Shown here: positions 1 through 32,000 of the stretch, one piece after another
How the letters are laid out: every line of letters begins with the position of its first letter
Numbering within the stretch: the first letter of the stretch is position 1
Assembly (NCBI GenBank): GCA_002421785.1
Contig: DIRZ01000002.1
Coordinates: 150,001 to 182,000 of the forward strand
Direction: 5' to 3'
Origin: Candidatus Saccharimonadota bacterium
GTDB taxonomy: Bacteria; Patescibacteriota; Saccharimonadia; Saccharimonadales; Saccharimonadaceae
Length of the DNA stretch: 32,000 bases
Notes under the pieces: model-generated
What the model was told of the DNA's origin: nothing
The model's input: the letters and a program-made list of their open reading frames with translations, nothing else
Databases searched by the model: none
Made by a program: the position numbers and the translations under genes

Positions 1-2743
1 GTACCTCATTGCGAAGCCAGTTTTTACCAGCCGTTGCATCATCGTTTTTTATTGAAACATATATTGCCATGAGGATTTGTCGTACTAAGGTACCAGCTAG
101 TGGATGGCTATCGGAGATATACTTATTTGCAAACTCAACCGGTGTTTTGACGCGGGCGGCATTCGCCTTGCTTGATGCCAGCATAGTAGTGTATTCAGCG
201 ACTCCCAGACCCCTTGCAAGCTCTTGGTATGACGATAGTGCAAAGTTACCTGTACGCTCAAACTCTAGAGCTTTAATGTAATACTTTTCTTCCTTAGTGA
301 AGTCTTTCCAAGTGGCTTTAGAGAAACCTTTTGGTATTAGGTATTCAAATGCTACACGCACGGCCGATTCGATGATCGTTTGGATTGGCGATTTGTTCTT
401 TTTGTCACGCTCGCGGTTGAGTTCTAGCTCCACGTTTACGTCACCGAGAGTTTTGTAGCTAGTGAGGACTTTTAGGGATGCTGCGTAGGCTGCGAGCATG
501 TAGTCGTTGTCAGTAAAATCTGGTTCTGCGCCAGCATCAAGATCTCGCATACTATCAATTTGCAGTTTCACCTCACGCTTGATCTGCGGGTAGATGTCTT
601 CGAGCCATCCGCTTTCGTTCCCTAGGTTTTTGCGAAGCACCATGAGCACAGTACCTTTTACGTAGTTGCCCGCCTTTAGACCGCTAGCGTCTGTTTCGGT
701 GGCTATATTCCAAGCCGCAGTTACCTGCAGACCAGCAGACCAGAGAATAAGTGACATTTCTGCCCAAACCGCCGGGTCTTGATGTGTAAACATAACAACC
801 TGCATACCGTCGTCGGGCATATGATTAGCAAGATTCTTGTAAACGTCTACCATTGAATGAGCAAAGGAGCTCCCTGTGCCCTTTACTGCACGGTCCCTGT
901 TGCTATGGCTATACCATTCCGGAAATGTCTTTTTGATGAGTTTATTGTCCCAGGCGAGGAAAAATTCAGAGAGCTCATGATAATTAACTGCATCTGCGTA
1001 CGGTGGGTCAGTAATCCAAAAATGACATACATCATTTACAGTTCTTGCGTCTTCAACTTTTACCGAAGCGCTCGTTTTAATGCCGTATTCTTTTACTTTC
1101 ATACCCCACAAGTCTTCTAGCATCGGTAGAGCACGTACGGGATAATTGTATACTGTGTTTAGTGCCTGATTATAGAAAGTTTGCGCTGCAGATTCACGAG
1201 CTTGGCCAGTTCCCCAGCGACAAAGCTTACTATTCCAATCAGCAATTTTGTTAACACCTAATGTAGCGAGGGCTAGTTCATCTTGCTTAGCGCGCCTAAA
1301 GCTAGACTCGATAAATAATCCCAGCGTAAGTAGCTGTCTTGGGTTGAAAAGTTGGTGCCAATAACTCCACCCTCGCTCGCGGATAGGTTGGTCGGTGTTA
1401 TAGCCCGACTCTATCCGATCGGATGGCAAATAGCCCTTTTCTTGCCAATCTATAAATCGCTCACTTAACAATTCGATGACCTTTTTTTCGCGTTGTATAT
1501 CTCCGGCCGTAGGAGCGGTGTAGTATCTTGCGCTTTTGCCGTTAACATTTCTTTCGTAACGTATTGCAAAAAGTCTTTCTTGGAAAATATCATCGTCTCG
1601 AGGGTAAAAATCGGACTTTTCCCATGATCTTAATCCGCTCGTAGGTTTCCCTTCAGGACTTTTGCGATCTCTACGAATTGAAGATATAGGAGTTACTGTT
1701 TTACAATTCAGGCAATTAACGCCATCACTAGTAATGGTAGAGGTTGAATTTACTTGTGCGATTTCTTCCTTGGAGGCATTCATTTTAATTGATATATCAA
1801 AGGATTGCGAAGAAAAATTTGGTTGCAGCTGAGCTATAGTCTTACTCCCCATGCCAACAATCCATGAAGGAGATAATGGAACTCTCCATCCGCATGCTGG
1901 GCACGTGACTTCATTGCAATATAAATACATGTTTGCACGGTCGCCTATCTCATTGCGTTCTATTCCCCACTGCTCAAGCTGGGAGTCTACCTCGGCGTAT
2001 ACAGTCGACTGAAATTTCTCTAATCTGCTTATCTGCGCCTTATCAGTACCGATATTTTGAGAGGCCCAGGTTAACAGAGCGGCAGCTGGATTTAAATCAG
2101 AACCAAAAGTATTCAAACCTATTCTCGCAGACTCAAACGGCACACTGCCTCCACCAGCAAAACAGTCCCCGACCTTTGCGACTTCGCCGTAGCGTCTGAT
2201 ACTAAGTTGCTCTAAGAGTTCCTGCAAACTCTGGGCCGAGGTATCCAGGTAATTGTTGATACTTACCCATGACTCTTCGGGAATATTCTCTGTCTCATCA
2301 GGACGTTTACAATAGACGCTTTTCTCGTCATAGCTCATGCGTGAAAATACTAATCTTTGCAAGGTATTTTTATCGTCACTATCAATACCTAGCTTCCAAG
2401 TCGGATTATTACCTGCGGCAAAATAGCGCGCTTTTTCAGCAGTGGTGGTTTTAGCGTATAAAACAGAGGGCGGTATAGACTTGTACTTGCGTGCTAGCAT
2501 TCCAGCATCATCCATACCTAAGATACTTAGGAATATTTCATGATCCCTCTTAGGGTTGTCTGTCGCTGGCATCAAAAGCCCTAGAACTGTTGCTCTCACC
2601 ATTATTAGCGGCTTTCGACCCCACCATTTCCCTAGATTGGTGAGAGCCTGACCAGTGCCAGCCTTACGCTCTTTGTAGCTCTCTTTCGACACCTTCGATA
2701 CGGGGAATTGGGTTTCGATAAATGATTTTTGGATTTCTGTCAT
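1..2743 (-). CDS. DUF1156-type putative DNA (N6-adenine/N4) methyltransferase, 3'-truncated by the window edge (>914 aa)
   Basis: I translated an uninterrupted minus-strand frame from the ATG at 2743 to position 2. The ORF track misses it because no stop lies in the window. N-terminus MTEIQKSFIETQFPVSKVSKESYKERKAG..LGKWWGRKPL. SAM motif DCFAGGGSVPFESARIG..GSDLNPAA. Later WHQLFNPRQLL and FWITDPPYADAVNYHELSEFF (motif IV). Confidence 0.85.
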   Translation of the reverse strand, partial: MTEIQKSFIETQFPVSKVSKESYKERKAGTGQALTNLGKWWGRKPLIMVRATVLGLLMPATDNPKRDHEIFLSILGMDDAGMLARKYKSIPPSVLYAKTTTAEKARYFAAGNNPTWKLGIDSDDKNTLQRLVFSRMSYDEKSVYCKRPDETENIPEESWVSINNYLDTSAQSLQELLEQLSIRRYGEVAKVGDCFAGGGSVPFESARIGLNTFGSDLNPAAALLTWASQNIGTDKAQISRLEKFQSTVYAEVDSQLEQWGIERNEIGDRANMYLYCNEVTCPACGWRVPLSPSWIVGMGSKTIAQLQPNFSSQSFDISIKMNASKEEIAQVNSTSTITSDGVNCLNCKTVTPISSIRRDRKSPEGKPTSGLRSWEKSDFYPRDDDIFQERLFAIRYERNVNGKSARYYTAPTAGDIQREKKVIELLSERFIDWQEKGYLPSDRIESGYNTDQPIRERGWSYWHQLFNPRQLLTLGLFIESSFRRAKQDELALATLGVNKIADWNSKLCRWGTGQARESAAQTFYNQALNTVYNYPVRALPMLEDLWGMKVKEYGIKTSASVKVEDARTVNDVCHFWITDPPYADAVNYHELSEFFLAWDNKLIKKTFPEWYSHSNRDRAVKGTGSSFAHSMVDVYKNLANHMPDDGMQVVMFTHQDPAVWAEMSLILWSAGLQVTAAWNIATETDASGLKAGNYVKGTVLMVLRKNLGNESGWLEDIYPQIKREVKLQIDSMRDLDAGAEPDFTDNDYMLAAYAASLKVLTSYKTLGDVNVELELNRERDKKNKSPIQTIIESAVRVAFEYLIPKGFSKATWKDFTKEEKYYIKALEFERTGNFALSSYQELARGLGVAEYTTMLASSKANAARVKTPVEFANKYISDSHPLAGTLVRQILMAIYVSIKNDDATAGKNWLRNEV

Positions 2744-2745
2744 AA

Positions 2746-3324
2746 CTAGAGCTCGTCTTCTTTGAATTTGGTGAAAAGTGATGCCTGTCGATTTGTGGAA
2801 TCTTCGATAGGGTTTTCTGTTAACGCATAACGAAGCGCTCGCCGCCAGCCGAAATTGTCATCCGCCTTGCCGGAGGTGGCGTTTGTCATAGTATAAAGCC
2901 ACCAACGCTCTTCGGCTCGCAAGCCTAGCCAGTTTTTGATAGCGATATCGATAACAGAAGGGTCGCAATCAGCCACGGCCCAAGCCATTATCATCATCTC
3001 TTTGCCGAGTAGTCGATGGACCGGTGTTTTTGATGCCAGCCATTTGCCAGCAGTGTGTTTGCTAGCTCTTAGTCGTGCGTTAAATTCAGTCGCGAGTACT
3101 GGCTTAATCTTTTCCCATTTTTGCTTCGATAAACGAACTTTTATGACATCGAAGCGTGCGTCGATCTTTTGCGTGCCATCTTGCCACTTCGTGCGCTCGT
3201 ATATACAAACATCTTGCTTTTCACCGCGAGGAACATCCACTAGGAAGTGGATGTTTGTCTCGTCCGGTACGAAACCGAAACCGATACTTTTGGTAATTTT
3301 AGGCTTGGGACTGCTGGATTTCAT
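2746..3324 (-). CDS. small DUF3780-like middle component of the DUF499/DUF1156 cassette
   Basis: 192-aa ORF. Its ATG (3324) overlaps the upstream gene end by 26 nt, and its TAG lies 2 nt before the next ATG (2743), which indicates translational coupling. Size and position match the DUF3780 partner as I remember it. No catalytic motif seen. Confidence 0.7.
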   Translation of the reverse strand: MKSSSPKPKITKSIGFGFVPDETNIHFLVDVPRGEKQDVCIYERTKWQDGTQKIDARFDVIKVRLSKQKWEKIKPVLATEFNARLRASKHTAGKWLASKTPVHRLLGKEMMIMAWAVADCDPSVIDIAIKNWLGLRAEERWWLYTMTNATSGKADDNFGWRRALRYALTENPIEDSTNRQASLFTKFKEDEL

Positions 3325-6300
3325 TAGGATTTAGCTTTGTTATATCGATATTATTTGCGCTGGCGTACTGTTTAAACGAAACACCACTTGCAAAGTTTAA
3401 CTTACGAGTCTTTATTTCTACAGTAATATCTTCTTTACTTGCGGATAAGACGGCGCGCATCTGGTCAATAAGCTTGCGCACATCCTCTCCGGTAAACTCA
3501 ACACCTTCACCGATAGACATGACAACGAATTTGTCTGGGTCGTTACCGATCTTAAGAGCGATAGATGTAAGTTCTGCCTTGGTATGGCCTTGCTCTAGCT
3601 CCTCGATCAGCTGATATGTCTGCGTGTTATCAGACGTCTGAAGGCTCTGTGTGAACGCAACGGGCTGATGATCACCTACTTCGACGGTTCCGTCGGTTTG
3701 TGGTACAGCCAACTCTTCGATGTCGCCGTAGTCATCACCTACATGCGCCACGACTCGTACATAGCGCGCACCTTCTGGGATGGATATCGGAGAATCATAT
3801 ATACCTCCGTTATCTCGAGGGTCGCTGGAATCTGTGGTGTAACGTAACTCTGCTTCATTGTTCACCTTTAGGGTAAGCTGAAGGCCGCTGCCGTGGTTTG
3901 AAAATTCATGGTTAATGACGAAAGGTGTGTTGTAGCGTACTACTTCGCCCGTCTCATGGGCACCTGTTGAGTCGACACAAAGGAAGTAATTGGTACGGTT
4001 CTTTACTTTGAAAAACTCAGTGTTTTCTACCAGCTTTGAAGCTTCAGAAACATTTTCATTTGTATCTACATACACTTTGTCGCCATACTTTGGCGAAATC
4101 TTTAGAATAGTCTCACCGCTGTCACGGTCATAATCGCGCTTCAATATTTCTACACCCGTAGATTCCTTGGCGAATGGGCCTTTTTCGATGAAGCCGCCGT
4201 TGTCACGCCACTGACCTTCAGCGATCGCACGTGACTTAAGCGCATCCAACGCCTTAGGGTGGTGCCATGACCAGCTACAGTTACGTGCAGCGTTTCCAAG
4301 GAGATCGCCCCACTGGATTTCTTGTTGGGCTGGACCAAAGAGCTTTGCCTCTACCTTTTCTCGGAAGTTCACTGATTCGATATCTTCTGTAAACTTCATC
4401 TCGTCTTTTAGAACACTCGTGATCTGCTCTTCTGCGTTGAATGAGTTGTTCGCAAACTGGAAGTTAATGTCGGCTCGGTCTAGACGATCACCAGAGCCGT
4501 CGTTACGAGGGAAATAAACAGTCGTAAATGTCTCGCGCACTGCAGAGGTAATATTCATGTAGATTTTGTCGCGCTTGTCGATAGCATTTTTAAACTGAGG
4601 GTCATTTTCGCTGACACGATTGTCTTTCATGTCTTCGATGATGACATCAATACCCTTAAGTTCTTTAAATACCGAAATCATATTGTTCCAGGTCTGACGT
4701 TCACCACTAAGGAACAGGAAGCGGTTTTTAAATGGATGCTGCTGCCAGTAATCACGCAGTTCAGCGCTTAGATCTGTCGTGAGCGTACTTGGCTCTGTGA
4801 CGATGAGCGTGACTTTTTTCGATTCGACATTTATTTCATCGACTCCTGGGAAAATCTGTACGCTCTGGTAGCAGTCGTTTCGAACTGGCTTAAGTTCATT
4901 CTCTAGGTACTTTTTTGCCTCTTTACGTGCTGCTTCATCATCGTAGCTTCCCACGAGTTCTGTTAAGCGGGCGTTAAGATTTTGGTTTTGCTGGAAGAAG
5001 TGGCGGTTATCTTTGTCGATCGCCATATACCACGCCTGGCTAACCAATAATTCGAGTGATGGCTTGATCTGCTGAACATCTACTCCTGGATGGACCAAGG
5101 TTGCCGTTATTTCGCTTTGGTTTAGACCCTTTAGGCTGCCGTGTGTAGTCGCCAATGATGCCACTAGAATTAGTCGTGCCATATCCTGTGTTACAGTGCC
5201 GCCAGTCTGCTTATCGTTCAGTTGGGCTACGGATGTGCCGTCCTGAGTATATATATCATGTCGAATGGCGGGAGTAAGAGAGCCATTGAGTTGTTCGACT
5301 TCGGTCAAAAGCCTAGTGTTGCTCAGATTAATATCCTGAGGAGTAATAAGAGTAATTTCGTTTTTATTATCATGAATGTCTTTAACCATGGTTCGAACGA
5401 GCCGAATCACTCCACGAGTCTGCTGGAAACCTGAGTTGTCTTTGAATCGGTTATACAGATCGATGAAAGATGGATGGAATGGGTAGCTTTCAACTATACG
5501 CGTATACTCTACATTCGGATCAACGTTTGTCAGGCCCATCTGCTTTGCTTCATTGAGTACAGACTTATAGCTCTCTGCTGTTGCACGGATCTGGTCTTCG
5601 GCAGGCAGACTTTCAAATAGTTTCTTTTTAAGAATCTCAACCAGCTCGTTTGACTGATTTCGAACAGGAGTTAGATTCAACGAGACTCGAGTTAGCTCAC
5701 TTCTGATATTGTCGAGCACTTCTTTAATAATGTCGGTGCCTTCGCTCCAGCTGCCAGCAAGGTCAGCTATAACGATCATGACGTTATTCAGCTCGTTGTC
5801 TTTGATGGCGTTGAAGAGGTTTGCTAATGCTGTCGCCGTGACTACACTAAGGTCTGAATTGCCTACCGATACTGATTTGGCATTCACCAAGTACGGAGGA
5901 AGTTCGTCAAGCAGAATTAGCGTTGGTTGCCCCTTAAGCATGTTCACCCATGCGTCATTGCCTGGAGCTTTGAACTGAGGATTATAGTAGCTCTTAAATT
6001 CTTCTTCTTTGCCAAGCTGTTTCGCGATTTCGCCCCAAACTCCTAGCTCTGTATCAACTTGACGACCCGAAAACCCGACGACCTTAACTTCTCCATCAAA
6101 ATGGTTGGCACCTAAAAATCTTTCTCTGTATTCAGGGTGCTTTGCCAATAGCCCCAAAGTGATCATACTGTGCGTTTTACCGCCACCCATGTTCTGTGTC
6201 AGTTTAATGATGCCGTGATCATCTTTGCCCTCGAAGCGGCCAAATGCTGTCGTTAGCAACTGGTTGATGCCATCAGTAAAGTAACTTTCAGAAAAGAAAC

Positions 6301-6412
6301 GCTCAGGATCGATTTGCCCTTTAAACAGATTATTAATCTCGAGAACATCATCTTTCGAAGAATCGTCCAGTACGGATGGTCTTAGTTTCACTGCTTGGAG
6401 GAGGTTGGGCAT
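3299..6412 (-). CDS. DUF499-type large P-loop ATPase (1037 aa)
   Basis: Long ORF with Walker A NMGGGKTHSM and Walker-B-like PTLILLDELPPY near the N-terminus. First gene of a tightly packed three-gene minus-strand operon. Confidence 0.85.
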   Translation of the reverse strand: MPNLLQAVKLRPSVLDDSSKDDVLEINNLFKGQIDPERFFSESYFTDGINQLLTTAFGRFEGKDDHGIIKLTQNMGGGKTHSMITLGLLAKHPEYRERFLGANHFDGEVKVVGFSGRQVDTELGVWGEIAKQLGKEEEFKSYYNPQFKAPGNDAWVNMLKGQPTLILLDELPPYLVNAKSVSVGNSDLSVVTATALANLFNAIKDNELNNVMIVIADLAGSWSEGTDIIKEVLDNIRSELTRVSLNLTPVRNQSNELVEILKKKLFESLPAEDQIRATAESYKSVLNEAKQMGLTNVDPNVEYTRIVESYPFHPSFIDLYNRFKDNSGFQQTRGVIRLVRTMVKDIHDNKNEITLITPQDINLSNTRLLTEVEQLNGSLTPAIRHDIYTQDGTSVAQLNDKQTGGTVTQDMARLILVASLATTHGSLKGLNQSEITATLVHPGVDVQQIKPSLELLVSQAWYMAIDKDNRHFFQQNQNLNARLTELVGSYDDEAARKEAKKYLENELKPVRNDCYQSVQIFPGVDEINVESKKVTLIVTEPSTLTTDLSAELRDYWQQHPFKNRFLFLSGERQTWNNMISVFKELKGIDVIIEDMKDNRVSENDPQFKNAIDKRDKIYMNITSAVRETFTTVYFPRNDGSGDRLDRADINFQFANNSFNAEEQITSVLKDEMKFTEDIESVNFREKVEAKLFGPAQQEIQWGDLLGNAARNCSWSWHHPKALDALKSRAIAEGQWRDNGGFIEKGPFAKESTGVEILKRDYDRDSGETILKISPKYGDKVYVDTNENVSEASKLVENTEFFKVKNRTNYFLCVDSTGAHETGEVVRYNTPFVINHEFSNHGSGLQLTLKVNNEAELRYTTDSSDPRDNGGIYDSPISIPEGARYVRVVAHVGDDYGDIEELAVPQTDGTVEVGDHQPVAFTQSLQTSDNTQTYQLIEELEQGHTKAELTSIALKIGNDPDKFVVMSIGEGVEFTGEDVRKLIDQMRAVLSASKEDITVEIKTRKLNFASGVSFKQYASANNIDITKLNPNEIQQSQA

Positions 6413-6520
6413 CTACATTATCCTTGCTGTTTAATGTTAATCAATAAAATTACTCCGATTGTAATCAGACTATTACACAACATTATACCTTAATTACCTC
6501 AAGAAATCACCCTGAGAGTG

Positions 6521-6550
6521 TCGAGAATTGTCAAGAATTGACGATAATTG
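6521..6550. repeat. three tandem 10-bp repeats: tcgaGAATTG / tcaaGAATTG / acgaTAATTG
   Basis: Read directly in the 378-nt divergent intergenic region between the DUF499 operon and the ParB-methylase gene. The 10-bp period equals one helical turn. Confidence 0.6.
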
Positions 6551-6790
6551 AAAATGGTTTTTTAATATTGACTCTCCCCATCGCACAATGCTATTCTTGA
6601 TATAGCCACACGGCTAGCACCTTACCGGATCACAAGTCCCAATTCATTCAAAGCTATATATAGCATAGAAAGAGTTGATAGAAAGGAGGCGAACCTTTTA
6701 TCTCAACTGAGGTAAATTGTTTGTGCTTCCGCTTCTAACAACTTAATCTATGCTCTTTTTATTTGGAGAGCATGAGAAAGGAAGCGTCTT

Positions 6791-8161
6791 ATGACCTCCA
6801 CAACCTCACAGCTGCAGGTGCAGCACATTAATATCAACGAACTGAAAGCAAGCGAGTTCAACCCGCGCACTTGGTCGGATCACCAGCTGGCGAAGCTCCG
6901 TGAAAGTATCGAGAAGTTCGGCGTCGTTGACCCGCTCATCGTCAATACTCACCCGTCGCGCAAGAATATCGTGATCGGTGGCAATATGCGGCTCCAGGTG
7001 CTTCAGGAAATGAAATACACTGATGTGCCTGTGGTCGAGCTTAATCTCACTGAACGCAAAGAGTGCGAGCTCAACCTCCGACTTAATAAAACCGGGGGCG
7101 ACTGGGACTACGCACTACTAAAAGAGTTCGATGAAGACCTGCTGGCCGATGTCGGCTTCGAGTCCGAAGAGCTCGATGACGTATTCGCTATCGAGGATAC
7201 CGAAGAAAAGGCTTCGTTCGACCTAAAAAAGGAGTTGAATAAGCTCGACATCAAGAAAATCACCGTTCAAAAGGGCGACGTCTACCAACTAGGCGACTCG
7301 CGTCTAATGTGCGGCGACTCCACTATCGAAGCCGACTTCGACAAGCTGATGAACGGTGAAAAAGCCGATATGTGCATGACTGACGAACCATATATCCTCG
7401 ACTACCTACATGCCAAGCGCGGCGGCAAACCAGTTAAAGGCTTCGGCGCCAAGCGTGACCGCATCTATCTCGAAACTGAAACTTTACCAGATAACTTCAT
7501 CGAACTGTGGATGGCAAATGTCGCCAAGCACGCCAAACCAGACTTCAGTATTATCTCGTACGAAAACTGGAAAAACCTGCGCGAAATGTGGAATGCCATG
7601 GAAAAGTACTGGAAGGTCAAGAATATGATTGTCTGGCACTTACCAAATCGACATCAGGGTTTTTCATCAAAGTATAAGTTCTTCTCCAAACACGACATTG
7701 CTGTCGTTGGCGGCTCGGGTGATGTGCCATACAACACCGACGAAGAAGAGGGTCCGTTACAGGAAATGTACGAAACTGCCCTATTCGCCATCTCTGGCAA
7801 ACCGCAGTGGGAAGGCTACGAAAAAGGCAAGAAATACATGCCGACCGACTTCATCGAGTTCAATGCCGATGACCTCAAAGGCTCCGGCCAGGGTGTAGTA
7901 TTCGGTACAAAGCCACTAGACATCCTCATTCCCTATATCAAGGTCCTAACGCGACGTGGTGACCTCGTAGTGGAGCCTTTCGGCGGGTCGGGCAGTACAC
8001 TCATCGCATCGATCAAACTTAATCGTCGCTGCTACATCATGGAAAAGGTACCGACCTATGCCGAAGTGATCATGCGGCGCTGGGAAAAAGAAACCGGCTT
8101 GAAGCGCAAGCTGATCGTGCGAGGTAGTGATGACGAAGTTCAGCCGAGCGTACAGGAGTAA
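6791..8161 (+). CDS. ParB-like N-terminal domain fused to a beta-class DNA methyltransferase (copy 1)
   Basis: RBS GAAAGGAAG precedes the ATG. N-terminus has a ParB-type segment (NPRTWSD..FGVVDPLIV..IVIGGNMRLQ). Motif IV variant MTDEPY comes before motif I VVEPFGGSGSTLIA, which is the beta-class order. By eye roughly 60% identical to the 20225-21562 product. Confidence 0.85.
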   Translation: MTSTTSQLQVQHININELKASEFNPRTWSDHQLAKLRESIEKFGVVDPLIVNTHPSRKNIVIGGNMRLQVLQEMKYTDVPVVELNLTERKECELNLRLNKTGGDWDYALLKEFDEDLLADVGFESEELDDVFAIEDTEEKASFDLKKELNKLDIKKITVQKGDVYQLGDSRLMCGDSTIEADFDKLMNGEKADMCMTDEPYILDYLHAKRGGKPVKGFGAKRDRIYLETETLPDNFIELWMANVAKHAKPDFSIISYENWKNLREMWNAMEKYWKVKNMIVWHLPNRHQGFSSKYKFFSKHDIAVVGGSGDVPYNTDEEEGPLQEMYETALFAISGKPQWEGYEKGKKYMPTDFIEFNADDLKGSGQGVVFGTKPLDILIPYIKVLTRRGDLVVEPFGGSGSTLIASIKLNRRCYIMEKVPTYAEVIMRRWEKETGLKRKLIVRGSDDEVQPSVQE

Positions 8162-8741
8162 GATCCTCGGTCTCCTCCGAGAGAATCCGAATCTTCAGCG
8201 TGCCTGCAAAAAAGCAGGCATCGCTCGAAGTACTCTCTACCGCTGGATGGAGGAAAACATCGACTTTCGCGATGATGTGCGTGACGCACAAGAAATTGGC
8301 CAGGACACCCTGAATGATTACGTTGAGGCTAAGCTGATGGAAAACATCCAAAACAACACGCAGCGCTCGATTGAATTTTACCTGCGCCATAACAGCCCGA
8401 AGTACGCCTCAACTCGTGTCGAAACCGAGTACTTCGATAAGCGCGGTATTGGGCGTATTACGCACTTGCCTATTGGCATCGACCCGATGTATTACAGCGG
8501 CGAAATCGACATACTGGACAAGCTCGCCGAACGAATGGAGTTGCGTCGCGCCATGAACGAAGCTAAGTTCGACACCGAAGATTACGACCCAAACAGGCCC
8601 ATTCGTCCCGAAAGATTAGGCAAAATGTTCGCCGAAGAGTTCTATCAGGCGTTTCCTAAAGCCAAAGATATAATCGACGATCAACTATACGAATACGATA
8701 AGAAAAAGCAGCAAGAAGGTCCCGAGCAGGATGATCGCTAG
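8127..8741 (+). CDS. small HTH protein resembling a phage small terminase or regulator (copy 1)
   Basis: GTG 8127 / ATG 8130 start overlaps the methylase 3' end. HTH-like NLQRACKKAGIARSTLYRWMEENIDFRDDVRDAQ. Homologous to the 21555-22007 product. Confidence 0.7.
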   Translation: MMTKFSRAYRSKILGLLRENPNLQRACKKAGIARSTLYRWMEENIDFRDDVRDAQEIGQDTLNDYVEAKLMENIQNNTQRSIEFYLRHNSPKYASTRVETEYFDKRGIGRITHLPIGIDPMYYSGEIDILDKLAERMELRRAMNEAKFDTEDYDPNRPIRPERLGKMFAEEFYQAFPKAKDIIDDQLYEYDKKKQQEGPEQDDR

Positions 8742-8767
8742 ACTTATGCCCTGCTTGGCGGTATGTT
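8739..8767 (+). promoter_or_regulatory. conserved promoter-like motif TAGACT-N17-TATGTT (site 1)
   Basis: CTAGACTT..GCGGTATGTTGTCTTGC. The same ~45-bp pattern recurs at 10049 and 22800. Lies upstream of the 8793 ORF. Confidence 0.45.
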
Positions 8768-8792
8768 GTCTTGCTGAAGAAAGGAATCACAG

Positions 8793-9095
8793 ATGAAAAT
8801 GACAGATGATGCGATGAAGATGCGAAGTGGCACCAGCCTCCGGGGCTACATTAATGCCCACTATAGCCAGTTGGTCGAGCTATTCGGCGAACCGTACGCC
8901 GATGACAGTAATTACAAGACGGACGCCGAATGGATCATCCCTACACCGCACGGCCCAGCCACAATCTACAATTATAAGAACGGTTTCTCGTACCTGGGAC
9001 TTAGCGGATTAAGGCTTGAAGAAATGGACGAGTGGCACGTCGGCGGCAAAAATAGCAAAAGTTATGAGTGGGTCTTACAGCTATTAAGCAGCTAG
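8793..9095 (+). CDS. hypothetical 100-aa protein (phage-type small protein)
   Basis: RBS AAAGGAA precedes the ATG. No motif I can assign. Occupies the variable slot of module 1. Confidence 0.6.
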   Translation: MKMTDDAMKMRSGTSLRGYINAHYSQLVELFGEPYADDSNYKTDAEWIIPTPHGPATIYNYKNGFSYLGLSGLRLEEMDEWHVGGKNSKSYEWVLQLLSS

Positions 9096-9120
9096 TTGTA
9101 ATCTGTACTATAATCAGTTC

Positions 9121-10044
9121 ATGATTGAACTTAGCAAACTTATACAAATTCCCCTTCGTGAAGTCTGGAAGCATGAAGCATTGGATTTTACGCAGTGGCT
9201 TGCGCTGCCAGCTAATATCGAACTACTTAGCGATACTATTGGCGTAAATATCACCGAGACACAGACAGAAGTTGGGGTTGGTCAGTTCCATGTAGATATA
9301 CTCGCTGAAGATGAACATGGCCGGAAAATTGTGATAGAAAATCAACTCGAGCCAACCAACCACGATCACCTTGGGAAAATTATCACCTACGCATCAGGTT
9401 TGCAGGCTGAAGTGGTGGTGTGGATCGTTGAGCGTGCACGCGAAGAACATGAGCAGGCGATAAACTGGCTGAACGAGAATACCACCGAAGACGCAAACTT
9501 CTTCTTGCTACAGATCGAGGCATGGAAAATTGGAGATTCACGACCAGCACCAAGATTCAATATCATTGCAAAACCAAACGATTGGGCTAAAACTGTCAAA
9601 CAGAGTGCGACTGGCAATACTGTAAGCGATTTAAAGCTCAAACAACAAGACTTCTTCGAGCTACTCCGTAAGTATGGTGAGGATAATGCCCGGGTCGTAC
9701 GTAGCTGGCGAAAAACCCAGCCACAACACTGGTACGATATCAGTATCGGAACGTCTCAGGCCCATTTAAGCGCTACCATTAATTCTCGCGACCTGCTCGT
9801 TGGCATGGAAGTATATATCTCTAACAATAAAGAGCTATTCCACAAGCTACTCACCAACAAAGACGCTATTGAGTCACAGCTAGGTATGCAGCTTGATTGG
9901 CAAGAACTGCCCGACAAAAAGGCTAGCCGGATCATTGCTACAAAACAAGGCAACTTCTTGGATGAAATCGAATCACAAGAGCTAATTCGATGGCTTGTTG
10001 AGACAGCTGATGGCTTCTCTAGAGTTTTTCCAAAATATCTCTAA
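9121..10044 (+). CDS. DUF4268-like protein with N-terminal PD-(D/E)xK (NucS-like) nuclease fold
   Basis: N-terminus FHVDILAEDEHGRKIVIENQLEPTNHDHLGKIITY looks like a D..E.Q/K restriction-endonuclease-fold core. Overall layout matches my memory of DUF4268 proteins. Confidence 0.65.
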   Translation: MIELSKLIQIPLREVWKHEALDFTQWLALPANIELLSDTIGVNITETQTEVGVGQFHVDILAEDEHGRKIVIENQLEPTNHDHLGKIITYASGLQAEVVVWIVERAREEHEQAINWLNENTTEDANFFLLQIEAWKIGDSRPAPRFNIIAKPNDWAKTVKQSATGNTVSDLKLKQQDFFELLRKYGEDNARVVRSWRKTQPQHWYDISIGTSQAHLSATINSRDLLVGMEVYISNNKELFHKLLTNKDAIESQLGMQLDWQELPDKKASRIIATKQGNFLDEIESQELIRWLVETADGFSRVFPKYL

Positions 10045-10049
10045 TTCAC

Positions 10050-10078
10050 TAGACTTTACCTCTGTTACGCGGTATGTT
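10050..10078 (+). promoter_or_regulatory. conserved promoter-like motif TAGACT-N17-TATGTT (site 2, recombinase 1)
   Basis: CTAGACTTtacctctgttacGCGGTATGTTGTTGCTTGC. The -10-like box ends 10 nt before ATG 10089, implying a near-leaderless mRNA. Confidence 0.45.
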
Positions 10079-10088
10079 GTTGCTTGCA

Positions 10089-11378
10089 ATGGAAGCACAA
10101 GTACCTCAACTAAAATACTGTCTCTACGCACGAAAATCATCAGAGTCCGATGAACGTCAGGCGATGAGCATTGACTCACAGCTAGCCGAGATGCGAGCCC
10201 TCGCAGTAAACGAAGGATTAAACGTCGTCTGCGAACTACAAGAAAGCCACTCGGCGAAAGATTCAGGAAAGCGCCCCGTGTATAACCAAATGCTCGCAGG
10301 AATAGCTAATGATGAATATAACGCCGTACTCACCTGGGCCCCAGACCGCCTCAGCCGAAACGCTGGCGACTTAGGCTCAGTCGTAGACTTAATGGATCAA
10401 CATAAGCTGCTCCACATACGCACCTACTCGCAAACGTTCACCAACAGCCCGAATGAAAAGTTCTTACTCATGATCCTGTGCTCGCAGGCAAAACTCGAGA
10501 ACGACAACAAAAGCATCAATGTGAAACGCGGCATCCGAACAAAATGTGAAATGGGCTGGCGACCTGGTACCGCTCCACTCGGCTATATAAACAGATCGTT
10601 CGGCGGAGTAACCGACATCATCCCCGACCCAGATCGTTCTGATATCATCACCGAAATGTTTCATAAGGCAGCTCAGGGCTGGAGCGGCAGGAGGCTAAAG
10701 GCCTGGCTTGATGAGCAAGGCATTACGACCAGAAGTGGACGAACCGTGCCAGTGAGCAGTGTCCTCGCGATGCTTATAAACCCCTTCTACTACGGTGAGT
10801 TCCAGTACCCCGAAGGTCCAGGAAATCCATGGTACAAAGGAGCGCATAAACCACTCATTTCCAAGGAGTTGTGGGATGAAGTACAGCAGACACGTGGAGT
10901 AAATAAAGGCGTGTGGGGATCGAAGCAGTTTGCCTTCCGCGGTCTACTTAAATGCGGTCGATGCGGCGCCGAGGTAACGGCACAGGAAAAGATAAAGCTA
11001 CTCAAGAAAAAAGGTGTGCACAAAAGGTTCGTCTACTATAACTGCACCCGCAAAATTGATCCAAATTGTAAAGAGAAATATATAAACGAAGATGTATTAT
11101 GTGAGCTACTCGAACCGCTAATTGAAAAACAGGTCAAGAAGATCCGCGTAACCCCTAAACTCCAAGCGAAGATAGACCGTCACTACGCCGTCGCTCAAAA
11201 TATTCTGCGCCAATACGGAGTCGAACGGCCGCCCGCAACGCCACTCGTTGAATACTCGAGATATGTACTGCGGAGCAGTAGCGAAACAGAGAAAACCGCC
11301 TTCGCCAATGGGATCATGAATAAGATAGCCGTAAGGAATGGTGAATTAAAAATCGCCCATGAACAGACCGATCCGTAG
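10089..11378 (+). CDS. large serine recombinase (copy 1)
   Basis: Catalytic region KYCLYARKSSESDERQAMSIDSQ, then LTWAPDRLSRN, a recombinase domain and a zinc ribbon (CGRCGAE..YYNCTRK..C). I chose ATG 10089 over ATG 10074 by homology with copy 2, which starts MLDNNTQSLKYCLYARKSS. Confidence 0.9.
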   Translation: MEAQVPQLKYCLYARKSSESDERQAMSIDSQLAEMRALAVNEGLNVVCELQESHSAKDSGKRPVYNQMLAGIANDEYNAVLTWAPDRLSRNAGDLGSVVDLMDQHKLLHIRTYSQTFTNSPNEKFLLMILCSQAKLENDNKSINVKRGIRTKCEMGWRPGTAPLGYINRSFGGVTDIIPDPDRSDIITEMFHKAAQGWSGRRLKAWLDEQGITTRSGRTVPVSSVLAMLINPFYYGEFQYPEGPGNPWYKGAHKPLISKELWDEVQQTRGVNKGVWGSKQFAFRGLLKCGRCGAEVTAQEKIKLLKKKGVHKRFVYYNCTRKIDPNCKEKYINEDVLCELLEPLIEKQVKKIRVTPKLQAKIDRHYAVAQNILRQYGVERPPATPLVEYSRYVLRSSSETEKTAFANGIMNKIAVRNGELKIAHEQTDP

Positions 11379-11385
11379 CAGACGA

Positions 11386-12339
11386 CTAATTTGAGTCGAT
11401 TCCGTAGAAGGACTTCAGCTTCTTTGCGACACGCGGCGCCAGCTTTCGGGGTATAAACTTAAGCACATTATTAGCCTTATCAATTCTTGAAGGTGGAAGG
11501 TTATTGAACCCCGCGTCAATAAGTTTTTGCTCATAACCGAAAGGCATCGCGATCAATGTCTCAAAAGGTGTGCCAGCATCGTAACCACCAATACACCTAA
11601 ATCCTATAACACCATACCTCTTACGAACTATGAGAGTTACGTCGATCGGCGTCCCATGACCGAATGAGGCACTGCTCTTTATGACAGTAGAGCTCTTATA
11701 ATATGATCTATAGTGTTTTATCAGCGAACGGATCACGACATGCAGTGCAACCGCACGATTAATTAAATCATTTGTTCTTTGCAATTCGTATATTGTCGGG
11801 TATCCGGCATCATCAGCAATAGTAACCCCCGACCTGCCAGTACTCTTAATTGCATAGTCACCATGTGCGATTGCATTTCTAAATCTTGCATCGAAAGCCG
11901 ATTCGAAAGGTTGATATACATTTTCAAAATCCGTTCCCCGCGCAATCGACTTGAGTCTATCGATTTTTTGCTCAACTTTTAGATTTGCAAACTTCTTATT
12001 TCTATGGTTTGCAATTATATAATCTTCGCCCTTCACCGTGTTAACTAGGTTAGCGATAATTTCATAGTGCTCAGAACTCTCAATTAGATGGAGGTAGGTC
12101 CACAAGTTAATGTTAAATCCCAATGATCCCCTGAATTTGCGCTGTTGCTTATAAATCTCTTCGAAAACATTCTGCGTATTCTCGAACGGGTCCCATCCAT
12201 CATCACTCATCCCTCGCATCGCGAGTATCGTCATAATTACGTTAAATTCCGACACATCGAAGGCTTTCTTGAAAAGAGGTTCAAAAACCTCCATGTATTC
12301 CTCGACAAATTGAGAGTAGTTATTTGTTGCCTGAGCCAT
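11386..12339 (-). CDS. HEPN-domain (Abi-like) putative RNase
   Basis: Contains FDARFRNAIAHGDY, the R-x4-H HEPN signature. Convergent with the recombinase. Start is either ATG 12339 or upstream TTG 12363, and neither has a clear RBS. Confidence 0.65.
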   Translation of the reverse strand: MAQATNNYSQFVEEYMEVFEPLFKKAFDVSEFNVIMTILAMRGMSDDGWDPFENTQNVFEEIYKQQRKFRGSLGFNINLWTYLHLIESSEHYEIIANLVNTVKGEDYIIANHRNKKFANLKVEQKIDRLKSIARGTDFENVYQPFESAFDARFRNAIAHGDYAIKSTGRSGVTIADDAGYPTIYELQRTNDLINRAVALHVVIRSLIKHYRSYYKSSTVIKSSASFGHGTPIDVTLIVRKRYGVIGFRCIGGYDAGTPFETLIAMPFGYEQKLIDAGFNNLPPSRIDKANNVLKFIPRKLAPRVAKKLKSFYGIDSN

Positions 12340-12363
12340 ATAGAATATCTTATCACTGGTCAA

Positions 12364-12600
12364 GGAACTCGGTCAGCATTTCGGCTGTCCAGTTGCCCTA
12401 GGAGAAACCAGTCAATTTCAGGACTAAACATCAAGGGTGGACACGAAAAAACCGCCCTTTCGGACGGTTCCATCGGTTTTGTACCTTTTGGTGACATTTG
12501 GTACTTTTGTCTGACTCAAGGGGTAAATCTGACTTTTGGTCAGGGAACCCGGTCTGGGTATTTACCTGCTGAGTCTGGCTCCCCGTACAGGTCACGAACT
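12364..12600 (-). repeat. tRNA-Asn-linked non-coding module, copy 1 (most diverged; degenerate tRNA 3'-like end at 12576-12599)
   Basis: Shares blocks with 24720-24977 and 28741-29040: the hairpin GAACCGCCCTTTCGGACGGTTCC, gttttgtaccttt, and ctgctgagtctggctcc followed by ..cgaac. Confidence 0.7.
12444..12470 (-). terminator. intrinsic-terminator-like hairpin in module copy 1
   Basis: Minus strand reads AACCGTCC-GAAA-GGGCGGTT followed by TTTTCG. GNRA loop, and the stem contains one G.U pair. Confidence 0.5.
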
Positions 12601-12615
12601 ATATCGAACAGAGAA

Positions 12616-13284
12616 CTACTCATCAACAGTCTCAAGTTGACCGTCGATAAGATACTCCCAAATTACTCCATAATTTATGACTTCAGATCCTTGACCCGTC
12701 TTAAGATTAGGCACCTCAAGAGGTAGCTCCCCACCACCACTCCAGTAGTGCGTCCATATCTGCTCATTAGTTTCTGGGCTAAAACTTGCCGCATTACCAA
12801 TTTTCCACATTTGAGAAATTACCTGCATATTAACTTTAACTACACGCGCCGGAGAAGCAGTGTTAAGTTTAAATTTTACAAGATCATTCATGTCAAAATT
12901 CCATTTATCTGCCGCTTCTTTCGCATCAGATAGACCTCCAAAGGCATATAGACAACCAAAGCGAGAGGGATATTTTTTCGTCTCTTCATGACCCCTTCTG
13001 TATAGCTCTGCATTGTAGTCAACCGTATATTCGCTGACCTCCCTAAGACTGAAACTACTAGGTGATTGCATATCGACATCTGGATTTGGTATAAATGGCA
13101 GATAGTCTACCGATCCTGATATGAATTTCATACGTTTATCAATATCAAAGAATGTATTCGCGATTGAAGCAGACGTTAAGGTTTTAGTTAATCTATAGTT
13201 CCATTTAAGAGTCCACATCCTATCATGGTGAAGGAATATATAAAAAATATCAGGTACATCTTCGTTGGTATTCAGAGTCTTCAT
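12616..13284 (-). CDS. hypothetical 222-aa protein (last gene of the macrodomain operon)
   Basis: Clean ORF in an AT-rich block, 38 nt downstream of the previous gene. No recognisable motif. Confidence 0.6.
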   Translation of the reverse strand: MKTLNTNEDVPDIFYIFLHHDRMWTLKWNYRLTKTLTSASIANTFFDIDKRMKFISGSVDYLPFIPNPDVDMQSPSSFSLREVSEYTVDYNAELYRRGHEETKKYPSRFGCLYAFGGLSDAKEAADKWNFDMNDLVKFKLNTASPARVVKVNMQVISQMWKIGNAASFSPETNEQIWTHYWSGGGELPLEVPNLKTGQGSEVINYGVIWEYLIDGQLETVDE

Positions 13285-13322
13285 ACATTTACATTATAGA
13301 TATAGATGCTACAAATGAGACA

Positions 13323-15095
13323 CTACTTATCGTCGTCCAGATTAAGACCGAAGCTAGTGCCTAGGACAGCCCCGGCGCGCCTCAGGTATGCTATAGTTTC
13401 GTCATGGACTCCATCCCGTGGAGGTGATTTTATAAGAACCTCCTTCCCCTCCTCGTCGAGCACTCCTGAATCACCATACTTCTCTAATAGCTTAATGACC
13501 ATATCTTGGTAAGTTGCGCCTTTATCCATTAACATAGGGTCTGTTTTTGGCATTTTATCGTGGCAGTATGCTGTTTGTGCCCCCATCCTCAAGACCGATC
13601 TTAATGTCTCTTTGTGCCAGTTAACCTCAATATCTTCTCCGAACATTGAAGAAGTTATATCTTCGGGGTCATAACTCTCAAATGACTCCTGTGTTAGTTT
13701 CAAAAAGTCTTCAATTTTCAATAAAGAAAGGCAGGTATTACGAGAGTTGCCCACCTTGATAGCAGCATTTAGCAATGTTTCATGTTGGTGCATTAAACTA
13801 AAGAACTGATTTTCATAAACATGCTTATCAGCTTCAGTTAACGTACGGTAGTCGATATTTTCCTTTAGAGCTCGAGCGATGACGTACATTGCATCAAGAA
13901 AGATTCTTATGTCTTTCATCTGTGTTTCTTCATGAGAATCAAACTTTTGGCCTATTCCCCATAGGCAATTTGTTAATGCACTTAGTGGAGTTTCATAGGT
14001 ACCACTGAACATCAGTGGGGTTTGCTCGAGCCCAACCATATCACCTATTAAGCGTTCGCCAAGCCATGACACATCACGAATCACATCGTCTATACGCTCC
14101 TGGCTCATTTCATCTTCCACATCAAACAGTCGTTCACCAATGTTTCGGTATATTCCCATCAGCTTCTTGAATGTTTCCTGATCCTTCTCTCGAAAAACGT
14201 CTCCTATATCTTTCATTAAATCTAGGATGCTACTGAGCATATTTAGTTTATTATTAGTTACGACATCATTGGCAACTCTCTCAACAGAATCGAGAATGTG
14301 AAACAGTGCGGTATGTAGCCCTTGTGAGCTTGCCAGCTCTATACTGTTTCTTATTACATCGCAGTAATAACTAAGGAACTGCGTACTGGAAGGATCTTTT
14401 AAATAAATGGCTTCTAAAGCCATAAGTGAACGTATTAGAAGCGTAGTATCGGACCGTTGGACGGCCTGCATAATAAAAGACTCTATAGGTGCCAGCGGGT
14501 TTTCCGCACCCCTATTGGTCTTTCGCATCTCGGCATGCTGTACAAGCCTCTTCTTATAATTTGTTAGGCCATCTTGAATGATTTGTTTTTCATCTTCTGA
14601 TGGTTCTCCTCCTAGAATCATAGAGGTTGACACTACGGTATGCTCTTCAGGTGGACGACCGTAACGGTATTTGAGGTATTCGCTAAAGGCTGCTTGATCA
14701 TAGTTATCAGTATGGAAGTGCAGTGCCTCAGATGGCACAAGATAACGCGTCTCCTTATATATAAACCAGCCTAATAGAATTATTGAGAGAGGGATTGTTA
14801 GAAGTATAATCAACGCAACAATGGGATTTTCGAGAATATAATTTATGCAATAGTTTTCATTCGGGAAAAAATCGTGACTTGGAAAAGCTAGCATGAGACT
14901 CGCTCCTCCAGTCACCAACAGACCGCCGACAAAGACAGACGCCATTGCGATAAAGGCAGGAGCTTCGAATAGTTTCCGGCTATTCTTATAAATTAAAAAC
15001 GACTGCAATATTTGAGCGATTGCAATGATAGCAGCCACACCGATACCAACAATCGTCACTTGAATGGAGAATAATGTGTTGTAAAAATCAAGCAT
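13323..15095 (-). CDS. 590-aa membrane protein (about 4 N-terminal TM helices plus a large helical soluble domain)
   Basis: N-terminal ~120 aa has hydrophobic stretches (VTIVGIGVAAIIAIAQIL, FIAMASVFVGGLLVTGGASLML, IVALIILLTIPLSIILLGWFIY). The rest is charged and helical. No known motif. Confidence 0.65.
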   Translation of the reverse strand: MLDFYNTLFSIQVTIVGIGVAAIIAIAQILQSFLIYKNSRKLFEAPAFIAMASVFVGGLLVTGGASLMLAFPSHDFFPNENYCINYILENPIVALIILLTIPLSIILLGWFIYKETRYLVPSEALHFHTDNYDQAAFSEYLKYRYGRPPEEHTVVSTSMILGGEPSEDEKQIIQDGLTNYKKRLVQHAEMRKTNRGAENPLAPIESFIMQAVQRSDTTLLIRSLMALEAIYLKDPSSTQFLSYYCDVIRNSIELASSQGLHTALFHILDSVERVANDVVTNNKLNMLSSILDLMKDIGDVFREKDQETFKKLMGIYRNIGERLFDVEDEMSQERIDDVIRDVSWLGERLIGDMVGLEQTPLMFSGTYETPLSALTNCLWGIGQKFDSHEETQMKDIRIFLDAMYVIARALKENIDYRTLTEADKHVYENQFFSLMHQHETLLNAAIKVGNSRNTCLSLLKIEDFLKLTQESFESYDPEDITSSMFGEDIEVNWHKETLRSVLRMGAQTAYCHDKMPKTDPMLMDKGATYQDMVIKLLEKYGDSGVLDEEGKEVLIKSPPRDGVHDETIAYLRRAGAVLGTSFGLNLDDDK

Positions 15096-15142
15096 TTATT
15101 CTATTAGTATACCGTGTGACAGGCATGTAATTACAGCATAAG

Positions 15143-15667
15143 CTATATAGATGAGACTAAGTGCACGTTTTCGCAAATCACCTGGTCTCCTATGGTGTAT
15201 ACAAAGAAACTGATATTGAGTTTTGACTCTGGATTATCTTCAAAGTATTCGTTAATAGCTTCAAATGCTAAAGCCGCCGCTTCCTTTTTCGGGTAGCGAT
15301 GTATTCCTGCTGAGAGCAGTGGAAATGCAATAGATACAATGTTGAGCTCCTCGGCTCTACGGAGCGACTCCCAGTAACAGCTTTTGAGAATGTCGGCTTC
15401 ATTTCCATGATGATCGCCATAGATAGGGGTTGCAGTATGAACTATGTATTTAGCTGATAATCTAAAGCCTGGAGTCACTACCGCATCGCCGAACGCACAG
15501 TAATTAATCTCATCACATACTTTAGTAAGCTCTTCATCTCCGGCCGCTTCAAAGATTTGCCCGCACAATCCACCACCACCCTTAAGTGCAATATTCGCAG
15601 GATTTACGATAGCATCACCGTCAAAATCTAATATGTCTCCTTGAATGATTTTTATATGCTGATTCAT
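15143..15667 (-). CDS. stand-alone macrodomain protein (MacroD/YmdB-like ADP-ribose hydrolase)
   Basis: IIQGDILDFDGDAIVNPANIALKGGGGLCGQIFEAAG and IVHTATPIY are classic macrodomain motifs. Confidence 0.85.
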   Translation of the reverse strand: MNQHIKIIQGDILDFDGDAIVNPANIALKGGGGLCGQIFEAAGDEELTKVCDEINYCAFGDAVVTPGFRLSAKYIVHTATPIYGDHHGNEADILKSCYWESLRRAEELNIVSIAFPLLSAGIHRYPKKEAAALAFEAINEYFEDNPESKLNISFFVYTIGDQVICENVHLVSSI

Positions 15668-15701
15668 AGTGCTTGCTACCTTAGCTTACATTCACAAAAT
15701 G

Positions 15702-16895
15702 TCATAGTATTATGTCGGTTCCGTCGGGTGCTTTAAGCTTCCACGGACCACTATCACTCTTTGGCGTATCTGGTTTCTTCATTTTCCCAGCCTTTATATC
15801 CCGCTCTACAAGCTTTTTCAGATCTTCTTCGCGCTCGTAGGCTCGCAGGCGTCCATTTAAATACCCGAGTCGATACGAAATACCATTACTCATGAGTCGC
15901 CAGTTGGTATCCTGAAGCGCTTTTTCTACTGTTTTCTTAAGGGTCTTTTCACTATCTCGGTCGTCACGATTACTCTTTCCATCAAGGCAGTTAAATCCCA
16001 CGAATACGTCTTTACCCATTTCTGGCTTATCTAAACTGAATTCGATATAACCGGCCTTTTCAAGCGCAGGAGCAAGTATAGTATTCAACTCTGCGATCTT
16101 TGGCTTTTTCATTTCTTTCATGGCATCGTAAAGATATTTATTGTCCTCCTTCTCTTTGAACTCTTTACCAAGTCTAGCCATTTCTTGGAAATCGTGGCGC
16201 ATTTTGAATAGGCGGTCGCGGAACTCCGTATCATGCAGGCAATAATGCGCACGATCCTTGTCAAAATCAGGATCGGGTTTTTTCTCCTTGCTCATTAAGT
16301 CCATTTTATCCTTGAAGCTATGTTTACATGATGCGCACGTATATGTGATCGTGATAGCTTTTTTGGTTTTCGTTGTTTTATGTGTTTCTTCCGACTGGCA
16401 TTTTGGACATACAGTTGGTTTAACTTTCCACACCGTGCAATCTTCCCAAAAGGCGCTGTTCTTATCGCAATGAGGACAGCGCAACATGAATAACACTTCT
16501 TCTGAATCATCAATTTCGTATGTTTCACCGCGATGCATCAACGATTTGTCGATAATTCGGAGTCCCTGTTTGCCACAATGATGACACGAAGGCTCTTCTG
16601 CAAGTCGTGCTGATGATATCTGCTCGTCCTTTGCCCGATCCCTAGCAATCCATTCCTGGATTTTGCTGTCTCGTTTTTCATAGCGATCCAGCAGCTCATT
16701 GCCCACGGTTTCCATATAGAAAACATTCAGGAGAAAGGCGTTGCCAGGTTTATCAACCTTTTCTCCTTTAGGGAGTTTGCTTTCGAATTCAGAGTAAAAG
16801 TTATCGTAATGGCTCATACCGCGACGAGCAGACTCAACGGTTAGTCGATCATAAAGATTCTCGTAGTGCTGGCGTTCTTTGAGATGAGTGTACAT
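15702..16895 (-). CDS. 397-aa protein with four CxxC pairs (two predicted zinc ribbons)
   Basis: CHHCGKQG..CPHCDKNS..CPKCQSE..CASCKHS in the central region. RBS AGAGGG precedes ATG 16895. First gene after the tRNA pair. Confidence 0.65.
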   Translation of the reverse strand: MYTHLKERQHYENLYDRLTVESARRGMSHYDNFYSEFESKLPKGEKVDKPGNAFLLNVFYMETVGNELLDRYEKRDSKIQEWIARDRAKDEQISSARLAEEPSCHHCGKQGLRIIDKSLMHRGETYEIDDSEEVLFMLRCPHCDKNSAFWEDCTVWKVKPTVCPKCQSEETHKTTKTKKAITITYTCASCKHSFKDKMDLMSKEKKPDPDFDKDRAHYCLHDTEFRDRLFKMRHDFQEMARLGKEFKEKEDNKYLYDAMKEMKKPKIAELNTILAPALEKAGYIEFSLDKPEMGKDVFVGFNCLDGKSNRDDRDSEKTLKKTVEKALQDTNWRLMSNGISYRLGYLNGRLRAYEREEDLKKLVERDIKAGKMKKPDTPKSDSGPWKLKAPDGTDIIL

Positions 16896-16933
16896 GAATC
16901 CCTCTTGTTAGAAATTCGGACATAATCCGGAGC

Positions 16934-17018
16934 TCTAAGGAGGGGGATTCGAACCCCCGGAGGCTTTCACCTCGCCTGCCCCTCAGACAGGTGCCATCGA
17001 CCACTCGGCCACCCTTCC
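16934..17018 (-). tRNA. type-II tRNA-Leu(GAG) with mismatched top of the acceptor stem
   Basis: Minus strand: GGAAGGG TG GCC..GGC, anticodon arm CCTGT-CTGAGGG-GCAGG, long variable arm GAGG-TGAAAG-CCTC, T arm GGGGG-TTCGAAT-CCCCC, then TCCTTAG-A. Pairs 1:72 (G/G) and 2:71 (G/A) do not form. No encoded CCA. Confidence 0.65.
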
Positions 17019-17021
17019 TTC

Positions 17022-17136
17022 TGGTACCCAGTGCGAGATTCGAACTCGCACGCATTACTGCACGGGATTACTCAGCTCACGAACATGTTCCCGAGCTTAG
17101 GTAGTCCCGCGTGTCTACCAATTTCACCAACTGGGC
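17022..17136 (-). tRNA. type-II (Leu-like) tRNA gene with a ~30-nt hairpin-forming insertion in the anticodon loop; anticodon not assignable
   Basis: GCCCAGT TG GTG-AAATTGGTAGA-CAC G CGGGA [37 nt] TCCCG TGCAGTAATGCGT GCGAG-TTCGAAT-CTCGC ACTGGGT A CCA. Acceptor, D, variable and T arms are canonical. A TACAAT -10 box lies at 17145-17150, 8 nt upstream of the 5' end. Confidence 0.6.
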
Positions 17137-17174
17137 ATATATTTATTGTACCGCTTGTTGTAGCCATTAAAAAG

Positions 17175-18245
17175 TCAGCTGACCCCCTCTACGAATCGCA
17201 ACCGCCTAGCACCCAATGCGCTCTGCTCAGACTCGGTATACTTCGCAATCATGGTATTGATCGCCGTTCGTATAACAAAATCATTTGTACGCATGATATC
17301 GGTCTTATCAACACTATAGATTGGGGCGCTCGTTAGGTCGTCGTTGAGCAACAGCTTCCGCACTGCCTTTTGCGCCGCCGCGCTATTAGTGATGGTCACA
17401 TTCGGCAAAATCCTAATGACTTGGTCGATGCGAGATAGCACGGAGGGCCCCGCCACCAAGCACTGCATATCATTTCCGACACTCGCCGCAAAGTACGCGA
17501 GATCGACTACGACCTGCCGCCACTCCGAGTCCGGTCCGATGGTTTGCAAATCCATGGCGACCGCCTTTATATCCGGATGTCTTTGCAAAAATCGCAAGTG
17601 TTCGTCTATATCCTTTCGCCCGTGCCAAGTAATATGAGGGATTGCCGGTAATCCTGCTTCGATCATTTCTTTGTACATGATCATGCTCTTCTTTTGATTG
17701 ATTAACCTTTCGGCGTGCGGTTGATTCGCCCAGACCGAGTAGTCAGGGGGCACAATTGCATGTAGATCCAGTTTCTTGAACTCATCGATAATCCGGTGCC
17801 GCTCCGCAGCGGGCCATGCACGTTCGAGCAATGCATCATTTGCAAAACCCAACAGGATAACTTTAGTTCTCTTAGAAACCCCAAGCCGCGCATGAATGTC
17901 GGTGGCGACTTGCAATCGCTTAGCTGAAACAACGTCACTCAAACTTACAGCGACATATTTAGGAGTATATTCCCTGAATAGCTTGCCGCTGCCGTTAGGG
18001 ATAGTCGGAACATATCGCGGGAGACTGGGGTTGATCGGATTAGTAATTGCTATATCATCAAAATCAACACCGTTCACCTCGGCTAGTCGAAGAGCAAAGT
18101 CGTCAGAATCCTCCCCAATAAGGTCATACCCACGAGCGTTAATTCCTGCGGCGTTACAATGAAAATCATCATCTTCAAGCCGGTCACCAAACGGGCAATC
18201 CGATCGTCGTACATCTGTAATTTTAAGCTGCTGATGGTGTTTCAT
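17175..18245 (-). CDS. hypothetical ~356-aa protein
   Basis: Long ORF, start ATG 18245 (MKHHQQL) or GTG 18260. I cannot place it in a family. A faint TIM-barrel / transglycosylase-like impression is too weak to call. Confidence 0.6.
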   Translation of the reverse strand: MKHHQQLKITDVRRSDCPFGDRLEDDDFHCNAAGINARGYDLIGEDSDDFALRLAEVNGVDFDDIAITNPINPSLPRYVPTIPNGSGKLFREYTPKYVAVSLSDVVSAKRLQVATDIHARLGVSKRTKVILLGFANDALLERAWPAAERHRIIDEFKKLDLHAIVPPDYSVWANQPHAERLINQKKSMIMYKEMIEAGLPAIPHITWHGRKDIDEHLRFLQRHPDIKAVAMDLQTIGPDSEWRQVVVDLAYFAASVGNDMQCLVAGPSVLSRIDQVIRILPNVTITNSAAAQKAVRKLLLNDDLTSAPIYSVDKTDIMRTNDFVIRTAINTMIAKYTESEQSALGARRLRFVEGVS

Positions 18246-18636
18246 GACCGAGCACCCCACCCTTCACGATGGCGCGCAGAGTGTTTGCGCCGACACTCTG
18301 CACTTGACCAGAGTACACGTAGCCCATGGCCATACATTCTAATAGACGGTCTTTTTGCTTACCTGCATATAACGAAAACCGCCTATTGCCGACAAAGACG
18401 CCGATCTCGCCAGCATCCACCCTTGCTAGAGTGACGGTGTCGCCACGTGTCGCCCTTGGGTCATTACCTGCAGCATAATTAACCTTCAGCTCCAAGGAGA
18501 AGAGACATGCGTTTACTGACGTCTCGCTGCCCGGTGTTTCATCGCCAAACGATGAAACACCACCACCATCGCCAGCGTCATGCCTAACCCTTGGTTTTTG
18601 GACATTCTTCTGTGTTGTTCCTGAACCCCGACCCAT
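18223..18636 (-). CDS. hypothetical 137-aa protein
   Basis: ORF begins 2 nt after the DUF2188 gene and overlaps the next gene's start. Gly/charged-rich N-terminus. Confidence 0.5.
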   Translation of the reverse strand: MGRGSGTTQKNVQKPRVRHDAGDGGGVSSFGDETPGSETSVNACLFSLELKVNYAAGNDPRATRGDTVTLARVDAGEIGVFVGNRRFSLYAGKQKDRLLECMAMGYVYSGQVQSVGANTLRAIVKGGVLGHETPSAA

Positions 18637-18638
18637 GG

Positions 18639-18887
18639 CTAGTGCCTCGTATCTTTTGGAGGATTAGGATCATTTGCTGGCGCAATTGTGTCACGATCAC
18701 GGATCTGTCCGTTGGGTCGATGGATTGTGATCTCACCACCTGCACCACCGTTGCGTGCCGACTGTTTTGCTGCAGATTCTGCTTCTGCTTGTGTGTTCGT
18801 TACACCCGATGCGCGATGCGCACCAGGAAGTTTGTATTGCCATTGACCGTCCGGTCGCCGAGTTATGTGATAGTTGCGTTGAGTCAT
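18639..18887 (-). CDS. DUF2188-like small protein
   Basis: YHITRRPDGQWQYKLPGAHRASGVTNTQAEAESAAKQSA..GEITIHRPNGQIRDRDT matches the DUF2188 pattern as I remember it. Confidence 0.65.
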   Translation of the reverse strand: MTQRNYHITRRPDGQWQYKLPGAHRASGVTNTQAEAESAAKQSARNGGAGGEITIHRPNGQIRDRDTIAPANDPNPPKDTRH

Positions 18888-19006
18888 ACTAACCCCTTTC
18901 TAACGCTTATTTTTTAAACGTGACCTTCGTTCCCCTCGTCACATACAGCTAATCAATCCTTTTTGTGTTGAACAACTGCTACATTATTAGGATATTCCTT
19001 TTTCTC

Positions 19007-19042
19007 TTGCAAGTCAACATAAATAGGATTATAATATCCTAT
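19007..19042 (+). promoter_or_regulatory. sigma70-type promoter TTGCAA-N17-TATAAT with inverted repeat ATAGGAT/ATCCTAT bracketing the -10 box
   Basis: -35 at 19007-19012 and -10 at 19030-19035. Repeat arms at 19023-19029 and 19036-19042. A third TAGGATAT copy lies at 18988-18995. RBS AAGGAAAGGA precedes ATG 19061. Confidence 0.6.
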
Positions 19043-19060
19043 ATAAGGAAAGGAACAGAT

Positions 19061-19402
19061 ATGGAAGTAACCAAGTATGTAGGTGAAAAAATTAAAGAGT
19101 TCCGTACATCATACGGTGGAGGAAAGGGATTATCGCAAGAAGAATTAGGAGAGAAACTGAAAATTGCACCAAATACGGTGTCACGCTGGGAAAACGCTAC
19201 TTATAAACCCAAGTTAGTGGACCTGGACAAGCTCGCCAATTTCTTCAAGGTGCCAATTTCGGCATTCTTCCCTGCGGGCGAAGCATCAGCACCGCTAGAG
19301 GGTCTTATGCGCGCAGCCGAAGGCCTCGCCCAAGATGATATTGATGCACTCACGCAATTTGCCCAGATTAAAAGCGCACAAAATCAACTAAAGAAAAAGT
19401 AG
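19061..19402 (+). CDS. XRE-family HTH transcriptional regulator
   Basis: GLSQEELGEKLKIAPNTVSRWENATYKPKLVDLDKLANFF is a typical Cro/C1-type HTH. I chose ATG 19061 (good RBS) over the track start at 18965. Confidence 0.85.
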   Translation: MEVTKYVGEKIKEFRTSYGGGKGLSQEELGEKLKIAPNTVSRWENATYKPKLVDLDKLANFFKVPISAFFPAGEASAPLEGLMRAAEGLAQDDIDALTQFAQIKSAQNQLKKK

Positions 19403-19408
19403 ATTGAC

Positions 19409-20053
19409 ATGGAGGATCGTACCGAATATTACCGAAAAATGACCGATCTGGCACAAGAACAGCGAAGTCTCTTCGGGATACAAGGTGCAAAAATCAGTCG
19501 AACCGATTTTCGTAAGATCTACAAACACTACGGGATAGAACTTAGCCAGTGGCCGTTGCCAAACATGAGTGGCAAGCCACTCAAGAAGCTTCGTGGTGTA
19601 TACTTTCCTGACCTTCATGGCAAGCCGTCCGTTCTGGCGGCACGACTTCCTGAAGAACCGTATATCTTTACCCTCGCTCATGAGCTAAAGCACCACCTTA
19701 TGGATCGAGACTCCGCCGGAGCATTCTGCCTCTCCGAAGTAAGGGATGAGGTAAAGGAGATTGGCGCAGAGGTCTTCGCTGCAGAGTTCATATACCCTAC
19801 GAAGTTGTTTTTCGATGATCTCAATAAGCTCGGAGTAACAAAGGGCCAATGCACAGCTCGAGACTTGGTTGTGCTGAAACACCAAACGAACACCAGTCTG
19901 AGCTATGCATCGTTAGCAAAACGCGCAACTCGCACCAAATGTGCTACCGAACCTTTACCGACTTCAGGGTGGAAAAAAATTGAAATCCAAATTTACGGTG
20001 AGCCAGATTATGTACGCATTCAGCGGTACCGAAAGTTACAGAAAAGCCATTGA
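19409..20053 (+). CDS. ImmA/IrrE-family zinc metallopeptidase
   Basis: HEXXH motif in FTLAHELKHHLMD. Lies immediately downstream of the XRE gene, the classic ImmR/ImmA arrangement. Confidence 0.8.
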   Translation: MEDRTEYYRKMTDLAQEQRSLFGIQGAKISRTDFRKIYKHYGIELSQWPLPNMSGKPLKKLRGVYFPDLHGKPSVLAARLPEEPYIFTLAHELKHHLMDRDSAGAFCLSEVRDEVKEIGAEVFAAEFIYPTKLFFDDLNKLGVTKGQCTARDLVVLKHQTNTSLSYASLAKRATRTKCATEPLPTSGWKKIEIQIYGEPDYVRIQRYRKLQKSH

Positions 20054-20121
20054 TTATGTTATCCTATTATGTTTAAATTATTTTAAGGTCGTTACCGCAT
20101 GTAACTAGCTAAGACGTGAAG

Positions 20122-20190
20122 AAACGTTTTGCGTGCCGATCAAATAGCAACAATGCTGTTTGACTGACATACAAAACGTTTTTTGTTTTG
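20122..20190 (+). terminator. long hairpin (10-bp arms AAACGTTTTG / CAAAACGTTT, 40-nt loop) followed by a T-rich run
   Basis: Arms at 20122-20131 and 20172-20181, followed by ttttgttttg. Lies between the ImmA gene and ParB-methylase 2. May be a terminator or a regulatory structure. Confidence 0.35.
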
Positions 20191-20224
20191 TCGCATACAG
20201 CTCCAAAGAAAGGAGTGTCTTGTC

Positions 20225-21562
20225 ATGCCGAAAGCCAAACAAGACCTACAAATACAAACCGTAAAAATTAGCGATCTAAACCCAGCGCCGTACAATCCAC
20301 GCAAGTGGAGTGAGGAAGCAATCGCACAACTGACCGATAGTGTCCGACAGTTCGGTATGGTCGATCCACTACTTGTCAACGGCGCCGAGGGTCGCCGAAA
20401 CATTGTTATCGGCGGCCATTTCCGCCTCAAAGTAGCAAAAGATCTCGGCATTACCGAGTTACCTGTCGTATATGTAGCTATCCCAGAGCTTGAGCGAGAG
20501 AAAGAGCTTAACCTTCGTCTCAATAAAAATCTTGGCGAATGGGATATTGATCTACTAAAGGAGTTTGACGAAGCCATTCTTTCCGATATCGGCTTCAGTA
20601 GTGAAGACCTGGATGGTGTATTTGAGGTCGATGATACACCCGAAAACTTTGACCTCAAGAAAGAGCTTGAGAGGCTTGATATTCAAGTAGAAGCAAAGAA
20701 GGGTGATATTTACCAGCTTGGTAATTCTCGCCTCATGGTCGGTGATAGCACTATACCCGAGGACTTTACTAAGCTAATGAATGGTGAACTAGGAGACCTT
20801 TGCCTATGCGATCCTCCGTATCGTCTCAGCTATATGAAAGGTGGTATTCGACATGGCGAGCCTGTGACGGGCTTCGGAGCGAAACGTAACCGTCGCTACC
20901 TCGAAACTGAGGAGCTATCAGACGACTTTACTACTAAATGGATGCAAAATGTCGCTAACCACGCAAAGGAAGATTTCAGTATCATTGTGTACGAGGCGTG
21001 GCATAACCTCCGGGAGATTTGGTCATGCCTCGAGGCGCACTGGAAGGTAAAAAATATGCTTGTTTGGCACTTGCCTAACCGTCACCAAGGATTTGCTGCA
21101 AAGTATAAGTTCTTCAGTAAATACGATATTGCCATGGTCGGTGCTAGCGGTACGGTTGAATACAACCACGGAGAGGAACCAGATGGCTTACAAGAAGAGT
21201 ATGAGGCTGCCCTTTATGCTATATCTGGCAAACCCCAATGGGAGGGATATAAAAAGGGTAAGGACAAGAGGTTTATGCCAACTGACCATATCGAGTTTAA
21301 TGCCGATGACGAAAAACACTCAGGCCAAAACATTATATTCGGAACCAAACCGATCGAGATCCTACTCCCCTACATAAAGGTACTAACTAGGCGCGGAGAT
21401 CTAGTTGTAGAACCTTTTTGTGGTAGCGGCTCGACTCTAATTGCTGCGACTAAATTGCATCGTCGATGCTACGTCATGGAGAAGTCTCCAGTATATGCAG
21501 AAGTTGCCATGAAGCGATGGGAAAAATTAACTGGCCAGAAGAGGGTGAAAATAGATGAATAA
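20225..21562 (+). CDS. ParB-like N-terminal domain fused to a beta-class DNA methyltransferase (copy 2)
   Basis: RBS AAAGGAG lies 8 nt before ATG 20225, so I reject the track start at 20183. Motifs NPRKWSE..FGMVDPLLV..IVIGGHFRLK, canonical motif IV LCDPPY, motif I VVEPFCGSGSTLIA. Confidence 0.88.
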   Translation: MPKAKQDLQIQTVKISDLNPAPYNPRKWSEEAIAQLTDSVRQFGMVDPLLVNGAEGRRNIVIGGHFRLKVAKDLGITELPVVYVAIPELEREKELNLRLNKNLGEWDIDLLKEFDEAILSDIGFSSEDLDGVFEVDDTPENFDLKKELERLDIQVEAKKGDIYQLGNSRLMVGDSTIPEDFTKLMNGELGDLCLCDPPYRLSYMKGGIRHGEPVTGFGAKRNRRYLETEELSDDFTTKWMQNVANHAKEDFSIIVYEAWHNLREIWSCLEAHWKVKNMLVWHLPNRHQGFAAKYKFFSKYDIAMVGASGTVEYNHGEEPDGLQEEYEAALYAISGKPQWEGYKKGKDKRFMPTDHIEFNADDEKHSGQNIIFGTKPIEILLPYIKVLTRRGDLVVEPFCGSGSTLIAATKLHRRCYVMEKSPVYAEVAMKRWEKLTGQKRVKIDE

Positions 21563-22007
21563 GAAATGGAAAGGCAAACGTGCTCATATCCTTAGAGAAT
21601 TTCAGGAAAACCCGCTTATAACAAGAGCATGTCAAAAGATAGGAATTGCTCGCTCCACTTACTACAGGTGGTATAACTACGACGCAGACTTTCGACAAGA
21701 TGTAGACCATGCGCAGAATAGAGGACGCGAAAAACTTACCGACTTCGCTGAGTCAAAACTGCTCGAGAATATCAGGAATAACCAGTACGCATCAATTGCG
21801 TACTGGTTGAGTCACAATACAACGCGCTACCGAACATATCCAAAAAATGTTTACACTGACGAAATAAGACAACTTCGTATGGCAGAAAAAGCACTTGAGG
21901 AGATAGGAGGATTGCTCGCCAAAGACGCAGGCTATGAATCTTTGAAGCGCCTTGTTGATAATGAAATAAATAGAATAAATCACGAGTCACCCTTGAGGAA
22001 TAGCTGA
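21555..22007 (+). CDS. small HTH protein resembling a phage small terminase or regulator (copy 2)
   Basis: ILREFQENPLITRACQKIGIARSTYYRWYNYDADFRQDVDHAQ is homologous to the 8127-8741 product. Overlaps the methylase end by 8 nt. Confidence 0.7.
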   Translation: MNKKWKGKRAHILREFQENPLITRACQKIGIARSTYYRWYNYDADFRQDVDHAQNRGREKLTDFAESKLLENIRNNQYASIAYWLSHNTTRYRTYPKNVYTDEIRQLRMAEKALEEIGGLLAKDAGYESLKRLVDNEINRINHESPLRNS

Positions 22008-22015
22008 TATAATAA

Positions 22016-22156
22016 GACTGTCTAGGATTCAAACAATTAGTTAACGCAAAGTGTTTTGCGTAGTTATGCCGTAAAATGGGCAGCTACGTAAAAAAGAATA
22101 GGCATAACTGCTTGTTTGGGTCCTAGACAGTCCAGCGTGGCTGTCCTTTTTATTTT
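22016..22156 (+). ncRNA. structured intergenic element: 12-bp closing helix, two internal hairpins, and an overlapping terminator-like hairpin
   Basis: P1 GACTGTCTAGGA (22016-22027) pairs with TCCTAGACAGTC (22121-22132). P2 ACGCAAA/TTTGCGT (22044-22050 / 22055-22061). P3 AGTTATGCC/GGCATAACT (22062-22070 / 22101-22109). GACAG/CTGTC (22126-22130 / 22141-22145) followed by TTTTTATTTT. Confidence 0.45.
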
Positions 22157-22206
22157 ATATGGACTTCTTCGCTGAGTTGCGACATTACTTTGGTGAAGGA
22201 GAAGAT

Positions 22207-22797
22207 ATGCAAGAAAATAATCAACCGAATCAAGTGCACAATCATCAGCTACAACCTGTGAAGAAAAGAGGTTGGTATAAAACCTGGTGGGGAATCCTAC
22301 TAATTATACTAGGTGCCATTACTGCGATACCTGTAATAATGCTATTCATCGTTGTAGGGATCGTAATGTTTACACAAGACAACGATACAAATCCGTCTAC
22401 CAAACAGAAAGATGAAACTAGTTTGAGCCAGTCCGTTGACGAATCAAAGATTCCATATGAAGGAGTTGAGATATGGAAAATTGGTGATAACGGCCTCGGC
22501 ACAACCATCGTTATTGATCCTAAATACGACAATAGCGAGTCACTCAAGCGGCTCGGATCGGAGCTCAATAATGAAAACCAGTCGAGACAATTTGCGATGA
22601 ATTACATCTACACAGACAAGACTTCAGCCTTATATAGAAAAGAAAGCTTCTGCTCACCTGGACAGCCTGCATCAATTCGTCAGCACAAAAAAAGCTGGGC
22701 AGCTCTCTACCAAAAAGATAATTCAGGCGCAAGAATGACGATATTTACAGATCGCTCTTGCGACCCGAATGCCGCTTCAGAAACTATCGAATATTAA
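22207..22797 (+). CDS. single-pass membrane protein (variable slot of module 2)
   Basis: Strong RBS GAAGGAG precedes ATG 22207. TM segment WWGILLIILGAITAIPVIMLFIVVGIVMF followed by a soluble domain. No motif. Confidence 0.65.
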   Translation: MQENNQPNQVHNHQLQPVKKRGWYKTWWGILLIILGAITAIPVIMLFIVVGIVMFTQDNDTNPSTKQKDETSLSQSVDESKIPYEGVEIWKIGDNGLGTTIVIDPKYDNSESLKRLGSELNNENQSRQFAMNYIYTDKTSALYRKESFCSPGQPASIRQHKKSWAALYQKDNSGARMTIFTDRSCDPNAASETIEY

Positions 22798-22800
22798 GGC

Positions 22801-22828
22801 TAGACTTTGTAAACCGTTGCGGTATTGT
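22801..22828 (+). promoter_or_regulatory. conserved promoter-like motif TAGACT-N16-TATTGT (site 3, recombinase 2)
   Basis: CTAGACTTtgtaaaccgttGCGGTATTGTTGTCCTTGC. ATG 22842 lies 13 nt after the -10-like box. Confidence 0.45.
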
Positions 22829-22841
22829 TGTCCTTGCAGTC

Positions 22842-24125
22842 ATGCTGGACAACAATACTCAATCACTAAAATATTGCCTGTACGCTCGGAAAAGCTCCGA
22901 GAGCGACGAGCGTCAGGCAATGAGTATTGATTCACAATTAGCGGAAATGAGATCCCTCGCTGAAAACGAGGGATTAGATGTTGTGTGCGAACTACAAGAG
23001 AGCCATTCAGCAAAAGACTCTGGAAAGCGTCCTGTATACAACAAGATGTTAGCCGGTATCGCTAATGGCGAATATAACGCGATTCTCACCTGGGCACCAG
23101 ATCGTTTGAGTCGAAACGCCGGAGACCTTGGGTCTGTTGTCGACCTTATGGACCAGCATAAGCTACTCCACATACGTACATATTCCCAAACATTCACCAA
23201 TAGTCCAAATGAGAAATTCCTCCTCATGATTCTCTGCTCACAAGCCAAGCTTGAAAACGATAACAAAAGCATCAATGTAAAACGCGGCATACGCACAAAA
23301 TGCGAGATGGGCTGGCGACCTGGTGTTGCTCCACTTGGCTACATGAACCGAGCATTCGGAGGTATCAACGATATCATTATCGATCCCGAACGTGCCGACC
23401 TCATCAGAGAAGCATTCCATAAGGCAGGATACGAACGATGGAGCGGGCGCAGAATTAAAGCTTGGCTCGACGAAAAAGGATTTACTAATCGATCAGGAAA
23501 ACCGATAAGTATCAGTCAAGTGCTAGTGATACTAAACACCCCCTTTTACTACGGAAGGTTCCAGTATCCAGAGGCACCTGATGCACCGTGGTATGATGGC
23601 GCACATAAACCACTCATCTCCAAAGAATTATTTGACCAGGTACAAGAGACTCGTGGCGTTAACAAGGGTGTATGGAGGTCAAAAACCTTTGCCTTTCGTG
23701 GTTTGCTCAAATGCGGACAATGCGGTGCTGACATTACCGCACAGGATAAATTCAAAACACTAAAAAAGTCCGGTGAGGTAAAGCGATTCGTCTACTATAA
23801 CTGTACGAGACGGAAAGATCCGAATTGCACTGAGAAATATATAAACGAAGACAAGCTGTGCGAACTTTTGAAAGACTTTATTGAAACACATCATTCCGAA
23901 ATCAAGATCGGTGACAAATTGCGTGCAAAGGTAGATAAGCATATGTATGTCACCAACACTTTGCTCACCCATTACAATATCGATCGGGAGTTGAGTGACC
24001 CATTCGTAGAATACGCGAGATATGTGCTCATAAGTGGGACTGAGAACGAAAGAACAAGTTTAGCAGCTGGAATAGAGACAACCATCCAGATCAAGCATGG
24101 CATTCTCGAATTTTGGCCTAAGTAA
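22842..24125 (+). CDS. large serine recombinase (copy 2)
   Basis: MLDNNTQSLKYCLYARKSSESDERQAMSIDSQ.., LTWAPDRLSRN, zinc ribbon CGQCGAD..YYNCTRR..C. The N-terminal ~150 aa are nearly identical to copy 1 at protein level, while the DNA differs at many synonymous sites. Confidence 0.9.
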   Translation: MLDNNTQSLKYCLYARKSSESDERQAMSIDSQLAEMRSLAENEGLDVVCELQESHSAKDSGKRPVYNKMLAGIANGEYNAILTWAPDRLSRNAGDLGSVVDLMDQHKLLHIRTYSQTFTNSPNEKFLLMILCSQAKLENDNKSINVKRGIRTKCEMGWRPGVAPLGYMNRAFGGINDIIIDPERADLIREAFHKAGYERWSGRRIKAWLDEKGFTNRSGKPISISQVLVILNTPFYYGRFQYPEAPDAPWYDGAHKPLISKELFDQVQETRGVNKGVWRSKTFAFRGLLKCGQCGADITAQDKFKTLKKSGEVKRFVYYNCTRRKDPNCTEKYINEDKLCELLKDFIETHHSEIKIGDKLRAKVDKHMYVTNTLLTHYNIDRELSDPFVEYARYVLISGTENERTSLAAGIETTIQIKHGILEFWPK

Positions 24126-24693
24126 GATGAGCTGCGGCTAAAAGTACGGCAATAAGCGCGTCCGTACCTTTATCTGCAAGCCATTTAACAATATTTACTA
24201 TTCTTGGCTTATCTTTCGTTTCTTTTTTAAGCTCATCAAGCAGTTCCTGTACTTTCTCCTGTACCTCATGGTCATACTGAGAGAGATTTATAGTCTGAGT
24301 GATTTGCTGAACTTGCTGCTGACTAATTGTAAGGTTTAAGATAACTTTATCTTGCAAAGGTTTGACTGAACTCTCATTTGTCGAGCCAGGATCATATCCC
24401 CATGTTTCAAGTTCTTCTATTAAGGATTTTATAAACGCCTCTGAATTATCTAGCCCTTGATGATATGCTCGAGCATATCTTGCGCTATTGTCCTGCCCAC
24501 CAATAGTCATACCTGGCGAGAACCTTACGCGATCTGCTTTCTGTTTATATGAGTCACCCATACGTTCACAGGTTGACTTAACCGTATTCCACCAAGTGGT
24601 AAAAGTTGGCTCCCTATAGTCATTAAACTTTCTGAGTTCAGGTAACTGTTTGAGTTTCGCATTGAAAAAATCTATAAGCTTTTCAGTATTCAT
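24118..24693 (-). CDS. hypothetical 191-aa protein (convergent cargo of module 2)
   Basis: RBS GGAG precedes ATG 24693. Its stop overlaps the recombinase stop by 8 nt. No motif. Confidence 0.6.
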   Translation of the reverse strand: MNTEKLIDFFNAKLKQLPELRKFNDYREPTFTTWWNTVKSTCERMGDSYKQKADRVRFSPGMTIGGQDNSARYARAYHQGLDNSEAFIKSLIEELETWGYDPGSTNESSVKPLQDKVILNLTISQQQVQQITQTINLSQYDHEVQEKVQELLDELKKETKDKPRIVNIVKWLADKGTDALIAVLLAAAHLT

Positions 24694-24704
24694 ACTGACT
24701 CCAG

Positions 24705-24732
24705 TATATATCCTCGCCTACAGATAGGTCTA
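24705..24732 (-). promoter_or_regulatory. promoter-like TAGACC-N16-TATATA upstream of the 191-aa gene
   Basis: Minus strand reads CCTAGACCtatctgtaggcgaggaTATATAC. Same CTAGAC-type -35 as the three plus-strand sites. Confidence 0.4.
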
Positions 24733-24807
24733 GGAATCGGGTCGGCTTTTTGCCTGCTTGCTTTCCTGGAGCTTGACAGGTCGGTGTTAGAACTAAATTA
24801 CAGAGGT

Positions 24808-24840
24808 GAAAATGAAAGAACCGCCCTTTTGGACGGTTCC
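24808..24840 (-). terminator. terminator-like hairpin in module copy 2
   Basis: Minus strand reads GAACCGTCC-AAAA-GGGCGGTTC followed by TTTCATTTTC. Confidence 0.45.
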
Positions 24841-24942
24841 AACATTTTGTACCTTTTGAGCTCGACTCAAAATTCTTGCTTAAGTAAGGAGTTAAGGAGA
24901 GGCCGGTTACGGAACTCGGTCATCTATTTTAACTGCTTGCTC

Positions 24943-24977
24943 TGGCTCCGGCGACTGGATTCGAACCAGGCGCCTAT
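24943..24977 (-). pseudogene. displaced 3' fragment of a tRNA-Asn-like gene (variable loop, T arm, acceptor 3' strand, G73, CCA)
   Basis: Minus strand reads AGGCGCCTGG-TTCGAAT-CCAGT-CGCCGGA-G-CCA. The matching 5' strand TCCGGCG is absent upstream. Similar but not identical to the 3' half of the intact gene at 29007-29047. Confidence 0.75.
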
Positions 24978-25049
24978 ACCACCATTTTCCTGGTTCACCA
25001 TACTATAGCTTACATCTGCCATTAATCATAATAATCTGTGTATTACTGG

Positions 25050-25778
25050 CTAAAACAGGCTCAGCCAGTAATCTGACCATCGATAGAATAGCAACATAAA
25101 GATAACAGTATAAGTTATAACGATAAGCTCATACTTGTAGCTGAACAGTTTATTCAGTTTTTCGCCGAGGTTTATGTATTTGTGCCGTATGCAGTATGCG
25201 GTCACCATCCATAGCAGCGCGAACGTCACCAGCCACACCAGCATACAGTACAAGCATAATTTTCCGATTACAAAGACACCCTGGTAAAACAGCCACGTAC
25301 AGAATCCGGCGCCAAAGACGATGCCGCCGAGGAGCGTGCGCCACAAGGCCCTATGCAGTTTTACCGCCCCGGCAAGAATCGTCATGCCGGCTGCGAAAAC
25401 CGCGGTATAACCGAATATACCTATGAACGAATTGGCAAAGCCGAAAGCACTCGCCTGCGGGCTGGCGATGATGGGCGAACAGGCCACGATCGGACTCAAG
25501 CTGCAGCTTGGATCGTGAGCCGGCTGAGTCAGTATCTCTATCTTTTCGATGGATAGGATGATCGCCGCACTCACCCCAATGACAGCGAGAACCGTCATCC
25601 ATCGTGCCAATAAGATCTCCGGTTTCAGGTTCTGCCCGCGCTGGATAATCGCCGTCAGTAACACAAGAGCTACGACGGCGAGATATACATACTCTACTTT
25701 GCTACGAGCCACAAATACGGCCACAAACAAATAGACTATCGGCAAGAGAACAAAGTATTTACGTAGTAAAGTAATCAT
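25050..25778 (-). CDS. vitamin K epoxide reductase (VKOR) family membrane protein
   Basis: Polytopic membrane protein with loop cysteines CSLSPIVAC and the CxxC motif GKLCLYCMLVW. ATG 25778 lies 1 nt after the upstream stop. The track start at 25799 is an alternative. Confidence 0.8.
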   Translation of the reverse strand: MITLLRKYFVLLPIVYLFVAVFVARSKVEYVYLAVVALVLLTAIIQRGQNLKPEILLARWMTVLAVIGVSAAIILSIEKIEILTQPAHDPSCSLSPIVACSPIIASPQASAFGFANSFIGIFGYTAVFAAGMTILAGAVKLHRALWRTLLGGIVFGAGFCTWLFYQGVFVIGKLCLYCMLVWLVTFALLWMVTAYCIRHKYINLGEKLNKLFSYKYELIVITYTVIFMLLFYRWSDYWLSLF

Positions 25779-25779
25779 C

Positions 25780-26067
25780 TTAGAAATCGAATAGATCACC
25801 CAAAAAGGACTCTTTGCGCTTTTTGCGAGGGTACCCTTGGTCGTAGTTCACCGGCCGGCCATGTTTATCGTATTGTGGTGGGTAGCCGGAGTTCTGATAC
25901 GGCTCCGGCGCAGGTGATGACGTGGTCTGAGAGACCGCCCCCCGCTCAATGATCTTATCCAGCTCACCTCGGTCCAACCAGACACCACGGCACTTGGGAC
26001 AATAATCTATCTCGACGCCTTGGCGGTCAGTCATTACCAGTTCAGTATTGTCTATGGGGCATTGCAT
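25780..26067 (-). CDS. zinc-ribbon (TFIIB-type zf, COG3809-like) protein
   Basis: MQCPIDNTELV..IDYCPKCRGVWLDRGELDKII is the typical family signature, followed by a Pro/Gly/Tyr-rich tail. Confidence 0.8.
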   Translation of the reverse strand: MQCPIDNTELVMTDRQGVEIDYCPKCRGVWLDRGELDKIIERGAVSQTTSSPAPEPYQNSGYPPQYDKHGRPVNYDQGYPRKKRKESFLGDLFDF

Positions 26068-26079
26068 ATGTCATCTCCT

Positions 26080-27990
26080 TTACTTATTCACTATAGCAAC
26101 TTCATTGGCTCCGGCATTAAACAGACGCAGGCCGTTGAGGACGACCAGGACAGCCATAACCGCGTCTGCCGCCACGGCCAAGCTTAGACCGATCACCCCG
26201 GCGATGCCGAGTACCAGGATAACACCCTTGACTATGATTGATCCGTAGACATTCTGACGGACAACCCTGAAAGTTTGCTGGCCGACATCCAGTAGGTATG
26301 GAATAGTGCCTATAGCGTCATTCATCAGTGTTACGTCCGCCGTTTCTATCGCTACGTCCGAGCCGCCACCCCCCATGGCGATACCCACATCCGCTCGAGC
26401 CAAGCTCGGCGCGTCGTTCACACCATCGCCCACCATGGCTACTCGCTGATACCGGGCTTGCAGCTTGTCGATAAGTTCTGCTTTTTGCTCAGGCAGCAGT
26501 GCTCCGTACGCCTCGCTGATACCGACTTTTTCCGCGATATAATTCGCTGCCCGCTGATTATCTCCGGTCAGCATCACCGGCGTGACCCGTAGCTTATTCA
26601 GCGCGTCTATGACACCCTTTGAATCGTTACGCAATTCGTCGGTGATACCTATGATACCGATGACCTTTTTGCCCTCACTGACAAGCACGGCCGTCATCCC
26701 CATGCCTTCCAGTCGTTCCACTTCCGGCAATACATGTTCGCACGTCTCGGCGCTAACGCCGATATGCTGAAGATTGCCGATAGCGTGCTCCTTGTCGCCG
26801 CAGACCATACAATTGGCGTTGCCGCCACGACCGGCTACGTTTTTGAACTTGTCCATTTTGTGCGGTTTAATGCCCTTTTGTTTGGCATAATCTTCTATCG
26901 CCTTAGCTAGCGGATGCGAAGAGAATTTTTCAATTCCCGCAGCATCTCCTATGACGTCCTCTTCCGTAGCGTCATGCAGCAGCACTACTTCAGCCACCAC
27001 AGGGGTTCCGACGGTCAGTGTCTTTGTCTTGTCGAAAGCGATTGCTCTGGTCTTGCTCAAGACTTCCAGGAAACGGCCTCCCTTGATGAGCACACCCCTA
27101 CGCGATGCACCGCCGATTGCCGCCGCCACGGCGACAGGCGCCGATACCACTAGCGCATCCGGACAAGCGAGCACCAGCAGGATAAGTGCTTTTGTAAACC
27201 AGTCGCTGAACGGTTCGCCGAAAAAGACCGGCGGCACGACAGCTACCAGCAGGGCCAGCCCGATCGCTGCCGGTATATAATAACTCGCAAACTTATCCAA
27301 AAATTCCTGCATCTCTGGCCTGGATTTTTGAGCCTCAGAAATTAATGTGACAATTTTTTGCAGCGTACTGTTAGCGGCGGTTTTGGTGACTTTTACCTCC
27401 AGATAGCCGCTCTGGTTTAAGGTACCGGCGTAGACGGCTTCACCTTTATATTTCTCTTTTGGCACGCTCTCGCCGGTAATAGTCGCCTCGTCGACCGATG
27501 ACTCGCCGTCGACTACCACGCCGTCCAGCGGCACCATGTCACCGGGACGGACTTTGACTATTTCACCTTCCTTGACTTTCTCGACCGGCACTTCACGGCC
27601 ATCTTGTAAGCGGGCGATTTTCGGCGCGGATTTGAGAAGCGCCGCCACGGCCTTTTGCGAGCGGGCTTCGCCGAATTCCTCGAAGGCTTCAGCCAGTGCA
27701 AAGAAGAACATCACGGCAGCAGCCTCGGCGAATTGGCCAAGGTACAGCGCGCCAAGTGCGGCAATCGTTACCAGCAGGCTGATGGATATTTTACGTTTCA
27801 ATAGTTTTCGGACAGCCGATATTGCAACAGGAGTACCTCCCGCAGCCAGCGACACCAGGTACAGTATTTCCGCCCCGGGCAACTTAAACAGGCTGCACGC
27901 CAAACCAGCAACAAAGCTGACGGCGGCAGTAGCGGTCAAAGCCTTGTTCATGCGGTTTGATTCGTTTTCTTCGGCATGGTTATCGCTCAT
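26080..27990 (-). CDS. P1B-type heavy-metal-translocating ATPase with atypical motifs and no N-terminal metal-binding domain
   Basis: TGES (ITGESVP), MLTGDN and MVGDGVNDAPSLA are present. The phosphorylation motif reads FDKTKTLT instead of DKTGT. The TM metal motif reads ACPDAL instead of CPC/CPH/SPC. Confidence 0.85.
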   Translation of the reverse strand: MSDNHAEENESNRMNKALTATAAVSFVAGLACSLFKLPGAEILYLVSLAAGGTPVAISAVRKLLKRKISISLLVTIAALGALYLGQFAEAAAVMFFFALAEAFEEFGEARSQKAVAALLKSAPKIARLQDGREVPVEKVKEGEIVKVRPGDMVPLDGVVVDGESSVDEATITGESVPKEKYKGEAVYAGTLNQSGYLEVKVTKTAANSTLQKIVTLISEAQKSRPEMQEFLDKFASYYIPAAIGLALLVAVVPPVFFGEPFSDWFTKALILLVLACPDALVVSAPVAVAAAIGGASRRGVLIKGGRFLEVLSKTRAIAFDKTKTLTVGTPVVAEVVLLHDATEEDVIGDAAGIEKFSSHPLAKAIEDYAKQKGIKPHKMDKFKNVAGRGGNANCMVCGDKEHAIGNLQHIGVSAETCEHVLPEVERLEGMGMTAVLVSEGKKVIGIIGITDELRNDSKGVIDALNKLRVTPVMLTGDNQRAANYIAEKVGISEAYGALLPEQKAELIDKLQARYQRVAMVGDGVNDAPSLARADVGIAMGGGGSDVAIETADVTLMNDAIGTIPYLLDVGQQTFRVVRQNVYGSIIVKGVILVLGIAGVIGLSLAVAADAVMAVLVVLNGLRLFNAGANEVAIVNK

Positions 27991-27994
27991 GAAA

Positions 27995-28279
27995 TTAGTT
28001 GCCTCCCCCTGTCAAAAACTGCAGCGGATTTGCGATAACCTGTTGCCACAGGGCATTAATGAAATCAAGTGCATAATTCCATAGTGATTTGATGATATTA
28101 CCGACACTTTGCCCAATCCCGCTATCGGCCTGTCCGAGCAAGGCGCCGATGACAGCTATGATGATCGAGCCAATTATCAAAAGTATAACAAGCAGTACAA
28201 ACCCGACGAGCAGAGCTGCTATAACCAGTTTTTTCTTATTTATACGGCTTAATTTATCAAATTTGTATCCGTGGCTCAT
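27995..28279 (-). CDS. 94-aa membrane protein
   Basis: One long hydrophobic segment (LVIAALLVGFVLLVILLIIGSIIIAVIGALL). Tightly spaced between the ArsR and ATPase genes. Confidence 0.55.
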   Translation of the reverse strand: MSHGYKFDKLSRINKKKLVIAALLVGFVLLVILLIIGSIIIAVIGALLGQADSGIGQSVGNIIKSLWNYALDFINALWQQVIANPLQFLTGGGN

Positions 28280-28296
28280 AAGTATACCTTTCTTTT

Positions 28297-28623
28297 TTAT
28301 TTATGTTCGCCGCTCTTGATGTGATCGGCTTGTGTAAACGCGTGTTCGATGAACTGAAGCACATGATCATTCTCAGCACTATAGAATATTTTCGTACCGG
28401 CACGTCTGACGCGCACCATGTGAGACATGCGTAGTTTTGCGAGATGCTGTGAGACTACAGCAGGTTTTACCCCTACGTCTTCTGCAAGCTCACCCACCGA
28501 ATGCTCACCGTGCAAGAGTGCCCATAATATTTTTAAGCGCGTCGGGTCGCTCAGCAGTTTAAATATCCCGGTAGCTATATCAAGGCGTGCATTTGATAAT
28601 TCTTTGCGTATATGCGCAGACAT
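28297..28623 (-). CDS. ArsR/SmtB-family metalloregulator
   Basis: LLSDPTRLKILWALLHGEHSVGELAEDVGVKPAVVSQHLAKLR is a winged-HTH signature. His/Asp/Glu-rich C-terminus (NDHVLQFIEHAFTQADH). I chose ATG 28623 because the predicted promoter lies inside the longer track ORF. Confidence 0.85.
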   Translation of the reverse strand: MSAHIRKELSNARLDIATGIFKLLSDPTRLKILWALLHGEHSVGELAEDVGVKPAVVSQHLAKLRMSHMVRVRRAGTKIFYSAENDHVLQFIEHAFTQADHIKSGEHK

Positions 28624-28629
28624 GCATAT

Positions 28630-28659
28630 ACTATAGCAAAATGCTCCTCTTATTCGCAA
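28630..28659 (-). promoter_or_regulatory. TTGCGA-N18-TATAGT promoter, giving a leaderless or near-leaderless arsR-like mRNA
   Basis: Minus strand reads TTGCGAataagaggagcattttgcTATAGTatatgcATG. Confidence 0.4.
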
Positions 28660-28740
28660 GGTTAGTATTGTCATTGGCACATCCTATCAGGACAGATGAG
28701 CAGAACTGAACCCTTATTAGGTACTAATAAGCGTGTAGTA

Positions 28741-29006
28741 CATCAGACATAAAAGTCCTGCTGAGTGTTTACCTGACTTAAATCAGGGACAGGTCTGGGG
28801 AACAGGTCCGAGTTTTGGCTGCCTGTTCCTTCAGGACGAGAGAGGCCGAGTTCGAACTGACTTACAGAGGTGCCTACGAAAGAACCGCCCTTTCGGACGG
28901 TTCCAACATTTTGTACTTTGTTATCAGCACATTGTTTCTTGGCTGAGTAAGGAGAGAAGTTACGGTCAGGTCTAGGACCTTGGTCTGCGCTTTTCTCTGC
29001 TTGCTC
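28741..29006 (-). repeat. tRNA-Asn-linked non-coding module, copy 3 (directly downstream of the intact tRNA-Asn)
   Basis: Begins right after the encoded CCA with GAGCAAGCAG. Contains the conserved hairpin and the blocks shared with copies 1 and 2. Confidence 0.8.
28877..28904 (-). terminator. terminator-like hairpin in module copy 3
   Basis: Minus strand reads GAACCGTCC-GAAA-GGGCGGTTC followed by TTTCGTAGG, a weak U-tract. Confidence 0.4.
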
Positions 29007-29315
29007 TGGCTCCGGCAGCTGGGCTCGAACCAGCGACCTAATCGTTACACATAACCACATGTTTTCACATATGTGTGGACTATCTCATCATCCATTTTCA
29101 GGATGCGGGGCGCTATTTGAAAGAGTATTGCTTGAGGACTCACTTTCTAGTCTCTGAACCTTCCTAGCGTTATAACCTCTAGCTAGGCTTGGCTGCGGAT
29201 TCCCGTATCACAATTGTGACGTAGGCTTCCCGCAATTCACCCCGTTGACACCATACAGTTACCTGTATGGGCTGCCTTTTGACAGCGATCCGCTCTACCA
29301 CTGAGCTATGCCGGA
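29007..29315 (-). tRNA. tRNA-Asn(GUU) interrupted by a group I intron (exon 1 29315-29282, exon 2 29047-29007)
   Basis: Joined exons: TCCGGCA TA GCTC-AGTGGTA-GAGC G GATCG-CTGT|TAA-CGATT AGGTC GCTGG-TTCGAGC-CCAGC TGCCGGA G CCA, 75 nt. The architecture closely parallels E. coli tRNA-Asn (U1-A72, G73, loop CUGUUAA). Confidence 0.85.
29048..29281 (-). ncRNA. group I intron (IC3-like, 234 nt) in the anticodon loop
   Basis: The 5' exon ends in U and the intron ends in G. P1: exon GCUGU pairs with intron GCAGC (29275-29271), with U.G at the splice site. P2 hairpin CCATACAG-GTAA-CTGTATGG. Core elements: P GAATTGCGGGAAG (29238-29226), Q GAATCCGCAGCC (29202-29191), R GGTTCAGAGACTAGA (29160-29146), S GAGATAGTCC (29086-29077). 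Confidence 0.85.
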
Positions 29316-29365
29316 ATAAGGTGCTTCTGCGCGCAAGAACGCGCAGATACAGATGCTATTTTATA

Positions 29366-29686
29366 TCATTTTCCCACCGGTGTAAACACTCTGACTCCGA
29401 GTTCAATTTCCCGGTGACAATTCGCGCACACCAATATACATTTATCGAGTTCGGCTTTAATTTTTTCCCATGACCTCGTATAGCCCTTAGCACCTATACT
29501 AAATTCCTTCGTCGCTGGGTCAAGATGGTGAAAGTCGAGCACACCAGGGTGCTCAGAATAACCACATAAGACACACCTACCGCCTTTGTACTCAATTGAT
29601 TTTATCTTGATAGACCGTCTACGCTTCGCAACCGCTGCGATAAGGTACTCGCGGCGGTCCGCATACGTTCGCTTTTCGTTAGCCAT
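29366..29686 (-). CDS. HNH endonuclease
   Basis: CVLCGYSEHPGVLDFHHLDP....LVCANCHREIE is an HNH / zinc-finger signature. Start ATG 29686 (MANEKRTY) or GTG 29704. Confidence 0.8.
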   Translation of the reverse strand: MANEKRTYADRREYLIAAVAKRRRSIKIKSIEYKGGRCVLCGYSEHPGVLDFHHLDPATKEFSIGAKGYTRSWEKIKAELDKCILVCANCHREIELGVRVFTPVGK

Positions 29687-29721
29687 ATCCTGATGGTATA
29701 GCACTGTGGTGTAACAGTCAA

Positions 29722-31425
29722 TTATTGTGCGCGGAGCTTGTCGATTTGCCCCGCCAGGTCGGCGATGGTCGCCCAGCTACTCCCCTGGGTCATCACCACC
29801 AACACGTAGGTCCCGCTGGGACTATACACGATGGCGGCGTCGTGCAATAAATCATCCATGAACCCGACCTTGTCGGCAACAGTACCGCTCGCGCCGGCCG
29901 GAATTCCCTTACGAAATATATTGCCTTTCATCGCACTAATCAGCCGGTCGCGGTTGACCGGGCTAAAGTTTTGCCCGCTCTGTAGCATACCAAGCAACAG
30001 CGCTAGGTCATTGGCAGTGGCGTAGGGTCCGCCCGTTTTGGTAAAATTGGAATTCTTCAGCCCAATAGCATTGATATCTTTCGTCACGTTTGATAGCCCC
30101 AGATTTTCCAGGAAGGCTTCTGCGCAGGCATTGTCGCTGTTGCTAATCATCTTGTTGAAACAGTCGGCATTGCTATCCCAGTCCTTCGTGCCCGCGTCTA
30201 TCCGCTTGAGCAGGCTATAGGCAACGAGTAGTTTATAGGTGCTCGCGGTCACAAACTGCTGGTCGCCGTTATAACTTGCCCGTCGCTTTTTGCCGTCGAG
30301 TTCGATGAGTGAAATACCATAAGAGCCCGGGTGGTCTTTGGCGTAATTCGCTAGCAACGCCGAGAGTCCCGCATCTGTTGGGCTATAGCTGCGCGTGTAT
30401 TGTTCGACTGGCGGCAACACCATTACGACCGCCTGCGCGCTCTCAGTTTTGCCCCTTACGACTTCGCCAATGCTCGCCGCAGTCCGGTTAATATCGAGCG
30501 CCTGACCAGACGCGCCATTCACGCGTGAGGTTTCGGTAAAGTCAACCGTCGTGACATATGAAATACCGGGCTTCACCGACACCTTCGGCGCGACCGTTGG
30601 ATTCAGGTAGGCTGCAGCACGTTCGCCGTTCACAATCATCTGTATGCCGTTATCTGGCGCGGTGATATCGAGCCACGAAAGCACGTCCTTGGCTGGCAGA
30701 ACCACGGTCTCACCCGCAACTTCGAGCGGTACGCCCTTGGCAACGTGGGCATTTATATCATCGGCCACTGCCTTGGCTGCTTTGTCGGTTACTGCGGGAA
30801 ATACTTCTTTTTGCTTCACCATGACTTTCGATTCCTCGCCCAGCACTGGTCGAGCTTTTTTGAGCGTCGCCAGCACATCATCACGCTGGCATTCACCGCC
30901 AGGCTGCGCCCGGACCACGGTCAGTCTATCGCCATCTGCTTTCAGCGTGGCATTCACTGGTGCCTTGCGGCACTCGCTCATCAGCTTGTCATCCACGTAT
31001 TTTTCGAATGCTTTGCCGAATGTCGGCGCAGGGACGTCGGATTTGCCCAGCCCCGCCCAAAACAACGAACTAGGGAGCACTCGCAAATACCACGGATAAT
31101 TCATAGCTTTCACGCGCTCCGTGTTATCAACCGTAATATCGACGTCCTTAAGAGTTGGCGTGCTAAAAGCTTTAGAATCGATACCCATATAGATTGCGAG
31201 CTTATGCTCACTATAGCGTTTGTTGAGCAGCTCGGTTACCTGCTGCTTGGTTTGCATACCAACAGGCTGCTTGTCGATACTCGCGAAGGGCAACAACCTG
31301 TCACCAGGGTAAAAAATTTGCACTAGTAACAATAGGCCAAGTAGGCCTAGGCCTCCCCGTATAAGCAGGGGCTTCCACTGCATGTGCCGTAAACGCTTCT
31401 TCAGCGCCCCAATATACTTATGCAT
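29722..31425 (-). CDS. membrane-anchored serine hydrolase with a C-terminal class-A beta-lactamase-like domain
   Basis: N-terminal TM segment (LLIRGGLGLLGLLLLVQIF). C-terminal SxxK (ASTYK), SDN (SNSDN) and a KTG-like KVG (ADKVGFM). Confidence 0.8.
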   Translation of the reverse strand: MHKYIGALKKRLRHMQWKPLLIRGGLGLLGLLLLVQIFYPGDRLLPFASIDKQPVGMQTKQQVTELLNKRYSEHKLAIYMGIDSKAFSTPTLKDVDITVDNTERVKAMNYPWYLRVLPSSLFWAGLGKSDVPAPTFGKAFEKYVDDKLMSECRKAPVNATLKADGDRLTVVRAQPGGECQRDDVLATLKKARPVLGEESKVMVKQKEVFPAVTDKAAKAVADDINAHVAKGVPLEVAGETVVLPAKDVLSWLDITAPDNGIQMIVNGERAAAYLNPTVAPKVSVKPGISYVTTVDFTETSRVNGASGQALDINRTAASIGEVVRGKTESAQAVVMVLPPVEQYTRSYSPTDAGLSALLANYAKDHPGSYGISLIELDGKKRRASYNGDQQFVTASTYKLLVAYSLLKRIDAGTKDWDSNADCFNKMISNSDNACAEAFLENLGLSNVTKDINAIGLKNSNFTKTGGPYATANDLALLLGMLQSGQNFSPVNRDRLISAMKGNIFRKGIPAGASGTVADKVGFMDDLLHDAAIVYSPSGTYVLVVMTQGSSWATIADLAGQIDKLRAQ

Positions 31426-31434
31426 ATACGCCCA

Positions 31435-31830
31435 TTATACTACGTGCGTGTCGCTGGCTTTTTCGTAGCCGAGTATTTGCAGGGCGTCGAGGAGTGTTTG
31501 GATCTGCGCGGCATTCGCATCATTGTCAATCCCGCGTAGTTCTTCGATCTTCTTCAGAATGGTTTGCTCAGCAGGGTTCGCCACCACACCGACACTATGT
31601 GACTGCTCACTACCCGGCATCACCACTTCGAGCGTGCGTGCGGAATTATCTTTTTTGACCAACCAGCCACGAGCAACCAGGCCGTTCACATGCGTTGCGA
31701 CGGTACTGACACTTTTGTAGTCCAAAGCGCGCATGATTTCGCGGTAACTCGGCCCATAGCCATAGCCTTTAATAAATCCATCAATAAAACTCAATAGTTC
31801 ACGCTGTTTTTTGGTTGGTCGTTGTTCCAC
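31435..31830 (-). CDS. LexA-like winged-HTH protein lacking the S24 peptidase domain
   Basis: KKQRELLSFIDGFIKGYGYGPSYREIMRALDYKSVSTVATHVNGLVARGWL matches the LexA N-terminal DNA-binding domain. Only 131 aa, with no Ala-Gly cleavage site or Ser/Lys dyad region. GTG start. Confidence 0.75.
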   Translation of the reverse strand: MEQRPTKKQRELLSFIDGFIKGYGYGPSYREIMRALDYKSVSTVATHVNGLVARGWLVKKDNSARTLEVVMPGSEQSHSVGVVANPAEQTILKKIEELRGIDNDANAAQIQTLLDALQILGYEKASDTHVV

Positions 31831-32000
31831 GATTTGCTCCTTTTGTCATTACCACTGCTGCCATCCCCCACCACACCAAGCTCACGGTGTCGTCTGCCCA
31901 TACCGGCAGCAGCAGCCCAATGAGCGCCAGACCGATACCGCTCGCCCATAGGCCCAGCGCTAGCCAATCACGGCGCTGTCGCCAGAGTTTTGTAAGTATA
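31799..32000 (-). CDS. C-terminal part of a membrane protein (5' end outside the window)
   Basis: Open minus-strand frame from the window edge: ..LWRQRRDWLALGLWASGIGLALIGLLLPVWADD..TKGANRGTTTNQKTA*. Overlaps the LexA-like start. Not in the ORF track because there is no start codon in the window. Confidence 0.45.
   Translation of the reverse strand, partial: ILTKLWRQRRDWLALGLWASGIGLALIGLLLPVWADDTVSLVWWGMAAVVMTKGANRGTTTNQKTA

What the first reader, a model, noticed from the sequence alone, without database searches (positions are those of the whole stretch)
6791..12600. Integrative module copy 1: ParB-methylase, TerS-like HTH, variable slot, large serine recombinase, convergent HEPN cargo, tRNA-like end
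Every backbone gene here has a clear homologue in the same order at 20225-24977. The slots between backbone genes hold unrelated genes: a 100-aa protein and a DUF4268 nuclease here, a membrane protein there; HEPN here, a 191-aa unknown there. The two recombinases are nearly identical in their N-terminal ~150 aa, while the DNA differs at many synonymous positions. This points to two long-diverged relatives under purifying selection rather than a recent duplication. A conserved backbone with swappable cargo and a tRNA-derived end suggests a family of small islands or satellite-like elements stacking at one locus. The ParB-nuclease-like domain and the HTH protein resembling a small terminase could relate to DNA packaging, but that is speculative. 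I do not recognise this backbone as a described element family.
Basis: partly seen in the sequence, partly recalled or inferred. Interest (0 to 1): 0.8.

Follow-up and report, generated by a model that had tools for sequence, protein, structure and literature searches.

The report
Stacked recombinase islands at tRNA-Asn
The flagged segment is the conserved core of one of three mobile DNA islands stacked behind a tRNA-Asn gene in a tiny Saccharibacteria (CPR) genome. They belong to a widespread family, not found described in the papers I could search, that uses a large serine recombinase, keeps a phage DNA-packaging module and carries anti-phage and metal-resistance genes.

Summary
Window 6791-12600 and 20183-24976 hold the same backbone in the same order: a ParB-methylase (63% aa identity), a small-terminase-like HTH (49%) and a large serine recombinase, LSR (72%). 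The slots between them hold unrelated genes, and synonymous sites are saturated.

The source is a Candidatus Saccharibacteria genome. The window holds a tandem array behind tRNA-Asn(GTT), which here is split by a group I intron (29007-29315, minus strand):
- E3: 4 kb, metal-resistance cargo, no recombinase.
- E2: 12.4 kb, complete.
- E1: about 18 kb. The finding is its core. Its far end lies beyond the window and was not found.

All junctions share the core GGAGCCAGA, with a decayed tRNA-Asn 3' half on one side. On the other side is a conserved ~220-nt unit with two covarying RNA helices, which I read as an element-supplied tRNA trailer and terminator.

Among 80 related loci, 39 keep the ParB-methylase, 34 the HTH and 27 a large terminase after the HTH. 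None has capsid genes. The slots hold restriction-modification and other defence systems.

The LSR clade at 59% identity or more nearly always abuts tRNA-Asn; more distant clades mostly abut tRNA-Ser, a few tRNA-Gln or tRNA-Tyr.

E1 is 87-94% identical in DNA to an element in a genome whose neighbouring LexA is only 48% identical.

'HEPN' is unverified. Capsid-mediated transfer is inferred only.

The parts
1..6412 (-). Distal cargo slot of E1, by position only. It holds a DUF1156-like methylase (open frame 1-2745, running off the window), DUF3780 (2746-3324) and the DUF499 ATPase (3299-6412). In the source contig the operon continues with a PLD/SNF2 helicase.
   Evidence: (PADLOC DUF499 E 2e-193; DUF3780 E 2e-43). 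The L001 element holds a different R-M set in the same slot. No E1 distal junction was found, so membership is inferred.
6471..6790 (+). Conserved non-coding leader upstream of the ParB-methylase. It has three ~10-nt tandem repeats (TCAATTnTnG, about 6515-6545) and a palindrome at 6640-6677. Homology with sister elements stops at 6471.
   Evidence: (88-92% identity to L001, L002, L005). Function not tested.
6791..8161 (+). ParB_N (ParB-CTPase fold) fused to an N6/N4 DNA methyltransferase. Backbone gene 1. Motif IV reads DEPY here instead of DPPY.
   Evidence: (phrog_498 E 3e-82).
8127..8741 (+). Small-terminase-like HTH protein. Backbone gene 2.
   Evidence: Sf6_terminase E 2.4e-8, 34.4 bits vs cutoff 27; phrog_1482 E 6e-11. 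TerL follows its homologue in relatives.
8738..8769 (+). First copy of a 32-nt promoter-like box (TAGACT-17 nt-TATGTT). It marks the left edge of the middle cargo slot.
   Evidence: (family D6). Both copies are present in L001, L002, L004-L007 and L026.
8793..9095 (+). 100-aa protein with no family hit. It recurs after TerL in sister elements.
9121..10044 (+). DUF4268 protein, a match to the PADLOC candidate defence system PDC-S11. Cargo of the middle slot.
   Evidence: E 4e-118. Absent from L001, which has a DUF5655 protein there.
10049..10080 (+). Second copy of the 32-nt promoter-like box, directly before the recombinase start.
10074..11378 (+). Large serine recombinase Rec1. Catalytic Ser is at ORF residue 22. 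The real start is probably the ATG at 10089.
11386..12363 (-). 325-aa cargo protein of the tRNA-proximal slot. Patescibacteria-only family of unknown fold, with an invariant R-x4-H motif. Co-directional with the tRNA.
12354..12573 (-). tRNA-proximal end of E1 (P' unit). Helix H1 pairs 12562-12575 with 12513-12526. The terminator-like hairpin H2 lies at 12444-12475. The box GACCgGGTTCCnnGACC occurs at both ends (12538-12555 and 12358-12375).
   Evidence: (D2, D4).
12574..12583 (-). Common core GGGAGCCAGA (consensus CGGAGCCAGA): the E2/E1 junction and inferred crossover region.
12584..12611 (-). Distal arm of E2 (type P-a): a decayed tRNA-Asn 3' half, CTGTT..GTTCGTGACCTGTACG.
   Evidence: The same arm sits at the far end of the L001 element.
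12584..24940 (+). Element E2 (12.4 kb). Genes in order: 222-aa, 590-aa, Macro, a 397-aa zinc-ribbon protein, tRNA-Leu(GAG), DUF4417, 137-aa, a DUF2188-like protein, XRE, M78 peptidase, ParB-methylase, HTH, a membrane protein, Rec2, a 191-aa protein, and its P' unit at 24721-24940.
   Evidence: (L034 shares the order).
24941..24990 (-). Core (24941-24950) plus the distal arm of E3 (type P-b): GGTGGTA..GGTTCGAATCCAGTCGC, a tRNA-like T arm with a D-loop remnant.
   Evidence: (D3).
24951..29004 (-). Unit E3 (4 kb, no recombinase). It holds VKOR, a zinc-ribbon protein, a P-type ATPase, a 94-aa protein and ArsR, with its P' unit at 28785-29004.
   Evidence: (the ATPase is 90% identical to the cargo of the L012 element).
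29007..29315 (-). Target gene tRNA-Asn(GTT): exon 1 at 29282-29315, a group I intron at 29048-29281, exon 2 at 29007-29047. The core CGGAGCCAGA lies at 29005-29014.
   Evidence: (RF00028, 75 bits).

Best explanation
Window 6791-12600 is the conserved core and tRNA-proximal end of E1. E1 is the outermost of three units stacked behind the single tRNA-Asn(GTT) gene of a Candidatus Saccharibacteria genome.

The units belong to a Patescibacteria-wide family of islands moved by a large serine recombinase (LSR). I infer that the LSR recombines an element site with the 3' end of the tRNA inside the shared core GGAGCCAGA. The element site consists of a decayed tRNA-Asn 3' half, the core, and a ~220-nt P' unit.

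After integration the P' unit replaces the tRNA's native downstream region. It supplies a structured trailer and a terminator hairpin. This is inferred from covariation.

Repeated insertion at the same site gives the array tRNA-E3-E2-E1. It includes recombinase-less cassettes such as E3.

The ParB-methylase plus small terminase is the head of a phage packaging operon. Relatives also keep the large terminase. No family member has capsid genes. The likeliest transfer route is therefore packaging into a helper phage's capsids, as for a phage satellite, with the methylase shielding the DNA from restriction. This last step is inferred, at roughly 0.4.

Three slots carry swappable cargo, mostly defence systems and metal resistance: distal, between the HTH and the LSR, and between the LSR and the tRNA.
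For: Shown:
- Organism and family. 80 loci carry LSRs 45-98% identical, nearly all in Saccharibacteria or other Patescibacteria MAGs.
- Backbone counts. ParB-methylase in 39 loci, HTH in 34, TerL in 27 of 80. There is no recurrent portal, capsid or tail cluster among 1422 ORFs (annotation).
- Target. An intact minus-strand tRNA lies just downstream of the LSR gene in about 47 of 57 loci scanned. It is tRNA-Asn for nearly all of the clade at 59% identity or more; for the 45-55% clades it is mostly tRNA-Ser, plus two tRNA-Gln and one tRNA-Tyr.
- Junctions. The core CGGAGCCAGA occurs at 29014, 24950 and 12583. Three junction types recur across loci. The L001 element is delimited by the tRNA junction and a distal arm followed by unrelated DNA.
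- P' unit. Two helices form standard pairs in 98.5% of cells, against 86% in shuffles (0 of 500 reach it) and 38-54% when slid. Eight pairs change on both sides. G-U pairs occur only in the tRNA sense.
- Horizontal transfer. E1 is 87-94% nt identical to L001 while LexA is 48% aa identical. The E3 ATPase is 90% identical to L012 while Blac is 33-44% identical.
- Selection. pN is 0.05 and pS 0.80 in the LSR catalytic domain.
- Same layout in independent assemblies.
- A phage-like contig has the order ParB-methylase, TerS, TerL, then a tape-measure protein.
- Cargo. PDC-S11, a DUF499/DUF3780/DUF1156 system, type I and IIG R-M, and PLD-SNF2 helicases.
Against: - No excised circle, empty site or encapsidated copy was found. 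The metagenome scan for the L001-type flank gave only occupied junctions. The P-a junction pattern has no match in IMG/VR.
- E1's distal junction could not be found within 7 kb beyond the window, up to FtsK. E1 may no longer be able to excise on its own.
- The E2/E1 junction is attP-like. Building it needs attP x attL or attP x attR recombination, which canonical LSRs do not perform.
- Both window elements lack TerL.
- About half of the 80 loci lack the whole packaging module.
- No replication module was recognised.
- The E1 methylase has DEPY instead of DPPY in motif IV.
- No helper phage is known.
Confidence: 0.72

Rival explanations
1. These are the same LSR islands, but they do not travel in capsids. 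They spread as naked DNA, because Saccharibacteria are naturally competent (my own knowledge, not tested here), or in vesicles. They then integrate by the LSR. On this reading the terminase and methylase genes are leftovers of a prophage ancestor, or are kept for another role such as interference with phage packaging.
For: E1 and E2 have no TerL. About half of the 80 loci have the LSR without ParB-methylase or HTH. No replication, capsid or helper-sensing genes were recognised. No junction was found in IMG/VR.
Against: TerS and TerL are kept intact in 27-34 loci across several Patescibacteria classes, always in the phage order and next to the ParB-methylase. That retention is hard to explain without a packaging or packaging-interference role.
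Confidence: 0.3
2. The units are independently decayed prophages trapped at a tRNA hot spot. They are no longer mobile, and the shared order only reflects descent from similar phages.
For: The module order matches that of temperate phages. E1's distal junction is missing. E3 has no recombinase. Structural genes are absent.
Against: The same minimal layout recurs in dozens of genomes without any structural-gene remnant. The LSR and methylase are under strong purifying selection. A near-identical E1 sits in a distant host background. The cargo slots are filled with intact defence operons.
Confidence: 0.12
3. Copy 2 is a recent segmental duplication of copy 1, or the repeat is an assembly artefact.
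For: None beyond the shared gene order.
Against: Synonymous sites are saturated (pS 0.80-0.85) and DNA identity is only 77-78% even where the proteins are 94% identical. The same layout appears in independent assemblies from different sources.
Confidence: 0.01

Closest known systems
Tycheposons of Prochlorococcus (bioRxiv 10.1101/2020.12.28.424599)
   Same: Both are integrative elements at tRNA genes of a streamlined genome. Successive integrations push older units outward. Both leave partial tRNAs and degenerate, cargo-only remnants. Both have a modular backbone plus cargo, and some tycheposons are satellite-like with terS.
   Different: 910 of 937 tycheposons use tyrosine recombinases, and many carry replication genes. 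Here the recombinase is always an LSR and no replication module was found. The ParB-methylase+TerS(+TerL) module and the covarying P' trailer unit are not among the features of that paper that I read. The host phylum differs.
SCC / SCCmec elements of staphylococci (my own knowledge, not tested here)
   Same: Serine recombinases of the large family insert the element at the 3' end of a conserved gene. Composite tandem arrays form, including recombinase-less pseudo-SCC units bounded by repeated att sequences. Cargo includes resistance and metal genes.
   Different: The target is rlmH (orfX), not a tRNA. The recombinases are CcrAB or CcrC. There is no terminase or ParB-methylase module and no pseudo-tRNA arms.
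Phage-inducible chromosomal islands (SaPI/PICI) and other satellites (VEIMEs, PMC9618062; P4-like)
   Same: Size is 10-18 kb. They have an integrase, a repressor-type regulator (XRE+M78 in E2), a small terminase that could redirect packaging, and defence cargo. IMG/VR lists sister elements as viral.
   Different: No primase or replication module was found. Relatives carry their own large terminase but no capsid genes. The recombinase is an LSR; among the reference satellites of PMC9618062 only PLEs have one. Helper dependence is untested.
ICE/CIME tandem accretion in Streptococcus thermophilus (my own knowledge)
   Same: Units that lack recombination genes but are flanked by att sites sit in tandem with complete elements at one site.
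   Different: Those elements use tyrosine integrases and conjugation.
SPbeta prophage LSR SprA/YokA (PDB 9dxh)
   Same: It is the best solved relative of Rec1 (E 2e-8). The catalytic Ser and the RD/ZD domains align.
   Different: SPbeta is a full phage. By my own knowledge it integrates in a protein-coding gene (spsM), not a tRNA.

Membership tests
Large serine recombinase | N-terminal resolvase catalytic domain with a Ser nucleophile | tested here: met
   PF00239 E 5e-20 for both copies. Ser22 in YARKSS aligns with the catalytic Ser of SprA.
Large serine recombinase | Recombinase domain plus zinc-ribbon domain C-terminal to the catalytic domain | tested here: met
   PF07508 and PF13408 are above their cutoffs in both copies.
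Large serine recombinase | attP x attB recombination at a central dinucleotide | not testable with these tools
   Only inferred, from the shared core GGAGCCAGA at all junctions.
Terminase small subunit | Profile match of the N-terminal HTH region | tested here: met
   Copy 1: Pfam Sf6_terminase 34.4 bits (cutoff 27) and phrog_1482 E 6e-11. Copy 2: only PHROG small-terminase hits at E 3.5e-5.
Terminase small subunit | Encoded directly upstream of a large terminase | tested here: not met
   There is no TerL in the window; only 51 nt separate HTH1 from the next gene. The feature is met in 27 related loci and in IMG/VR sister contigs.
Phage satellite (PICI type) | Integrase, regulator and packaging-redirecting gene in a 10-18 kb island | tested here: met
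   LSR and TerS-like HTH in both elements. XRE+M78 in E2 only.
Phage satellite (PICI type) | Own replication module (primase/initiator plus origin) | tested here: not met
   No such family appears in the Pfam or PHROG scans of the E1 and E2 proteins that were scanned. Several proteins remain unknown, and the 82-aa DUF2188-like ORF was not scanned.
Phage satellite (PICI type) | Helper-phage-dependent excision and packaging | not testable with these tools
   No circular or encapsidated form was found.
Tycheposon-like tRNA island | Integration at a tRNA 3' end, with tandem arrays and partial tRNAs | tested here: met
Tycheposon-like tRNA island | Shared hallmark genes with tycheposons (their integrases and replication genes) | not tested
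   No tycheposon sequences were compared. The element types differ in recombinase class for 97% of tycheposons.
HEPN (claimed for 11386-12363) | R-x4-6-H motif | tested here: met
   R162, N163 and H167 are invariant in 22 homologues.
HEPN (claimed for 11386-12363) | Profile or fold match to HEPN domains | tested here: not met
   No Pfam, PHROG or PADLOC hit; the Pfam re-scan went up to E 0.05. The AF2 model (pLDDT 80.7) has no Foldseek hit at E<=0.001 in PDB or BFVD.
tRNA gene (claimed 'tRNA-like end') | Cloverleaf recognised by tRNA models | tested here: not met
   ARAGORN and Rfam find nothing at 12330-12640, even at E<=1.
tRNA gene (claimed 'tRNA-like end') | Sequence derived from the tRNA-Asn 3' half | tested here: met
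   The anticodon-loop remnant CTGTT, the T-arm-like GTTCGTGACC and GGAGCCA align with the intact tRNA junctions.

The most novel reading that the evidence does not exclude
Patescibacteria (CPR) harbour a large, undescribed class of helper-dependent phage satellites with four unusual features.
- They bring their own terminase (TerS, with or without TerL) and a ParB-methylase, but no capsid genes.
- They use large serine recombinases retargeted to different tRNA genes.
- They install their own structured trailer/terminator RNA behind the essential single-copy tRNA.
- They accrete recombinase-less cargo cassettes bounded by pseudo-tRNA arms, much as integron or SCC arrays do.

Together these would build the main defence island of these ~1-Mb genomes.
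Probability: 0.3. Interest if true: 0.8.

Novelty: new variant of a known kind. Interest (0 to 1): 0.66.

Why it matters
CPR bacteria have ~1-Mb genomes and are thought to carry few mobile elements. One survey reported no prophages in environmental TM7, including the GWC2 genome (PMC7739484). That genome carries a member of this family (L012).

Here about 35 kb lies between the tRNA-Asn and FtsK. That is roughly 4% of the 0.81-Mb contig that carries an identical copy of an E2 protein. All of it is delivered cargo: defence systems, methylases and metal resistance. The family may therefore be a main route by which these epibionts gain and swap immunity.

LSRs that target tRNA 3' ends are unusual; tRNA sites are typical of tyrosine integrases. 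LSRs with a short, defined core would be ready-made site-specific integration tools for Saccharibacteria, which are hard to engineer.

The element-supplied tRNA trailer with covariation shows how an island can occupy an essential single-copy tRNA without harming it.

Tried and rejected
1. Searched the window and 7 kb beyond it in the source contig L168 for a second core or distal arm of E1. Found none, so E1's far end stays undefined.
2. Scanned metagenome contigs for an empty site or the far junction of the L001-type element using GGAGCCAGACTAGACACCC. This gave two occupied junctions and one chance hit, and no empty site.
3. Scanned IMG/VR for the P-a junction pattern. No hits.
4. Looked up contigs encoding the neighbouring LexA to find alternative array layouts. 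Most contigs were short, and one contig breaks at the tRNA.
6. Searched Rfam for the P' unit and for the 'tRNA-like end'. Only chance-level hits.
7. Considered a cyanobacterial origin because of the intron-bearing tRNA and VKOR. Rejected.
8. Considered a tmRNA or a full tRNA at 24.9 kb and 12.6 kb. Rejected.
9. Looked for dyad symmetry between the left arms and the P' box by eye. None was convincing.
10. Ten literature searches found no description of this element family. The library is incomplete, so this is not proof of absence.

Full report
**What is at the coordinates**

ORF listing and Pfam scans show two runs of genes on the plus strand.

Run 1:
- a ParB_N+N6_N4 methyltransferase (6791-8161);
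- an HTH protein that hits Pfam Sf6_terminase above its cutoff (8127-8741);
- a 100-aa protein (8793-9095);
- a DUF4268 protein (9121-10044);
- a large serine recombinase, LSR, with Resolvase, Recombinase and Zn_ribbon_recom domains (10074-11378);
- a convergent 325-aa gene (11386-12363).

Run 2 has a ParB-methylase (20183-21562), an HTH (21555-22007), a membrane protein (22159-22797), an LSR (22758-24125) and a convergent 191-aa gene (24118-24693).

The backbone pairs are 63%, 49% and 72% identical. The slot genes are unrelated.

The LSR catalytic domains are 94.5% identical in protein but 78.5% in DNA. There, pS is 0.80 (saturated) and pN is 0.05.

**The repeated end and the real target**

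A ~190-nt non-coding unit occurs three times: 12358-12555, 24786-24976 and 28850-29040.

Read on the minus strand, the third copy continues from the 3' exon of a tRNA split by a group I intron (Rfam RF00028, 75 bits). Joining exon 1 (29315-29282) to exon 2 (29047-29007) gives a sequence that ARAGORN calls tRNA-Asn(GTT). ARAGORN alone sees only a tRNA-Leu at 16934-17018.

**Organism and family**

The LSR has 80 relatives in genome contigs. Nearly all are Candidatus Saccharibacteria or other Patescibacteria MAGs, and the best is 98% identical.

In relatives the LSR gene is followed, after 0.2-8.8 kb, by an intact, intronless minus-strand tRNA-Asn. Blac and LexA homologues then follow, as in the window.

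More distant LSRs (45-55% identity) mostly sit in the same way next to tRNA-Ser; two sit next to tRNA-Gln and one next to tRNA-Tyr. A few closer ones sit next to tRNA-Gln or tRNA-Met.

**Junction anatomy**

All junctions share the core CGGAGCCAGA, which is the last 8 nt of the tRNA plus GA. Right of the core, in tRNA sense, lies a conserved P' unit.

Left of the core is one of three things:
- the intact tRNA;
- a P-a arm (gGTTCrTGACCnGTAhG preceded by a CTGTT remnant, a decayed tRNA-Asn 3' half), found at the far end of LSR-bearing elements;
- a P-b arm (GGTGGTAG, 6-7 nt, then a good T arm), found at the far end of small units without a recombinase, which lie tRNA-proximal to an LSR-bearing element wherever both ends are visible.

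In L001 the element is delimited by the tRNA junction at 12511 and a P-a junction at 353, followed by unrelated DNA. This gives a 12.1-kb element.

The window therefore reads as follows:
- tRNA-Asn;
- E3 (29004-24951: ArsR, a 94-aa protein, a P-type ATPase, a zinc-ribbon protein, VKOR; no LSR);
- a P-b arm and core at 24950;
- E2 (24940-12584);
- a P-a arm and core at 12583;
- E1 (12573 leftwards).

No further core exists between these points. L034 shares the E2 gene order from the 590-aa gene to the 191-aa gene.

**Extent of E1**

Homology with sister elements stops at 6471. In L001, however, the space between that point and the distal arm holds R-M cargo.

In the window the same space holds a DUF1156/DUF3780/DUF499 operon.

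The source contig (L168, same sequence) continues with a PLD/SNF2 helicase, a DUF2779 protein and small genes, and then FtsK. No distal arm or core was found there.

E1 is therefore about 18 kb if everything up to FtsK belongs to it, and its far junction is missing or decayed.

**The backbone is a phage packaging head**

The HTH matches PHROG small-terminase families.

In 27 of 80 loci, and in IMG/VR sister contigs, a ~484-507-aa protein follows it. That protein matches PHROG phrog_38, terminase large subunit, at E 8e-87 and 6e-72.

IMG/VR contigs L164, L166 and L167 show ParB-methylase, HTH, TerL, the 100-aa protein, (DUF4268), then LSR. E1 is this layout minus TerL.

ParB-methylase fusions are common in phage contigs (593 confirmed stretches). 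In one phage-like contig the order is ParB-methylase, TerS, TerL and later a tape-measure protein. A 2025 preprint lists this fusion as phage- and prophage-enriched with unknown role.

**No virion genes, and defence cargo**

Clustering 1422 ORFs from the 80 loci plus the window gives these recurrent families: LSR, ParB-methylase, HTH, TerL, HsdM/HsdS, PLD-SNF2 helicases, MmeI-like enzymes, XRE, an ABC/AbiEii-like ATPase, cation efflux proteins, and a few unknowns. There are no portal, capsid or tail clusters.

The window's DUF4268 protein matches the PADLOC candidate system PDC-S11 at E 4e-118.

**Horizontal transfer**

E1 is 87% (6467-9071) and 94% (10045-12582) identical in DNA to the L001 element. 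The adjacent LexA is only 48% identical in protein. The E3 ATPase is 90% identical to the cargo of the L012 element, while Blac is 33-44% identical.

**The P' unit**

Aligning 28 junctions shows ~220 conserved nt. The unit begins and ends with the same box (AGCAG, ~10 nt, GACCgGGTTCCnnGACC). Its 3' part resembles a further decayed tRNA-Asn half.

RNAalifold and a pair count on 17 sequences support two helices. H1 starts at the GA of the core. H2 is a hairpin followed by a T run.
- 98.5% of cells form standard pairs, against 86.1% in shuffles (0 of 500 reach it) and 38-54% when the partners are slid.
- Eight pairs change on both sides.
- G-U pairs are frequent in the tRNA sense.

One copy is also flagged as terminator-like. 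No Rfam family matches.

I read this unit as a trailer and terminator that the element supplies to the tRNA it has cut off from its native flank. An alternative is a small RNA expressed from the tRNA promoter.

**Mechanism**

Shown: the architecture, the target, the junction types, selection on the backbone, and transfer between distant hosts.

Inferred:
- LSR crossover within or just after GGAGCCAGA;
- stacking by repeated insertion;
- cargo exchange helped by conserved slot borders, for example the 32-nt promoter-like box found on both sides of the middle slot;
- capsid-mediated transfer with a helper phage.

Problems for the model:
- tandem junctions need non-canonical site pairs;
- E3-type units are flanked by two attL-like sites;
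- no circle or empty site was recovered.

**Comparison with known systems**

Tycheposons are the closest described analogue for tRNA-site arrays.

SCC elements are the closest for LSR-driven arrays with recombinase-less units (my own knowledge).

PICI-type satellites are the closest for a small island with a terminase gene, but the replication module was not found.

I found no paper describing this family in ten searches. One study reported no prophages in the GWC2 genome, which carries a member.

**Verdict**

It is a new variant of a known kind. Interest is moderately high.

Noticed in passing
window 29007-29315 (minus strand): The tRNA-Asn(GTT) target is interrupted in its anticodon loop by a 234-nt group I intron (Rfam, 75 bits). 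All 23 related loci in which a tRNA-Asn was found have an intronless gene. Introns in CPR tRNAs are mentioned only in passing in PMC8172020.
   Followed up: partly
window 17175-18260 (minus strand, inside E2): The AF2 model of the DUF4417 protein (pLDDT 82) best matches tRNA-guanine transglycosylases and the DNA preQ0 insertase DpdA (7ui4), at E 3e-6 to 8e-6 and TM 0.43-0.51. It may be a DNA base-exchange (anti-restriction) enzyme. Relatives keep the module M78-XRE | DUF2188-137aa-DUF4417.
   Followed up: partly
window 8738-8769 and 10049-10080: A 32-nt box, CTAGACTTnnnnnnnnnnnnnGCGGTATGTTGT, reads as a TAGACT-17-TATGTT promoter. It occurs on both sides of the middle cargo slot in the window and in L001, L002, L004-L007 and L026. 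It could drive the 100-aa gene and the recombinase, and could give homology for cassette exchange.
   Followed up: partly
window 6791-8161: The E1-type ParB-methylase has DEPY instead of the canonical DPPY in motif IV, in all five close orthologues. Copy 2 and 20 others have DPPY. Its activity is uncertain.
   Followed up: partly
window 1-6412 and L168 10582-16195: A four-gene DUF499 / DUF3780 / DUF1156 methylase / PLD-SNF2 helicase system lies here (strong PADLOC DUF499 and DUF3780 hits, weaker HmaC). A JGI assembly of the same locus (L169) shows these genes and the ParB-methylase split into fragments. This is either sequencing error or decay.
   Followed up: no
window 6515-6545 and 6640-6677: Three tandem ~10-nt repeats (TCAATTnTnG) and a 25-nt palindrome lie in the conserved leader upstream of the ParB-methylase. 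They are candidates for a pac site, an operator or a ParB site.
   Followed up: no
window 16934-17018 (minus strand): A tRNA-Leu(GAG) gene lies inside E2. The E2-like element in L034 has no tRNA.
   Followed up: no
L008 17168-20079; L011 12888-13970; L013 12474-16214: Recombinase-less cassettes of 1.1-3.7 kb, each with one or a few genes, lie between the tRNA-Asn and the LSR element. They are bounded by the same tRNA-like P-b arm. L008 has two in a row.
   Followed up: partly
L035-L062 (several loci): Many MAGs labelled 'uncultured Pseudomonadales' or 'Gammaproteobacteria' carry LSRs 46-55% identical, with the same ParB-methylase/HTH/TerL module next to tRNA-Ser, like Woesebacteria loci. These are either mis-binned or mislabelled CPR contigs, or the family crosses phyla.
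   Followed up: no
window about 22146; inverted repeat at 22016-22132: The Logan contig that matches the window ends near 22146, just after a 28-nt inverted repeat in the E2 middle slot. The host contig of the same sample ends at the tRNA. This hints at strain heterogeneity or repeat-induced assembly breaks.
   Followed up: no

Follow-up and report, generated by a model that had tools for sequence, protein, structure and literature searches.

The window, that is, the whole stretch of 32,000 nucleotides that was analysed, contained a block of four open reading frames on the minus strand at nucleotides 12616–16895, encoding proteins of 397, 174, 590 and 222 amino acids. These genes are named here G1, Macro, g3 and g4, respectively. 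The features of the block and of its surroundings were as follows.

12300–12600, no strand assigned: att-like junction, right end of the proposed element, abutting the g4 stop codon (repeat families D2, D4 and D5; three-way alignment)
12616–13284, minus strand: g4, 222 amino acids, distant member of the DUF2441/BC2332 family, last gene before the element end (profiles, hhalign)
13323–15095, minus strand: g3, membrane protein of 590 amino acids with 3–4 N-terminal TM helices and a cytoplasmic alpha-solenoid (hydropathy, AF2)
15143–15667, minus strand: Macro, stand-alone MacroD-like macrodomain of 174 amino acids, presumed ADP-ribose binder or hydrolase (Pfam PF01661, E=8e-33)
15702–16895, minus strand: G1, 397 amino acids, backbone "anchor" gene flanking a variable defence slot (ORF, homologues, AF2)
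16934–17018, minus strand: tRNA-Leu (GAG), element-borne, 38 nucleotides upstream of G1 (ARAGORN; Rfam tRNA, 33.8 bits)
17025–17136, minus strand: second tRNA, Leu-type, with an insertion of about 35 nucleotides in the anticodon loop (Rfam tRNA, 42.6 bits, E=5e-8)
17175–18887, minus strand: DUF2188 (82 amino acids), a 137-amino-acid protein and DUF4417 (361 amino acids, nuclease-like PHROG), element genes preceding the tRNAs
18965–20053, plus strand: divergent regulatory pair of the element, HTH (Cro/CI-type) and M78 (ImmA/IrrE-like)
20183–22007, plus strand: ParB-N6/N4 DNA methyltransferase and small-terminase-like HTH protein, element backbone, conserved beside G1 loci
22758–24125, plus strand: large serine recombinase (Resolvase, Recombinase and Zn_ribbon_recom)
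24786–24976, no strand assigned: second att-like repeat, left end of the proposed element (repeat search, three-way alignment)

The first-pass annotation had described a tight, co-directional block with gaps of 34–47 nucleotides, and the coordinates of the reading frames agreed with this description; the 38 nucleotides between the tRNA and G1 were followed by distances of 34, 47 and 38 nucleotides between the genes. It had also placed two tRNA genes immediately upstream of the block. ARAGORN reported only tRNA-Leu (GAG) and missed the tRNA at 17025–17136; the tRNA pair is nevertheless real, because the second tRNA was detected by Rfam. The GC content was 41.5% in the block and 39.2% in g4 alone, compared with 46.4% in the entire window, 50.7% in the adjacent DUF4417 block and 51–52% in the core-like genes at 25–32 kb, and the block was thus richer in AT than its core flanks (about 51% GC), as had been stated. 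The neighbours were defence-like (DUF499/DUF3780 and ParB-methylases), in line with the defence-type surroundings that had been proposed.

The island junction noticed beside the block was real and was located at about 12300–12600. It was found to repeat, in diverged form, the 3' exon and about 200 nucleotides of the downstream flank of an intron-containing tRNA (about 29.0–29.3 kb), with a terminator-like hairpin on the minus strand inside it (about 12445–12470). The att-like repeat was present in three copies in the window (12300–12600, 24786–24976 and 28850–29040), and at the related locus L001 the same repeat was found directly after g3. The backbone of the element consisted of the serine recombinase, which was 92% identical to its counterpart in L001, the ParB-methylase, the TerS-like protein and the HTH/M78 pair. 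In the explanation that we consider the best, and hold with moderate confidence, the block is the att-proximal cargo arm of a serine-recombinase integrative element of about 12.5 kb (window positions of about 12300–24976) in a Saccharibacteria chromosome. As part of this explanation, the element lies in tandem with a sister element and is inserted at a tRNA carrying a group I intron. At the loci L031 and L062, G1 adjoined the recombinase, which matches the expectation for an attP or a tandem junction.

In G1, a three-helix bundle lies at the N-terminus and an alpha/beta region at the C-terminus, and the protein has two zinc ribbons (AF2 model, pLDDT 72). The four CxxC pairs already reported in this protein (C104/107, C140/143, C163/166 and C187/190) were invariant or nearly so in 21 homologues. 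The homologues of G1 formed at least 682 clusters with 40–92% identity, and the record titles of the 57 G1 loci were nearly all Saccharibacteria/Patescibacteria. No fold match for G1 was found in PDB or BFVD, and no description of the anchor gene was found in the searchable literature. The order repressor, variable cassette, G1 and variable genes recurred in about 58 loci. G1 belongs to the backbone of the element family, in which it is highly conserved; it is located at the end opposite the recombinase, and its function could be tied to whichever genes adjoin it. The slot on either side of G1 holds interchangeable known defence systems in related elements, including CBASS cyclase with 2TM/Cap15, cyclase with E2, type I R-M, PDC-S18, HKD with Snf2, DUF4238, Multi_ubiq/ThiF and AAA_11 helicase. 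The genes of the block lie in a slot where related elements carry bona fide defence systems.

Integrative elements and phage satellites have hotspots of the P2/P4 type, in which conserved core genes surround interchangeable defence cargo. The present arrangement is similar, as varied known defence systems fill the slot between G1 and the repressor-side promoter region and the cargo is att-proximal and AT-rich. It differs in the host, a CPR/Saccharibacteria bacterium, in the recombinase, which is a large serine recombinase, in the ParB-methylase/TerS-like backbone and in the anchor, a Zn-ribbon protein without a fold match.

The four genes had been regarded as one system. The neighbourhood survey failed to show their co-occurrence, an outcome that the first-pass annotation had itself named as refuting. 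Among the 57 species-level loci, G1 was followed by Macro in 2 and stood without Macro in 55; g3 was present in one of the two G1-Macro loci and g4 in neither. The g4 gene was absent from all other G1, Macro or g3 loci examined. The partners downstream of Macro were of at least five kinds, some loci had none, and G1 was missing from two Macro loci. The downstream gene was g3 in the window, L001 and L071, AAA_15/21 with SduA_C in L011 and L067, DUF2726 with RVT_1 in L069 and small ORFs in L008; in L068 and L070, Macro was the last gene with nothing downstream. The g3 gene was restricted to a few close lineages. Macro, g3 and g4, located between G1 and the att end, are independently mobile cargo and do not form a conserved four-gene system.

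The assignment of the 174-amino-acid protein to the MacroD-like macrodomains held: besides the Pfam match, its closest solved structures in PDB were MacroD2 and MacroD1 (E about 1e-29). Macro shares the fold family with the MacroD/YmdB-type proteins (PF01661; human MacroD1/2 and E. coli YmdB) at 35–40% identity, and the NxxN...GGGG phosphate-binding loop is conserved. The Macro clade contained GGGGLCGQIF and GIHRYP motifs, whereas the canonical motifs are GGGVDGAIH and GIYGFP; Asp and His of GGGV-D-GxI-H are replaced by Cys and Phe, respectively, and Tyr-Gly of G-I-Y-G by His-Arg. These substitutions were kept in all 15 aligned members (at least 57% identity), with a varying fourth position in G-I-H-x (R/Q/G/M). 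Hydrolase activity of Macro is not assured, because the canonical Asp and His of MacroD are missing. The same Cys/Phe variant was present in 20 of the 46 macro loci of IMG/VR. Where examined, a vWA-like gene and a gene for an ADP-ribosylglycohydrolase (ARH) came after the viral Cys/Phe Macro, and P0167 was found to be an ARH-Macro fusion. Macro was also considered as a DarG and rejected, as the PADLOC DarG model matched over 33 residues only (E=0.045), the C-terminal domain was missing and no DarT was present.

In g3, three hydrophobic segments were found (residues 6–37, 42–72 and 82–115), corresponding to 3–4 TM helices, and the remainder was an all-helical domain in the AF2 model; the earlier description of about four TM helices and a large helical domain is thus borne out. 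Foldseek returned generic HEAT/TPR/designed repeats only. Close relatives of g3 made up only 5 clusters among 5.8e9 proteins, and the distant relatives comprised about 120 representatives with 20–33% identity. The TM part was conserved (92% identity) whereas the C-terminal third was highly divergent (38%). Residues 401–590 of the window g3 showed 38% identity to the four other close homologues, which were 78–98% identical to one another in the same region; g4 was present only in the window. Macro and g3 may form a functional pair, since G1-Macro was found upstream of every close g3 homologue with a known upstream region (window, L001/L003 and L071).

The g4 protein matched Pfam DUF2441 at E=0.074 (13.5 bits, below the gathering score of 25) and PDB 2aua at the motif YPSRxxCLYA. 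Its sole relative found was a stand-alone E. coli gene (36% identity, E=6e-38), which itself matched DUF2441 (E=0.0059), adjoined an integrase and had no macro gene annotated nearby. A profile of the two sequences matched 2aua in PDB at E=0.032, and hhalign of g4 against the Bacillus DUF2441 proteins gave a probability of 92.3% with collinear motifs along the full length. To our knowledge, no activity has been demonstrated for any DUF2441 protein. The g4 protein and DUF2441/BC2332 are of similar length and share FY(I/V)x at the N-terminus, followed by YPSR(L/F)xC(L)YA, (H/E)YW(S/K)G and E(Y/L)LIxGx(L/I)E, whereas the identity in the alignment is about 25–28% and g4 has an extra insert of about 20 residues before the C-terminal motif. 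The E. coli homologue did not conserve the putative beta-1 His of g4. DUF2441/BC2332 (PDB 2AUA) belongs to the Pfam ADP-ribosyl clan and has an active site like that of diphtheria toxin (PMC7955679, PMC3024214). Judged from its sequence, g4 is probably an ADP-ribose-adding enzyme, and it is the candidate "writer" because its family belongs to this ART clan. The suggestion that a writer may be among the three other proteins thus finds a candidate in g4; G1 and g3 showed no fold of the ART, sirtuin or NADase type.

A dedicated DarTG-like writer/eraser abortive-infection system is an unlikely alternative to the mosaic cargo. Here, g4 would ADP-ribosylate an essential or phage target, Macro would reverse this in uninfected cells, and g3 would sense infection or else anchor and sequester g4 at the membrane. 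As in DarTG (DarT ART with DarG macrodomain/NADAR), an eraser domain and a putative ART-fold protein of the DUF2441 family lie on one mobile defence locus; their tight co-directional arrangement in a defence hotspot is the expected look of a toxin/antitoxin-like system, and the C-terminal module of g3 changes in step with the presence of g4. However, the locus departs from the DarTG example drawn on earlier, as DarT is absent, the ART candidate being DUF2441, and the 174-amino-acid Macro is MacroD-like and without the C-terminal DarT-binding domain of DarG. Macro and g4 are also separated by the membrane-protein gene and are not co-conserved: g4 is missing from every other Macro, G1 or g3 locus examined, Macro elsewhere has unrelated partners or stands alone, and the E. 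coli relative of g4 is without a macro gene nearby.

It is less probable that the cargo serves counter-defence or inter-bacterial conflict instead of anti-phage defence. Saccharibacteria are epibionts; Macro would let the element survive ADP-ribosylating defences or toxins of the actinobacterial host, and the targets of g4 and g3 would be competing elements or the bacterium that hosts the epibiont. Phages carry orphan, antitoxin-like erasers of ADP-ribose that act as counter-defence, such as the NADAR-type anti-DarT1 factors of T4-like phages (PMC11825919). Macro likewise stands alone on a mobile element, most of its loci have no cognate toxin, and relatives with its active-site variant are frequent on viral contigs in Macro-ARH clusters; it differs in being a macrodomain in the lysogeny-side cargo slot of an integrated element. 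Against this, the slot otherwise holds classical anti-phage systems, neither a secretion signal nor an apparatus for delivery was identified, and the hydropathy scan of g4 showed no hydrophobic segment of TM-helix strength.

More doubtful still is a module like type II Thoeris, in which g4, or else an enzyme of host or foreign origin, would produce an NAD-derived signal, and the catalytically altered Macro would bind this signal and activate g3, leading to cell arrest or death. Type II Thoeris is known to have Macro-TM effectors that bind signals derived from ADPR (PMC11204291; bioRxiv 10.1101/2024.01.03.573942). The macro and membrane-protein functions of ThsA are also juxtaposed here, with Macro next to g3 in three loci, and the loss of the canonical Asp and His is expected of a sensor rather than an enzyme. 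The two are, however, separate genes, no TIR or SIR2 protein was found in the element, most Macro occurrences are without g3 or any other TM partner, and the association of the Cys/Phe Macro with ARH hydrolases on phage contigs points to erasing and not sensing. Housekeeping NAD/sirtuin-linked metabolism, with Macro as an O-acetyl-ADP-ribose deacetylase beside unrelated neighbours, is highly improbable: such models were its best NCBIfam matches but lay far below the cutoffs (139 vs 200 bits), it occurs patchily and in association with mobile elements, the GC content is low and no sirtuin was found nearby.

The best reading of the block, and a reasonably probable one, is a mosaic of cargo for defence or counter-defence in which a writer and an eraser are combined in a lineage-specific manner; the "defence" role would be assigned to it by location. 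Macro would be an autonomous and portable ADP-ribose "eraser" or binder, which mobile elements and phages may carry to neutralise ADP-ribosylation aimed at the element or the cell. The g3 protein would be a membrane-anchored alpha-solenoid, with the conserved TM part as effector or anchor and the fast-diverging C-terminal third as a recognition or partner-binding surface. The g4 gene, encoding a putative DUF2441-type ART-fold enzyme, was probably acquired along with the divergent 3' third of g3 and may act as an ADP-ribosylating effector. In this lineage, the resident Macro may also buffer the activity of g4, and we propose that the two would then be a recent and lineage-specific writer/eraser pair rather than an ancestral system.

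The block was found to be cargo at the att-proximal end of an integrative element of Saccharibacteria, placed behind a conserved anchor gene, G1. The same cargo slot in other elements contained known defence systems, and the four genes of the block (G1, Macro, g3, and g4) assorted independently. All four were present as tightly spaced ORFs on the minus strand, as the first-pass annotation had described, with intergenic gaps of 34, 47, and 38 nt, respectively; the nearer tRNA lay 38 nt from G1.

Genes of the block and neighbouring tRNAs
12616-13284, minus strand: g4, 222-aa ORF
13323-15095, minus strand: g3, 590-aa ORF
15143-15667, minus strand: Macro, 174-aa ORF
15702-16895, minus strand: G1, 397-aa ORF
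16934-17018: tRNA-Leu(GAG), the only tRNA in the ARAGORN output
17025-17136, minus strand: second tRNA, Leu-type, Rfam 42.6 bits, missed by ARAGORN

The presence of two tRNAs beside the block was confirmed, since Rfam scored the second one. This mobile-element-borne tRNA adjoined tRNA-Leu(GAG) and contained an insert of about 35 nt in the anticodon loop, for which a small hairpin of its own is possible; it may be a mini-intron carrier or a decaying gene. The block had also been judged AT-rich by eye, and its GC content was 41.5%, compared with 46.4% in the whole window and about 51% in the core-like genes at 25-32 kb. The GC content dropped along the block from 43.4% in G1 to 39.2% in g4. Megablast of the block DNA against E. 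coli genomes, phages, and plasmids gave no match. The promoter and terminator scan gave counts not above those of shuffled sequence and was uninformative on operon structure.

Two tandem elements were found in the window, with a common backbone of a ParB-N6/N4 methyltransferase, a small-terminase-like (TerS-like) HTH protein, and a large serine recombinase.

Recombinases and insertion-site tRNA
10074-11378: large serine recombinase of the sister element
22758-24125: large serine recombinase of the G1-bearing element, with Resolvase, Recombinase, and Zn_ribbon_recom domains
About 28999-29312, minus strand: tRNA split by a group I intron (intron 29056-29291), Rfam 75 bits

The 3' exon of the intron-containing tRNA, together with about 200 nt downstream including a terminator-like hairpin, recurred at 24786-24976, and a more diverged copy was present at 12300-12600. 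The repetition of this exon and its flank marks the tRNA as the integration site for a tandem island array, and the two repeats delimit the element with the block to about 12300-24976. The right-hand repeat abutted the g4 stop codon. The integrase domains and the att-like repeats at both ends, found also in the comparison locus L001, are those of a large-serine-recombinase integrative element. G1 and the serine recombinase were adjacent, convergent, and about 225 nt apart in L031 and L062, the arrangement expected across attP, in a circularised element or at a tandem junction. The sister serine-recombinase element, with its ParB-methylase/TerS-like backbone, occupied 2746-12360 to the left of the G1-bearing element; its equivalent arm contained DUF499 and DUF3780, a gene set associated with anti-phage function, the element also encoded a DUF4268 protein, and its own G1-type end fell outside the window. 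A small island with VKOR, P-type ATPase, and ArsR genes at 25050-28680 was also part of the array.

For G1, at least 682 homologous clusters were found, with identities of 40-92%, and nearly all came from Candidatus Saccharibacteria/Patescibacteria assemblies; identical proteins were located on contigs as long as 813 kb. The four CxxC pairs noticed in the 397-aa protein are real and were invariant, or almost so, in 21 homologues. The neighbourhood of G1 was surveyed in 57 species-level loci of the genome collection and in metagenome loci, and a recurrent layout was seen in about 58 loci. One arm, read in one direction, contained the recombinase, (large-terminase-like), TerS-like, and ParB-methylase genes; the other, read in the opposite direction, contained a repressor (S24 or HTH+M78), a variable cassette, G1, and then variable genes or the element end. 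The defence-island context proposed for the block was supported by this survey: the G1 slot elsewhere contained a CBASS cyclase with a 2TM/Cap15 effector, a CBASS cyclase with E2, type I R-M, PDC-S18, and HKD+Snf2, as well as DUF4238, a Multi_ubiq/ThiF set, and an AAA_11 helicase. With conserved flanking genes and interchangeable, recognisable defence systems in related elements, the slot is a mobile-element defence hotspot. Many G1-slot cassettes in L008-L064 were without a database match (partners of gene clusters c14 and c15, the DUF4238 cluster c44, and numerous singletons).

The AF2 model of G1 (pLDDT 72) showed two zinc ribbons and, at the N-terminus, a confidently predicted helical bundle, and had no significant match in PDB or BFVD. 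A role for G1 as the ADP-ribosyltransferase (ART) or toxin partner of Macro was ruled out because Macro was missing in the great majority of G1 loci; we treat G1 as an element backbone gene and the conserved anchor of the hotspot. No description of a G1-anchored hotspot was found in the searchable literature. Hotspots arranged in this way are known, but this one lies in an unexplored phylum, and its anchor gene is uncharacterised. Little has been charted of the immunity or the mobile elements of Saccharibacteria, which are ultra-small epibionts.

Of the 57 species-level G1 loci, two (L010 and L011) had Macro after G1, one had g3, and none had g4. The Macro subfamily comprised about 40 clusters at ≥59% identity and was always found in the same element arm, with varying neighbours.

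Gene order around Macro in the window and comparison loci
Window, L001, and L071: G1, Macro, g3
L011: G1, Macro, AAA_15/21, Shedu-like
L067: Y1 transposase (opposite direction), Macro, AAA_15/21, SduA_C; no G1
L069: G1, Macro, DUF2726, reverse transcriptase
L008: G1, Macro, small ORFs
L068: G1, Macro, end
L070: helicase, Macro, end; no G1

The four genes were not found together in any other genome examined, and the proposal that they form one coherent system is therefore refuted. In another assembly of the same locus (L005; JGI 3300001592 Draft_10000022), Macro was split into ORFs of 48 and 143 aa, and the ParB-methylase was fragmented too; within the one sample, these breaks could reflect strain variation, pseudogenisation, or an error of assembly.

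The identification of a macrodomain was upheld, as Macro matched Pfam PF01661 with E=8e-33 (113 bits against a cutoff of 22). The nearest solved structures were MacroD2 and MacroD1, with E of about 1e-29. When the canonical MacroD catalytic motifs Nx6GG[VLI]DGxIH and G[VI][YF]G were sought, Macro was found to contain GGGGLCGQIF and GIHRYP instead. GGGV-D-GxI-H was changed to GGGGL-C-GxI-F in 15 aligned members at ≥57% identity, with Leu for Phe in two, and G-I-Y-G to G-I-H-x in the same 15 members. Asp/His and Tyr/Phe were retained in relatives at 40-44% identity. Judged by these motifs, Macro is MacroD-like but non-canonical, a new variant of the PF01661 family. All NCBIfam O-acetyl-ADP-ribose deacetylase models scored far below their cutoffs, and a housekeeping deacetylase role was ruled out by these scores together with the distribution of Macro.

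The Cys/Phe variant was also found on IMG/VR viral contigs, in 20 of the 46 loci with a macro gene, as the N-terminal domain of proteins of 300-450 aa. In the viral contigs examined (e.g., L087), the genes after the Cys/Phe macrodomain encoded a vWA-like protein and an ADP-ribosylglycohydrolase (ARH). In about 17 of the 46 loci, macro had genes of the vWA-like cluster c2 and/or the ARH cluster c5 downstream, and one Macro relative (P0167) was an ARH-Macro fusion. A WapI-like immunity protein preceded the Cys/Phe macrodomain in the viral contig L084. This distribution points to Macro as a probable portable ADP-ribose eraser on mobile elements, which would resemble the orphan antitoxin-like enzymes used by phages against DarT (PMC11825919).

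Close homologues of g3 were rare: only five clusters at ≥56% identity were found among 5.8 billion proteins, followed by about 120 distant relatives of the same length at 20-33% identity in the full HMMER scan. The protein contained three hydrophobic segments, corresponding to 3-4 TM helices, and from about residue 200 its AF2 model formed a well-predicted alpha-solenoid. Foldseek with the solenoid retrieved only generic HEAT, TPR, and designed helical-repeat proteins at low TM-scores, and any specific enzymatic assignment was rejected on this ground. AF2 and Foldseek gave no sign of the ART, sirtuin, or NADase fold that the first-pass annotation had suggested looking for. Between the window and the homologous protein P0002, identity was 92% in the TM region, 72% in the middle, and 38% in the last 190 residues. 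These last residues were 37.8-38.9% identical to each of four homologues, which shared 78-98% identity among themselves. Among the g3 homologue loci g4 was present in the window only, and in L001 an att-like repeat directly followed g3. On the simplest view, recombination brought in g4 along with the 3' third of g3, which hints that the g3 C-terminus and g4 may be partners. No macro adjoined the distant g3 relatives in the visible contexts of L072 and L075. In L075 (4188-11903), genes for a NUDIX hydrolase and a proteasome-like protein (weak Pfam hit) preceded that of a 30%-identical g3-family protein, all in one co-directional run, and a NADAR gene lay 4 kb downstream; this single case, set aside as evidence, is suggestive of a second, faint link of the g3 family to ADP-ribose metabolism.

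The sole Pfam signal of g4 was DUF2441 (13.5 bits, E=0.074, below the gathering score), and the sole PDB signal was 2AUA/BC2332, through the motif YPSRxxCLYA. We know of no demonstrated activity for the DUF2441 family. A full-length homologue of g4 was found in E. coli (WP_001547078.1, 36% identity, E=6e-38), with its own DUF2441 match at 17 bits (E=0.0059, below the Pfam gathering score). The two-sequence profile of g4 and this homologue matched 2AUA with E=0.032 and added a second, collinear C-terminal segment, and hhalign of g4 with two Bacillus DUF2441 proteins gave a probability of 92.3%, the motifs being collinear over the full length. The four-sequence alignment contained invariant Y15, E93, R96, YPSR (105-108), Y113-A114, and Y180-W181, followed by G183, E210, L212-I213, G215, and E218. 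When the NAD-binding H-Y-E (or R-S-E) constellation of ARTs was sought, Y113 (in CLYA), R108, and E210 were invariant and are candidate members; g4 and the Bacillus proteins had the N-terminal His (H19/H20), which was missing from the E. coli homologue. DUF2441 is assigned to the Pfam ADP-ribosyl clan (PMC7955679), and BC2332 is structurally matched to diphtheria toxin, exotoxin A, and cholix toxin at their active sites (PMC3024214). Because of the stepwise DUF2441 and 2AUA matches, the clan, and the active-site likeness of BC2332, g4 is a probable ART-fold protein and a candidate writer (an enzyme adding ADP-ribose), with putative catalysis. For the suggestion that a writer may be among the three unrecognised proteins, there is thus a DUF2441-like candidate in g4 and none in G1 or g3.

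The E. coli homologue (L074:10502-11146, NZ_CP058223.1) was annotated 'hypothetical protein' and was a stand-alone gene, with a site-specific integrase immediately before it, on a small phage-like island that also contained HNH and other endonuclease genes. Its 4-kb region was present almost complete in 38 of the 5426 complete E. coli genomes. Neither phage records, IMG/VR, nor the metagenome scan yielded a relative of g4, and there was none among the ORFs of all fetched loci. A 220-aa protein after Macro in L008 had been considered by eye as a second ART (FYHH..., VEYIL), and was dropped because it had no Pfam hit and no HMM similarity to g4.

On the reading that we favour, Macro would be an autonomous ADP-ribose eraser or binder and g3 with g4 a membrane-anchored ART module; Macro could also buffer g4 in the lineage of the window. 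On a bolder and less probable reading, g3 and g4 with the resident Macro would form a new membrane-anchored ADP-ribosylation defence module, in which the variable C-terminal solenoid of a TM protein holds or regulates a DUF2441-family ART, which a Cys/Phe-variant macrodomain checks or senses, with G1 marking a rich, unexplored CPR (Saccharibacteria) mobile-element defence hotspot. The combination of Macro, TM-solenoid, and DUF2441 is not a described system.

A dedicated DarTG-like system, a type with which the first-pass annotation compared the operon, appears unlikely. The toxin DarT is encoded beside the macro gene in DarTG, whereas here the four proteins had no DarT match in Pfam or PADLOC, and the sole ART-like protein, g4, is DUF2441-like and not adjacent to Macro. 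A DarG-type antitoxin consists of a macrodomain (or NADAR) and a C-terminal DarT-binding domain and is about 330 aa long, whereas Macro is a 174-aa macrodomain only, with a PADLOC DarG match of E=0.045 over residues 5-37. Unlike the conserved toxin-antitoxin pairing of DarTG, g4 was missing from all other Macro loci examined and no macro was annotated near its E. coli homologue; such a system requires a conserved linkage, which is not seen in the comparative data. A Thoeris-II-like system is very improbable, as no TIR match to ThsB was found among the proteins of the element, ThsA combines Macro and TM in one polypeptide whereas here Macro (no TM) and g3 (no Macro) are separate genes, and the required conserved linkage was again not seen.

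A new four-gene defence system is not established by the locus, which is useful as a discovery handle and as the source of two biochemical questions. G1, present in hundreds of protein clusters, is a simple handle for harvesting the defence and counter-defence cargo of Saccharibacteria elements, and the harvest would include cassettes without known function. The first question is whether the DUF2441 family is an ADP-ribosyltransferase, and what its target is. The second is the role of a macrodomain clade after the MacroD Asp/His to Cys/Phe swap, a clade that is also common on phage contigs beside ARH hydrolases.

Follow-up and report, generated by a model that had tools for sequence, protein, structure and literature searches.

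Does a repressor gene that adjoins a metallopeptidase gene govern the excision of the integrative island that carries both, or some other function of that island? The question arises in the window (the whole 32,000-nucleotide stretch of DNA analyzed here), where an earlier note described an XRE/M78 gene pair as the induction switch of a mobile element. The genes listed there (XRE, M78, ParB-methylase, HTH, and large serine recombinase [LSR]) are present and apparently intact, as judged by Pfam. We favor, at a probability of roughly 60%, a tRNA-Asn island in which XRE/M78 is a DNA-damage switch tied to a divergent operon.

Island boundaries, target, and tandem array

Comparison with about 100 related loci (L numbers) places a single 12.4-kb integrative island, module 2, at window positions 12576-24949 (Table 1). 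It is flanked by two copies of a 7-nt core, GGAGCCA, which is the 3' end of tRNA-Asn, CCA included. The span had been given as 18888-24977, but the right end is at 24949 and the left end at 12576; the claimed span is thus only the rightward half, and XRE/M78 is central rather than at an edge.

The element-side left arm resembles a tRNA T-arm, is present in a single copy in the window, and is directly adjoined by the leader of a neighboring element, module 1. The same motif terminates related elements in L040, L041, L031, L042, and L099, with either native flank or another leader beyond it; after an identical motif, native flank follows in L041 and L040, and another leader in the window and L026. 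L041 and L050 cease to be homologous to module 1 at 12582-12583, and L041, L044, and L050 are alignable to it only as far as 12582-12599. On the right, the leader is a three-copy repeat, and many distinct intact tRNA-Asn genes have a related leader abutting their CCA, with leader 1 directly after GGAGCCA in at least 12 of them and leader-2-type sequence in one (L084). The pseudo-tRNA-Asn fragment beyond overlaps module 2 in the core alone. It accompanies a metal-ATPase cassette in every other context, and in L004, L006, L007, and L008, where it is kept with the cassette, divergence begins right after CCA.

The integration target, the tRNA-Asn(GUU) gene of a Saccharibacteria (TM7) bacterium, is split by a group I intron (Rfam Intron_gpI, 75 bits). 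Once spliced, it matches the tRNA-Asn of CP011211, which has no intron, at 100% identity. A tRNA-Asn on the opposite strand follows the recombinase gene within 0.2 to 6 kb in about 20 related loci. We propose that the LSR would recombine an element site, composed of the left arm AGTTCGTGACCTGTAnGnGGAGCCA and the right leader GAGCAAGCAG..., with the last 7 nt (GGAGCCA) of the tRNA gene, to which the leader would give a new terminator. The first bases of the leader resemble the native sequence downstream of the tRNA, so the tRNA::leader junction is probably reusable and islands can accumulate in tandem.

Such an array is present here, made up of the metal-ATPase cassette (which has no recombinase), module 2 in the middle, and module 1; module 1 would have arrived first, then module 2, then the cassette. 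Comparing relatives, as the earlier note advised, reveals presence/absence variation at the locus, with modules 1 and 2 both absent from a relative of roughly 96% identity.

Elements of this family are widespread in Candidatus Saccharibacteria (TM7) and other CPR bacteria and share a backbone of ParB-methylase, TerS-like HTH protein, cargo, and LSR. The ParB-methylase (ParB-MTase, ParBMT) and HTH genes are neighbors in about 25 related loci, and the LSR, with catalytic motif YARKS, has 45 related genome loci. That module 2 is stacked beside a relative with the same backbone is borne out by identities of 73% between the recombinases (SR1 and SR2), 63% between the ParB-MTases, and 49% between the HTH proteins within their first 92 aa. 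Module 1 has no XRE/M78 pair, and DUF499 lies there directly upstream of the ParB-MTase gene, also as described. The 196-aa membrane protein, a variable cargo, has only 27-36% identity in L027 and L040. The right-arm 191-aa ORF has homologues (67-72% identity) in the corresponding place in L040, L067, and L099. L040, L036, and L043 have Zn397, Macro, and p590 in synteny ahead of ParB-MTase, the L040 element terminating directly after p590, and the island tRNA-Leu(GAG) is missing at the equivalent position in these three loci and in L099.

Upstream of the recombinase gene is a previously undescribed structured RNA candidate supported by covariation. Its features are a separate -10 box, an outer helix of 20 bp, and an intrinsic terminator with a T run; 87.6% of cells are paired, versus 28-38% when slid, and 16 pairs are changed on both sides. 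Its covariance model has matches in 16 loci, likewise ahead of the recombinase gene, and no Rfam family matched.

Table 1. Positions of features in and around module 2 (window coordinates)
Feature	Position	Strand	Basis or composition
Module 2 left end, attR	12576-12600	-	Arm AGTTCGTGACCTGTACGG plus core GGAGCCA (12576-12582)
Module 2 right end, attL	24694-24949	-	Leader plus core GGAGCCA (24943-24949)
Intrinsic terminator in module 2 leader	24817-24840		Terminator scan
Pseudo-tRNA-Asn 3' fragment	24943-24976	-	Distal end of ATPase cassette, outside module 2
Target tRNA-Asn(GUU)	29007-29315	-	Exons 29282-29315, 29007-29047; group I intron 29048-29281
DUF499, module 1	3299-6412	-	
222-aa ORF, left-arm cargo	12616-13284	-	Pfam and NCBIfam searched
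590-aa ORF (p590), left-arm cargo	13323-15095	-	Pfam and NCBIfam searched
Macro domain gene, left-arm cargo	15143-15667	-	Pfam, NCBIfam
397-aa zinc-ribbon protein (Zn397), left-arm cargo	15702-16895	-	Pfam, NCBIfam
tRNA-Leu(GAG)	16934-17018	-	ARAGORN, Rfam
DUF4417, leftward operon	17175-18245	-	Pfam
137-aa ORF (p137), leftward operon	18223-18636	-	
DUF2188, first gene of leftward operon	18639-18887	-	Pfam
Divergent promoter/operator region	18888-19060	.	Promoter scan, conservation
Operator-like site	18988-18998		TAGGATATTCC
P_xre	19007-19012 (-35), 19030-19035 (-10)		TTGCAA, TATAAT; promoter scan
Operator-like near-palindrome	19024-19041		TAGGATTATAATATCCTA; overlaps P_xre -10
XRE-family HTH repressor, 113 aa	19061-19402	+	Pfam HTH_3 (E 1.8e-12); PHROG repressor families
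M78 (ImmA/IrrE/CapP-class) Zn metallopeptidase, 214 aa	19409-20053	+	Pfam Peptidase_M78
ParB_N + N6_N4_Mtase DNA methyltransferase	20225-21562	+	Pfam, PHROG
TerS-like HTH protein	21555-22007	+	Pfam, PHROG
Structured RNA candidate	22005-22165	+	Alignment A4, covariation, covariance model; terminator 22126-22145
Membrane-anchored 196-aa protein, variable cargo	22207-22797	+	ORF translation, hydrophobic segment
LSR, 427 aa	22842-24125	+	Pfam Resolvase, Recombinase, Zn_ribbon_recom
191-aa ORF, right arm	24118-24693	-	Homologues in same position

The XRE/M78 pair and its divergent partner

The two genes code for a genuine ImmA/IrrE-class repressor/metallopeptidase pair, in agreement with the earlier note. 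The ATG start of XRE agrees with homologues, and the longer GTG ORF reported before begins at 18965. The HELKH motif of M78 occupies residues 91-95 (DNA 19679-19693). Among homologues H91, E92, H95, E117, and E121, the Zn ligands among them, are invariant, and C107, 12 residues past the second HExxH His and near the CapP cysteine-switch position, is nearly so. PADLOC matches are PDC-M69B, RmrA, and CapP, and the AF2 model (pLDDT 92) has its best PDB matches in IrrE/PprI (Foldseek E 3e-6, 22-23% identity, 176 aligned columns). Given its length and an all-helical modeled C-terminal half without a GAF-like α/β domain, M78 is not a canonical CapP.

The pair belongs to the island, as had been assumed: it is inside the att boundaries, in the variable center, and recurs in L099, a 71-73% identical relative. 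It is outside the family backbone, and a set of 49 related loci contains no homologue of it. A divergent operon stands opposite XRE/M78 in 8 of 8 distinct genomic contexts examined, starting with DUF2188 in the window and in six of the seven others. DUF2188 is divergent from the pair in the window, L102, L097, L099, and L103-106, and in L107 SAVED takes its place. The leftward operon block is kept together with XRE/M78 in L097 and L102, and in L097 it is retained although the ParBMT-recombinase backbone is deleted. In two of the contexts the recombinase backbone is not seen in the inspected flanks; contigs without visible island backbone carry the pair and divergent DUF2188 at about 49% identity. 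In L040 and L054, the partner of DUF2188 is instead an S24 LexA-like repressor. Modeled DUF4417 adopts a TIM-barrel fold like that of TGT/DpdA, a moderate match (TM about 0.5).

About 100 nt of the intergenic region is nearly invariant among relatives with 71-87% identical proteins, and the putative operator half-site is found elsewhere in the window no more than by chance. CapH/CapP-like pairs divergent from DUF2188 operons have been described (Lau et al. 2022, bioRxiv 10.1101/2022.04.27.489752). The match to these published pairs, and membership of the class of ImmR/ImmA and DdrO/IrrE, make a switch likely.

What the probable switch controls

XRE/M78 is most likely a DNA-damage switch of CapH/CapP, ImmR/ImmA, or DdrO/IrrE type. 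By analogy with those systems we infer repressor cleavage, the damage signal, and the responding genes. XRE dimers would occupy conserved AGGATATT-type sites across both promoters until DNA damage (ssDNA or RecA) activates M78, which would cleave XRE. Cleavage would derepress the leftward DUF2188 - 137-aa - DUF4417 (TGT/DpdA-like) operon, in a transcript that possibly continues through the left arm, as well as the autoregulated rightward XRE-M78(-ParBMT-HTH) transcript. The pair is consistently linked to the divergent DUF2188 operon and not demonstrably to island excision. Given the co-directional layout, it may also control the backbone genes and hence mobility.

That layout speaks for the earlier proposal of an ICEBs1-type ImmR/ImmA switch, in which repressor cleavage triggers excision of module 2 and then transfer. 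The pair lies within a bona fide recombinase-bounded island, 171 nt upstream of and co-directional with ParBMT and the TerS-like HTH gene, whose product could serve as a recombination directionality factor; the terminator scan detects no terminator between them, or at all before 22126. The same order is found in two lineages that share only 71-73% identity (in L099 the pair is likewise directly upstream of ParB-MTase), the locus varies in presence and absence, and in L040 this region encodes S24, another repressor responsive to damage. We nonetheless consider this proposal doubtful. Most family members have no such pair, pair and divergent operon occur in the contigs without visible backbone (DUF2188 in L103-106, SAVED in L107), and the pair of L097 has outlasted backbone deletion. 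A strong terminator (22126-22145) and a separate promoter-bearing RNA element stand between the XRE-M78-ParBMT-HTH genes and the recombinase gene. Searches of Pfam, NCBIfam, and PHROG recognized no conjugation, relaxase, T4SS, replication, or excisionase gene in module 2, which is therefore not ICEBs1-like in content, and the attP junction of a circular form was not found in JGI or IMG/VR contigs. Of the inducible mobile element first suggested, the switch is likely and the presence/absence variation real, whereas excision control is doubtful.

It is improbable that XRE/M78 acts on its own expression alone, as a relic or as a self-contained regulator of toxin-antitoxin type, which a weak NCBIfam match to 'spr1629 family repressor/antitoxin' (E 7.6e-6, far below cutoff) might suggest; the M78 active-site residues and the promoter/operator region are conserved, and the facing operon is present in all the contexts examined, DUF2188 first in 7/8. 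Very improbable indeed is a helper/satellite difference in autonomy with the switch in module 2 only: although XRE/M78 is confined to module 2 within the window, and each recombinase might be able to act on both modules, given their near-identical left arms and similar leaders, nothing indicates such a relation, since each has its own closely related, full-length recombinase along with ParB-MTase and HTH protein, neither has transfer or capsid genes, module-1-type elements stand alone at tRNA-Asn in many hosts (L041, L080; proteins 98-100% identical), so that they spread without module 2, and a recombinase is truly missing from the ATPase cassette and from the mini-islands in L003 and L099.

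Relation to known systems

The switch that we favor resembles the CapH/CapP-like pairs of CBASS and other defense operons in that an HTH repressor gene adjoins an M78 metallopeptidase gene, the regulated operon is divergent and downstream with DUF2188 as its first gene, and M78 shares the PADLOC CapP match and the cysteine near the switch position. It differs in the helical C-terminal half of the 214-aa M78, in its location within a serine-recombinase island, co-directional with backbone genes, and in operon partners (the 137-aa ORF and DUF4417) that belong to no known defense system. ImmR/ImmA of ICEBs1 and phage phi105 are alike in protein classes and logic, a cognate metallopeptidase cleaving the repressor, and in a pair within an integrated mobile element with divergent promoters and the integrase gene on the same strand. 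Unlike ICEBs1, module 2 has neither conjugation nor excisionase genes, its integrase, encoded behind a terminator, is a serine rather than a tyrosine recombinase, and most of its family do without the pair. DdrO/IrrE (PprI) of Deinococcus is similar in structure match and Zn-ligand pattern, but IrrE carries a C-terminal GAF-like domain and governs a chromosomal radiation-response regulon.

With other LSR elements (phiC31, Bxb1, A118 prophages, SPbeta, Vibrio PLE, and SCCmec), module 2 shares the three-domain recombinase architecture, a recombinase gene adjoining one att site, a short identity core, and the lack of a recognizable directionality factor, as in Vibrio PLE, which borrows that of its helper phage. 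It departs from them in targeting a tRNA gene 3' end, as is usual for tyrosine integrases, in arms that imitate the tRNA and the sequence downstream of it, in recurrent tandem accretion, and in its CPR hosts. Tandem accretion at one att site is known from ICESt1/ICESt3 and CIMEs of Streptococcus thermophilus, which use tyrosine integrases. Those arrays, like the present one, consist of related units with hybrid att sites between them, some recombinase-less; such units could be mobilized in trans, and those of the present array may be as well.

Boundaries and gene content of module 2

A repeat of ~190 nt is present three times in the window, at 28850-29040 (the tRNA 3' exon and downstream sequence), 24786-24976, and 12358-12555. 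A metagenome scan places the module 1 leader (the element sequence following the tRNA core), GACTCAGCAGGTAAATACCC..., immediately downstream of GGAGCCA in 12 or more different intact tRNA-Asn genes, and a module-2-type leader at one; at these tRNA-Asn::leader junctions the sequence is host specific through |GGAGCCA| and element specific beyond, so the shared core is the 7-nt tRNA 3' end, including the CCA. The opposite element end carries a conserved arm resembling a tRNA T-arm, AGTTCGTGACCTGTAnGnGGAGCCA. Two related loci, L041 and L040, contain single elements with native flanks. In L041 (module-1-type) the arm is followed by the same terminator-bearing sequence that follows a pseudo-tRNA in L006 and L008, where the site lacks modules 1 and 2; in L040, the closest relative of module 2 by large serine recombinase (LSR; 92% identity, with L099 next at 83%), the arm lies directly after a p590 homolog, and a hairpin and a chromosomal gene come next. 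A single arm is present in the window, 12600→12576, joined straight to the module 1 leader, and L041 and L050 are homologous to module 1 only as far as 12582-12583. The leader junctions, the single arm, and the end of homology together define module 2 as 12576-24949, with the GGAGCCA core at both ends (12576-12582 and 24943-24949). The second integrative element proposed in an earlier note is thus real, but the span drawn for it, 18888-24977, is not. The reconstructed attP junction, ...GTGACCTGTACGGGGAGCCA|GAGCAAGCAGTTAAAATAG, has no convincing dyad symmetry, and the repaired-site junction expected on excision is ...CCAGTCGCCGGAGCCA|GACTCAGCAGGTAAATACC. The internal tRNA-Leu(GAG) gene was rejected as attachment site or left border, as related elements have no tRNA-Leu(GAG) at the equivalent position and the conserved left-arm motif is at 12576-12600.

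Features of module 2 and its target tRNA (window coordinates)
Feature	Position	Strand	Basis or remark
tRNA-Leu(GAG)	16934-17018	-	Inside island, between DUF4417 and Zn-ribbon gene
DUF4417 gene	17175-18245	-	First sizeable enzyme of leftward operon
XRE HTH_3	19061-19402	+	Pfam; 113 aa from ATG, as in public gene calls and all homologs
Peptidase_M78, HELKH motif	19409-20053	+	Pfam; 214 aa
ParB_N + N6_N4_Mtase	20225-21562	+	Pfam
HTH protein, 150 aa, TerS-like	21555-22007	+	Pfam
Conserved structured RNA candidate, ~160 nt	22005-22165	+	Alignment and covariation
Membrane protein	22207-22797	+	Gene content of module 2
LSR: Resolvase + Recombinase + Zn_ribbon_recom	22842-24125	+	Pfam
191-aa ORF (p191)	24118-24693	-	Gene content of module 2
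tRNA-Asn(GUU) with 234-nt group I intron	29007-29315	-	Intron between anticodon positions 35 and 36

Module 2 has eight leftward genes (p222, p590, Macro, Zn-ribbon protein, tRNA-Leu(GAG), DUF4417, p137, and DUF2188, the last with a Pfam E value of 3e-19) and six rightward genes from XRE to the LSR, plus the leftward p191. Pfam confirms all of the XRE, M78, ParB-methylase, HTH, and serine recombinase genes named in the earlier note; the LSR matches Resolvase (E = 3.7e-20), Recombinase (5.9e-14), and Zn_ribbon_recom (5.1e-10), and its translation contains a YARKS catalytic motif. TerS-family matches are found for the HTH proteins of both modules (HTH1, Pfam Sf6_terminase, 34 bits; HTH2, PHROG TerS families, E = 3.5e-5). 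In searches with Pfam, PHROG, and NCBIfam, no relaxase, coupling protein, or type IV secretion system (T4SS) genes are found in 12576-24949, and the leftward genes have no match to excision, transfer, or replication families; a search of 5.8 billion proteins yields only 5 homologs of p590, not enough to model it usefully. Metagenome contigs match the window at 99.9 to 100% identity; the proteins of the window are encoded in contigs from ERR700187, ERR700193, and SRR943316-21, of which at least one has 100% identical DNA. Split ParB-methylase (ParB-MTase) and Macro genes in sister JGI contigs could suggest pseudogene decay, a reading rejected in favor of indel errors: these contigs align to the window at 99.9% identity with 6 to 14 gap openings, and a further assembly is 100% identical.

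Module 1 (6791-11378) has the same backbone, with LSRs 73% and ParB-MTases 63% identical to those of module 2, and HTH proteins 49% identical over the first 92 aa. As the earlier note stated, it lacks the repressor pair, and DUF499/DUF3780 lie upstream of its ParB-MTase instead. Its left arm, at 1-6412 on the minus strand and extending ~10 kb farther left in L075, codes for a DUF499-DUF3780-DUF1156-PLD/SNF2 helicase series that looks like a defense-type gene set; the DUF1156 gene extends past the window start, and the 10 kb beyond DUF3780 do not contain the left-arm motif. Between the HTH and recombinase genes of module 1, the p100-DUF4268 cargo is bracketed by a direct repeat of 35 nt (77% identical; 8735-8769 and 10046-10080, plus strand), suggesting that this cargo is exchanged as a cassette.

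Insertion at tRNA-Asn and spread of the islands

The related loci are hosted nearly entirely by Candidatus Saccharibacteria MAGs, with more distant loci in other CPR groups. In ~20 of them a tRNA-Asn lies on the opposite strand 0.2 to 6 kb after the LSR gene, and in other CPR groups a tRNA-Gln takes its place. The intron-containing tRNA-Asn gene of the window is missed by ARAGORN in default mode; spliced, it is identical to the intron-less tRNA-Asn of CP011211. The same tRNA-Asn is intron free in most related Saccharibacteria, with an intron in the L067 and L004/L006/L008 lineages, although introns are credited here to the window and L067 only; the intron mode of ARAGORN fuses neighboring tRNAs into false intron-containing genes in some loci.

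Module-1-type elements with 98 to 100% identical proteins are present at tRNA-Asn genes of clearly different hosts, whose tRNA sequences differ and whose flanking LexA-like proteins are only 48% identical, indicating recent horizontal transfer. Comparison of relatives for presence or absence, as the earlier note had proposed, identifies L006, which lacks both modules and has a chromosomal flank 96.3% identical to that of the window (99.9 to 100% for the tRNA and the adjoining ATPase cassette); L003, L004, L007, and L008 have different DNA beyond that cassette. The excision junction it also proposed to seek was not recovered: the module 2 attP is absent as an exact match from assembled JGI metagenome contigs and as a degenerate match from assembled IMG/VR contigs, a weak negative because assemblies rarely capture circular-form junctions.

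The junctions read tRNA|leader A (that of the ATPase cassette) at 29007, pseudo-tRNA|leader 2 at 24943, and module 2 arm|leader 1 at 12576, the order expected from successive insertions into the tRNA end by module 1, module 2, and then the ArsR-ATPase-Zn-ribbon-VKOR cassette. Arm-plus-leader junctions are also present in L026, and multi-unit arrays in L003, L040, and L099. Over their first 18 nt the leaders are similar to the sequence natively found downstream (11 of 18 positions match for leader 1, in our own reading), and this likeness would explain reuse of the junction. A terminator scan finds an intrinsic terminator in every leader (24817-24840 in module 2), which would substitute for the one lost by the tRNA upon integration.

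The ArsR-94-aa-P-type ATPase-Zn-ribbon-VKOR cassette (24943-29013) has no recombinase and ends in GGAGCCA cores, with a family-type leader on one side and a genuine-looking tRNA-Asn 3' fragment on the other. An identical 636-aa ATPase is found in at least five different downstream contexts, and elements of L028 and L031 that do encode a recombinase carry the cassette as cargo in their right arm; the cassette may be mobilized in trans as a unit. Recombinase-less islands and mini-islands of 0.5 to 7 kb are stacked in tandem in L003 (4074-11812) and L099 (1935-3601), each ending in the same left-arm motif and with cargo including a NUDIX gene, a glyoxalase gene, and a Panacea/MMPL set. Each element leader also contains two copies of a GACCnnGTTCCnnGACC-like motif ~180 nt apart, on either side of the terminator hairpin (12358-12375, 12538-12555, 24905-24922, and 28969-28986 from a repeat finder; for leaders 2 and A, the second copy, ~180 nt deeper, was located by eye), which may be protein-binding sites.

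The XRE/M78 pair, its divergent operon, and a conserved RNA

The XRE and M78 genes are adjacent and codirectional with a 6-nt gap, and their adjacency, the HExxH motif with its Glu ligand, and the modeled IrrE-like fold identify them as a predicted ImmA/IrrE-class repressor-protease pair. Among 47 M78 homologs, H91, E92, H95, E117, and E121 are invariant and C107 nearly so. Residue C107 is 12 positions beyond the second His, H95, in a loop modeled at pLDDT below 50; the cysteine switch of Thauera CapP is 13 residues after the second His, and an internal cysteine-switch loop is present in ~33% of CapP proteins. The AF2 model of M78 (pLDDT 92) has IrrE/PprI and then XRE-M78 fusion regulators as best PDB fold matches, and PADLOC matches are to PDC-M69B, RmrA, and CapP. 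A fold search was needed, as phmmer against PDB sequences gives only weak matches (IrrE, E = 0.044).

No homolog of the pair is found in 49 LSR-family loci, and the pair is thus not part of the backbone. It is present in the L099/L100/L101 lineage (M78 71% and XRE 73% identical) directly upstream of the ParB-MTase, where the downstream genes are also related to those of module 2 (ParB-MTase 76%, HTH 63%, and LSR 83% identical) and the element ends in the same left-arm motif. L097 has lost the ParBMT-LSR backbone except for a C-terminal remnant of the recombinase, yet retains an intact block of DUF4417-p129-DUF2188 and divergent XRE-M78 adjoining the tRNA-Asn; in L102 the leftward operon runs on into a Shedu (SduA_C) gene. 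Pairs of ~49% identity face a SAVED operon in L107 and a DUF2188 operon in L103-106, and the flanks inspected in these loci contain neither LSR nor ParB-MTase. In module 2 and seven other contexts it is upstream of and on the opposite strand to a divergent operon, and this operon, rather than the recombinase, is its constant partner. The earlier assignment of the pair to module 2 holds as to location, inside the att bounds. CapH/CapP-like pairs are associated with CBASS, DISARM, DUF2188, DUF3892, and ubiquitin-like operons, and their position divergent from DUF2188 operons has been listed already (Lau et al. 2022, citing Burroughs & Aravind 2020). DUF2188 is also divergent from an S24 LexA-like repressor, not XRE/M78, in L040 (4326-5497) and L054 (107-1109), and so seems to be targeted repeatedly by damage-responsive repressors.

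A promoter scan of the 173-nt divergent region between the pair and DUF2188 finds face-to-face candidate promoters. Some 100 nt of this region are nearly invariant among relatives whose proteins are 71 to 87% identical, and it contains the site TAGGATATTCC and a near-palindrome over the -10 box of the XRE promoter, both candidate operators; none beyond chance are found near the ParB-MTase, the RNA element, or the recombinase gene, or elsewhere in the window. In the leftward operon, the DUF4417 model is a TGT/DpdA-like TIM barrel (pLDDT 82), with tRNA-guanine transglycosylases and the DNA preQ0 insertase DpdA as closest PDB matches (Foldseek E about 1e-6, TM about 0.5). The partner with which DpdA works, DpdB, is ParB-like, and phages are reported to encode ParB-DUF4417 fusions; both DUF4417 and N6_N4 methylase domains are reported as phage-enriched ParB-fold fusion partners. 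The modeled fold and the phage fusions hint that DUF4417 may be a DNA base-exchange enzyme.

In the RNA candidate, the terminator and GGGCAGCTACG are invariant; its other features are a -10 box, a 20-bp outer helix, and inner hairpins. Variable cargo genes and then the recombinase gene follow. Across 15 related islands it is 78 to 94% identical at the nucleotide level, compared with only 27 to 63% for the flanking proteins; in the 15-locus alignment 87.6% of cells pair, versus 28 to 38% with partners slid, and 16 pairs are changed on both sides. The many G-U pairs point to a plus-strand RNA. It has no Rfam match. With a covariance model, 16 module-2-type elements have the RNA before their LSR gene, five weaker copies are found on the opposite strand to the recombinase gene of their locus, and module 1 has none. 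RNAalifold pairs GGGCAGCTACG with the terminator's 3' half, a pairing suggestive of an attenuator, with covariation uninformative here because the stretch is invariant.

Role of the switch and relation to known systems

We favor, with a probability of about 60%, the reading that XRE/M78, as cargo of the island, is a damage-responsive repressor/protease cassette controlling the leftward operon. Module 2 is an integrative island with an LSR and a predicted switch of the CapH/CapP or ImmR/ImmA class, both of known kinds, and an ImmR/ImmA-type pair within an integrative element, the core claim of the earlier note, is ordinary biology; the HELKH motif, IrrE-like fold, and location inside the att bounds bear that claim out. 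Its further proposal, that the pair is an ICEBs1-type switch inducing module 2 excision, we consider unlikely. XRE-M78-ParBMT-HTH may be one transcript, and the TerS-like HTH protein could, at a guess, be the recombination directionality factor (DUF2188 was rejected for this role, as only ~6 family loci carry it and most lack it). However, the recombinase gene lies beyond a strong terminator (22126-22145) and has a separate promoter upstream, module 2 has no recognizable gene for excision or transfer, and the pair is absent from most family members. A broader reading, in which the ParB-methylase/TerS-like/LSR islands are CPR-wide satellite-like defense islands, is decidedly improbable as a whole; the islands would grow by landing again at the tRNA::leader junction, the RNA would gate the cargo and recombinase genes as terminator/antiterminator, and XRE/M78 would couple DNA damage to island mobilization and DUF4417 (DpdA-like base exchange). 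A helper/satellite relation between modules 1 and 2 is scarcely credible, being contradicted by module-1-type elements that spread alone.

Mobile elements of the CPR, Saccharibacteria included, are barely characterized, and our literature searches found no published description of this island family. The att sites are defined here at the base-pair level for a widespread LSR island family, with the tRNA-Asn CCA end as target and the arms defined, and together with the evidence of recent transfer between distant hosts they provide a basis for using the recombinase as an integration tool in these bacteria. The CapH/CapP-DUF2188 association is extended to CPR islands, and a new covariation-supported RNA is flagged.

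Phage satellites of the PICI/PLE type measure 10 to 18 kb, encode an integrase, a repressor, and a TerS-like gene that redirects packaging, and are mobilized by a helper phage. Module 2 would be compatible with this in size, recombinase, and repressor, and its HTH protein has TerS-family matches; no primase/replicase or capsid-remodeling genes of the phage-satellite type are found in it, and no helper phage is known. With ICEBs1-type elements it shares a pair inside an att-bounded mobile element with an integrase, but the repressed divergent operon of ICEBs1 encodes xis, relaxase, and T4SS, and that of module 2 has no recognizable equivalents. CapH/CapP, ImmR/ImmA, and DdrO/IrrE constitute one mechanistic family (Lau et al. 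2022). [quoted passage not shown]

Follow-up and report, generated by a model that had tools for sequence, protein, structure and literature searches.

In SCCmec, the large serine recombinases CcrAB or CcrC integrate at the 3' end of rlmH/orfX. SCC composites consist of tandem units, which include recombinase-less pseudo-SCC units that can be moved in trans, carry resistance cargo, and show short direct repeats at their joints. By the standard view, tRNA genes are the targets of tyrosine integrases, and serine integrases are directed to protein genes or intergenic sites (PMC4383910); a 2026 provirus survey reported that RNA loci are preferred by tyrosine integrases (PMC13626063). In streptococci, accretion at the 3' ends of conserved genes has been described, and serine integrases insert inside protein genes and disrupt them (PMC5357655). 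Among the tycheposons of Prochlorococcus, 27 of 937 encode a large serine recombinase, for which the accessible text of the preprint gives no site detail (bioRxiv 10.1101/2020.12.28.424599). Use of a tRNA 3' end as an attachment site is unusual for large serine recombinases. No description of tRNA-targeting serine integrases in CPR bacteria was found in the literature that we searched, which was of limited coverage; large island databases may contain such cases unremarked.

We addressed the organization of a 32,000-nucleotide stretch of a Candidatus Saccharimonadota genome (the window; locus L085) by comparison with a set of about 130 related loci, numbered here with the prefix L. On the basis of sequence comparison, we proposed that the window holds a tandem array of integrative elements accreted behind the 3' end of a tRNA-Asn(GUU) gene, with a nearby large serine recombinase as the probable catalyst, a reading to which we assign a probability of roughly 75%; the array itself and the anatomy of its joints are held with high confidence. 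Along the minus strand, tRNA-Asn and a core copy are followed by a 4.06-kb metal-resistance cassette, a core, a 12.4-kb element with the recombinase LSR2, a core, and an element with the recombinase LSR1, which continues past the left window edge (table 1). To the left of module 1, no further junction was found within the window, and the far end of the array is out of view. Each unit has a conserved tRNA-proximal arm of ~220 bp and a distal sequence of ~24 bp that mimics the tRNA from the T loop to CCA. The region at 24720-24977 is the joint of the cassette distal arm with the proximal arm of the LSR2 element. Thus, the att-type junction that the original prediction placed here was borne out by comparison with relatives, and the intact gene, predicted to lie 4 kb away, was found 4064 bp from the tRNA fragment at this joint (fragment B).

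Table 1. Features of the tRNA-Asn array, with positions counted from the first nucleotide of the window
Feature	Position	Strand	Evidence or remark
tRNA-Asn(GUU) exon 1	29282..29315	-	same as 5' part of intronless tRNA-Asn called by ARAGORN in L082 and L004
Group I intron, tRNA-Asn anticodon loop	29048..29281	-	Rfam RF00028 at 29056-29291, 75.2 bits, E=1.5e-17
tRNA-Asn exon 2	29007..29047	-	same T arm and acceptor strand in cassette-free L082 and L004
Core copy at intact gene, GCCGGAGCCAGAGCAAGCAG, last 10 nt of tRNA plus 10 nt downstream; attL-type	28997..29016	-	identical to 24933-24952
Conserved module copy C, cassette P' arm	28784..28996	-	17-bp motifs 28969-28985, 28792-28808
Cargo of the 4.06-kb recombinase-less cassette: ArsR regulator, 94-aa membrane protein, P-type ATPase, Zn-ribbon protein, VKOR	25050..28680	-	Pfam
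Cassette distal (P) arm	24970..25045	-	motif shared with other cassette ends
Fragment B, tRNA-Asn-like T arm, acceptor 3' strand, G73 and CCA	24943..24969	-	moves with cassette (versus L082)
Core copy, internal junction, cassette end meets LSR2-element arm	24933..24952	-	versus L082
Conserved module copy B, LSR2-element P' arm	24720..24932	-	17-bp motifs 24905-24921, 24727-24743
LSR2 element, 12.4 kb, bounded by junctions A and B	12576..24942	.	
LSR2 (large serine recombinase, 427 aa from the start used by database homologues)	22842..24125	+	convergent with tRNA
Junction A, degraded tRNA-like putative half-site (LSR2-element distal arm) abutting GAGCCAGA	12576..12599	-	
Conserved module copy A, LSR1-element P' arm	12340..12575	-	17-bp motifs 12538-12554, 12358-12374
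LSR1 (large serine recombinase), next element of the array	10074..11378	+	72% identical to LSR2

The predicted conserved module proved to be real. Copies B and C are repeated in a register of 4064 bp, with 87% identity between 24786-24855 and 28850-28919 and 77% identity between 24911-24976 and 28975-29040, and a third copy with a degraded tRNA-like end is located at ~12340-12599. The 17-bp motif GACC-N3-KTCC-N3-ACC occurs twice in each arm, the two copies being 177-180 bp apart, and all six occurrences in the window (versus 0.23 expected) fall within the three modules; the paired motifs may bind an accessory protein. Module B additionally contains a terminator-like hairpin at 24817-24840 and a promoter-like region upstream of a 191-aa gene. 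In other genomes, each module has relatives behind a tRNA gene. For module C, identity to the arms that follow tRNA-Asn in L004 and L089 is 81-84%. Module B, together with the adjacent core and tRNA-like stretch, falls within a 98.6%-identical alignment with L082, where the copy lies directly behind an intact tRNA-Asn. Module A is 95.6% identical to L019 14449-14673, again directly behind an intact tRNA-Asn, and this identity stops 7-9 nt inside the tRNA. A further tRNA-like repeat at 2080-2100 lies within a methylase reading frame and was dismissed as a chance match.

A group I intron of 234 nt is inserted in the anticodon loop of the intact tRNA-Asn(GUU) gene; the U-G pair in P1 and the terminal G were used to set its splice borders. 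Because the intron splits the gene, ARAGORN missed it and reported only a tRNA-Leu. The intron lies outside the att site, and the T arm and acceptor strand in exon 2 are native host sequence and form the B half-site. In minus-strand order after module B, the LSR2 element encodes (Pfam, PHROGs) the 191-aa ORF, LSR2, a terS-like HTH protein, a ParB-N6-methylase, ImmA, XRE, DUF4417, two tRNA genes, a 397-aa Zn-ribbon protein, a macro domain protein, and 590-aa and 222-aa ORFs. On the LSR1 side, module A is followed by a 325-aa ORF, the likewise convergent LSR1, DUF4268, a terS-like protein, a ParB-methylase, and then DUF499, DUF3780 and DUF1156 genes. The 191-aa and 325-aa ORFs, each located between an LSR gene and its att site, are candidates for accessory factors. 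LSR2 matched the Pfam domains Resolvase, Recombinase and Zn_ribbon_recom; the resolvase-type catalytic domain PF00239 was detected in both recombinases (E=3.7e-20 for LSR2, E=4.6e-20 for LSR1), in each case with PF07508 and PF13408 C-terminal to it, and the catalytic-serine motif YARKSSESDERQ was invariant in 10 aligned LSR homologues. At least 8000 homologues of LSR2 were retrieved, and those with a source name were all from Saccharibacteria/Saccharimonadales. Exact-protein searches gave no match for a 112-aa HNH-like ORF or for a 455-aa LSR reading frame, and did match the 427-aa form. No tyrosine recombinase (Phage_integrase match) was found among the 30 window ORFs, in agreement with the earlier observation that serine recombinases are the only recombinases present.

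Fragment B, CTGGTTCGAATCCAGTCGCCGGAGCCA on the minus strand, comprises the T arm, the acceptor 3' strand, G73 and CCA, and is equivalent to the last 27 nt of tRNA-Asn. Its 5' half is absent, as had been predicted, and neither ARAGORN nor Rfam called a tRNA here; the lack of a tRNA match in the Rfam search of 24880-25060 (E up to 10) is not counter-evidence, as the stretch is too short. Clear tRNA identity begins at the T stem, at 24969. Thus, the assignment to an Asn-type tRNA 3' piece stood for the T arm, acceptor, G73 and CCA, but not for the variable loop at 24970-24977; these bases are part of a GGTGGTA.A motif that is kept in other cassette ends, and they are not demonstrably tRNA-derived. 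The pattern GGTTCGANNCCNNNNGCCGGAGCCA has exactly two matches in the window, at 24943-24967 and 29007-29031, versus none in 100 shuffles. The differences from the intact gene were reported correctly (acceptor CGCCGGA versus TGCCGGA, T loop TTCGAAT versus TTCGAGC). Fragment B is identical at 27 of 27 positions to the tRNA-Asn 3' ends of L009 and L090. The same match, the 77-87% likeness of the copies in the window and the 95.6% likeness of copy A to L019 agree with the earlier view that the fragment is a diverged homologue and not a fresh duplication.

The position of the exchange was addressed with relatives that lack the metal cassette, the comparison that had been suggested at the outset. 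In three metagenome contigs (L082, L083 and L084), the LSR is 99% identical to LSR2, the cassette is absent, and an intronless tRNA-Asn, with exons equal to those of the window, is followed directly by GAGCAAGCAG and module B, the 191-aa gene and the LSR. Compared with the L082 site, junction C of the window kept the left flank (the native T arm with TTCGAGC and acceptor with TGCCGGA) and junction B kept the right flank (TTAAAATAGATG); both differ from the L082 site only outside the 20-bp GCCGGAGCCAGAGCAAGCAG, which is present in both. As each junction shares one flank of the L082 site together with GCCGGAGCCAGAGCAAGCAG, the exchange is placed inside this 20-bp block, and hence the fragment with TTCGAAT and CGCCGGA belongs to the inserted 4064-bp unit. 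In addition, a metagenome pattern scan returned three tRNA-Asn alleles joined to one module-C-type arm (L089, L091 and L092). L089 and L091 differ at 10 tRNA positions, the last being position 65, and are identical over ~90 nt downstream; the third allele, in L092, differs at position 66. In L090 and L094, an intact tRNA-Asn with last 27 nt equal to fragment B is joined to a module-C-type arm, and the window junctions resemble the two products of a reciprocal exchange between an L090-like left half and an L082-like site. Copy A matches the L019 arm at 95.6% only from GGAGCCAGA onward, and the element-arm families diverge from +1 to +3 after CCA, which gives the right bound. Taken together, comparison maps the crossover to CCGGAGCCA(G), which corresponds to tRNA positions 67-76 plus one base and in which the exact crossover dinucleotide would lie. 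The stretch shared at the equivalent place in the tRNA-Gln clade is AGCCA(A)G. Serine integrases recombine attP and attB sites of ~40-50 bp through a crossover staggered by 2 bp. When 25 junctions were scanned for dyad symmetry, the palindrome of the T arm itself dominated the signal, and no clear centre or symmetric serine-integrase-like site was detected in them.

These results did not uphold two points of the original prediction. The crossover had been placed at the boundary of anticodon stem and variable loop; L082-L084 put it in GCCGGAGCCAGAGCAAGCAG, and L089, L091 and L092 put it 3' of position 66. The fragment had also been described as displaced from the host tRNA, which it is not, as the intact gene keeps its resident T arm when the cassette is absent, and fragment B travels with the cassette as its distal half-site. 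Our own early reading, with a crossover at the T stem and fragment B as a displaced 3' end, was dropped on the same grounds, first on L082 and then on L089, L091 and L092. We read fragment B as an element-borne sequence that would mimic the tRNA half of attB, and the tRNA-like stretch as a putative protein-binding half-site. Serine-integrase half-sites are ~22-27 bp long, as seen in the att sites of Bxb1, phiC31 and A118. The tRNA similarity ends near the variable loop at a distance of ~24 bp from the crossover, which is where a half-site of the expected length would end, and this point would not mark a crossover zone.

The ends of cassettes and elements in other genomes showed a common structure. 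On its 5' side, fragment B is preceded by sequence that could be aligned with the distal ends of cassettes lacking a recombinase, both behind tRNA-Asn (L005, L013, L018, L089 and L093) and in the tRNA-Gln clade (L040 and L081). These ends have in common GTAAGCTA, a hexamer of the -10 type, a small hairpin and GGTGGTA.A, after which comes a stretch that corresponds to the target tRNA, beginning at its T stem or T loop and ending at CCA. Depending on the target, this stretch is Asn-like or Gln-like. A more degenerate form, GTTCGTGACCTGTAYGGGGAGCCA, is present where elements with an LSR have their far ends (window junction A, L002, L096 and L100). In L002, L096 and L100, the distal arm of junction A, GTTCGTGACCTGTACGGGGAGCCA, was found again at the far ends of related elements, and the 397-aa gene was found again near such far ends. 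At all ends, the conserved DNA extends over ~22-27 bp, from GTTCGA (or CTGG) to the crossover; in L013, L040 and L030, the repeat equals 24-28 nt of the tRNA 3' end. Internal junctions were also observed in L005, L013, L040, L002, L006, L096 and L100, and arrays in which L006 and L015, or L100 and L101, share one contig. In L089, a cassette homologue with the same ends was present, and the cassette-junction-LSR layout was repeated at 74% nucleotide identity.

Among the alternatives, the one that survives best accepts a site-specific array and proposes that the cassette was swapped by homologous recombination or natural transformation through the tRNA and the modules, without recombinase action at junction B. 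The repeats of ~260 bp are 77-87% identical and the joint falls in their longest identical stretch, 20 bp, as a homology-driven deletion predicts; moreover, the cassette-plus-LSR composite is conserved as one block in L089, and in L004 the cassette genes adjoin the LSR without an internal junction. However, RecA makes poor use of an identity of 20 bp set in flanks that are 80% identical, and the ~24-nt tRNA-matched cassette ends switch with the target (Asn, Gln), which homologous recombination leaves unexplained and which points to selection on a recombination site. We consider this explanation unlikely, and we retained the large serine recombinase as the probable catalyst of the exchange.

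The association of the recombinase with tRNA genes was quantified in 80 genome loci obtained from an LSR-alignment scan of a genome collection, out of 567 or more. ARAGORN detected only 3 tRNAs in 573 kb upstream of the LSR in these loci, versus 60 convergent tRNAs and 6 on the other strand in 550 kb downstream. The first downstream tRNA was convergent with the LSR in 52 of the 80 loci, and in 44 of the 57 with at least 3 kb available downstream; for the other 13, some cases are explained by arrays or intron-containing genes (L006, L064). The convergent first tRNAs were Gln (27), Asn (17), Ser (5) and Met (3), and their identity tracked similarity to LSR2, with Asn at 68% or more, Met at 62-63%, and mostly Gln or Ser at 50-60%. 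The same LSR-tRNA pattern was observed in IMG/VR viral contigs, where the tRNA is often located at the contig end. L030 represents a complete element of 9.3 kb, with tRNA-Gln on one side and, on the other, a 24-bp copy of the tRNA 3' end, behind which an unrelated terminator is located. It contains the LSR, a DsbA-like protein, a CDF transporter, T5orf172, a ParB-methylase, a terS-like protein and DUF4268, with a 2-hydroxyacid dehydrogenase gene outside; among its 10 larger ORFs scanned, no tyrosine recombinase was detected, and the LSR was the only recombinase found. Furthermore, the window genome and L082 share the LSR2 element at 98.6-99.7% identity, but the proteins encoded past the tRNA show only 53% and 31% identity, which indicates a recent transfer and insertion of this element at the same tRNA.

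These data bear on a second alternative, in which the locus is a classical tRNA island whose tyrosine integrase has since been lost, the crossover took place at the T stem or variable loop, and the fragment is the displaced host 3' end. An intact tDNA with a direct 3' fragment is the signature of tyrosine-integrase islands (PMC4383910), and repeats spanning 24-28 nt of the tRNA 3' end, as in L013, L040 and L030, fit it as well. Against this, no tyrosine recombinase is present among the window ORFs or those scanned in the delimited L030, the resident T arm is still at the intact gene where the cassette is lacking, and one arm is found on different tRNA alleles from position 66 or 67 onward. The motif before the fragment is kept in the cassette ends of other genomes, which makes the fragment element-owned, and the LSR-tRNA linkage was seen in 52/80 loci. 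The lost tyrosine integrase that had been offered as one possible explanation conflicts with the joint position, with L030 and with the linkage statistics, and we regard it as very improbable. The other possibility then raised, a serine-recombinase family that uses a tRNA-derived site, fits the comparative data on related loci, and the use of tRNA 3' ends as attachment sites by large serine recombinases is strongly supported by the sequences compared.

It is also conceivable that the cassette end encodes a small expressed tRNA-like RNA and owes its likeness to RNA function and not to recombinase binding. Hexamers resembling -35 and -10 elements lie upstream of several copies (TTGACA-16-TAnnnT, L013, L040), and in the small hairpin, 2 of the 4 base pairs show compensatory changes in a set of 8 sequences, a covariation that is weak. 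Nevertheless, the 5' acceptor strand is absent, and the T-stem 5' strand is not kept in L018, L081 and the LSR-element-type arms, whereas the DNA GTTCGA...GCCA is kept; an RNA function thus appears to have very little chance of being the explanation. A local duplication or rearrangement of the tRNA-Asn 3' region without mobile elements, which the presence of three direct copies within 17 kb might suggest, is excluded for practical purposes, as the copies are closer to other genomes than to each other (A and L019, 95.6%; fragment B and L009/L090, 27/27) and the same junction architecture occurs in unrelated genomes.

We proposed the following mechanism for the serine-recombinase array. The LSR would recombine an element site, composed of a tRNA-like half, the CCA core and the conserved arm, with the tRNA 3' end, in a conservative and site-specific reaction within the terminal CCGGAGCCA(G) of the tRNA. 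The tRNA body would never be replaced; the downstream flank alone would change, and the element arm would bring a new terminator (24817-24840). The most likely catalyst would be the large serine recombinase whose gene lies ~0.8 kb away from the joint, and on the cassette this enzyme would act in trans. The predicted circular (attP) joint is TTCGAATCCAGTCGCCGGAGCCAGAGCAAGCAGAGAAAAGCG, and the predicted empty site is TTCGAGCCCAGCTGCCGGAGCCAGAGCAAGCAGTTAAAATAG. One metagenome pattern scan for the excised circular (attP) form returned only integrated forms, and the candidate circular contig from IMG/VR (L096 and L144) has no terminal repeat, L096 not being circular. To our knowledge, characterised serine integrases recombine only attP with attB, so repeated insertion at an occupied site needs a hybrid site that is attB-like. 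It is plausible that the hybrid site remains attB-like, since the arms resemble each other. The two element arms resemble the halves of the occupied site, the hybrid site at the tRNA would thus stay usable, and more units, including cassettes without a recombinase, may insert or leave. In its general form, this model would describe a large clade of compact (~425 aa) serine integrases across Patescibacteria/CPR, specialised on the tRNA acceptor-CCA end (Asn, Gln, Met or Ser by subclade), in which tRNA-mimicking half-sites and a competent hybrid site allow whole elements and recombinase-less cassettes, with cargo such as metal resistance or Fic, to accumulate behind one tRNA as in integrons or SCC; we give this generalisation even odds.

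The clade-specific linkage in 52 of 80 loci and the joint at the CCA end indicate a serine-integrase family that breaks the tRNA rule, in a phylum with few known mobile-element mechanisms, and the pattern explains the gain and loss of cargo such as the metal-efflux operon at one hotspot in the ultra-small genomes of Saccharibacteria. If true, this would be the first systematic targeting of tRNA genes by serine integrases and would provide natural integrases with a highly conserved tRNA attB. Serine integrases are favoured tools for genome engineering, and integrases with an attB of ~40 bp in a conserved tRNA could serve as ready-made landing-site systems, including in Saccharibacteria.

Compared with known systems, the array resembles Islander-type islands in the intact tDNA with a direct partial 3' copy, the clade-specific tRNA and the tandem arrays (PMC4383910). 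The tRNA gene at 29007-29315 and the fragment at 24943-24969 lie on the same strand, 4064 bp apart, and L030 is bracketed likewise over 9.3 kb. Unlike those islands, it carries a serine recombinase, and the 30 window ORFs and 10 L030 ORFs include no tyrosine integrase; the crossover at the CCA end means that the gene body needs no restoring, and the partial copy is element-borne. In Islander-type islands, the gene receives its 3' part from attP, and the partial copy is the original host end that was displaced, which is not the arrangement seen in L082 or in L089, L091 and L092. The tycheposons similarly include a minority with a large serine recombinase, but nearly all of them use tyrosine recombinases, in another phylum and with other core genes (here ParB-methylase and DUF4268) (bioRxiv 10.1101/2020.12.28.424599). 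In integrons, the tyrosine recombinase IntI acts with an attI site, and the promoterless cassettes are bounded by attC hairpins; here, no tyrosine recombinase was found in the window ORFs and the cassette ends are tRNA-like putative half-sites. Accretion of streptococcal CIME, ICE and IME units (ICESt1/St3) also places recombinase-less att-flanked units, mobilisable in cis or in trans, in tandem with an autonomous element, but there the integrases are tyrosine recombinases that act at tRNA or ribosomal-protein genes. In functional terms, the nearest analogue is SCCmec, in which a serine recombinase likewise acts at the 3' end of a conserved gene that is not inactivated, with tandem recombinase-less units and resistance cargo; as in SCC composites, the window has several junctions (three), a recombinase-less cassette, and presence or absence of that cassette among 99%-identical elements. 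Leaving Ccr homology aside, the array differs from SCCmec in that the target is tRNA-Asn and not rlmH, each element has one recombinase of ~427 aa and no CcrA/CcrB pair, the arms carry a putative tRNA-mimicking half-site and a 220-bp module with paired 17-bp motifs, and the hosts are Patescibacteria.

Six copies of a 17-bp motif (GACC-N3-KTCC-N3-ACC) were found in the window, against 0.23 expected. All six lay in the three conserved modules, the tRNA-proximal arms of the stacked elements and of the metal-resistance cassette; each module carried two copies, spaced 177-180 bp apart and flanking its terminator hairpin. The proximal copy was also present behind occupied tRNA-Asn and tRNA-Gln sites at other loci. 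The motif may serve as a binding site for an accessory protein.

Features of the elements, the cassette and the tRNA-Asn region (window coordinates unless a related locus or contig, L plus number, is named)
Feature	Location	Strand	Remarks
Element core regions	6791-11378; 20183-24125; L030 7014-11269		
DUF1156 methylase-like gene, DUF3780 and DUF499 (1037 aa)	1-6412	-	distal side of the LSR1 module
397-aa multi-zinc-ribbon protein	15702-16895 (-); L009 550-1740; L100 13592-14746; L041; L043; L039		
tRNA-Leu(GAG)	16934-17018		neighbour of the class II tRNA
Class II tRNA	17025-17136	-	Rfam, 42.6 bits
Cassette distal arms	24970-25045 (-); L013 12884-12991; L040 11406-11498; L089 4690-4760		
Group I intron, tRNA-Asn(GUU) anticodon loop	29048-29281	-	RF00028, 75 bits
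Second intron-bearing tRNA-Asn	L064 4489-4723		adjoins a distant LSR; 108.8 bits
112-aa Cys-rich ORF	29366-29704	-	directly upstream of the intron-containing tRNA-Asn
17-bp motif copies	12358-12374; 12538-12554; 24727-24743; 24905-24921; 28792-28808; 28969-28985	-	

At the other end of the cassette, promoter-like hexamers (TTGACA-16-TAnnnT) were observed in the distal arms of L013 and L040, with a weaker version in the window, and a 4-bp hairpin showed compensatory changes at two of its four pairs among eight sequences. A putative transcript from this arm would run outward across the att site. In L004 (CP011211.1, a complete Saccharibacteria genome), the LSR stop codon is followed immediately by homologues of the metal-resistance genes (11330-14184), and these in turn by the module and tRNA-Asn; this interval lacks both an internal junction and VKOR. 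It appears that the cassette either was fused with the element in L004 or was born from such an element.

The group I intron interrupts the tRNA-Asn(GUU) of the window after U35. The alleles of L004 and L082, the latter carrying an LSR 99% identical to LSR2, are intronless, with exons identical to those of the window. Another related contig, L001, terminates at the exact border of exon 1 and the intron, which suggests that the intron is polymorphic within the sample of that contig. The Cys-rich ORF appeared HNH-like by eye, and its sole Pfam match was a zinc-ribbon below threshold (E=0.0099); L082 lacks this ORF, which could be a homing-endonuclease remnant.

As for the cargo of the elements, the DUF1156, DUF3780 and DUF499 genes look like a defence set. 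At the corresponding position L019 carries what we take, on our reading of its translation rather than from a database match, to be a type I restriction HsdM-like gene, and the defence cargo may be variable among LSR elements. The multi-zinc-ribbon protein is a recurrent feature close to the distal ends of LSR elements, with 32-84% identity in eight loci, and 430 bp separate its gene from the junction in L100. Both the class II tRNA and the tRNA-Leu(GAG) also fall within the limits drawn for the LSR2 element. The anticodon loop of the former, which ARAGORN did not call in its scan of the window, holds an insert of ~30-35 nt containing a 30-nt palindrome, CTCAGCTCACGAACATGTTCCCGAGCTTAG.

The conserved element core consists of a fusion of a ParB N-domain with an N6-N4 DNA methylase, a terS-like HTH protein and the LSR. 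Module 1 and L030 have DUF4268 in addition, and module 2 lacks it. Neither capsid nor other structural genes were seen in the core regions of the window or in L030. With this ParB-methylase/terS-like/LSR core and no structural genes seen, the LSR elements are similar to phage satellites.

Follow-up and report, generated by a model that had tools for sequence, protein, structure and literature searches.

The window analysed here is a stretch of 32,000 nt from contig DIRZ01000002.1 (positions 150,001-182,000, forward strand) of a Candidatus Saccharimonadota bacterium (GCA_002421785.1). The tRNA-Asn(GUU) gene that had been predicted upstream of the first module copy is real. It lies on the minus strand (29007..29315), is the integration target at this locus, and is split by a group I intron (exon 1, 29315..29282; intron, 29281..29048; exon 2, 29047..29007; Rfam RF00028, 75.2 bits), and was therefore missed by ARAGORN. 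Its exons are identical to the intron-less tRNA-Asn genes of four relatives (L059, L149, L150 and L151), and a promoter-like sequence, TTTACA-17-TAAAAT, is found upstream of it (29386..29358).

Past this gene the minus strand of the window carries three homologous non-coding modules (named A, B and C) of about 220 nt each. We addressed the questions of module homology and of helices by HMM search and explicit pair counts. The module profile matched each of the three copies with E-values of 1e-59 to 1e-67: A at 28788..29006 (nhmmer E 2e-61, plus alignments A1, A2 and A5), B at 24723..24942 (E 2e-59) and C at 12355..12575 (E 7.5e-67). No fourth copy was found in the window with this profile, and a candidate at 2080-2100 was discarded as a chance match to a GSDLNPAA motif within a methylase-like ORF. 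The original prediction of three non-coding minus-strand copies starting after a CCA was borne out, with exact starts (29006, 24942 and 12575); upstream of every module is a tRNA or tRNA-like 3' end reading ...GGAGCCA. It overshot the end of copy A, placed at 28741, by about 47 nt; homology among A, B and C stops at about 28788, 24723 and 12355, directly past the second copy of a 17-nt motif. No conserved ORF is present in the module: 17 of 24 modules have stops in all six frames, and in the remaining seven the open frame is not the same one between modules, ruling out a small encoded protein. A scan of the window at the gathering thresholds of Rfam 15 returned the group I intron and a tRNA-Leu only, and E-value scans of copies A and C gave chance-level matches (E above 0.4), so that the Rfam check proposed earlier yielded no described family for the module.

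Module A is the tRNA-proximal end of a first cassette, whose cargo (25050..28680, minus strand) was assigned by Pfam to an ArsR-family regulator, a P-type ATPase and VKOR, together with a small membrane protein and a zinc-ribbon protein. This cassette has no recombinase, so its mobility is assumed; the same arsR-ATPase-zinc-ribbon set is plain cargo between module and large serine recombinase (LSR) in L071-L073. Modules B and C each have an LSR encoded beside them, while copy A has none. The LSR gene of island beta (22758..24125, plus strand; Pfam Resolvase, Recombinase and Zn_ribbon_recom) converges on module B, with one cargo gene in between (24118-24693, 191 aa). The proposed extent of island beta is 12582..24948 (minus strand), with boundaries deduced from its two junctions; it would include, from module B on, the cargo gene, the LSR, a terS-like gene, a ParB-methyltransferase, an ImmA-like gene, an XRE repressor, DUF4417, tRNA-Leu(GAG), a 397-aa gene, Macro, a 590-aa gene, a 222-aa gene and the P arm. 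The ParB-methyltransferase is a core gene common to the LSR island family, and homologues of p361 and p397 were found in LSR elements elsewhere. Island gamma, which extends past the low end of the window, has the same layout: its LSR (10074..11378, plus strand; Resolvase, Recombinase and zinc ribbon) converges on module C, again with a single cargo gene between them (11386-12363, 325 aa). The label 'HEPN' given earlier to this 325-aa gene found no support in Pfam or PADLOC. The gamma LSR is 92-98% identical to LSRs beside type C modules (L049, L053, L057, L060 and L066-L068), and among solved relatives of the window LSR the best match is SPbeta SprA/YokA (E 2e-08). The idea of a cyanobacterial or type V-K CRISPR transposon (CAST), prompted by the intron in the tRNA and by the ORFs of 636 and 590 aa, was rejected because Pfam identifies a P-type ATPase and unrelated genes, and because the relatives are Saccharibacteria.

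The tRNA-like ends noted earlier before modules B and C differ in kind. The one before B is a full-length, decayed pseudo-tRNA-Asn (24943..25016, minus strand; aligned with L041 and L051), which has kept the T-arm and the acceptor 3' strand and constitutes the far-end (P) arm to which module B is joined; this type of junction recurs in five other loci (L055, L075, L091, L092 and L104). The one before C is a conserved island end and not a random fragment: the P arm of island beta (12576..12615, minus strand; TTCTCTGTTCGATATAGTTCGTGACCTGTACGGGGAGCCA) begins where the 222-aa gene ends, directly past its stop codon, and meets module C at 12582|12581. A near-identical P arm (AGTTCGTGACCTGTATGGGGAGCCA) precedes the module inside two IMG/VR contigs (L061 and L063), where the P side of the P-arm|module junction has a p397 homologue. 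The window's own islands yielded neither an attR with native flank nor a circular junction. A candidate attP dyad (ACCYCTGT-~40 nt-ACAGRGGT) is present at a few junctions; as a statistical signal within the window it was dropped, since its 6 matches against 2.4 expected are not significant.

The module consists of five parts: an LSR-side arm, a hairpin (P1/P2) around a first motif (M1), a G.U-rich central hairpin, a degenerate internal duplicate of the att region and, last, another motif (M2). Conservation is concentrated in M1 (0.83), the central hairpin (0.87) and M2 (0.81), compared with 0.42-0.57 in the spacers and 0.38 past M2. The M motif, GACCnnGTTCCnnGACC, is present twice per module in direct copies spaced 177-180 nt apart, a feature overlooked originally. 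At up to two mismatches it has 7 matches in the window against 0.39 expected, 6 of them inside modules. As direct repeats, the M sites are unlike the two-fold half-sites of LSRs, which counts against the island-end reading proposed below.

The P1/P2 hairpin of copy A (28945..29006, minus strand), delineated by RNAalifold, pair counts and the MFE fold, begins at the first base after the CCA and encloses M1 (28969-28985). Its counterparts are found at 24942..24882 in B (M1 at 24905-24921) and 12575..12513 in C (M1 at 12538-12554). Pairing in P1/P2 reaches 90.8%, versus 74.2% in shuffles (0/500) and 29-54% when slid, and its covariation score is 0.47 versus 0.195. Both sides have changed in 49 cells, while 20.4 are found in shuffles (0/500), with independent compensatory changes in eight lineages (L049, L053, L058, L071, L078, L079, L082 and L086). 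On the question of covariation raised earlier, these pair counts support the helix; such changes are not predicted by an att site or a terminator alone. Strand bias in this helix is weak (16 G.U versus 11 A.C cells), and the helix is missing from type D, L097 and L101 modules, in which M1 itself forms a terminator. Folds of the module are more stable than those of shuffles (z -3.0 and -4.5).

The central hairpin of copy A (28882..28904, minus strand) reads GGAACCGUCC-GAAA-GGGCGGUUC followed by UUUC; those of B and C are at 24818-24840 and 12449-12471. At up to one mismatch, GGAACCGTCCGAAAGGGCGGTTC occurs three times in the window against 0 expected. The GNRA loop (GAAA) described earlier is present in copies A and C, while B has AAAA. 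The argument that G.U pairs on one strand, replaced by C/A mismatches on the other, place this hairpin on the tRNA strand holds in relatives: a per-pair table of 24 diverse modules counts 41 G.U versus 1 A.C cells, and the hairpin is favoured on the tRNA strand. The 10-bp stem with its tetraloop has an energy of about -19.5 kcal/mol with extension, native terminators ranging from -12 to -21. The U-tract that follows is UUUUUU in type C but only UUCUUUC in types A and B, and a simple consensus terminator scan of the window did not call the central hairpins. The same sequence serves as a gene-end terminator in unrelated phage contigs, making a hairpin-only pattern non-specific as a module search; an M1-based pattern had zero matches in viral contigs. 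The central hairpin would probably act as a replacement terminator of the tRNA. The last part of the module, named unit 2 (28788..28870 in copy A, minus strand), is a degenerate internal copy of a T-arm-like segment, a 3'-end-like segment and an M motif, in that order, ending in M2 (28792-28808 in A, 24727-24743 in B and 12358-12374 in C). In about 40 loci the unit-2 profile makes a collinear match to the stretch that runs from the T-arm to M1.

The further homologues that had been sought exist, in other genomes and in metagenome loci. The order module, 0-5 kb of cargo, converging LSR is found in L038, L049, L053, L054, L055, L057 and L060, as well as in metagenome loci with an LSR at least 62% identical and a flank of sufficient length, in 19 of which the module abuts an intact tRNA-Asn. 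L055 and L091 have two modules each. Six orthologous loci (L146-L151) were chosen via a neighbouring beta-lactamase-like gene and not via the module. In four of the six (L148-L151) the tRNA-Asn has neither module nor LSR, with a plain terminator directly 3' of the gene in L148, L150 and L151; L146 has a decayed scar and L147 carries module and LSR. These plain tRNA-Asn ends show that the module is no fixed companion of tRNA-Asn, a point that had been raised earlier for checking. Beyond tRNA-Asn, more distant LSRs (48-58% identity) converge in the same way on a tRNA-Gln, Glu, Lys, Met, Trp or Ser, and their clades sort by tRNA. A GACC..GTTC..GACC-type motif lies about 20-27 nt past the tRNA end beside those LSRs, and a terminator hairpin is found within about 130 nt where trailers are readable (L097, L101, L106, L109, L110, L115 and L139).

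Type C modules of nine genomes are 93.1% identical over 140 nt, while their tRNA-Asn bodies are 83.3% identical, showing that the module travels with the island. Host homology ends at GGAGCCA, where type C identity begins, and module types are common to different hosts. Crossover upstream of the T-arm, the usual pattern of tyrosine integrases, was ruled out because acceptor 3' strands are host-specific and complementary beside near-identical modules. Crossover inside M1 is also unlikely, as P1 has one strand on either side of M1 and these strands covary as a linked pair. The break in homology is the sole bound on the position of the crossover, which is inferred.

We propose that the modules are the conserved recombinase-side ends of genomic islands piled up at the 3' end of tRNA-Asn in Saccharibacteria (TM7), a reading to which we assign a probability of about 0.72. 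Most likely each module would supply a recombination site together with a new terminator for the tRNA; it is an ordinary type of feature in an unusually elaborate form. The LSR would integrate its island within ...GGAGCCA or beside it, at the very 3' end of tRNA-Asn, and the island would bring its own flank of about 220 bp to the tRNA end. The first 25-45 bp past the CCA (..AGCAG..AAA.., then M1), conserved even in relatives on other tRNAs, would be the island-side (P') recombination arm. P1/P2 and then the strong tRNA-strand hairpin would replace the native trailer and terminator displaced by integration, ending the tRNA transcript and shielding the island genes; in the excised circle the strong hairpin would end the operon at the island's far end. 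The last ~90 bp, the degenerate duplicate of the att region with its second M site, may be a site with a secondary or accessory role, or else a fossil of earlier stacking. At its far end each island would carry a tRNA-like P arm, with a T-arm and an acceptor 3' strand. Integration of this kind leaves the tRNA end intact and the site is therefore reusable: newcomers would insert beside the tRNA and older islands would be pushed outward, giving the row tRNA, module A and cassette, pseudo-tRNA with module B and island beta, P arm with module C and island gamma. There would be three copies because three islands or cassettes are stacked at one tRNA, and it would be as the tRNA-proximal end of each successively inserted island that two mobile modules carry diverged copies, a point left unexplained by the roles first offered, of which a tRNA terminator and recombinase arm sites fit best.

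Known LSR att sites are about 40-50 bp, and therefore most of the 220 bp is unneeded for recombination as it is understood. One way of accounting for the remainder, doubtful though worth weighing, is that the whole module is recombination machinery, with M1, M2 and the att-like unit as putative accessory sites and the hairpins incidental. By analogy with res sites II/III and Xis sites, the accessory sites might be bound by the LSR or a directionality factor and set the direction or topology of the reaction. The two M motifs are the best-conserved blocks outside the hairpins and homology ends right past M2; M-like motifs appear two to three times in relatives on other tRNAs (L097, L101, L106 and L107) and also in the P arms (GTTCCGTGACC), and unit 2 retains an att-like geometry. 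However, the most conserved block of all is the central hairpin, whose conservation, strand-specific G.U pairs and U-tract point to transcription, and large serine integrases are not known to use accessory sites.

Transcription is at the centre of another explanation, which we consider unlikely: that the main product of the module would be a functional RNA, a trailer of about 135 nt driven by the tRNA-Asn promoter. Such a trailer might consist of a P1/P2 hairpin presenting M1, a linker and the terminator hairpin, be cut from the tRNA, and act as a small or cis-acting island RNA, for instance by binding an island protein or by signalling that the island is integrated. The helix from the first base past the CCA with its independent compensatory changes in several lineages, the folds that beat shuffles, the strand preference of the central hairpin and the promoter-like site upstream of tRNA-Asn all favour it. 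Against it stand the weak strand bias of P1/P2, the modules that lack this helix and make a terminator of M1, the failure to match Rfam, and the internal position of copies B and C, which have no tRNA promoter. Further, M is conserved as sequence and recurs past the terminator (M2) and in the P arms, suggesting that it is read as DNA. Taken jointly, it is a long shot that the M-displaying hairpin after the CCA is a working structured nucleic acid, either an RNA made only with an island behind the tRNA promoter, which would report or enforce the integrated state, or a folded or accessory recombination element of an LSR family whose att region would be long and multi-site and have an arm that mimics a tRNA. 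We know of no description of either an integrated-state RNA or a folded, accessory multi-site att region for large serine recombinases.

Very improbable is a module that combines a terminator with the promoter and 5' UTR of the next minus-strand gene (arsR, the 191-aa gene or the 325-aa gene). A same-strand gene does follow each copy in the window, as had been observed, and TTGACC lies inside the M2 of type C, but the arrangement fails in L038, L079 and L084, in which the stop codon of the converging LSR lies within about 40 nt of the module and the same-strand gene is absent, and a promoter and 5' UTR cannot be its general role. Moreover, M2 of types A and B has no -35-like sequence, and the promoter scan called none inside the window modules, the promoter-like site of arsR (28659..28630) lying outside module A. 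As for a chromosomal ncRNA gene belonging with tRNA-Asn in Saccharibacteria, downstream of which islands merely insert, its position directly after tRNA-Asn in 13 genome and 19 metagenome loci comes from loci selected via module or LSR, and the idea is hardly tenable given the empty sites among the synteny-chosen loci, of which L148, L150 and L151 contradict it, the independence of module types from the host tRNA sequence, and the copies that follow pseudo-tRNAs and island ends.

What looked like an orphan RNA element would thus be the characteristic end of islands of one family, which carry serine recombinases, target tRNA 3' ends and occur in Saccharibacteria and other CPR bacteria. The module marks island boundaries and can aid the annotation of tiny genomes with defence and metal-resistance cargo. 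Natural integrases and their att-site pairs, a tRNA-Asn 3' end on one side and a P arm plus module on the other, are candidate tools for site-specific integration in bacteria for which very few genetic tools exist. Should the M repeats, the tRNA-like arm or the long flank turn out to be necessary, the view of site recognition by LSRs would be widened.

A close parallel in architecture is with the tycheposons of Prochlorococcus, of which 910 of 937 elements use a tyrosine recombinase; in their model an element entering at the 3' part of a tRNA gene makes that gene whole again and older elements are pushed away, with partial tRNA copies between elements, some cassettes without integrase and integrase clades that sort by tRNA (bioRxiv 10.1101/2020.12.28.424599). 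The islands described here share with them, and with classical tRNA islands, the stacking at one tRNA, the tRNA-like repeats in between and the sorting of recombinase clades by tRNA. They differ in that they belong to a CPR lineage and use a large serine recombinase and not the hallmark tRNA-associated tyrosine recombinase, and in that the repeat combines a conserved post-CCA flank (about 220 nt) with a tRNA-like arm at the far end, unlike the ~40-nt tRNA fragment of tycheposons. SCCmec, mobilized by the Ccr LSRs, inserts at the 3' end of the conserved gene rlmH without inactivating it and is stacked in tandem, including recombinase-less pseudo-elements, with repeated att sequences of about 15-20 bp in between. 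Insertion by an LSR that spares a 3' gene end, the tandem stack and the recombinase-less element are common to both; in our case the target is a tRNA and the LSRs are only distantly related, and no long structured flank is known to us in SCCmec.

With the integrases of phiC31, Bxb1, A118/LI and SPbeta, the island LSRs have in common the Resolvase, Recombinase and zinc-ribbon domains and a site adjoining the integrase gene; the junction may lie within an imperfect dyad of about 56 bp. As in an att region, host and variable DNA meet at a boundary here and relatives have unoccupied sites (L148-L151). The att sites of phiC31/Bxb1/A118/SPbeta type measure about 40-50 bp, are not known to have accessory repeats and are seldom located in tRNA genes. 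The islands differ in a P arm that mimics the target tRNA and in a further ~170 bp of conserved sequence, and at empty sites the native B' side is not conserved. The module also resembles intrinsic terminators in its stable, GC-rich hairpin on the transcribed strand past the tRNA, with a tetraloop and a tail that is an unbroken U-tract in type C and UUCUUUC in types A and B, and the identical hairpin closes genes in unrelated phages; unlike a plain tRNA terminator, this one lies about 110 nt past the CCA, versus a few nt at empty sites, and is preceded by a second conserved helix. Finally, like the RNAs of tRNA 3' external transcribed spacers, the trailer, with a conserved structure and compensatory changes in P1/P2, could be released as RNA.

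The three copies of the conserved non-coding module are most likely att-side ends, repeated because several islands have stacked at one tRNA gene; features of this kind are already known. Everything relevant sits on the minus strand. Copy A (29006-28788) has its first base directly after the CCA of tRNA-Asn, and copies B (24942-24723) and C (12575-12355) each begin right after ...GGAGCCA. Their alignment has a mean column identity of 70%, and a profile search of the window retrieved the three copies at E values of 1e-59 to 1e-67 and no fourth, bearing out the original prediction of three homologous copies. The hairpin GGAACCGTCCGAAAGGGCGGTTC occurs three times in the window against 0 expected. 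A 17-nt motif, GACCnnGTTCCnnGACC, is present twice per copy in direct orientation (M1 and M2) at a spacing of 177-180 nt, with seven matches in the window, six of them inside modules, against 0.39 expected. Since homology ends a few bases past M2, both among the window copies and in all relatives, the module measures ~220 nt. No conserved ORF was found in it, and an Rfam scan, as suggested with the original prediction, gave no match.

By reading of the sequence, tRNA-Asn(GUU) lies at 29315..29007 (minus), behind a promoter-like TTTACA-17-TAAAAT, with a 234-nt intron (29281..29048, minus) between the second and third anticodon bases (U35/U36); the Rfam scan of the window located a group I intron at 29291..29056 (minus, 75.2 bits). 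The same site carries a group I intron in the tRNA-Asn of a second Saccharibacteria genome (CP064995.1, locus L147, 10570-10867), and identical exons without an intron occur in close relatives (L059, L149-L151); no account of group I introns in the tRNA-Asn of Saccharibacteria turned up in a literature search. In L149 (8800-9170), an 82-aa GIY-YIG ORF and a duplicated, disrupted 5' part of tRNA-Asn lie just upstream of the intact gene, resembling a homing-endonuclease insertion.

Downstream of copy A come arsR, a P-type ATPase, a zinc-ribbon gene and VKOR; this segment lacks a recombinase. The single promoter-like site of arsR (TTGCGA-18-TATAGT, 28659..28630) falls inside its GTG-started ORF (28297-28680), and the gene's real start probably lies farther downstream. 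After copies B and C comes in each case a single cargo gene, then a converging large serine recombinase (LSR; 22758-24125 and 10074-11378, respectively) with Resolvase, Recombinase and Zn_ribbon_recom domains, and the two LSR regions have a ParB-methyltransferase gene in common. Between copies B and C lie an XRE repressor, an ImmA-like protease, a terS-like gene, DUF4417, a Macro-domain gene and tRNA-Leu(GAG) (16934-17018, minus), the sole tRNA called by ARAGORN in the window; flanked by DUF4417 and a 397-aa zinc-ribbon gene within proposed island beta, it appears to be island-borne. For the 325-aa gene at 11386-12363 (minus), once labelled HEPN, neither Pfam nor PADLOC gave a match; L060 and L066 have it at 95-99% identity in the corresponding cargo position. 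Within island gamma, window 1-6412 (minus) holds a candidate anti-phage defence cluster of DUF499 (HmaC-like, PADLOC E 1.7e-193), DUF3780 and a DUF1156-like methylase ORF extending beyond the window.

We predicted the structure of the module with RNAalifold from an alignment (A5) of 24 diverse copies. A helix, P1/P2, is predicted from the first base after the CCA, enclosing M1; of the 7 positions of P1, 6 are base-paired on either side of an unpaired one, and P2 comprises 5-7 bp. Paired cells amount to 90.8%, versus 74.2% in shuffles (0/500 as high) and 29-54% with the partner slid; 49 cells are changed on both sides versus 20.4 in shuffles, the covariation score is 0.47 versus 0.195, and independent compensations occur in eight loci (L049, L053, L058, L071, L078, L079, L082 and L086). 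P1/P2 is only weakly strand-biased (16 G.U versus 11 A.C cells). The central hairpin, the best-conserved block (0.87; M1 0.83 and M2 0.81, versus 0.42-0.57 in spacers), has 41 G.U versus 1 A.C cell in the 24 modules. Its folding energy of ~-19.5 kcal/mol is comparable to that of native terminators at empty sites, and its tail reads UUUUUU in type C and UUCUUUC in types A and B. The exact hairpin GGAACCGTCCGAAAGGGCGGTT plus a T-run also closes a gene in ~30 unrelated phage contigs (L002-L036, IMG/VR), mostly from one metagenome; phage and module share the same terminator sequence by convergent use.

Unit 2, the part of the module after the central hairpin, repeats in degenerate, collinear form the stretch that extends from the T-arm across the 3' end as far as M1. 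Its profile matches the T-arm-to-M1 region in ~40 loci, among them 24968..24903 (E 0.003) and 12603..12537 (E 0.012) in the window. A dyad, ACCYCTGT-~40 nt-ACAGRGGT, tentatively of LSR type, flanks some junctions between the far-end (P) and module-side (P') arms and is found again within unit 2; its occurrence in the window does not reach significance. This internal att-like unit, with M2, would be either a fossil or an accessory site. M1, M2 and unit 2 could plausibly act as accessory sites, although this would be new for LSRs. The covarying helix, which an att site alone does not predict, speaks for a functional trailer RNA, a reading that we consider unlikely.

Module and island are also linked outside the window. 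A genome search with a pattern built around the hairpin and the TACAAAA block returned 24 loci, of which 22 are module copies from Saccharibacteria-type MAGs (two titled only 'bacterium') and two (L040, L048) are chance matches. Intact tRNA-Asn(GTT) precedes the module in 13 of the 22 and tRNA-like ends precede the others; a converging LSR follows in seven of the genome loci. A metagenome scan by LSR gave 80 loci, in which an LSR at least 62% identical and with enough flank always has the module downstream on the opposite strand, M2 lying ~40 nt to ~5 kb from the LSR stop; 19 of these modules abut an intact tRNA-Asn. In L038, L079 and L084 the stop codon of the LSR adjoins the module, and on this the originally suggested role as promoter or 5'-UTR fails. 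The L042 module (3434-3661) is a mosaic, type C in its first half and type A-like in its second with a switch near the central hairpin, which points to recombination between module types.

More distant LSRs (48-58% identity, metagenome loci L097-L145) have the same convergent layout by tRNA-Gln, Glu, Lys, Met, Trp or Ser, with a common GACC..GTTC..GACC-type motif ~20-27 nt past the tRNA end, and with ParB-methyltransferase as a shared core gene. A terminator hairpin lies within ~130 nt of the tRNA end in L097, L101, L106, L109, L110, L115 and L139; in L097, L101, L115, L139 and type D (L061, L063) the hairpin at the M position is the terminator itself. This looks like a CPR-wide family of serine recombinase islands targeting tRNA ends.

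Orthologous loci were chosen by their beta-lactamase-like neighbour gene, so that the module played no part in the selection. Four (L148-L151) have the same tRNA-Asn with neither module nor LSR nearby, followed by a plain terminator in L148, L150 and L151; L146 retains a decayed scar, and L147 has its intron-containing tRNA-Asn together with module and LSR. The module is therefore not a partner of tRNA-Asn, and these empty sites contradict a chromosomal RNA gene. Rather, it travels with the island: type C modules from nine genomes share 93.1% identity across 140 non-coding nt, versus 83.3% for the tRNA-Asn bodies of those genomes. Identity breaks at GGAGCCA, and the acceptor 3' strands stay host-specific and complementary to their own 5' strands, from which we infer that crossover takes place in the last ~7 nt of the tRNA or immediately behind them.

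The junctions suggest why there are three copies. The sequence before copy C, AGTTCGTGACCTGTACGGG followed by GAGCCA, is nearly identical to the module-joined sequence in IMG/VR contigs L061 and L063, where a homologue of the 397-aa gene lies on the same side, and this likeness argues for the P arm of an island of this family and not a random tRNA scrap. Before copy B stands a decayed, tRNA-sized pseudo-tRNA-Asn (24943-25016, minus) in which only the T-arm and the 3' strand of the acceptor are kept. Modules in L041 and L051 are preceded by this same decayed sequence, and the junction type recurs in L055, L075, L091, L092 and L104, suggesting that the island far end mimics the target tRNA. A third junction class, (C)CCACTAGnGG just upstream of GAGCCA, precedes modules in L047, L052 and L053 (in L053 a perfect 12-nt palindrome) and lacks the ACCYCTGT block of other island ends. 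The order thus reads tRNA-Asn; module A with the metal-resistance cassette; pseudo-tRNA, module B and island beta (to 12582); P arm, module C and island gamma, which runs off the window. Given that arsR-ATPase-Zn-ribbon genes are ordinary cargo between module and LSR in L071-L073, the first cassette is probably a recombinase-less derivative.

We propose that the island end would supply the island-side arm of the recombination site, a substitute trailer and terminator for a tRNA gene that has lost its own terminator to the insertion, and the internal att-like unit with M2; a factor may bind the M motifs. Because the tRNA end would be restored, the site could be reused and arrays would grow on the tRNA-proximal side, the outer islands being presumably the earlier arrivals.

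Literature searches found no published description of these module-bearing island ends. The layout of the window fits the tRNA-proximal island stacking published for tycheposons (bioRxiv 10.1101/2020.12.28.424599), but here the host lineage belongs to the CPR and the islands use a large serine recombinase. Also, in contrast to known tRNA-stacked islands, the flank is ~220 nt and partly structured instead of a ~40-nt tRNA fragment, it contains a repeated 17-nt motif, and the far-end arm appears to mimic the tRNA.

Follow-up and report, generated by a model that had tools for sequence, protein, structure and literature searches.

A group I intron without an ORF in a Saccharimonadales tRNA-Asn gene and an adjacent HNH endonuclease as its putative collaborative-homing partner

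Introduction

Group I introns that split tRNA genes have been catalogued in a preprint by Williams (2020; bioRxiv 10.1101/2020.01.27.920355), in which the mapping of 5292 split tRNA genes raised the number of classes from the classical four (Leu.3Ug, Arg.5Ug, fMet.2Ug and Ile2.5Ug) to 21. Its seed alignment holds an intron of tRNA-Asn, Pam37.Asn.4Ug, inserted after the fourth nucleotide of the loop, with U at position -1 and a terminal omega-G. The seeds also include Tyr.4Ug and Asp.4Ug, so that introns follow an identical CUGU, the exon half of P1, in three of the four tRNAs with GUN anticodons, and some of the seeds from CPR share an extra hairpin between P7 and P3'. The catalogue is one of classes: for introns above about 400 bp it notes the possibility of genes inside them, and nucleases flanking or embedded in Asn.4Ug introns are not described in it. 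Lui et al. (2021) remark on the frequent interruption of CPR tRNAs by introns of group I, and according to the tRNAscan-SE 2.0 paper that tool was not designed for detecting tRNAs split in this way. Our literature search for group I introns in tRNA-Asn, in Patescibacteria or in Saccharibacteria found this intron described in the Williams preprint only and in nothing peer-reviewed. The 22-49-nt "group I introns" of other cyanobacterial tRNAs (Mohanta 2017) are too short for group I ribozymes, and we set them aside as irrelevant.

Collaborative homing has been described for F-CphI, encoded beside the cyanophage psbA intron, and for mobE and the nrdB intron of T4 (reviewed in PMC3984707 from Zeng 2009 and Bonocora & Shub 2009; PMC2790892). 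Both systems sit in phage protein-coding genes and their cleavage has been shown, whereas the locus described here is a tRNA gene on a bacterial chromosome, with a putative homing nuclease. A further difference is that members of the HNH clade found beside this tRNA-Asn also occur, elsewhere among CPR lineages, inside introns of the same family and at the same site. The tRNA-fMet intron of Synechocystis encodes I-SspI (I-Ssp6803I; Bonocora & Shub 2001, cited in PMC3984707). This enzyme resembles what we propose here in being a homing endonuclease tied to a group I intron of a tRNA anticodon loop and specific for the anticodon region; it differs in that it is not an HNH enzyme and is encoded by the intron, whereas the HNH gene of this locus lies outside the tRNA gene. 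I-SspI belongs to the PD-(D/E)XK nuclease family. T4 SegB (PMC2330249), encoded in the tRNA gene cluster, is likewise a free-standing homing endonuclease that acts on a tRNA gene region, but it is a GIY-YIG enzyme of a phage, and no intron is involved.

Results

The split gene and the identity of its host tRNA

The window analysed here is a stretch of 32,000 nucleotides from a Candidatus Saccharimonadota bacterium (GCA_002421785.1, DIRZ01000002.1:150001-182000). Its minus strand carries a split tRNA locus of 309 nt, whose exons would give a tRNA-Asn of 75 nt after splicing (Table 1). The initial annotation had described a 75-nt tRNA-Asn(GUU) split between U35 and U36 (CUGU/UAA) by 234 nt, and both the coordinates and the homologous loci agree with that description.

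Table 1. Features of the split tRNA-Asn locus and its surroundings, in the order of transcription (positions in the window)
Feature	Position	Strand	Evidence or remark
HNH promoter-like site TTGACT-17-TACCAT	29693-29721	-	TGCTATACCAT motif conserved upstream of free-standing copies
Free-standing HNH endonuclease gene (predicted), 106 aa	29366-29686	-	PHROG 2255, invariant motif; stop 50 nt upstream of tRNA
tRNA promoter-like site TTTACA-17-TAAAAT	29386-29358	-	promoter scan, 10/12 matches
Leader hairpin of tRNA-Asn	29347-29326	-	within leader region 29316-29386
tRNA-Asn(GUU) 5' exon, 34 nt, nt 1-35 in standard numbering, ends CUGU	29282-29315	-	7/7 acceptor pairs with 3' exon
Group I intron, ORF-less, 234 nt, class Asn.4Ug	29048-29281	-	Rfam RF00028 and covariation
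P1: exon GCUGU and intron C1 with guide GGCAGC, loop AAAA	29271-29286	-	U35.G marks 5' splice site
P2 hairpin, GUAA (GNRA) loop	29251-29270	-	8/8 pairs with compensatory changes
P3 5' strand, J3/4, P4, P5/P5a, P4 3' strand	29194-29244	-	P3 5/7 covarying, P4 invariant, P5a 5/5 covarying
P element	29226-29238	-	
Q element	29191-29202	-	
P6/P6a	29158-29193	-	P6a 6/6 pairs covarying
R element	29146-29160	-	
P7 5' strand (within R), pseudoknot with 29077-29082 (within S)	29148-29154	-	6 pairs, 99.7% paired, invariant
Extra hairpin between P7 and P3' (P7.1-like), 5-bp stem, 19-nt loop UGAGUCCUCAAGCAAUACU	29119-29147	-	stem covaries
P3 3' strand, P8, J8/7, P7 3' strand, P9 with GAAA loop, 8-nt tail	29056-29112, tail to omega-G 29048	-	P8 5/5, P9 7/7 covarying
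S element	29077-29086	-	
tRNA-Asn 3' exon, 41 nt: UAA..., T arm, acceptor strand, G73, encoded CCA	29007-29047	-	
Island A, ~4-kb metal-resistance block	24975-29006	-	Pfam; flanked by live tRNA 3' end and remnant
Island A content: ArsR; 94-aa ORF; P-type ATPase; Zn-ribbon protein; VKOR	ArsR 28297-28680; P-type ATPase 26080-27990; VKOR 25050-25799	-	Pfam
Displaced tRNA-Asn 3'-end remnant (T arm, acceptor strand, G73, CCA)	24943-24974	-	23/27 nt identical to 29007-29033

Neither default ARAGORN nor the Rfam tRNA model detected a tRNA at the split locus. With introns allowed, ARAGORN found a 75-nt tRNA around a 234-nt intron and labelled it Thr(tgt), as it did in about half of the homologs. Two placements of the intron fit an exon-final U and an intron-final G: CU/...G/UGUAA, which would make the host a tRNA-Thr(UGU) interrupted between U33 and U34, and CUGU/...G/UAA, which gives tRNA-Asn(GUU). 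ARAGORN arrives at the former because the intron ends in GUG. With the Asn placement, however, the terminal G is kept in all 65 loci with placeable exons, while with the Thr placement it is lost in 13 and the splice-site pair becomes U-A instead of U.G. The U.G wobble at U35 is present in 64 of 64 homologous loci, and the 64 spliced products were all called tRNA-Asn(gtt), with U1-A72, G73 and seven of seven acceptor pairs. The tRNA body, with the same U1-A72 and G73, is like that of the 120 uninterrupted tRNA-Asn genes listed. A tRNA-Thr host is thus extremely improbable. Judged by the terminal G, the wobble pair and the isotype calls, the host is tRNA-Asn(GUU), split between U35 and U36.

This position may have a consequence for the maturation of the tRNA, one that the initial annotation had reasonably inferred. 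Bacterial TGT recognises UGU, and since U33-G34-U35 is locked in P1 in the precursor, conversion of G34 to queuosine would have to follow splicing.

A conserved group I ribozyme

The proposal that the insert is a group I intron was borne out by a covariance search: the Rfam model RF00028 (Intron_gpI) matched 29291-29056 on the minus strand over the full model, with 75.2 bits against a gathering score of 50 (E 1.5e-17). The structural elements named in the initial annotation, a P1 with its U.G pair, a terminal G, a GNRA-capped P2 and the core elements P, Q, R and S, are all present on that strand.

To this structure we compared 64 distinct aligned introns of 195-288 nt, onto which the helices of the window intron were projected (P1, P2, P3, P4, P5, P5a, P6, P6a, P7, the extra hairpin, P8 and P9). 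Standard pairs formed in 92.7% of the alignment cells, as against 37-41% when the partners were slid by 1-3 columns, and 43 of the 66 modelled pairs showed compensatory changes on both sides; none of 500 shuffles reached the observed values. P4 and P7, the latter the predicted guanosine-binding helix, are invariant, whereas every pair covaries in P2, P5a, P6a, P8 and P9. P1 consists of five exon-guide pairs, including U35.G, plus one pair within the intron, and this last pair, between the first intron nucleotide and the guide, covaries as well (CG 29, AU 19, GC 15, GU 1). The omega-G is present in 65 of 65 homologs. An unconstrained fold recovered most of the helices, with an MFE z-score of -3.1. 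Of the 94 highly conserved columns the window intron deviates at only two, and these lie in the J2/3 linker. The comparisons show a conserved, intact group I fold. An internal loop in P5, CCUACG...UACGG, may be a variant of the 11-nt receptor, in our own interpretation.

Between P7 and P3' the intron has an extra hairpin. The relatives have zero, one or two hairpins at this place, and in the mixed alignment of subtypes with and without it the hairpin is 66.7% paired. Within the subtype that bears it, the stem covaries (GAAGG/CCUUC, GGAUG/CAUCC, GAGAG/CUCUC and others), and the loop in most of these relatives is about 16 nt long, with the consensus UGAGCCUAACAAUAAU.

Could the gene nevertheless be a decaying pseudogene, whose intron no longer splices while another tRNA-Asn elsewhere serves translation? 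A second tRNA-Asn gene elsewhere in the genome is possible, and relatives do have uninterrupted alleles. Against decay, Saccharibacteria genomes, at about 1 Mb, usually hold one gene per tRNA species. All conserved core positions and all 66 modelled pairs are intact, the two deviating columns being confined to the linker. Four independent assemblies, NCBI GCA_002280625.1 among them, agree at 100% over the 309-nt locus; its exons are identical to those of working tRNA-Asn genes, and the arrangement is conserved, with compensatory changes, in 73 species. The gene also keeps its native promoter and leader: intronless orthologs (L157, L236 and L189) have promoter-like boxes and a leader hairpin as in the window at 29316-29386. 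We consider decay very unlikely. Nothing points to it, and this tRNA-Asn(GUU) gene of a Saccharimonadales host (Saccharibacteria, CPR) is functional-looking and predicted to be functional.

Relation to known tRNA introns

The window intron has the features that define class Asn.4Ug: a tRNA-Asn(GUU) host, the CUGU/UAA junction, U-1 and omega-G. It shares all of these with Pam37.Asn.4Ug, and in both an extra hairpin follows P7 and is itself followed by AGCGCCC. Pam37.Asn.4Ug differs in its length of 276 nt, its longer P2 region and an identity to the window intron of only ~59%. The initial annotation had named Leu(UAA), fMet, Ile(CAU) and Arg(CCU), and not tRNA-Asn, as hosts of bacterial tRNA group I introns. 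tRNA-Asn is a recorded host: Asn.4Ug stands at this exact site in Williams (2020), and our own scan found it in 73 species-level genomes.

A resemblance to the IC3 introns of Azoarcus and cyanobacteria had also been suggested, and it stands only in part. Like the window intron, the introns of Azoarcus tRNA-Ile(CAU) and cyanobacterial tRNA-Leu(UAA) are small ORF-less ribozymes of the anticodon loop, with a P3-P8 core, a P2 capped by a GNRA loop and a P9 capped by GAAA. The traits of IC3 type seen in our sequence and alignment are a compact core without P5abc, the GNRA L2, the GAAA L9 and a receptor-like motif in P5, from which tertiary contacts may be expected. The hosts differ, as does the position, which is after loop nucleotide 5 or 3 in the Azoarcus and cyanobacterial introns and after 4 here. 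The R element reads GGUUCAGAGACUA in the tRNA-Asn intron and GGUGUAGAGACUA in the IC3 introns. The covarying hairpin between P7 and P3' is found in the window intron and is absent from the Azoarcus and cyanobacterial seeds. In the Michel-Westhof scheme, P7.1/P7.2 is a trait of subgroup IA, and extra helices between P7 and P3' are not expected of IC3 introns. Pairwise identity to the Williams seed introns was 0.57-0.66 throughout; it does not discriminate between the classes and gives no preference to IC3.

Islands at the 3' end of the tRNA

The initial annotation saw in the same tRNA an anchor for stacked islands, and this is supported for two layers. A displaced copy of the tRNA-Asn 3' end marks the far border of island A, in which a Pfam search of 24975-29006 found no integrase or recombinase; a large serine recombinase is encoded at 22758-24125, in the segment next to the island. 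Contigs L123, L124 and L125 follow the window as far as exactly 24943, beyond which they continue with two other sequences. In the window and L121 a serine-recombinase element lies beyond that point. In all, three different sequences come after the remnant in four assemblies. By the remnant and this exact divergence, the tRNA-Asn 3' end is a strain-variable integration site for islands.

Intron-bearing and intronless loci

We scanned GTDB, with one genome per species, for a pattern of D-arm, N6, CUGU, short loop, GCAG and P element. The scan required a P1 loop of 4-9 nt and thus excluded by design introns with an ORF in that loop. It returned 73 intron-bearing species-level loci, mostly in Patescibacteria, some of them on contigs whose bins are labelled Gammaproteobacteria, Omnitrophota, Planctomycetia, Bacillota or Chloroflexota. 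(When viral contigs were scanned for a general P-Q-R pattern, the 46 matches proved too unspecific for use.) The gene order of the window, a LexA-like gene, a beta-lactamase-like gene, the 106-aa ORF and the split tRNA-Asn, recurs in Saccharimonadales MAGs at 54-84% protein identity. These include Ca. Saccharimonas aalborgensis (L079) and L116, which have the most similar introns (~80%). Gene order and intron similarity thus place the window in a Saccharimonadales bacterium (Patescibacteria/CPR).

A metagenome scan for the uninterrupted junction with exons of Saccharibacteria type gave at least 120 intronless loci. In at least 13 of these metagenome loci the uninterrupted tRNA is identical at 75 of 75 positions to the predicted spliced tRNA, and several of them share the LexA and beta-lactamase-like genes on the upstream side and have ArsR/ATPase or serine-recombinase genes on the downstream side. 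Among the matches listed, exons are identical between intron-bearing and intronless alleles. A survey of tRNA-Asn genes in relatives, as the initial annotation had suggested, thus finds the intron present in some and absent at orthologous loci in others. Judged by the identity of neighbouring proteins, intron-bearing and intronless loci are interleaved at similar distances, which implies repeated loss, horizontal gain, or both.

An HNH endonuclease gene beside the tRNA

The 106-aa ORF upstream of the tRNA is left unnamed in public annotations, and its adjacency to the intron was absent from the initial annotation. The profile of PHROG 2255 matches it with an E-value of 5.6e-31, and a CxxC...HH...CxNCH motif (C38, C41, H53, H54, C83, C87, N89, C90 and H91) is invariant in 30 homologs. 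The Pfam HNH model PF01844 scored 15.2 bits, below its gathering score of 21.4; the family has diverged from the Pfam seed, and its match to PHROG profiles is strong. An AF2 model had a pLDDT of 88, and its top fold matches were HNH nucleases, at values that are not significant (Foldseek E 0.1 or worse). A PDB sequence search with the protein gave chance-level matches only. By profile and motif, the ORF is an HNH endonuclease.

The gene is an insertion in its own right. Its last codons (VRVFT...) overlap the native -35 box of the tRNA promoter, and a conserved motif of its own, TTGAC-N17-TGCTATACCAT, precedes it. That its end is encoded by the native -35 region and that it has its own promoter-like motif marks it as a separate insertion, ~110 nt upstream of the intron site, between the stop of the previous gene and the tRNA promoter. 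We looked for two kinds of relic. A remnant 5' exon upstream of the HNH gene, which an escape by exon duplication might have left, was rejected, as the gap of 35 nt from the previous stop shows no similarity. A CTGT...GCAG spacer hairpin was rejected as a relic P1, as intronless, HNH-less tRNA-Asn genes have the same promoter and leader hairpin.

Association of nuclease and intron

A profile search of all ORFs found an HNH homolog within 1.5 kb of the tRNA at 11 of the 73 intron-bearing loci and at none of the 120 intronless loci listed. When the same exon criteria were applied to both sets the counts were 5/29 and, among those listed, 0/120 (p=2e-4), and at loci with LexA synteny they were 7/13 and 0/54 (p=2e-6); both tests ignore kinship, and the intron-bearing and intronless sets come from different collections. 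Ten of the 11 homologs share the strand of the tRNA and precede it, at a distance of -6 to 69 nt in nine cases and of 278 nt in L112. The eleventh (L106) lies 22 nt downstream on the opposite strand. With the HNH gene on the other side of the tRNA in L106, the factor common to all is the tRNA gene.

The protein database holds more than 2000 homologs, of which we sampled eight at 64-85% identity. All eight were tied to a tRNA-Asn group I intron. In two cases (P0003 and P0022) the gene is free-standing, with ~40 nt between it and a downstream tRNA that is split by a 226-nt intron. The other six (P0033, P0056, P0105, P0073, P0048 and P0087) are encoded inside tRNA-Asn introns of 519-618 nt, on contigs of Harrisonbacteria, Wolfebacteria and Paceibacterota type among others. 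These embedded ORFs start in the P1 loop, 31-36 nt past the splice site, and end in the guide, P2 and P3. Among the sampled homologs and surveyed loci, the HNH clade occurs only with the tRNA-Asn intron, beside it or inside it.

These observations have to be weighed against another history, in which nuclease and intron are selfish elements that inserted independently and happen to share a locus. The nuclease would then target the intergenic site it occupies (intronless homing), with the intron hitch-hiking, or have a role of phage type, and the co-occurrence would come from linkage and from common descent within Saccharimonadales. Such a history fits the ~60 of the 73 intron-bearing loci at which no HNH gene is near. 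So does the wider family, which is generic: of 80 homologs from phage contigs (47-66% identity), 76 are without an Asn-type intron in their vicinity, and the association thus belongs to the CPR subclade and not to the HNH family as a whole. In a neighbour-joining tree of the HNH proteins (94 columns), which does not give the order of free-standing and embedded states, the free-standing copies form a single clade with a weak support of 54%, as one vertically inherited insertion might, and the neglect of phylogeny in the statistics favours the same account. On the other side, the nuclease is missing from every one of the 120 intronless loci listed, despite close relatives among them with identical exons and synteny. 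The same clade is embedded in the tRNA-Asn intron in other lineages of phylum level, with all eight sampled homologs tied to the intron, and L106 has a separate insertion on the opposite side of the tRNA. We regard independent insertion as unlikely, although it retains some weight.

Discussion

Taken as a whole, the locus is likely to be a functional split tRNA-Asn gene with an ORF-less ribozyme, beside which an HNH protein serves as a putative partner in collaborative homing. Splicing would follow the standard group I mechanism. In the primary transcript, exon nucleotides G31-U35 would pair with the guide GGCAGC to form P1, and an exogenous guanosine bound in P7 would attack after the U35.G wobble pair. 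The terminal G would next take the P7 site, and ligation of the exons would give the loop CUGUUAA. The anticodon stem may hold the exons together during splicing, a role shown for it in the Anabaena pre-tRNA (Zaug 1993, cited in PMC3984707).

The HNH protein, for its part, may be a free-standing homing endonuclease that cuts the DNA of intronless tRNA-Asn genes. In the carrier genome the intron would interrupt the target site, and repair of a cut recipient would copy the intron and the nuclease gene together, as in collaborative (trans) homing. The arrangement seen is a free-standing endonuclease gene beside a gene with an ORF-less intron, with orthologous empty sites and with intron-lacking alleles that, among those listed, also lack the nuclease. 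Since the exons of carrier and empty alleles are identical, an HNH target inside the tRNA gene could be protected in the carrier only by the intron, and collaborative homing follows this same logic. In other CPR lineages, where the HNH clade sits inside the P1 loop of the tRNA-Asn intron, the two would form a conventional mobile intron. We put forward tentatively, as a possibility somewhat short of probable, that the HNH protein, encoded next to an ORF-less intron by which the carrier is shielded, recognises the anticodon region of intronless genes, with members of the same clade embedded elsewhere in CPR in the P1 loop of the same intron family at this site.

What was known already is tRNA-Asn as a host, as an entry in a preprint catalogue only; the putative free-standing HNH partner and its embedded relatives are new, and the arrangement of intron and nuclease matters more than the intron alone. 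The intron itself has a practical side. Standard tRNA finders miss the split tRNA-Asn or assign it wrongly to Thr, Tyr, Asp, Leu or Ala, so that genomes of Saccharibacteria and other CPR appear to be without tRNA-Asn and spurious ORFs are called across the gene. Estimates of completeness are affected by this, as is what is claimed about codon usage.

It has long been asked how homing endonuclease genes ended up inside group I introns, and support has so far come from two phage systems and one argument from sequence similarity. For the HNH clade described here public data show three situations: the gene lies next to an ORF-less intron, it lies within an intron of the same family at the same site, or orthologous loci lack both gene and intron. 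With so many natural replicates, the direction of the transition and the target of the nuclease are directly testable. If our reading is true, this would be the first cellular case of collaborative homing and the first in a tRNA gene, as well as the first in which both stages are seen for one pair of nuclease and intron.

Putative integrative elements and island boundaries around tRNA-Asn

Downstream of the tRNA-Asn(GUU) gene that carries the group I intron, the strains diverge exactly at the CCA of the displaced 3'-end remnant, downstream of which three alternative sequences are found. The same 10 nt (GAGCAAGCAG) follow both the live gene and the remnant in the window. The two methylase-fusion/recombinase modules suggest two related integrative elements in tandem, and serine recombinases also lie near tRNA-Asn at several other loci, with and without the intron. 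Another island boundary may lie in the region of tRNA-Leu(GAG) and the zinc-ribbon ORF (15702-17018), beyond which the DNA is of lower GC.

Features of the window that bear on island structure and gene annotation
Feature	Position	Strand	Remarks
Two modules, each a ParB-N/N6-N4 DNA methylase fusion plus a large serine recombinase	6791-8161, 10074-11378, 20183-21562, 22758-24125	+	
Zinc-ribbon ORF, 397 aa	15702-16895	-	Directly downstream of tRNA-Leu(GAG)
tRNA-Leu(GAG)	16934-17018	-	Rfam tRNA model, only 33.8 bits
Displaced tRNA-Asn 3'-end remnant	24943-24974	-	Boundary of the ArsR/P-type ATPase/VKOR block
ArsR/P-type ATPase/VKOR block, 4 kb	24975-29006		Bounded by the remnant
ORF, 105 aa	28743-29060	-	Starts within intron helix P9, reads across the tRNA-Asn 3' exon

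Variation within the intron

Between helices P7 and P3', the Asn.4Ug introns show at least four architectures (columns 213-271 of alignment A1, which holds 64 distinct homologous tRNA-Asn introns; window 29113-29147). This region contains nothing, a short hairpin (GGUGAGUACACC), a 5-bp hairpin with a conserved loop (UGAGCCUAACAAUAAU), or two hairpins. The conservation of the loop UGAGCCUAACAAUAAU points to a role in a tertiary contact or in protein binding.

Contigs and bins that carry the HNH gene or the split tRNA-Asn

Of six short Logan contigs with the HNH gene (a candidate homing endonuclease), five (L122, L126, L127, L129, and L130) stop 77-84 nt past it, within or at the end of the tRNA-Asn 5' exon (window 29282-29289). 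This is what a mixture of tRNA-Asn alleles in those samples, differing in their intron or lacking one, would produce by breaking the assembly graph. One further locus, L112, could be analysed only in part, as an N run (2640-2900) covers most of its intron.

HNH-containing tRNA-Asn introns are also present on two IMG/VR contigs classed as viral, L265 (the same contig as L022; intron of 544 nt) and L270 (intron of 566 nt), the former also with a serine recombinase. Each is probably either a piece of a CPR chromosome into which elements have integrated or a phage with the split tRNA-Asn. Among bins, the 1.6-kb contig L084 of an Anaerolineaceae MAG has tRNA-Asn exons identical to those of the window, plus HNH gene fragments, and is therefore probably a mis-binned Saccharibacteria contig. 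Nine intron-bearing bins are labelled as 'Gammaproteobacteria' MAGs (L061, L074, L083, L085, L089, L099, L101, L110, and L118; bin labels as given).

Annotation of the split gene

The 105-aa ORF is annotated as a gene by JGI and ENA in two of the compared contigs (L121 and L124). This gene call is almost certainly spurious, the result of the split tRNA-Asn having been missed. Where homologous split genes were detected, by ARAGORN in intron mode (L048-L120), they were labelled Thr, Tyr, Leu, Ala, or Asp, the isotype varying with a slip of 1-2 nt in the placement of the intron. Such mislabelling of split tRNA-Asn genes is an annotation hazard in CPR genomes.
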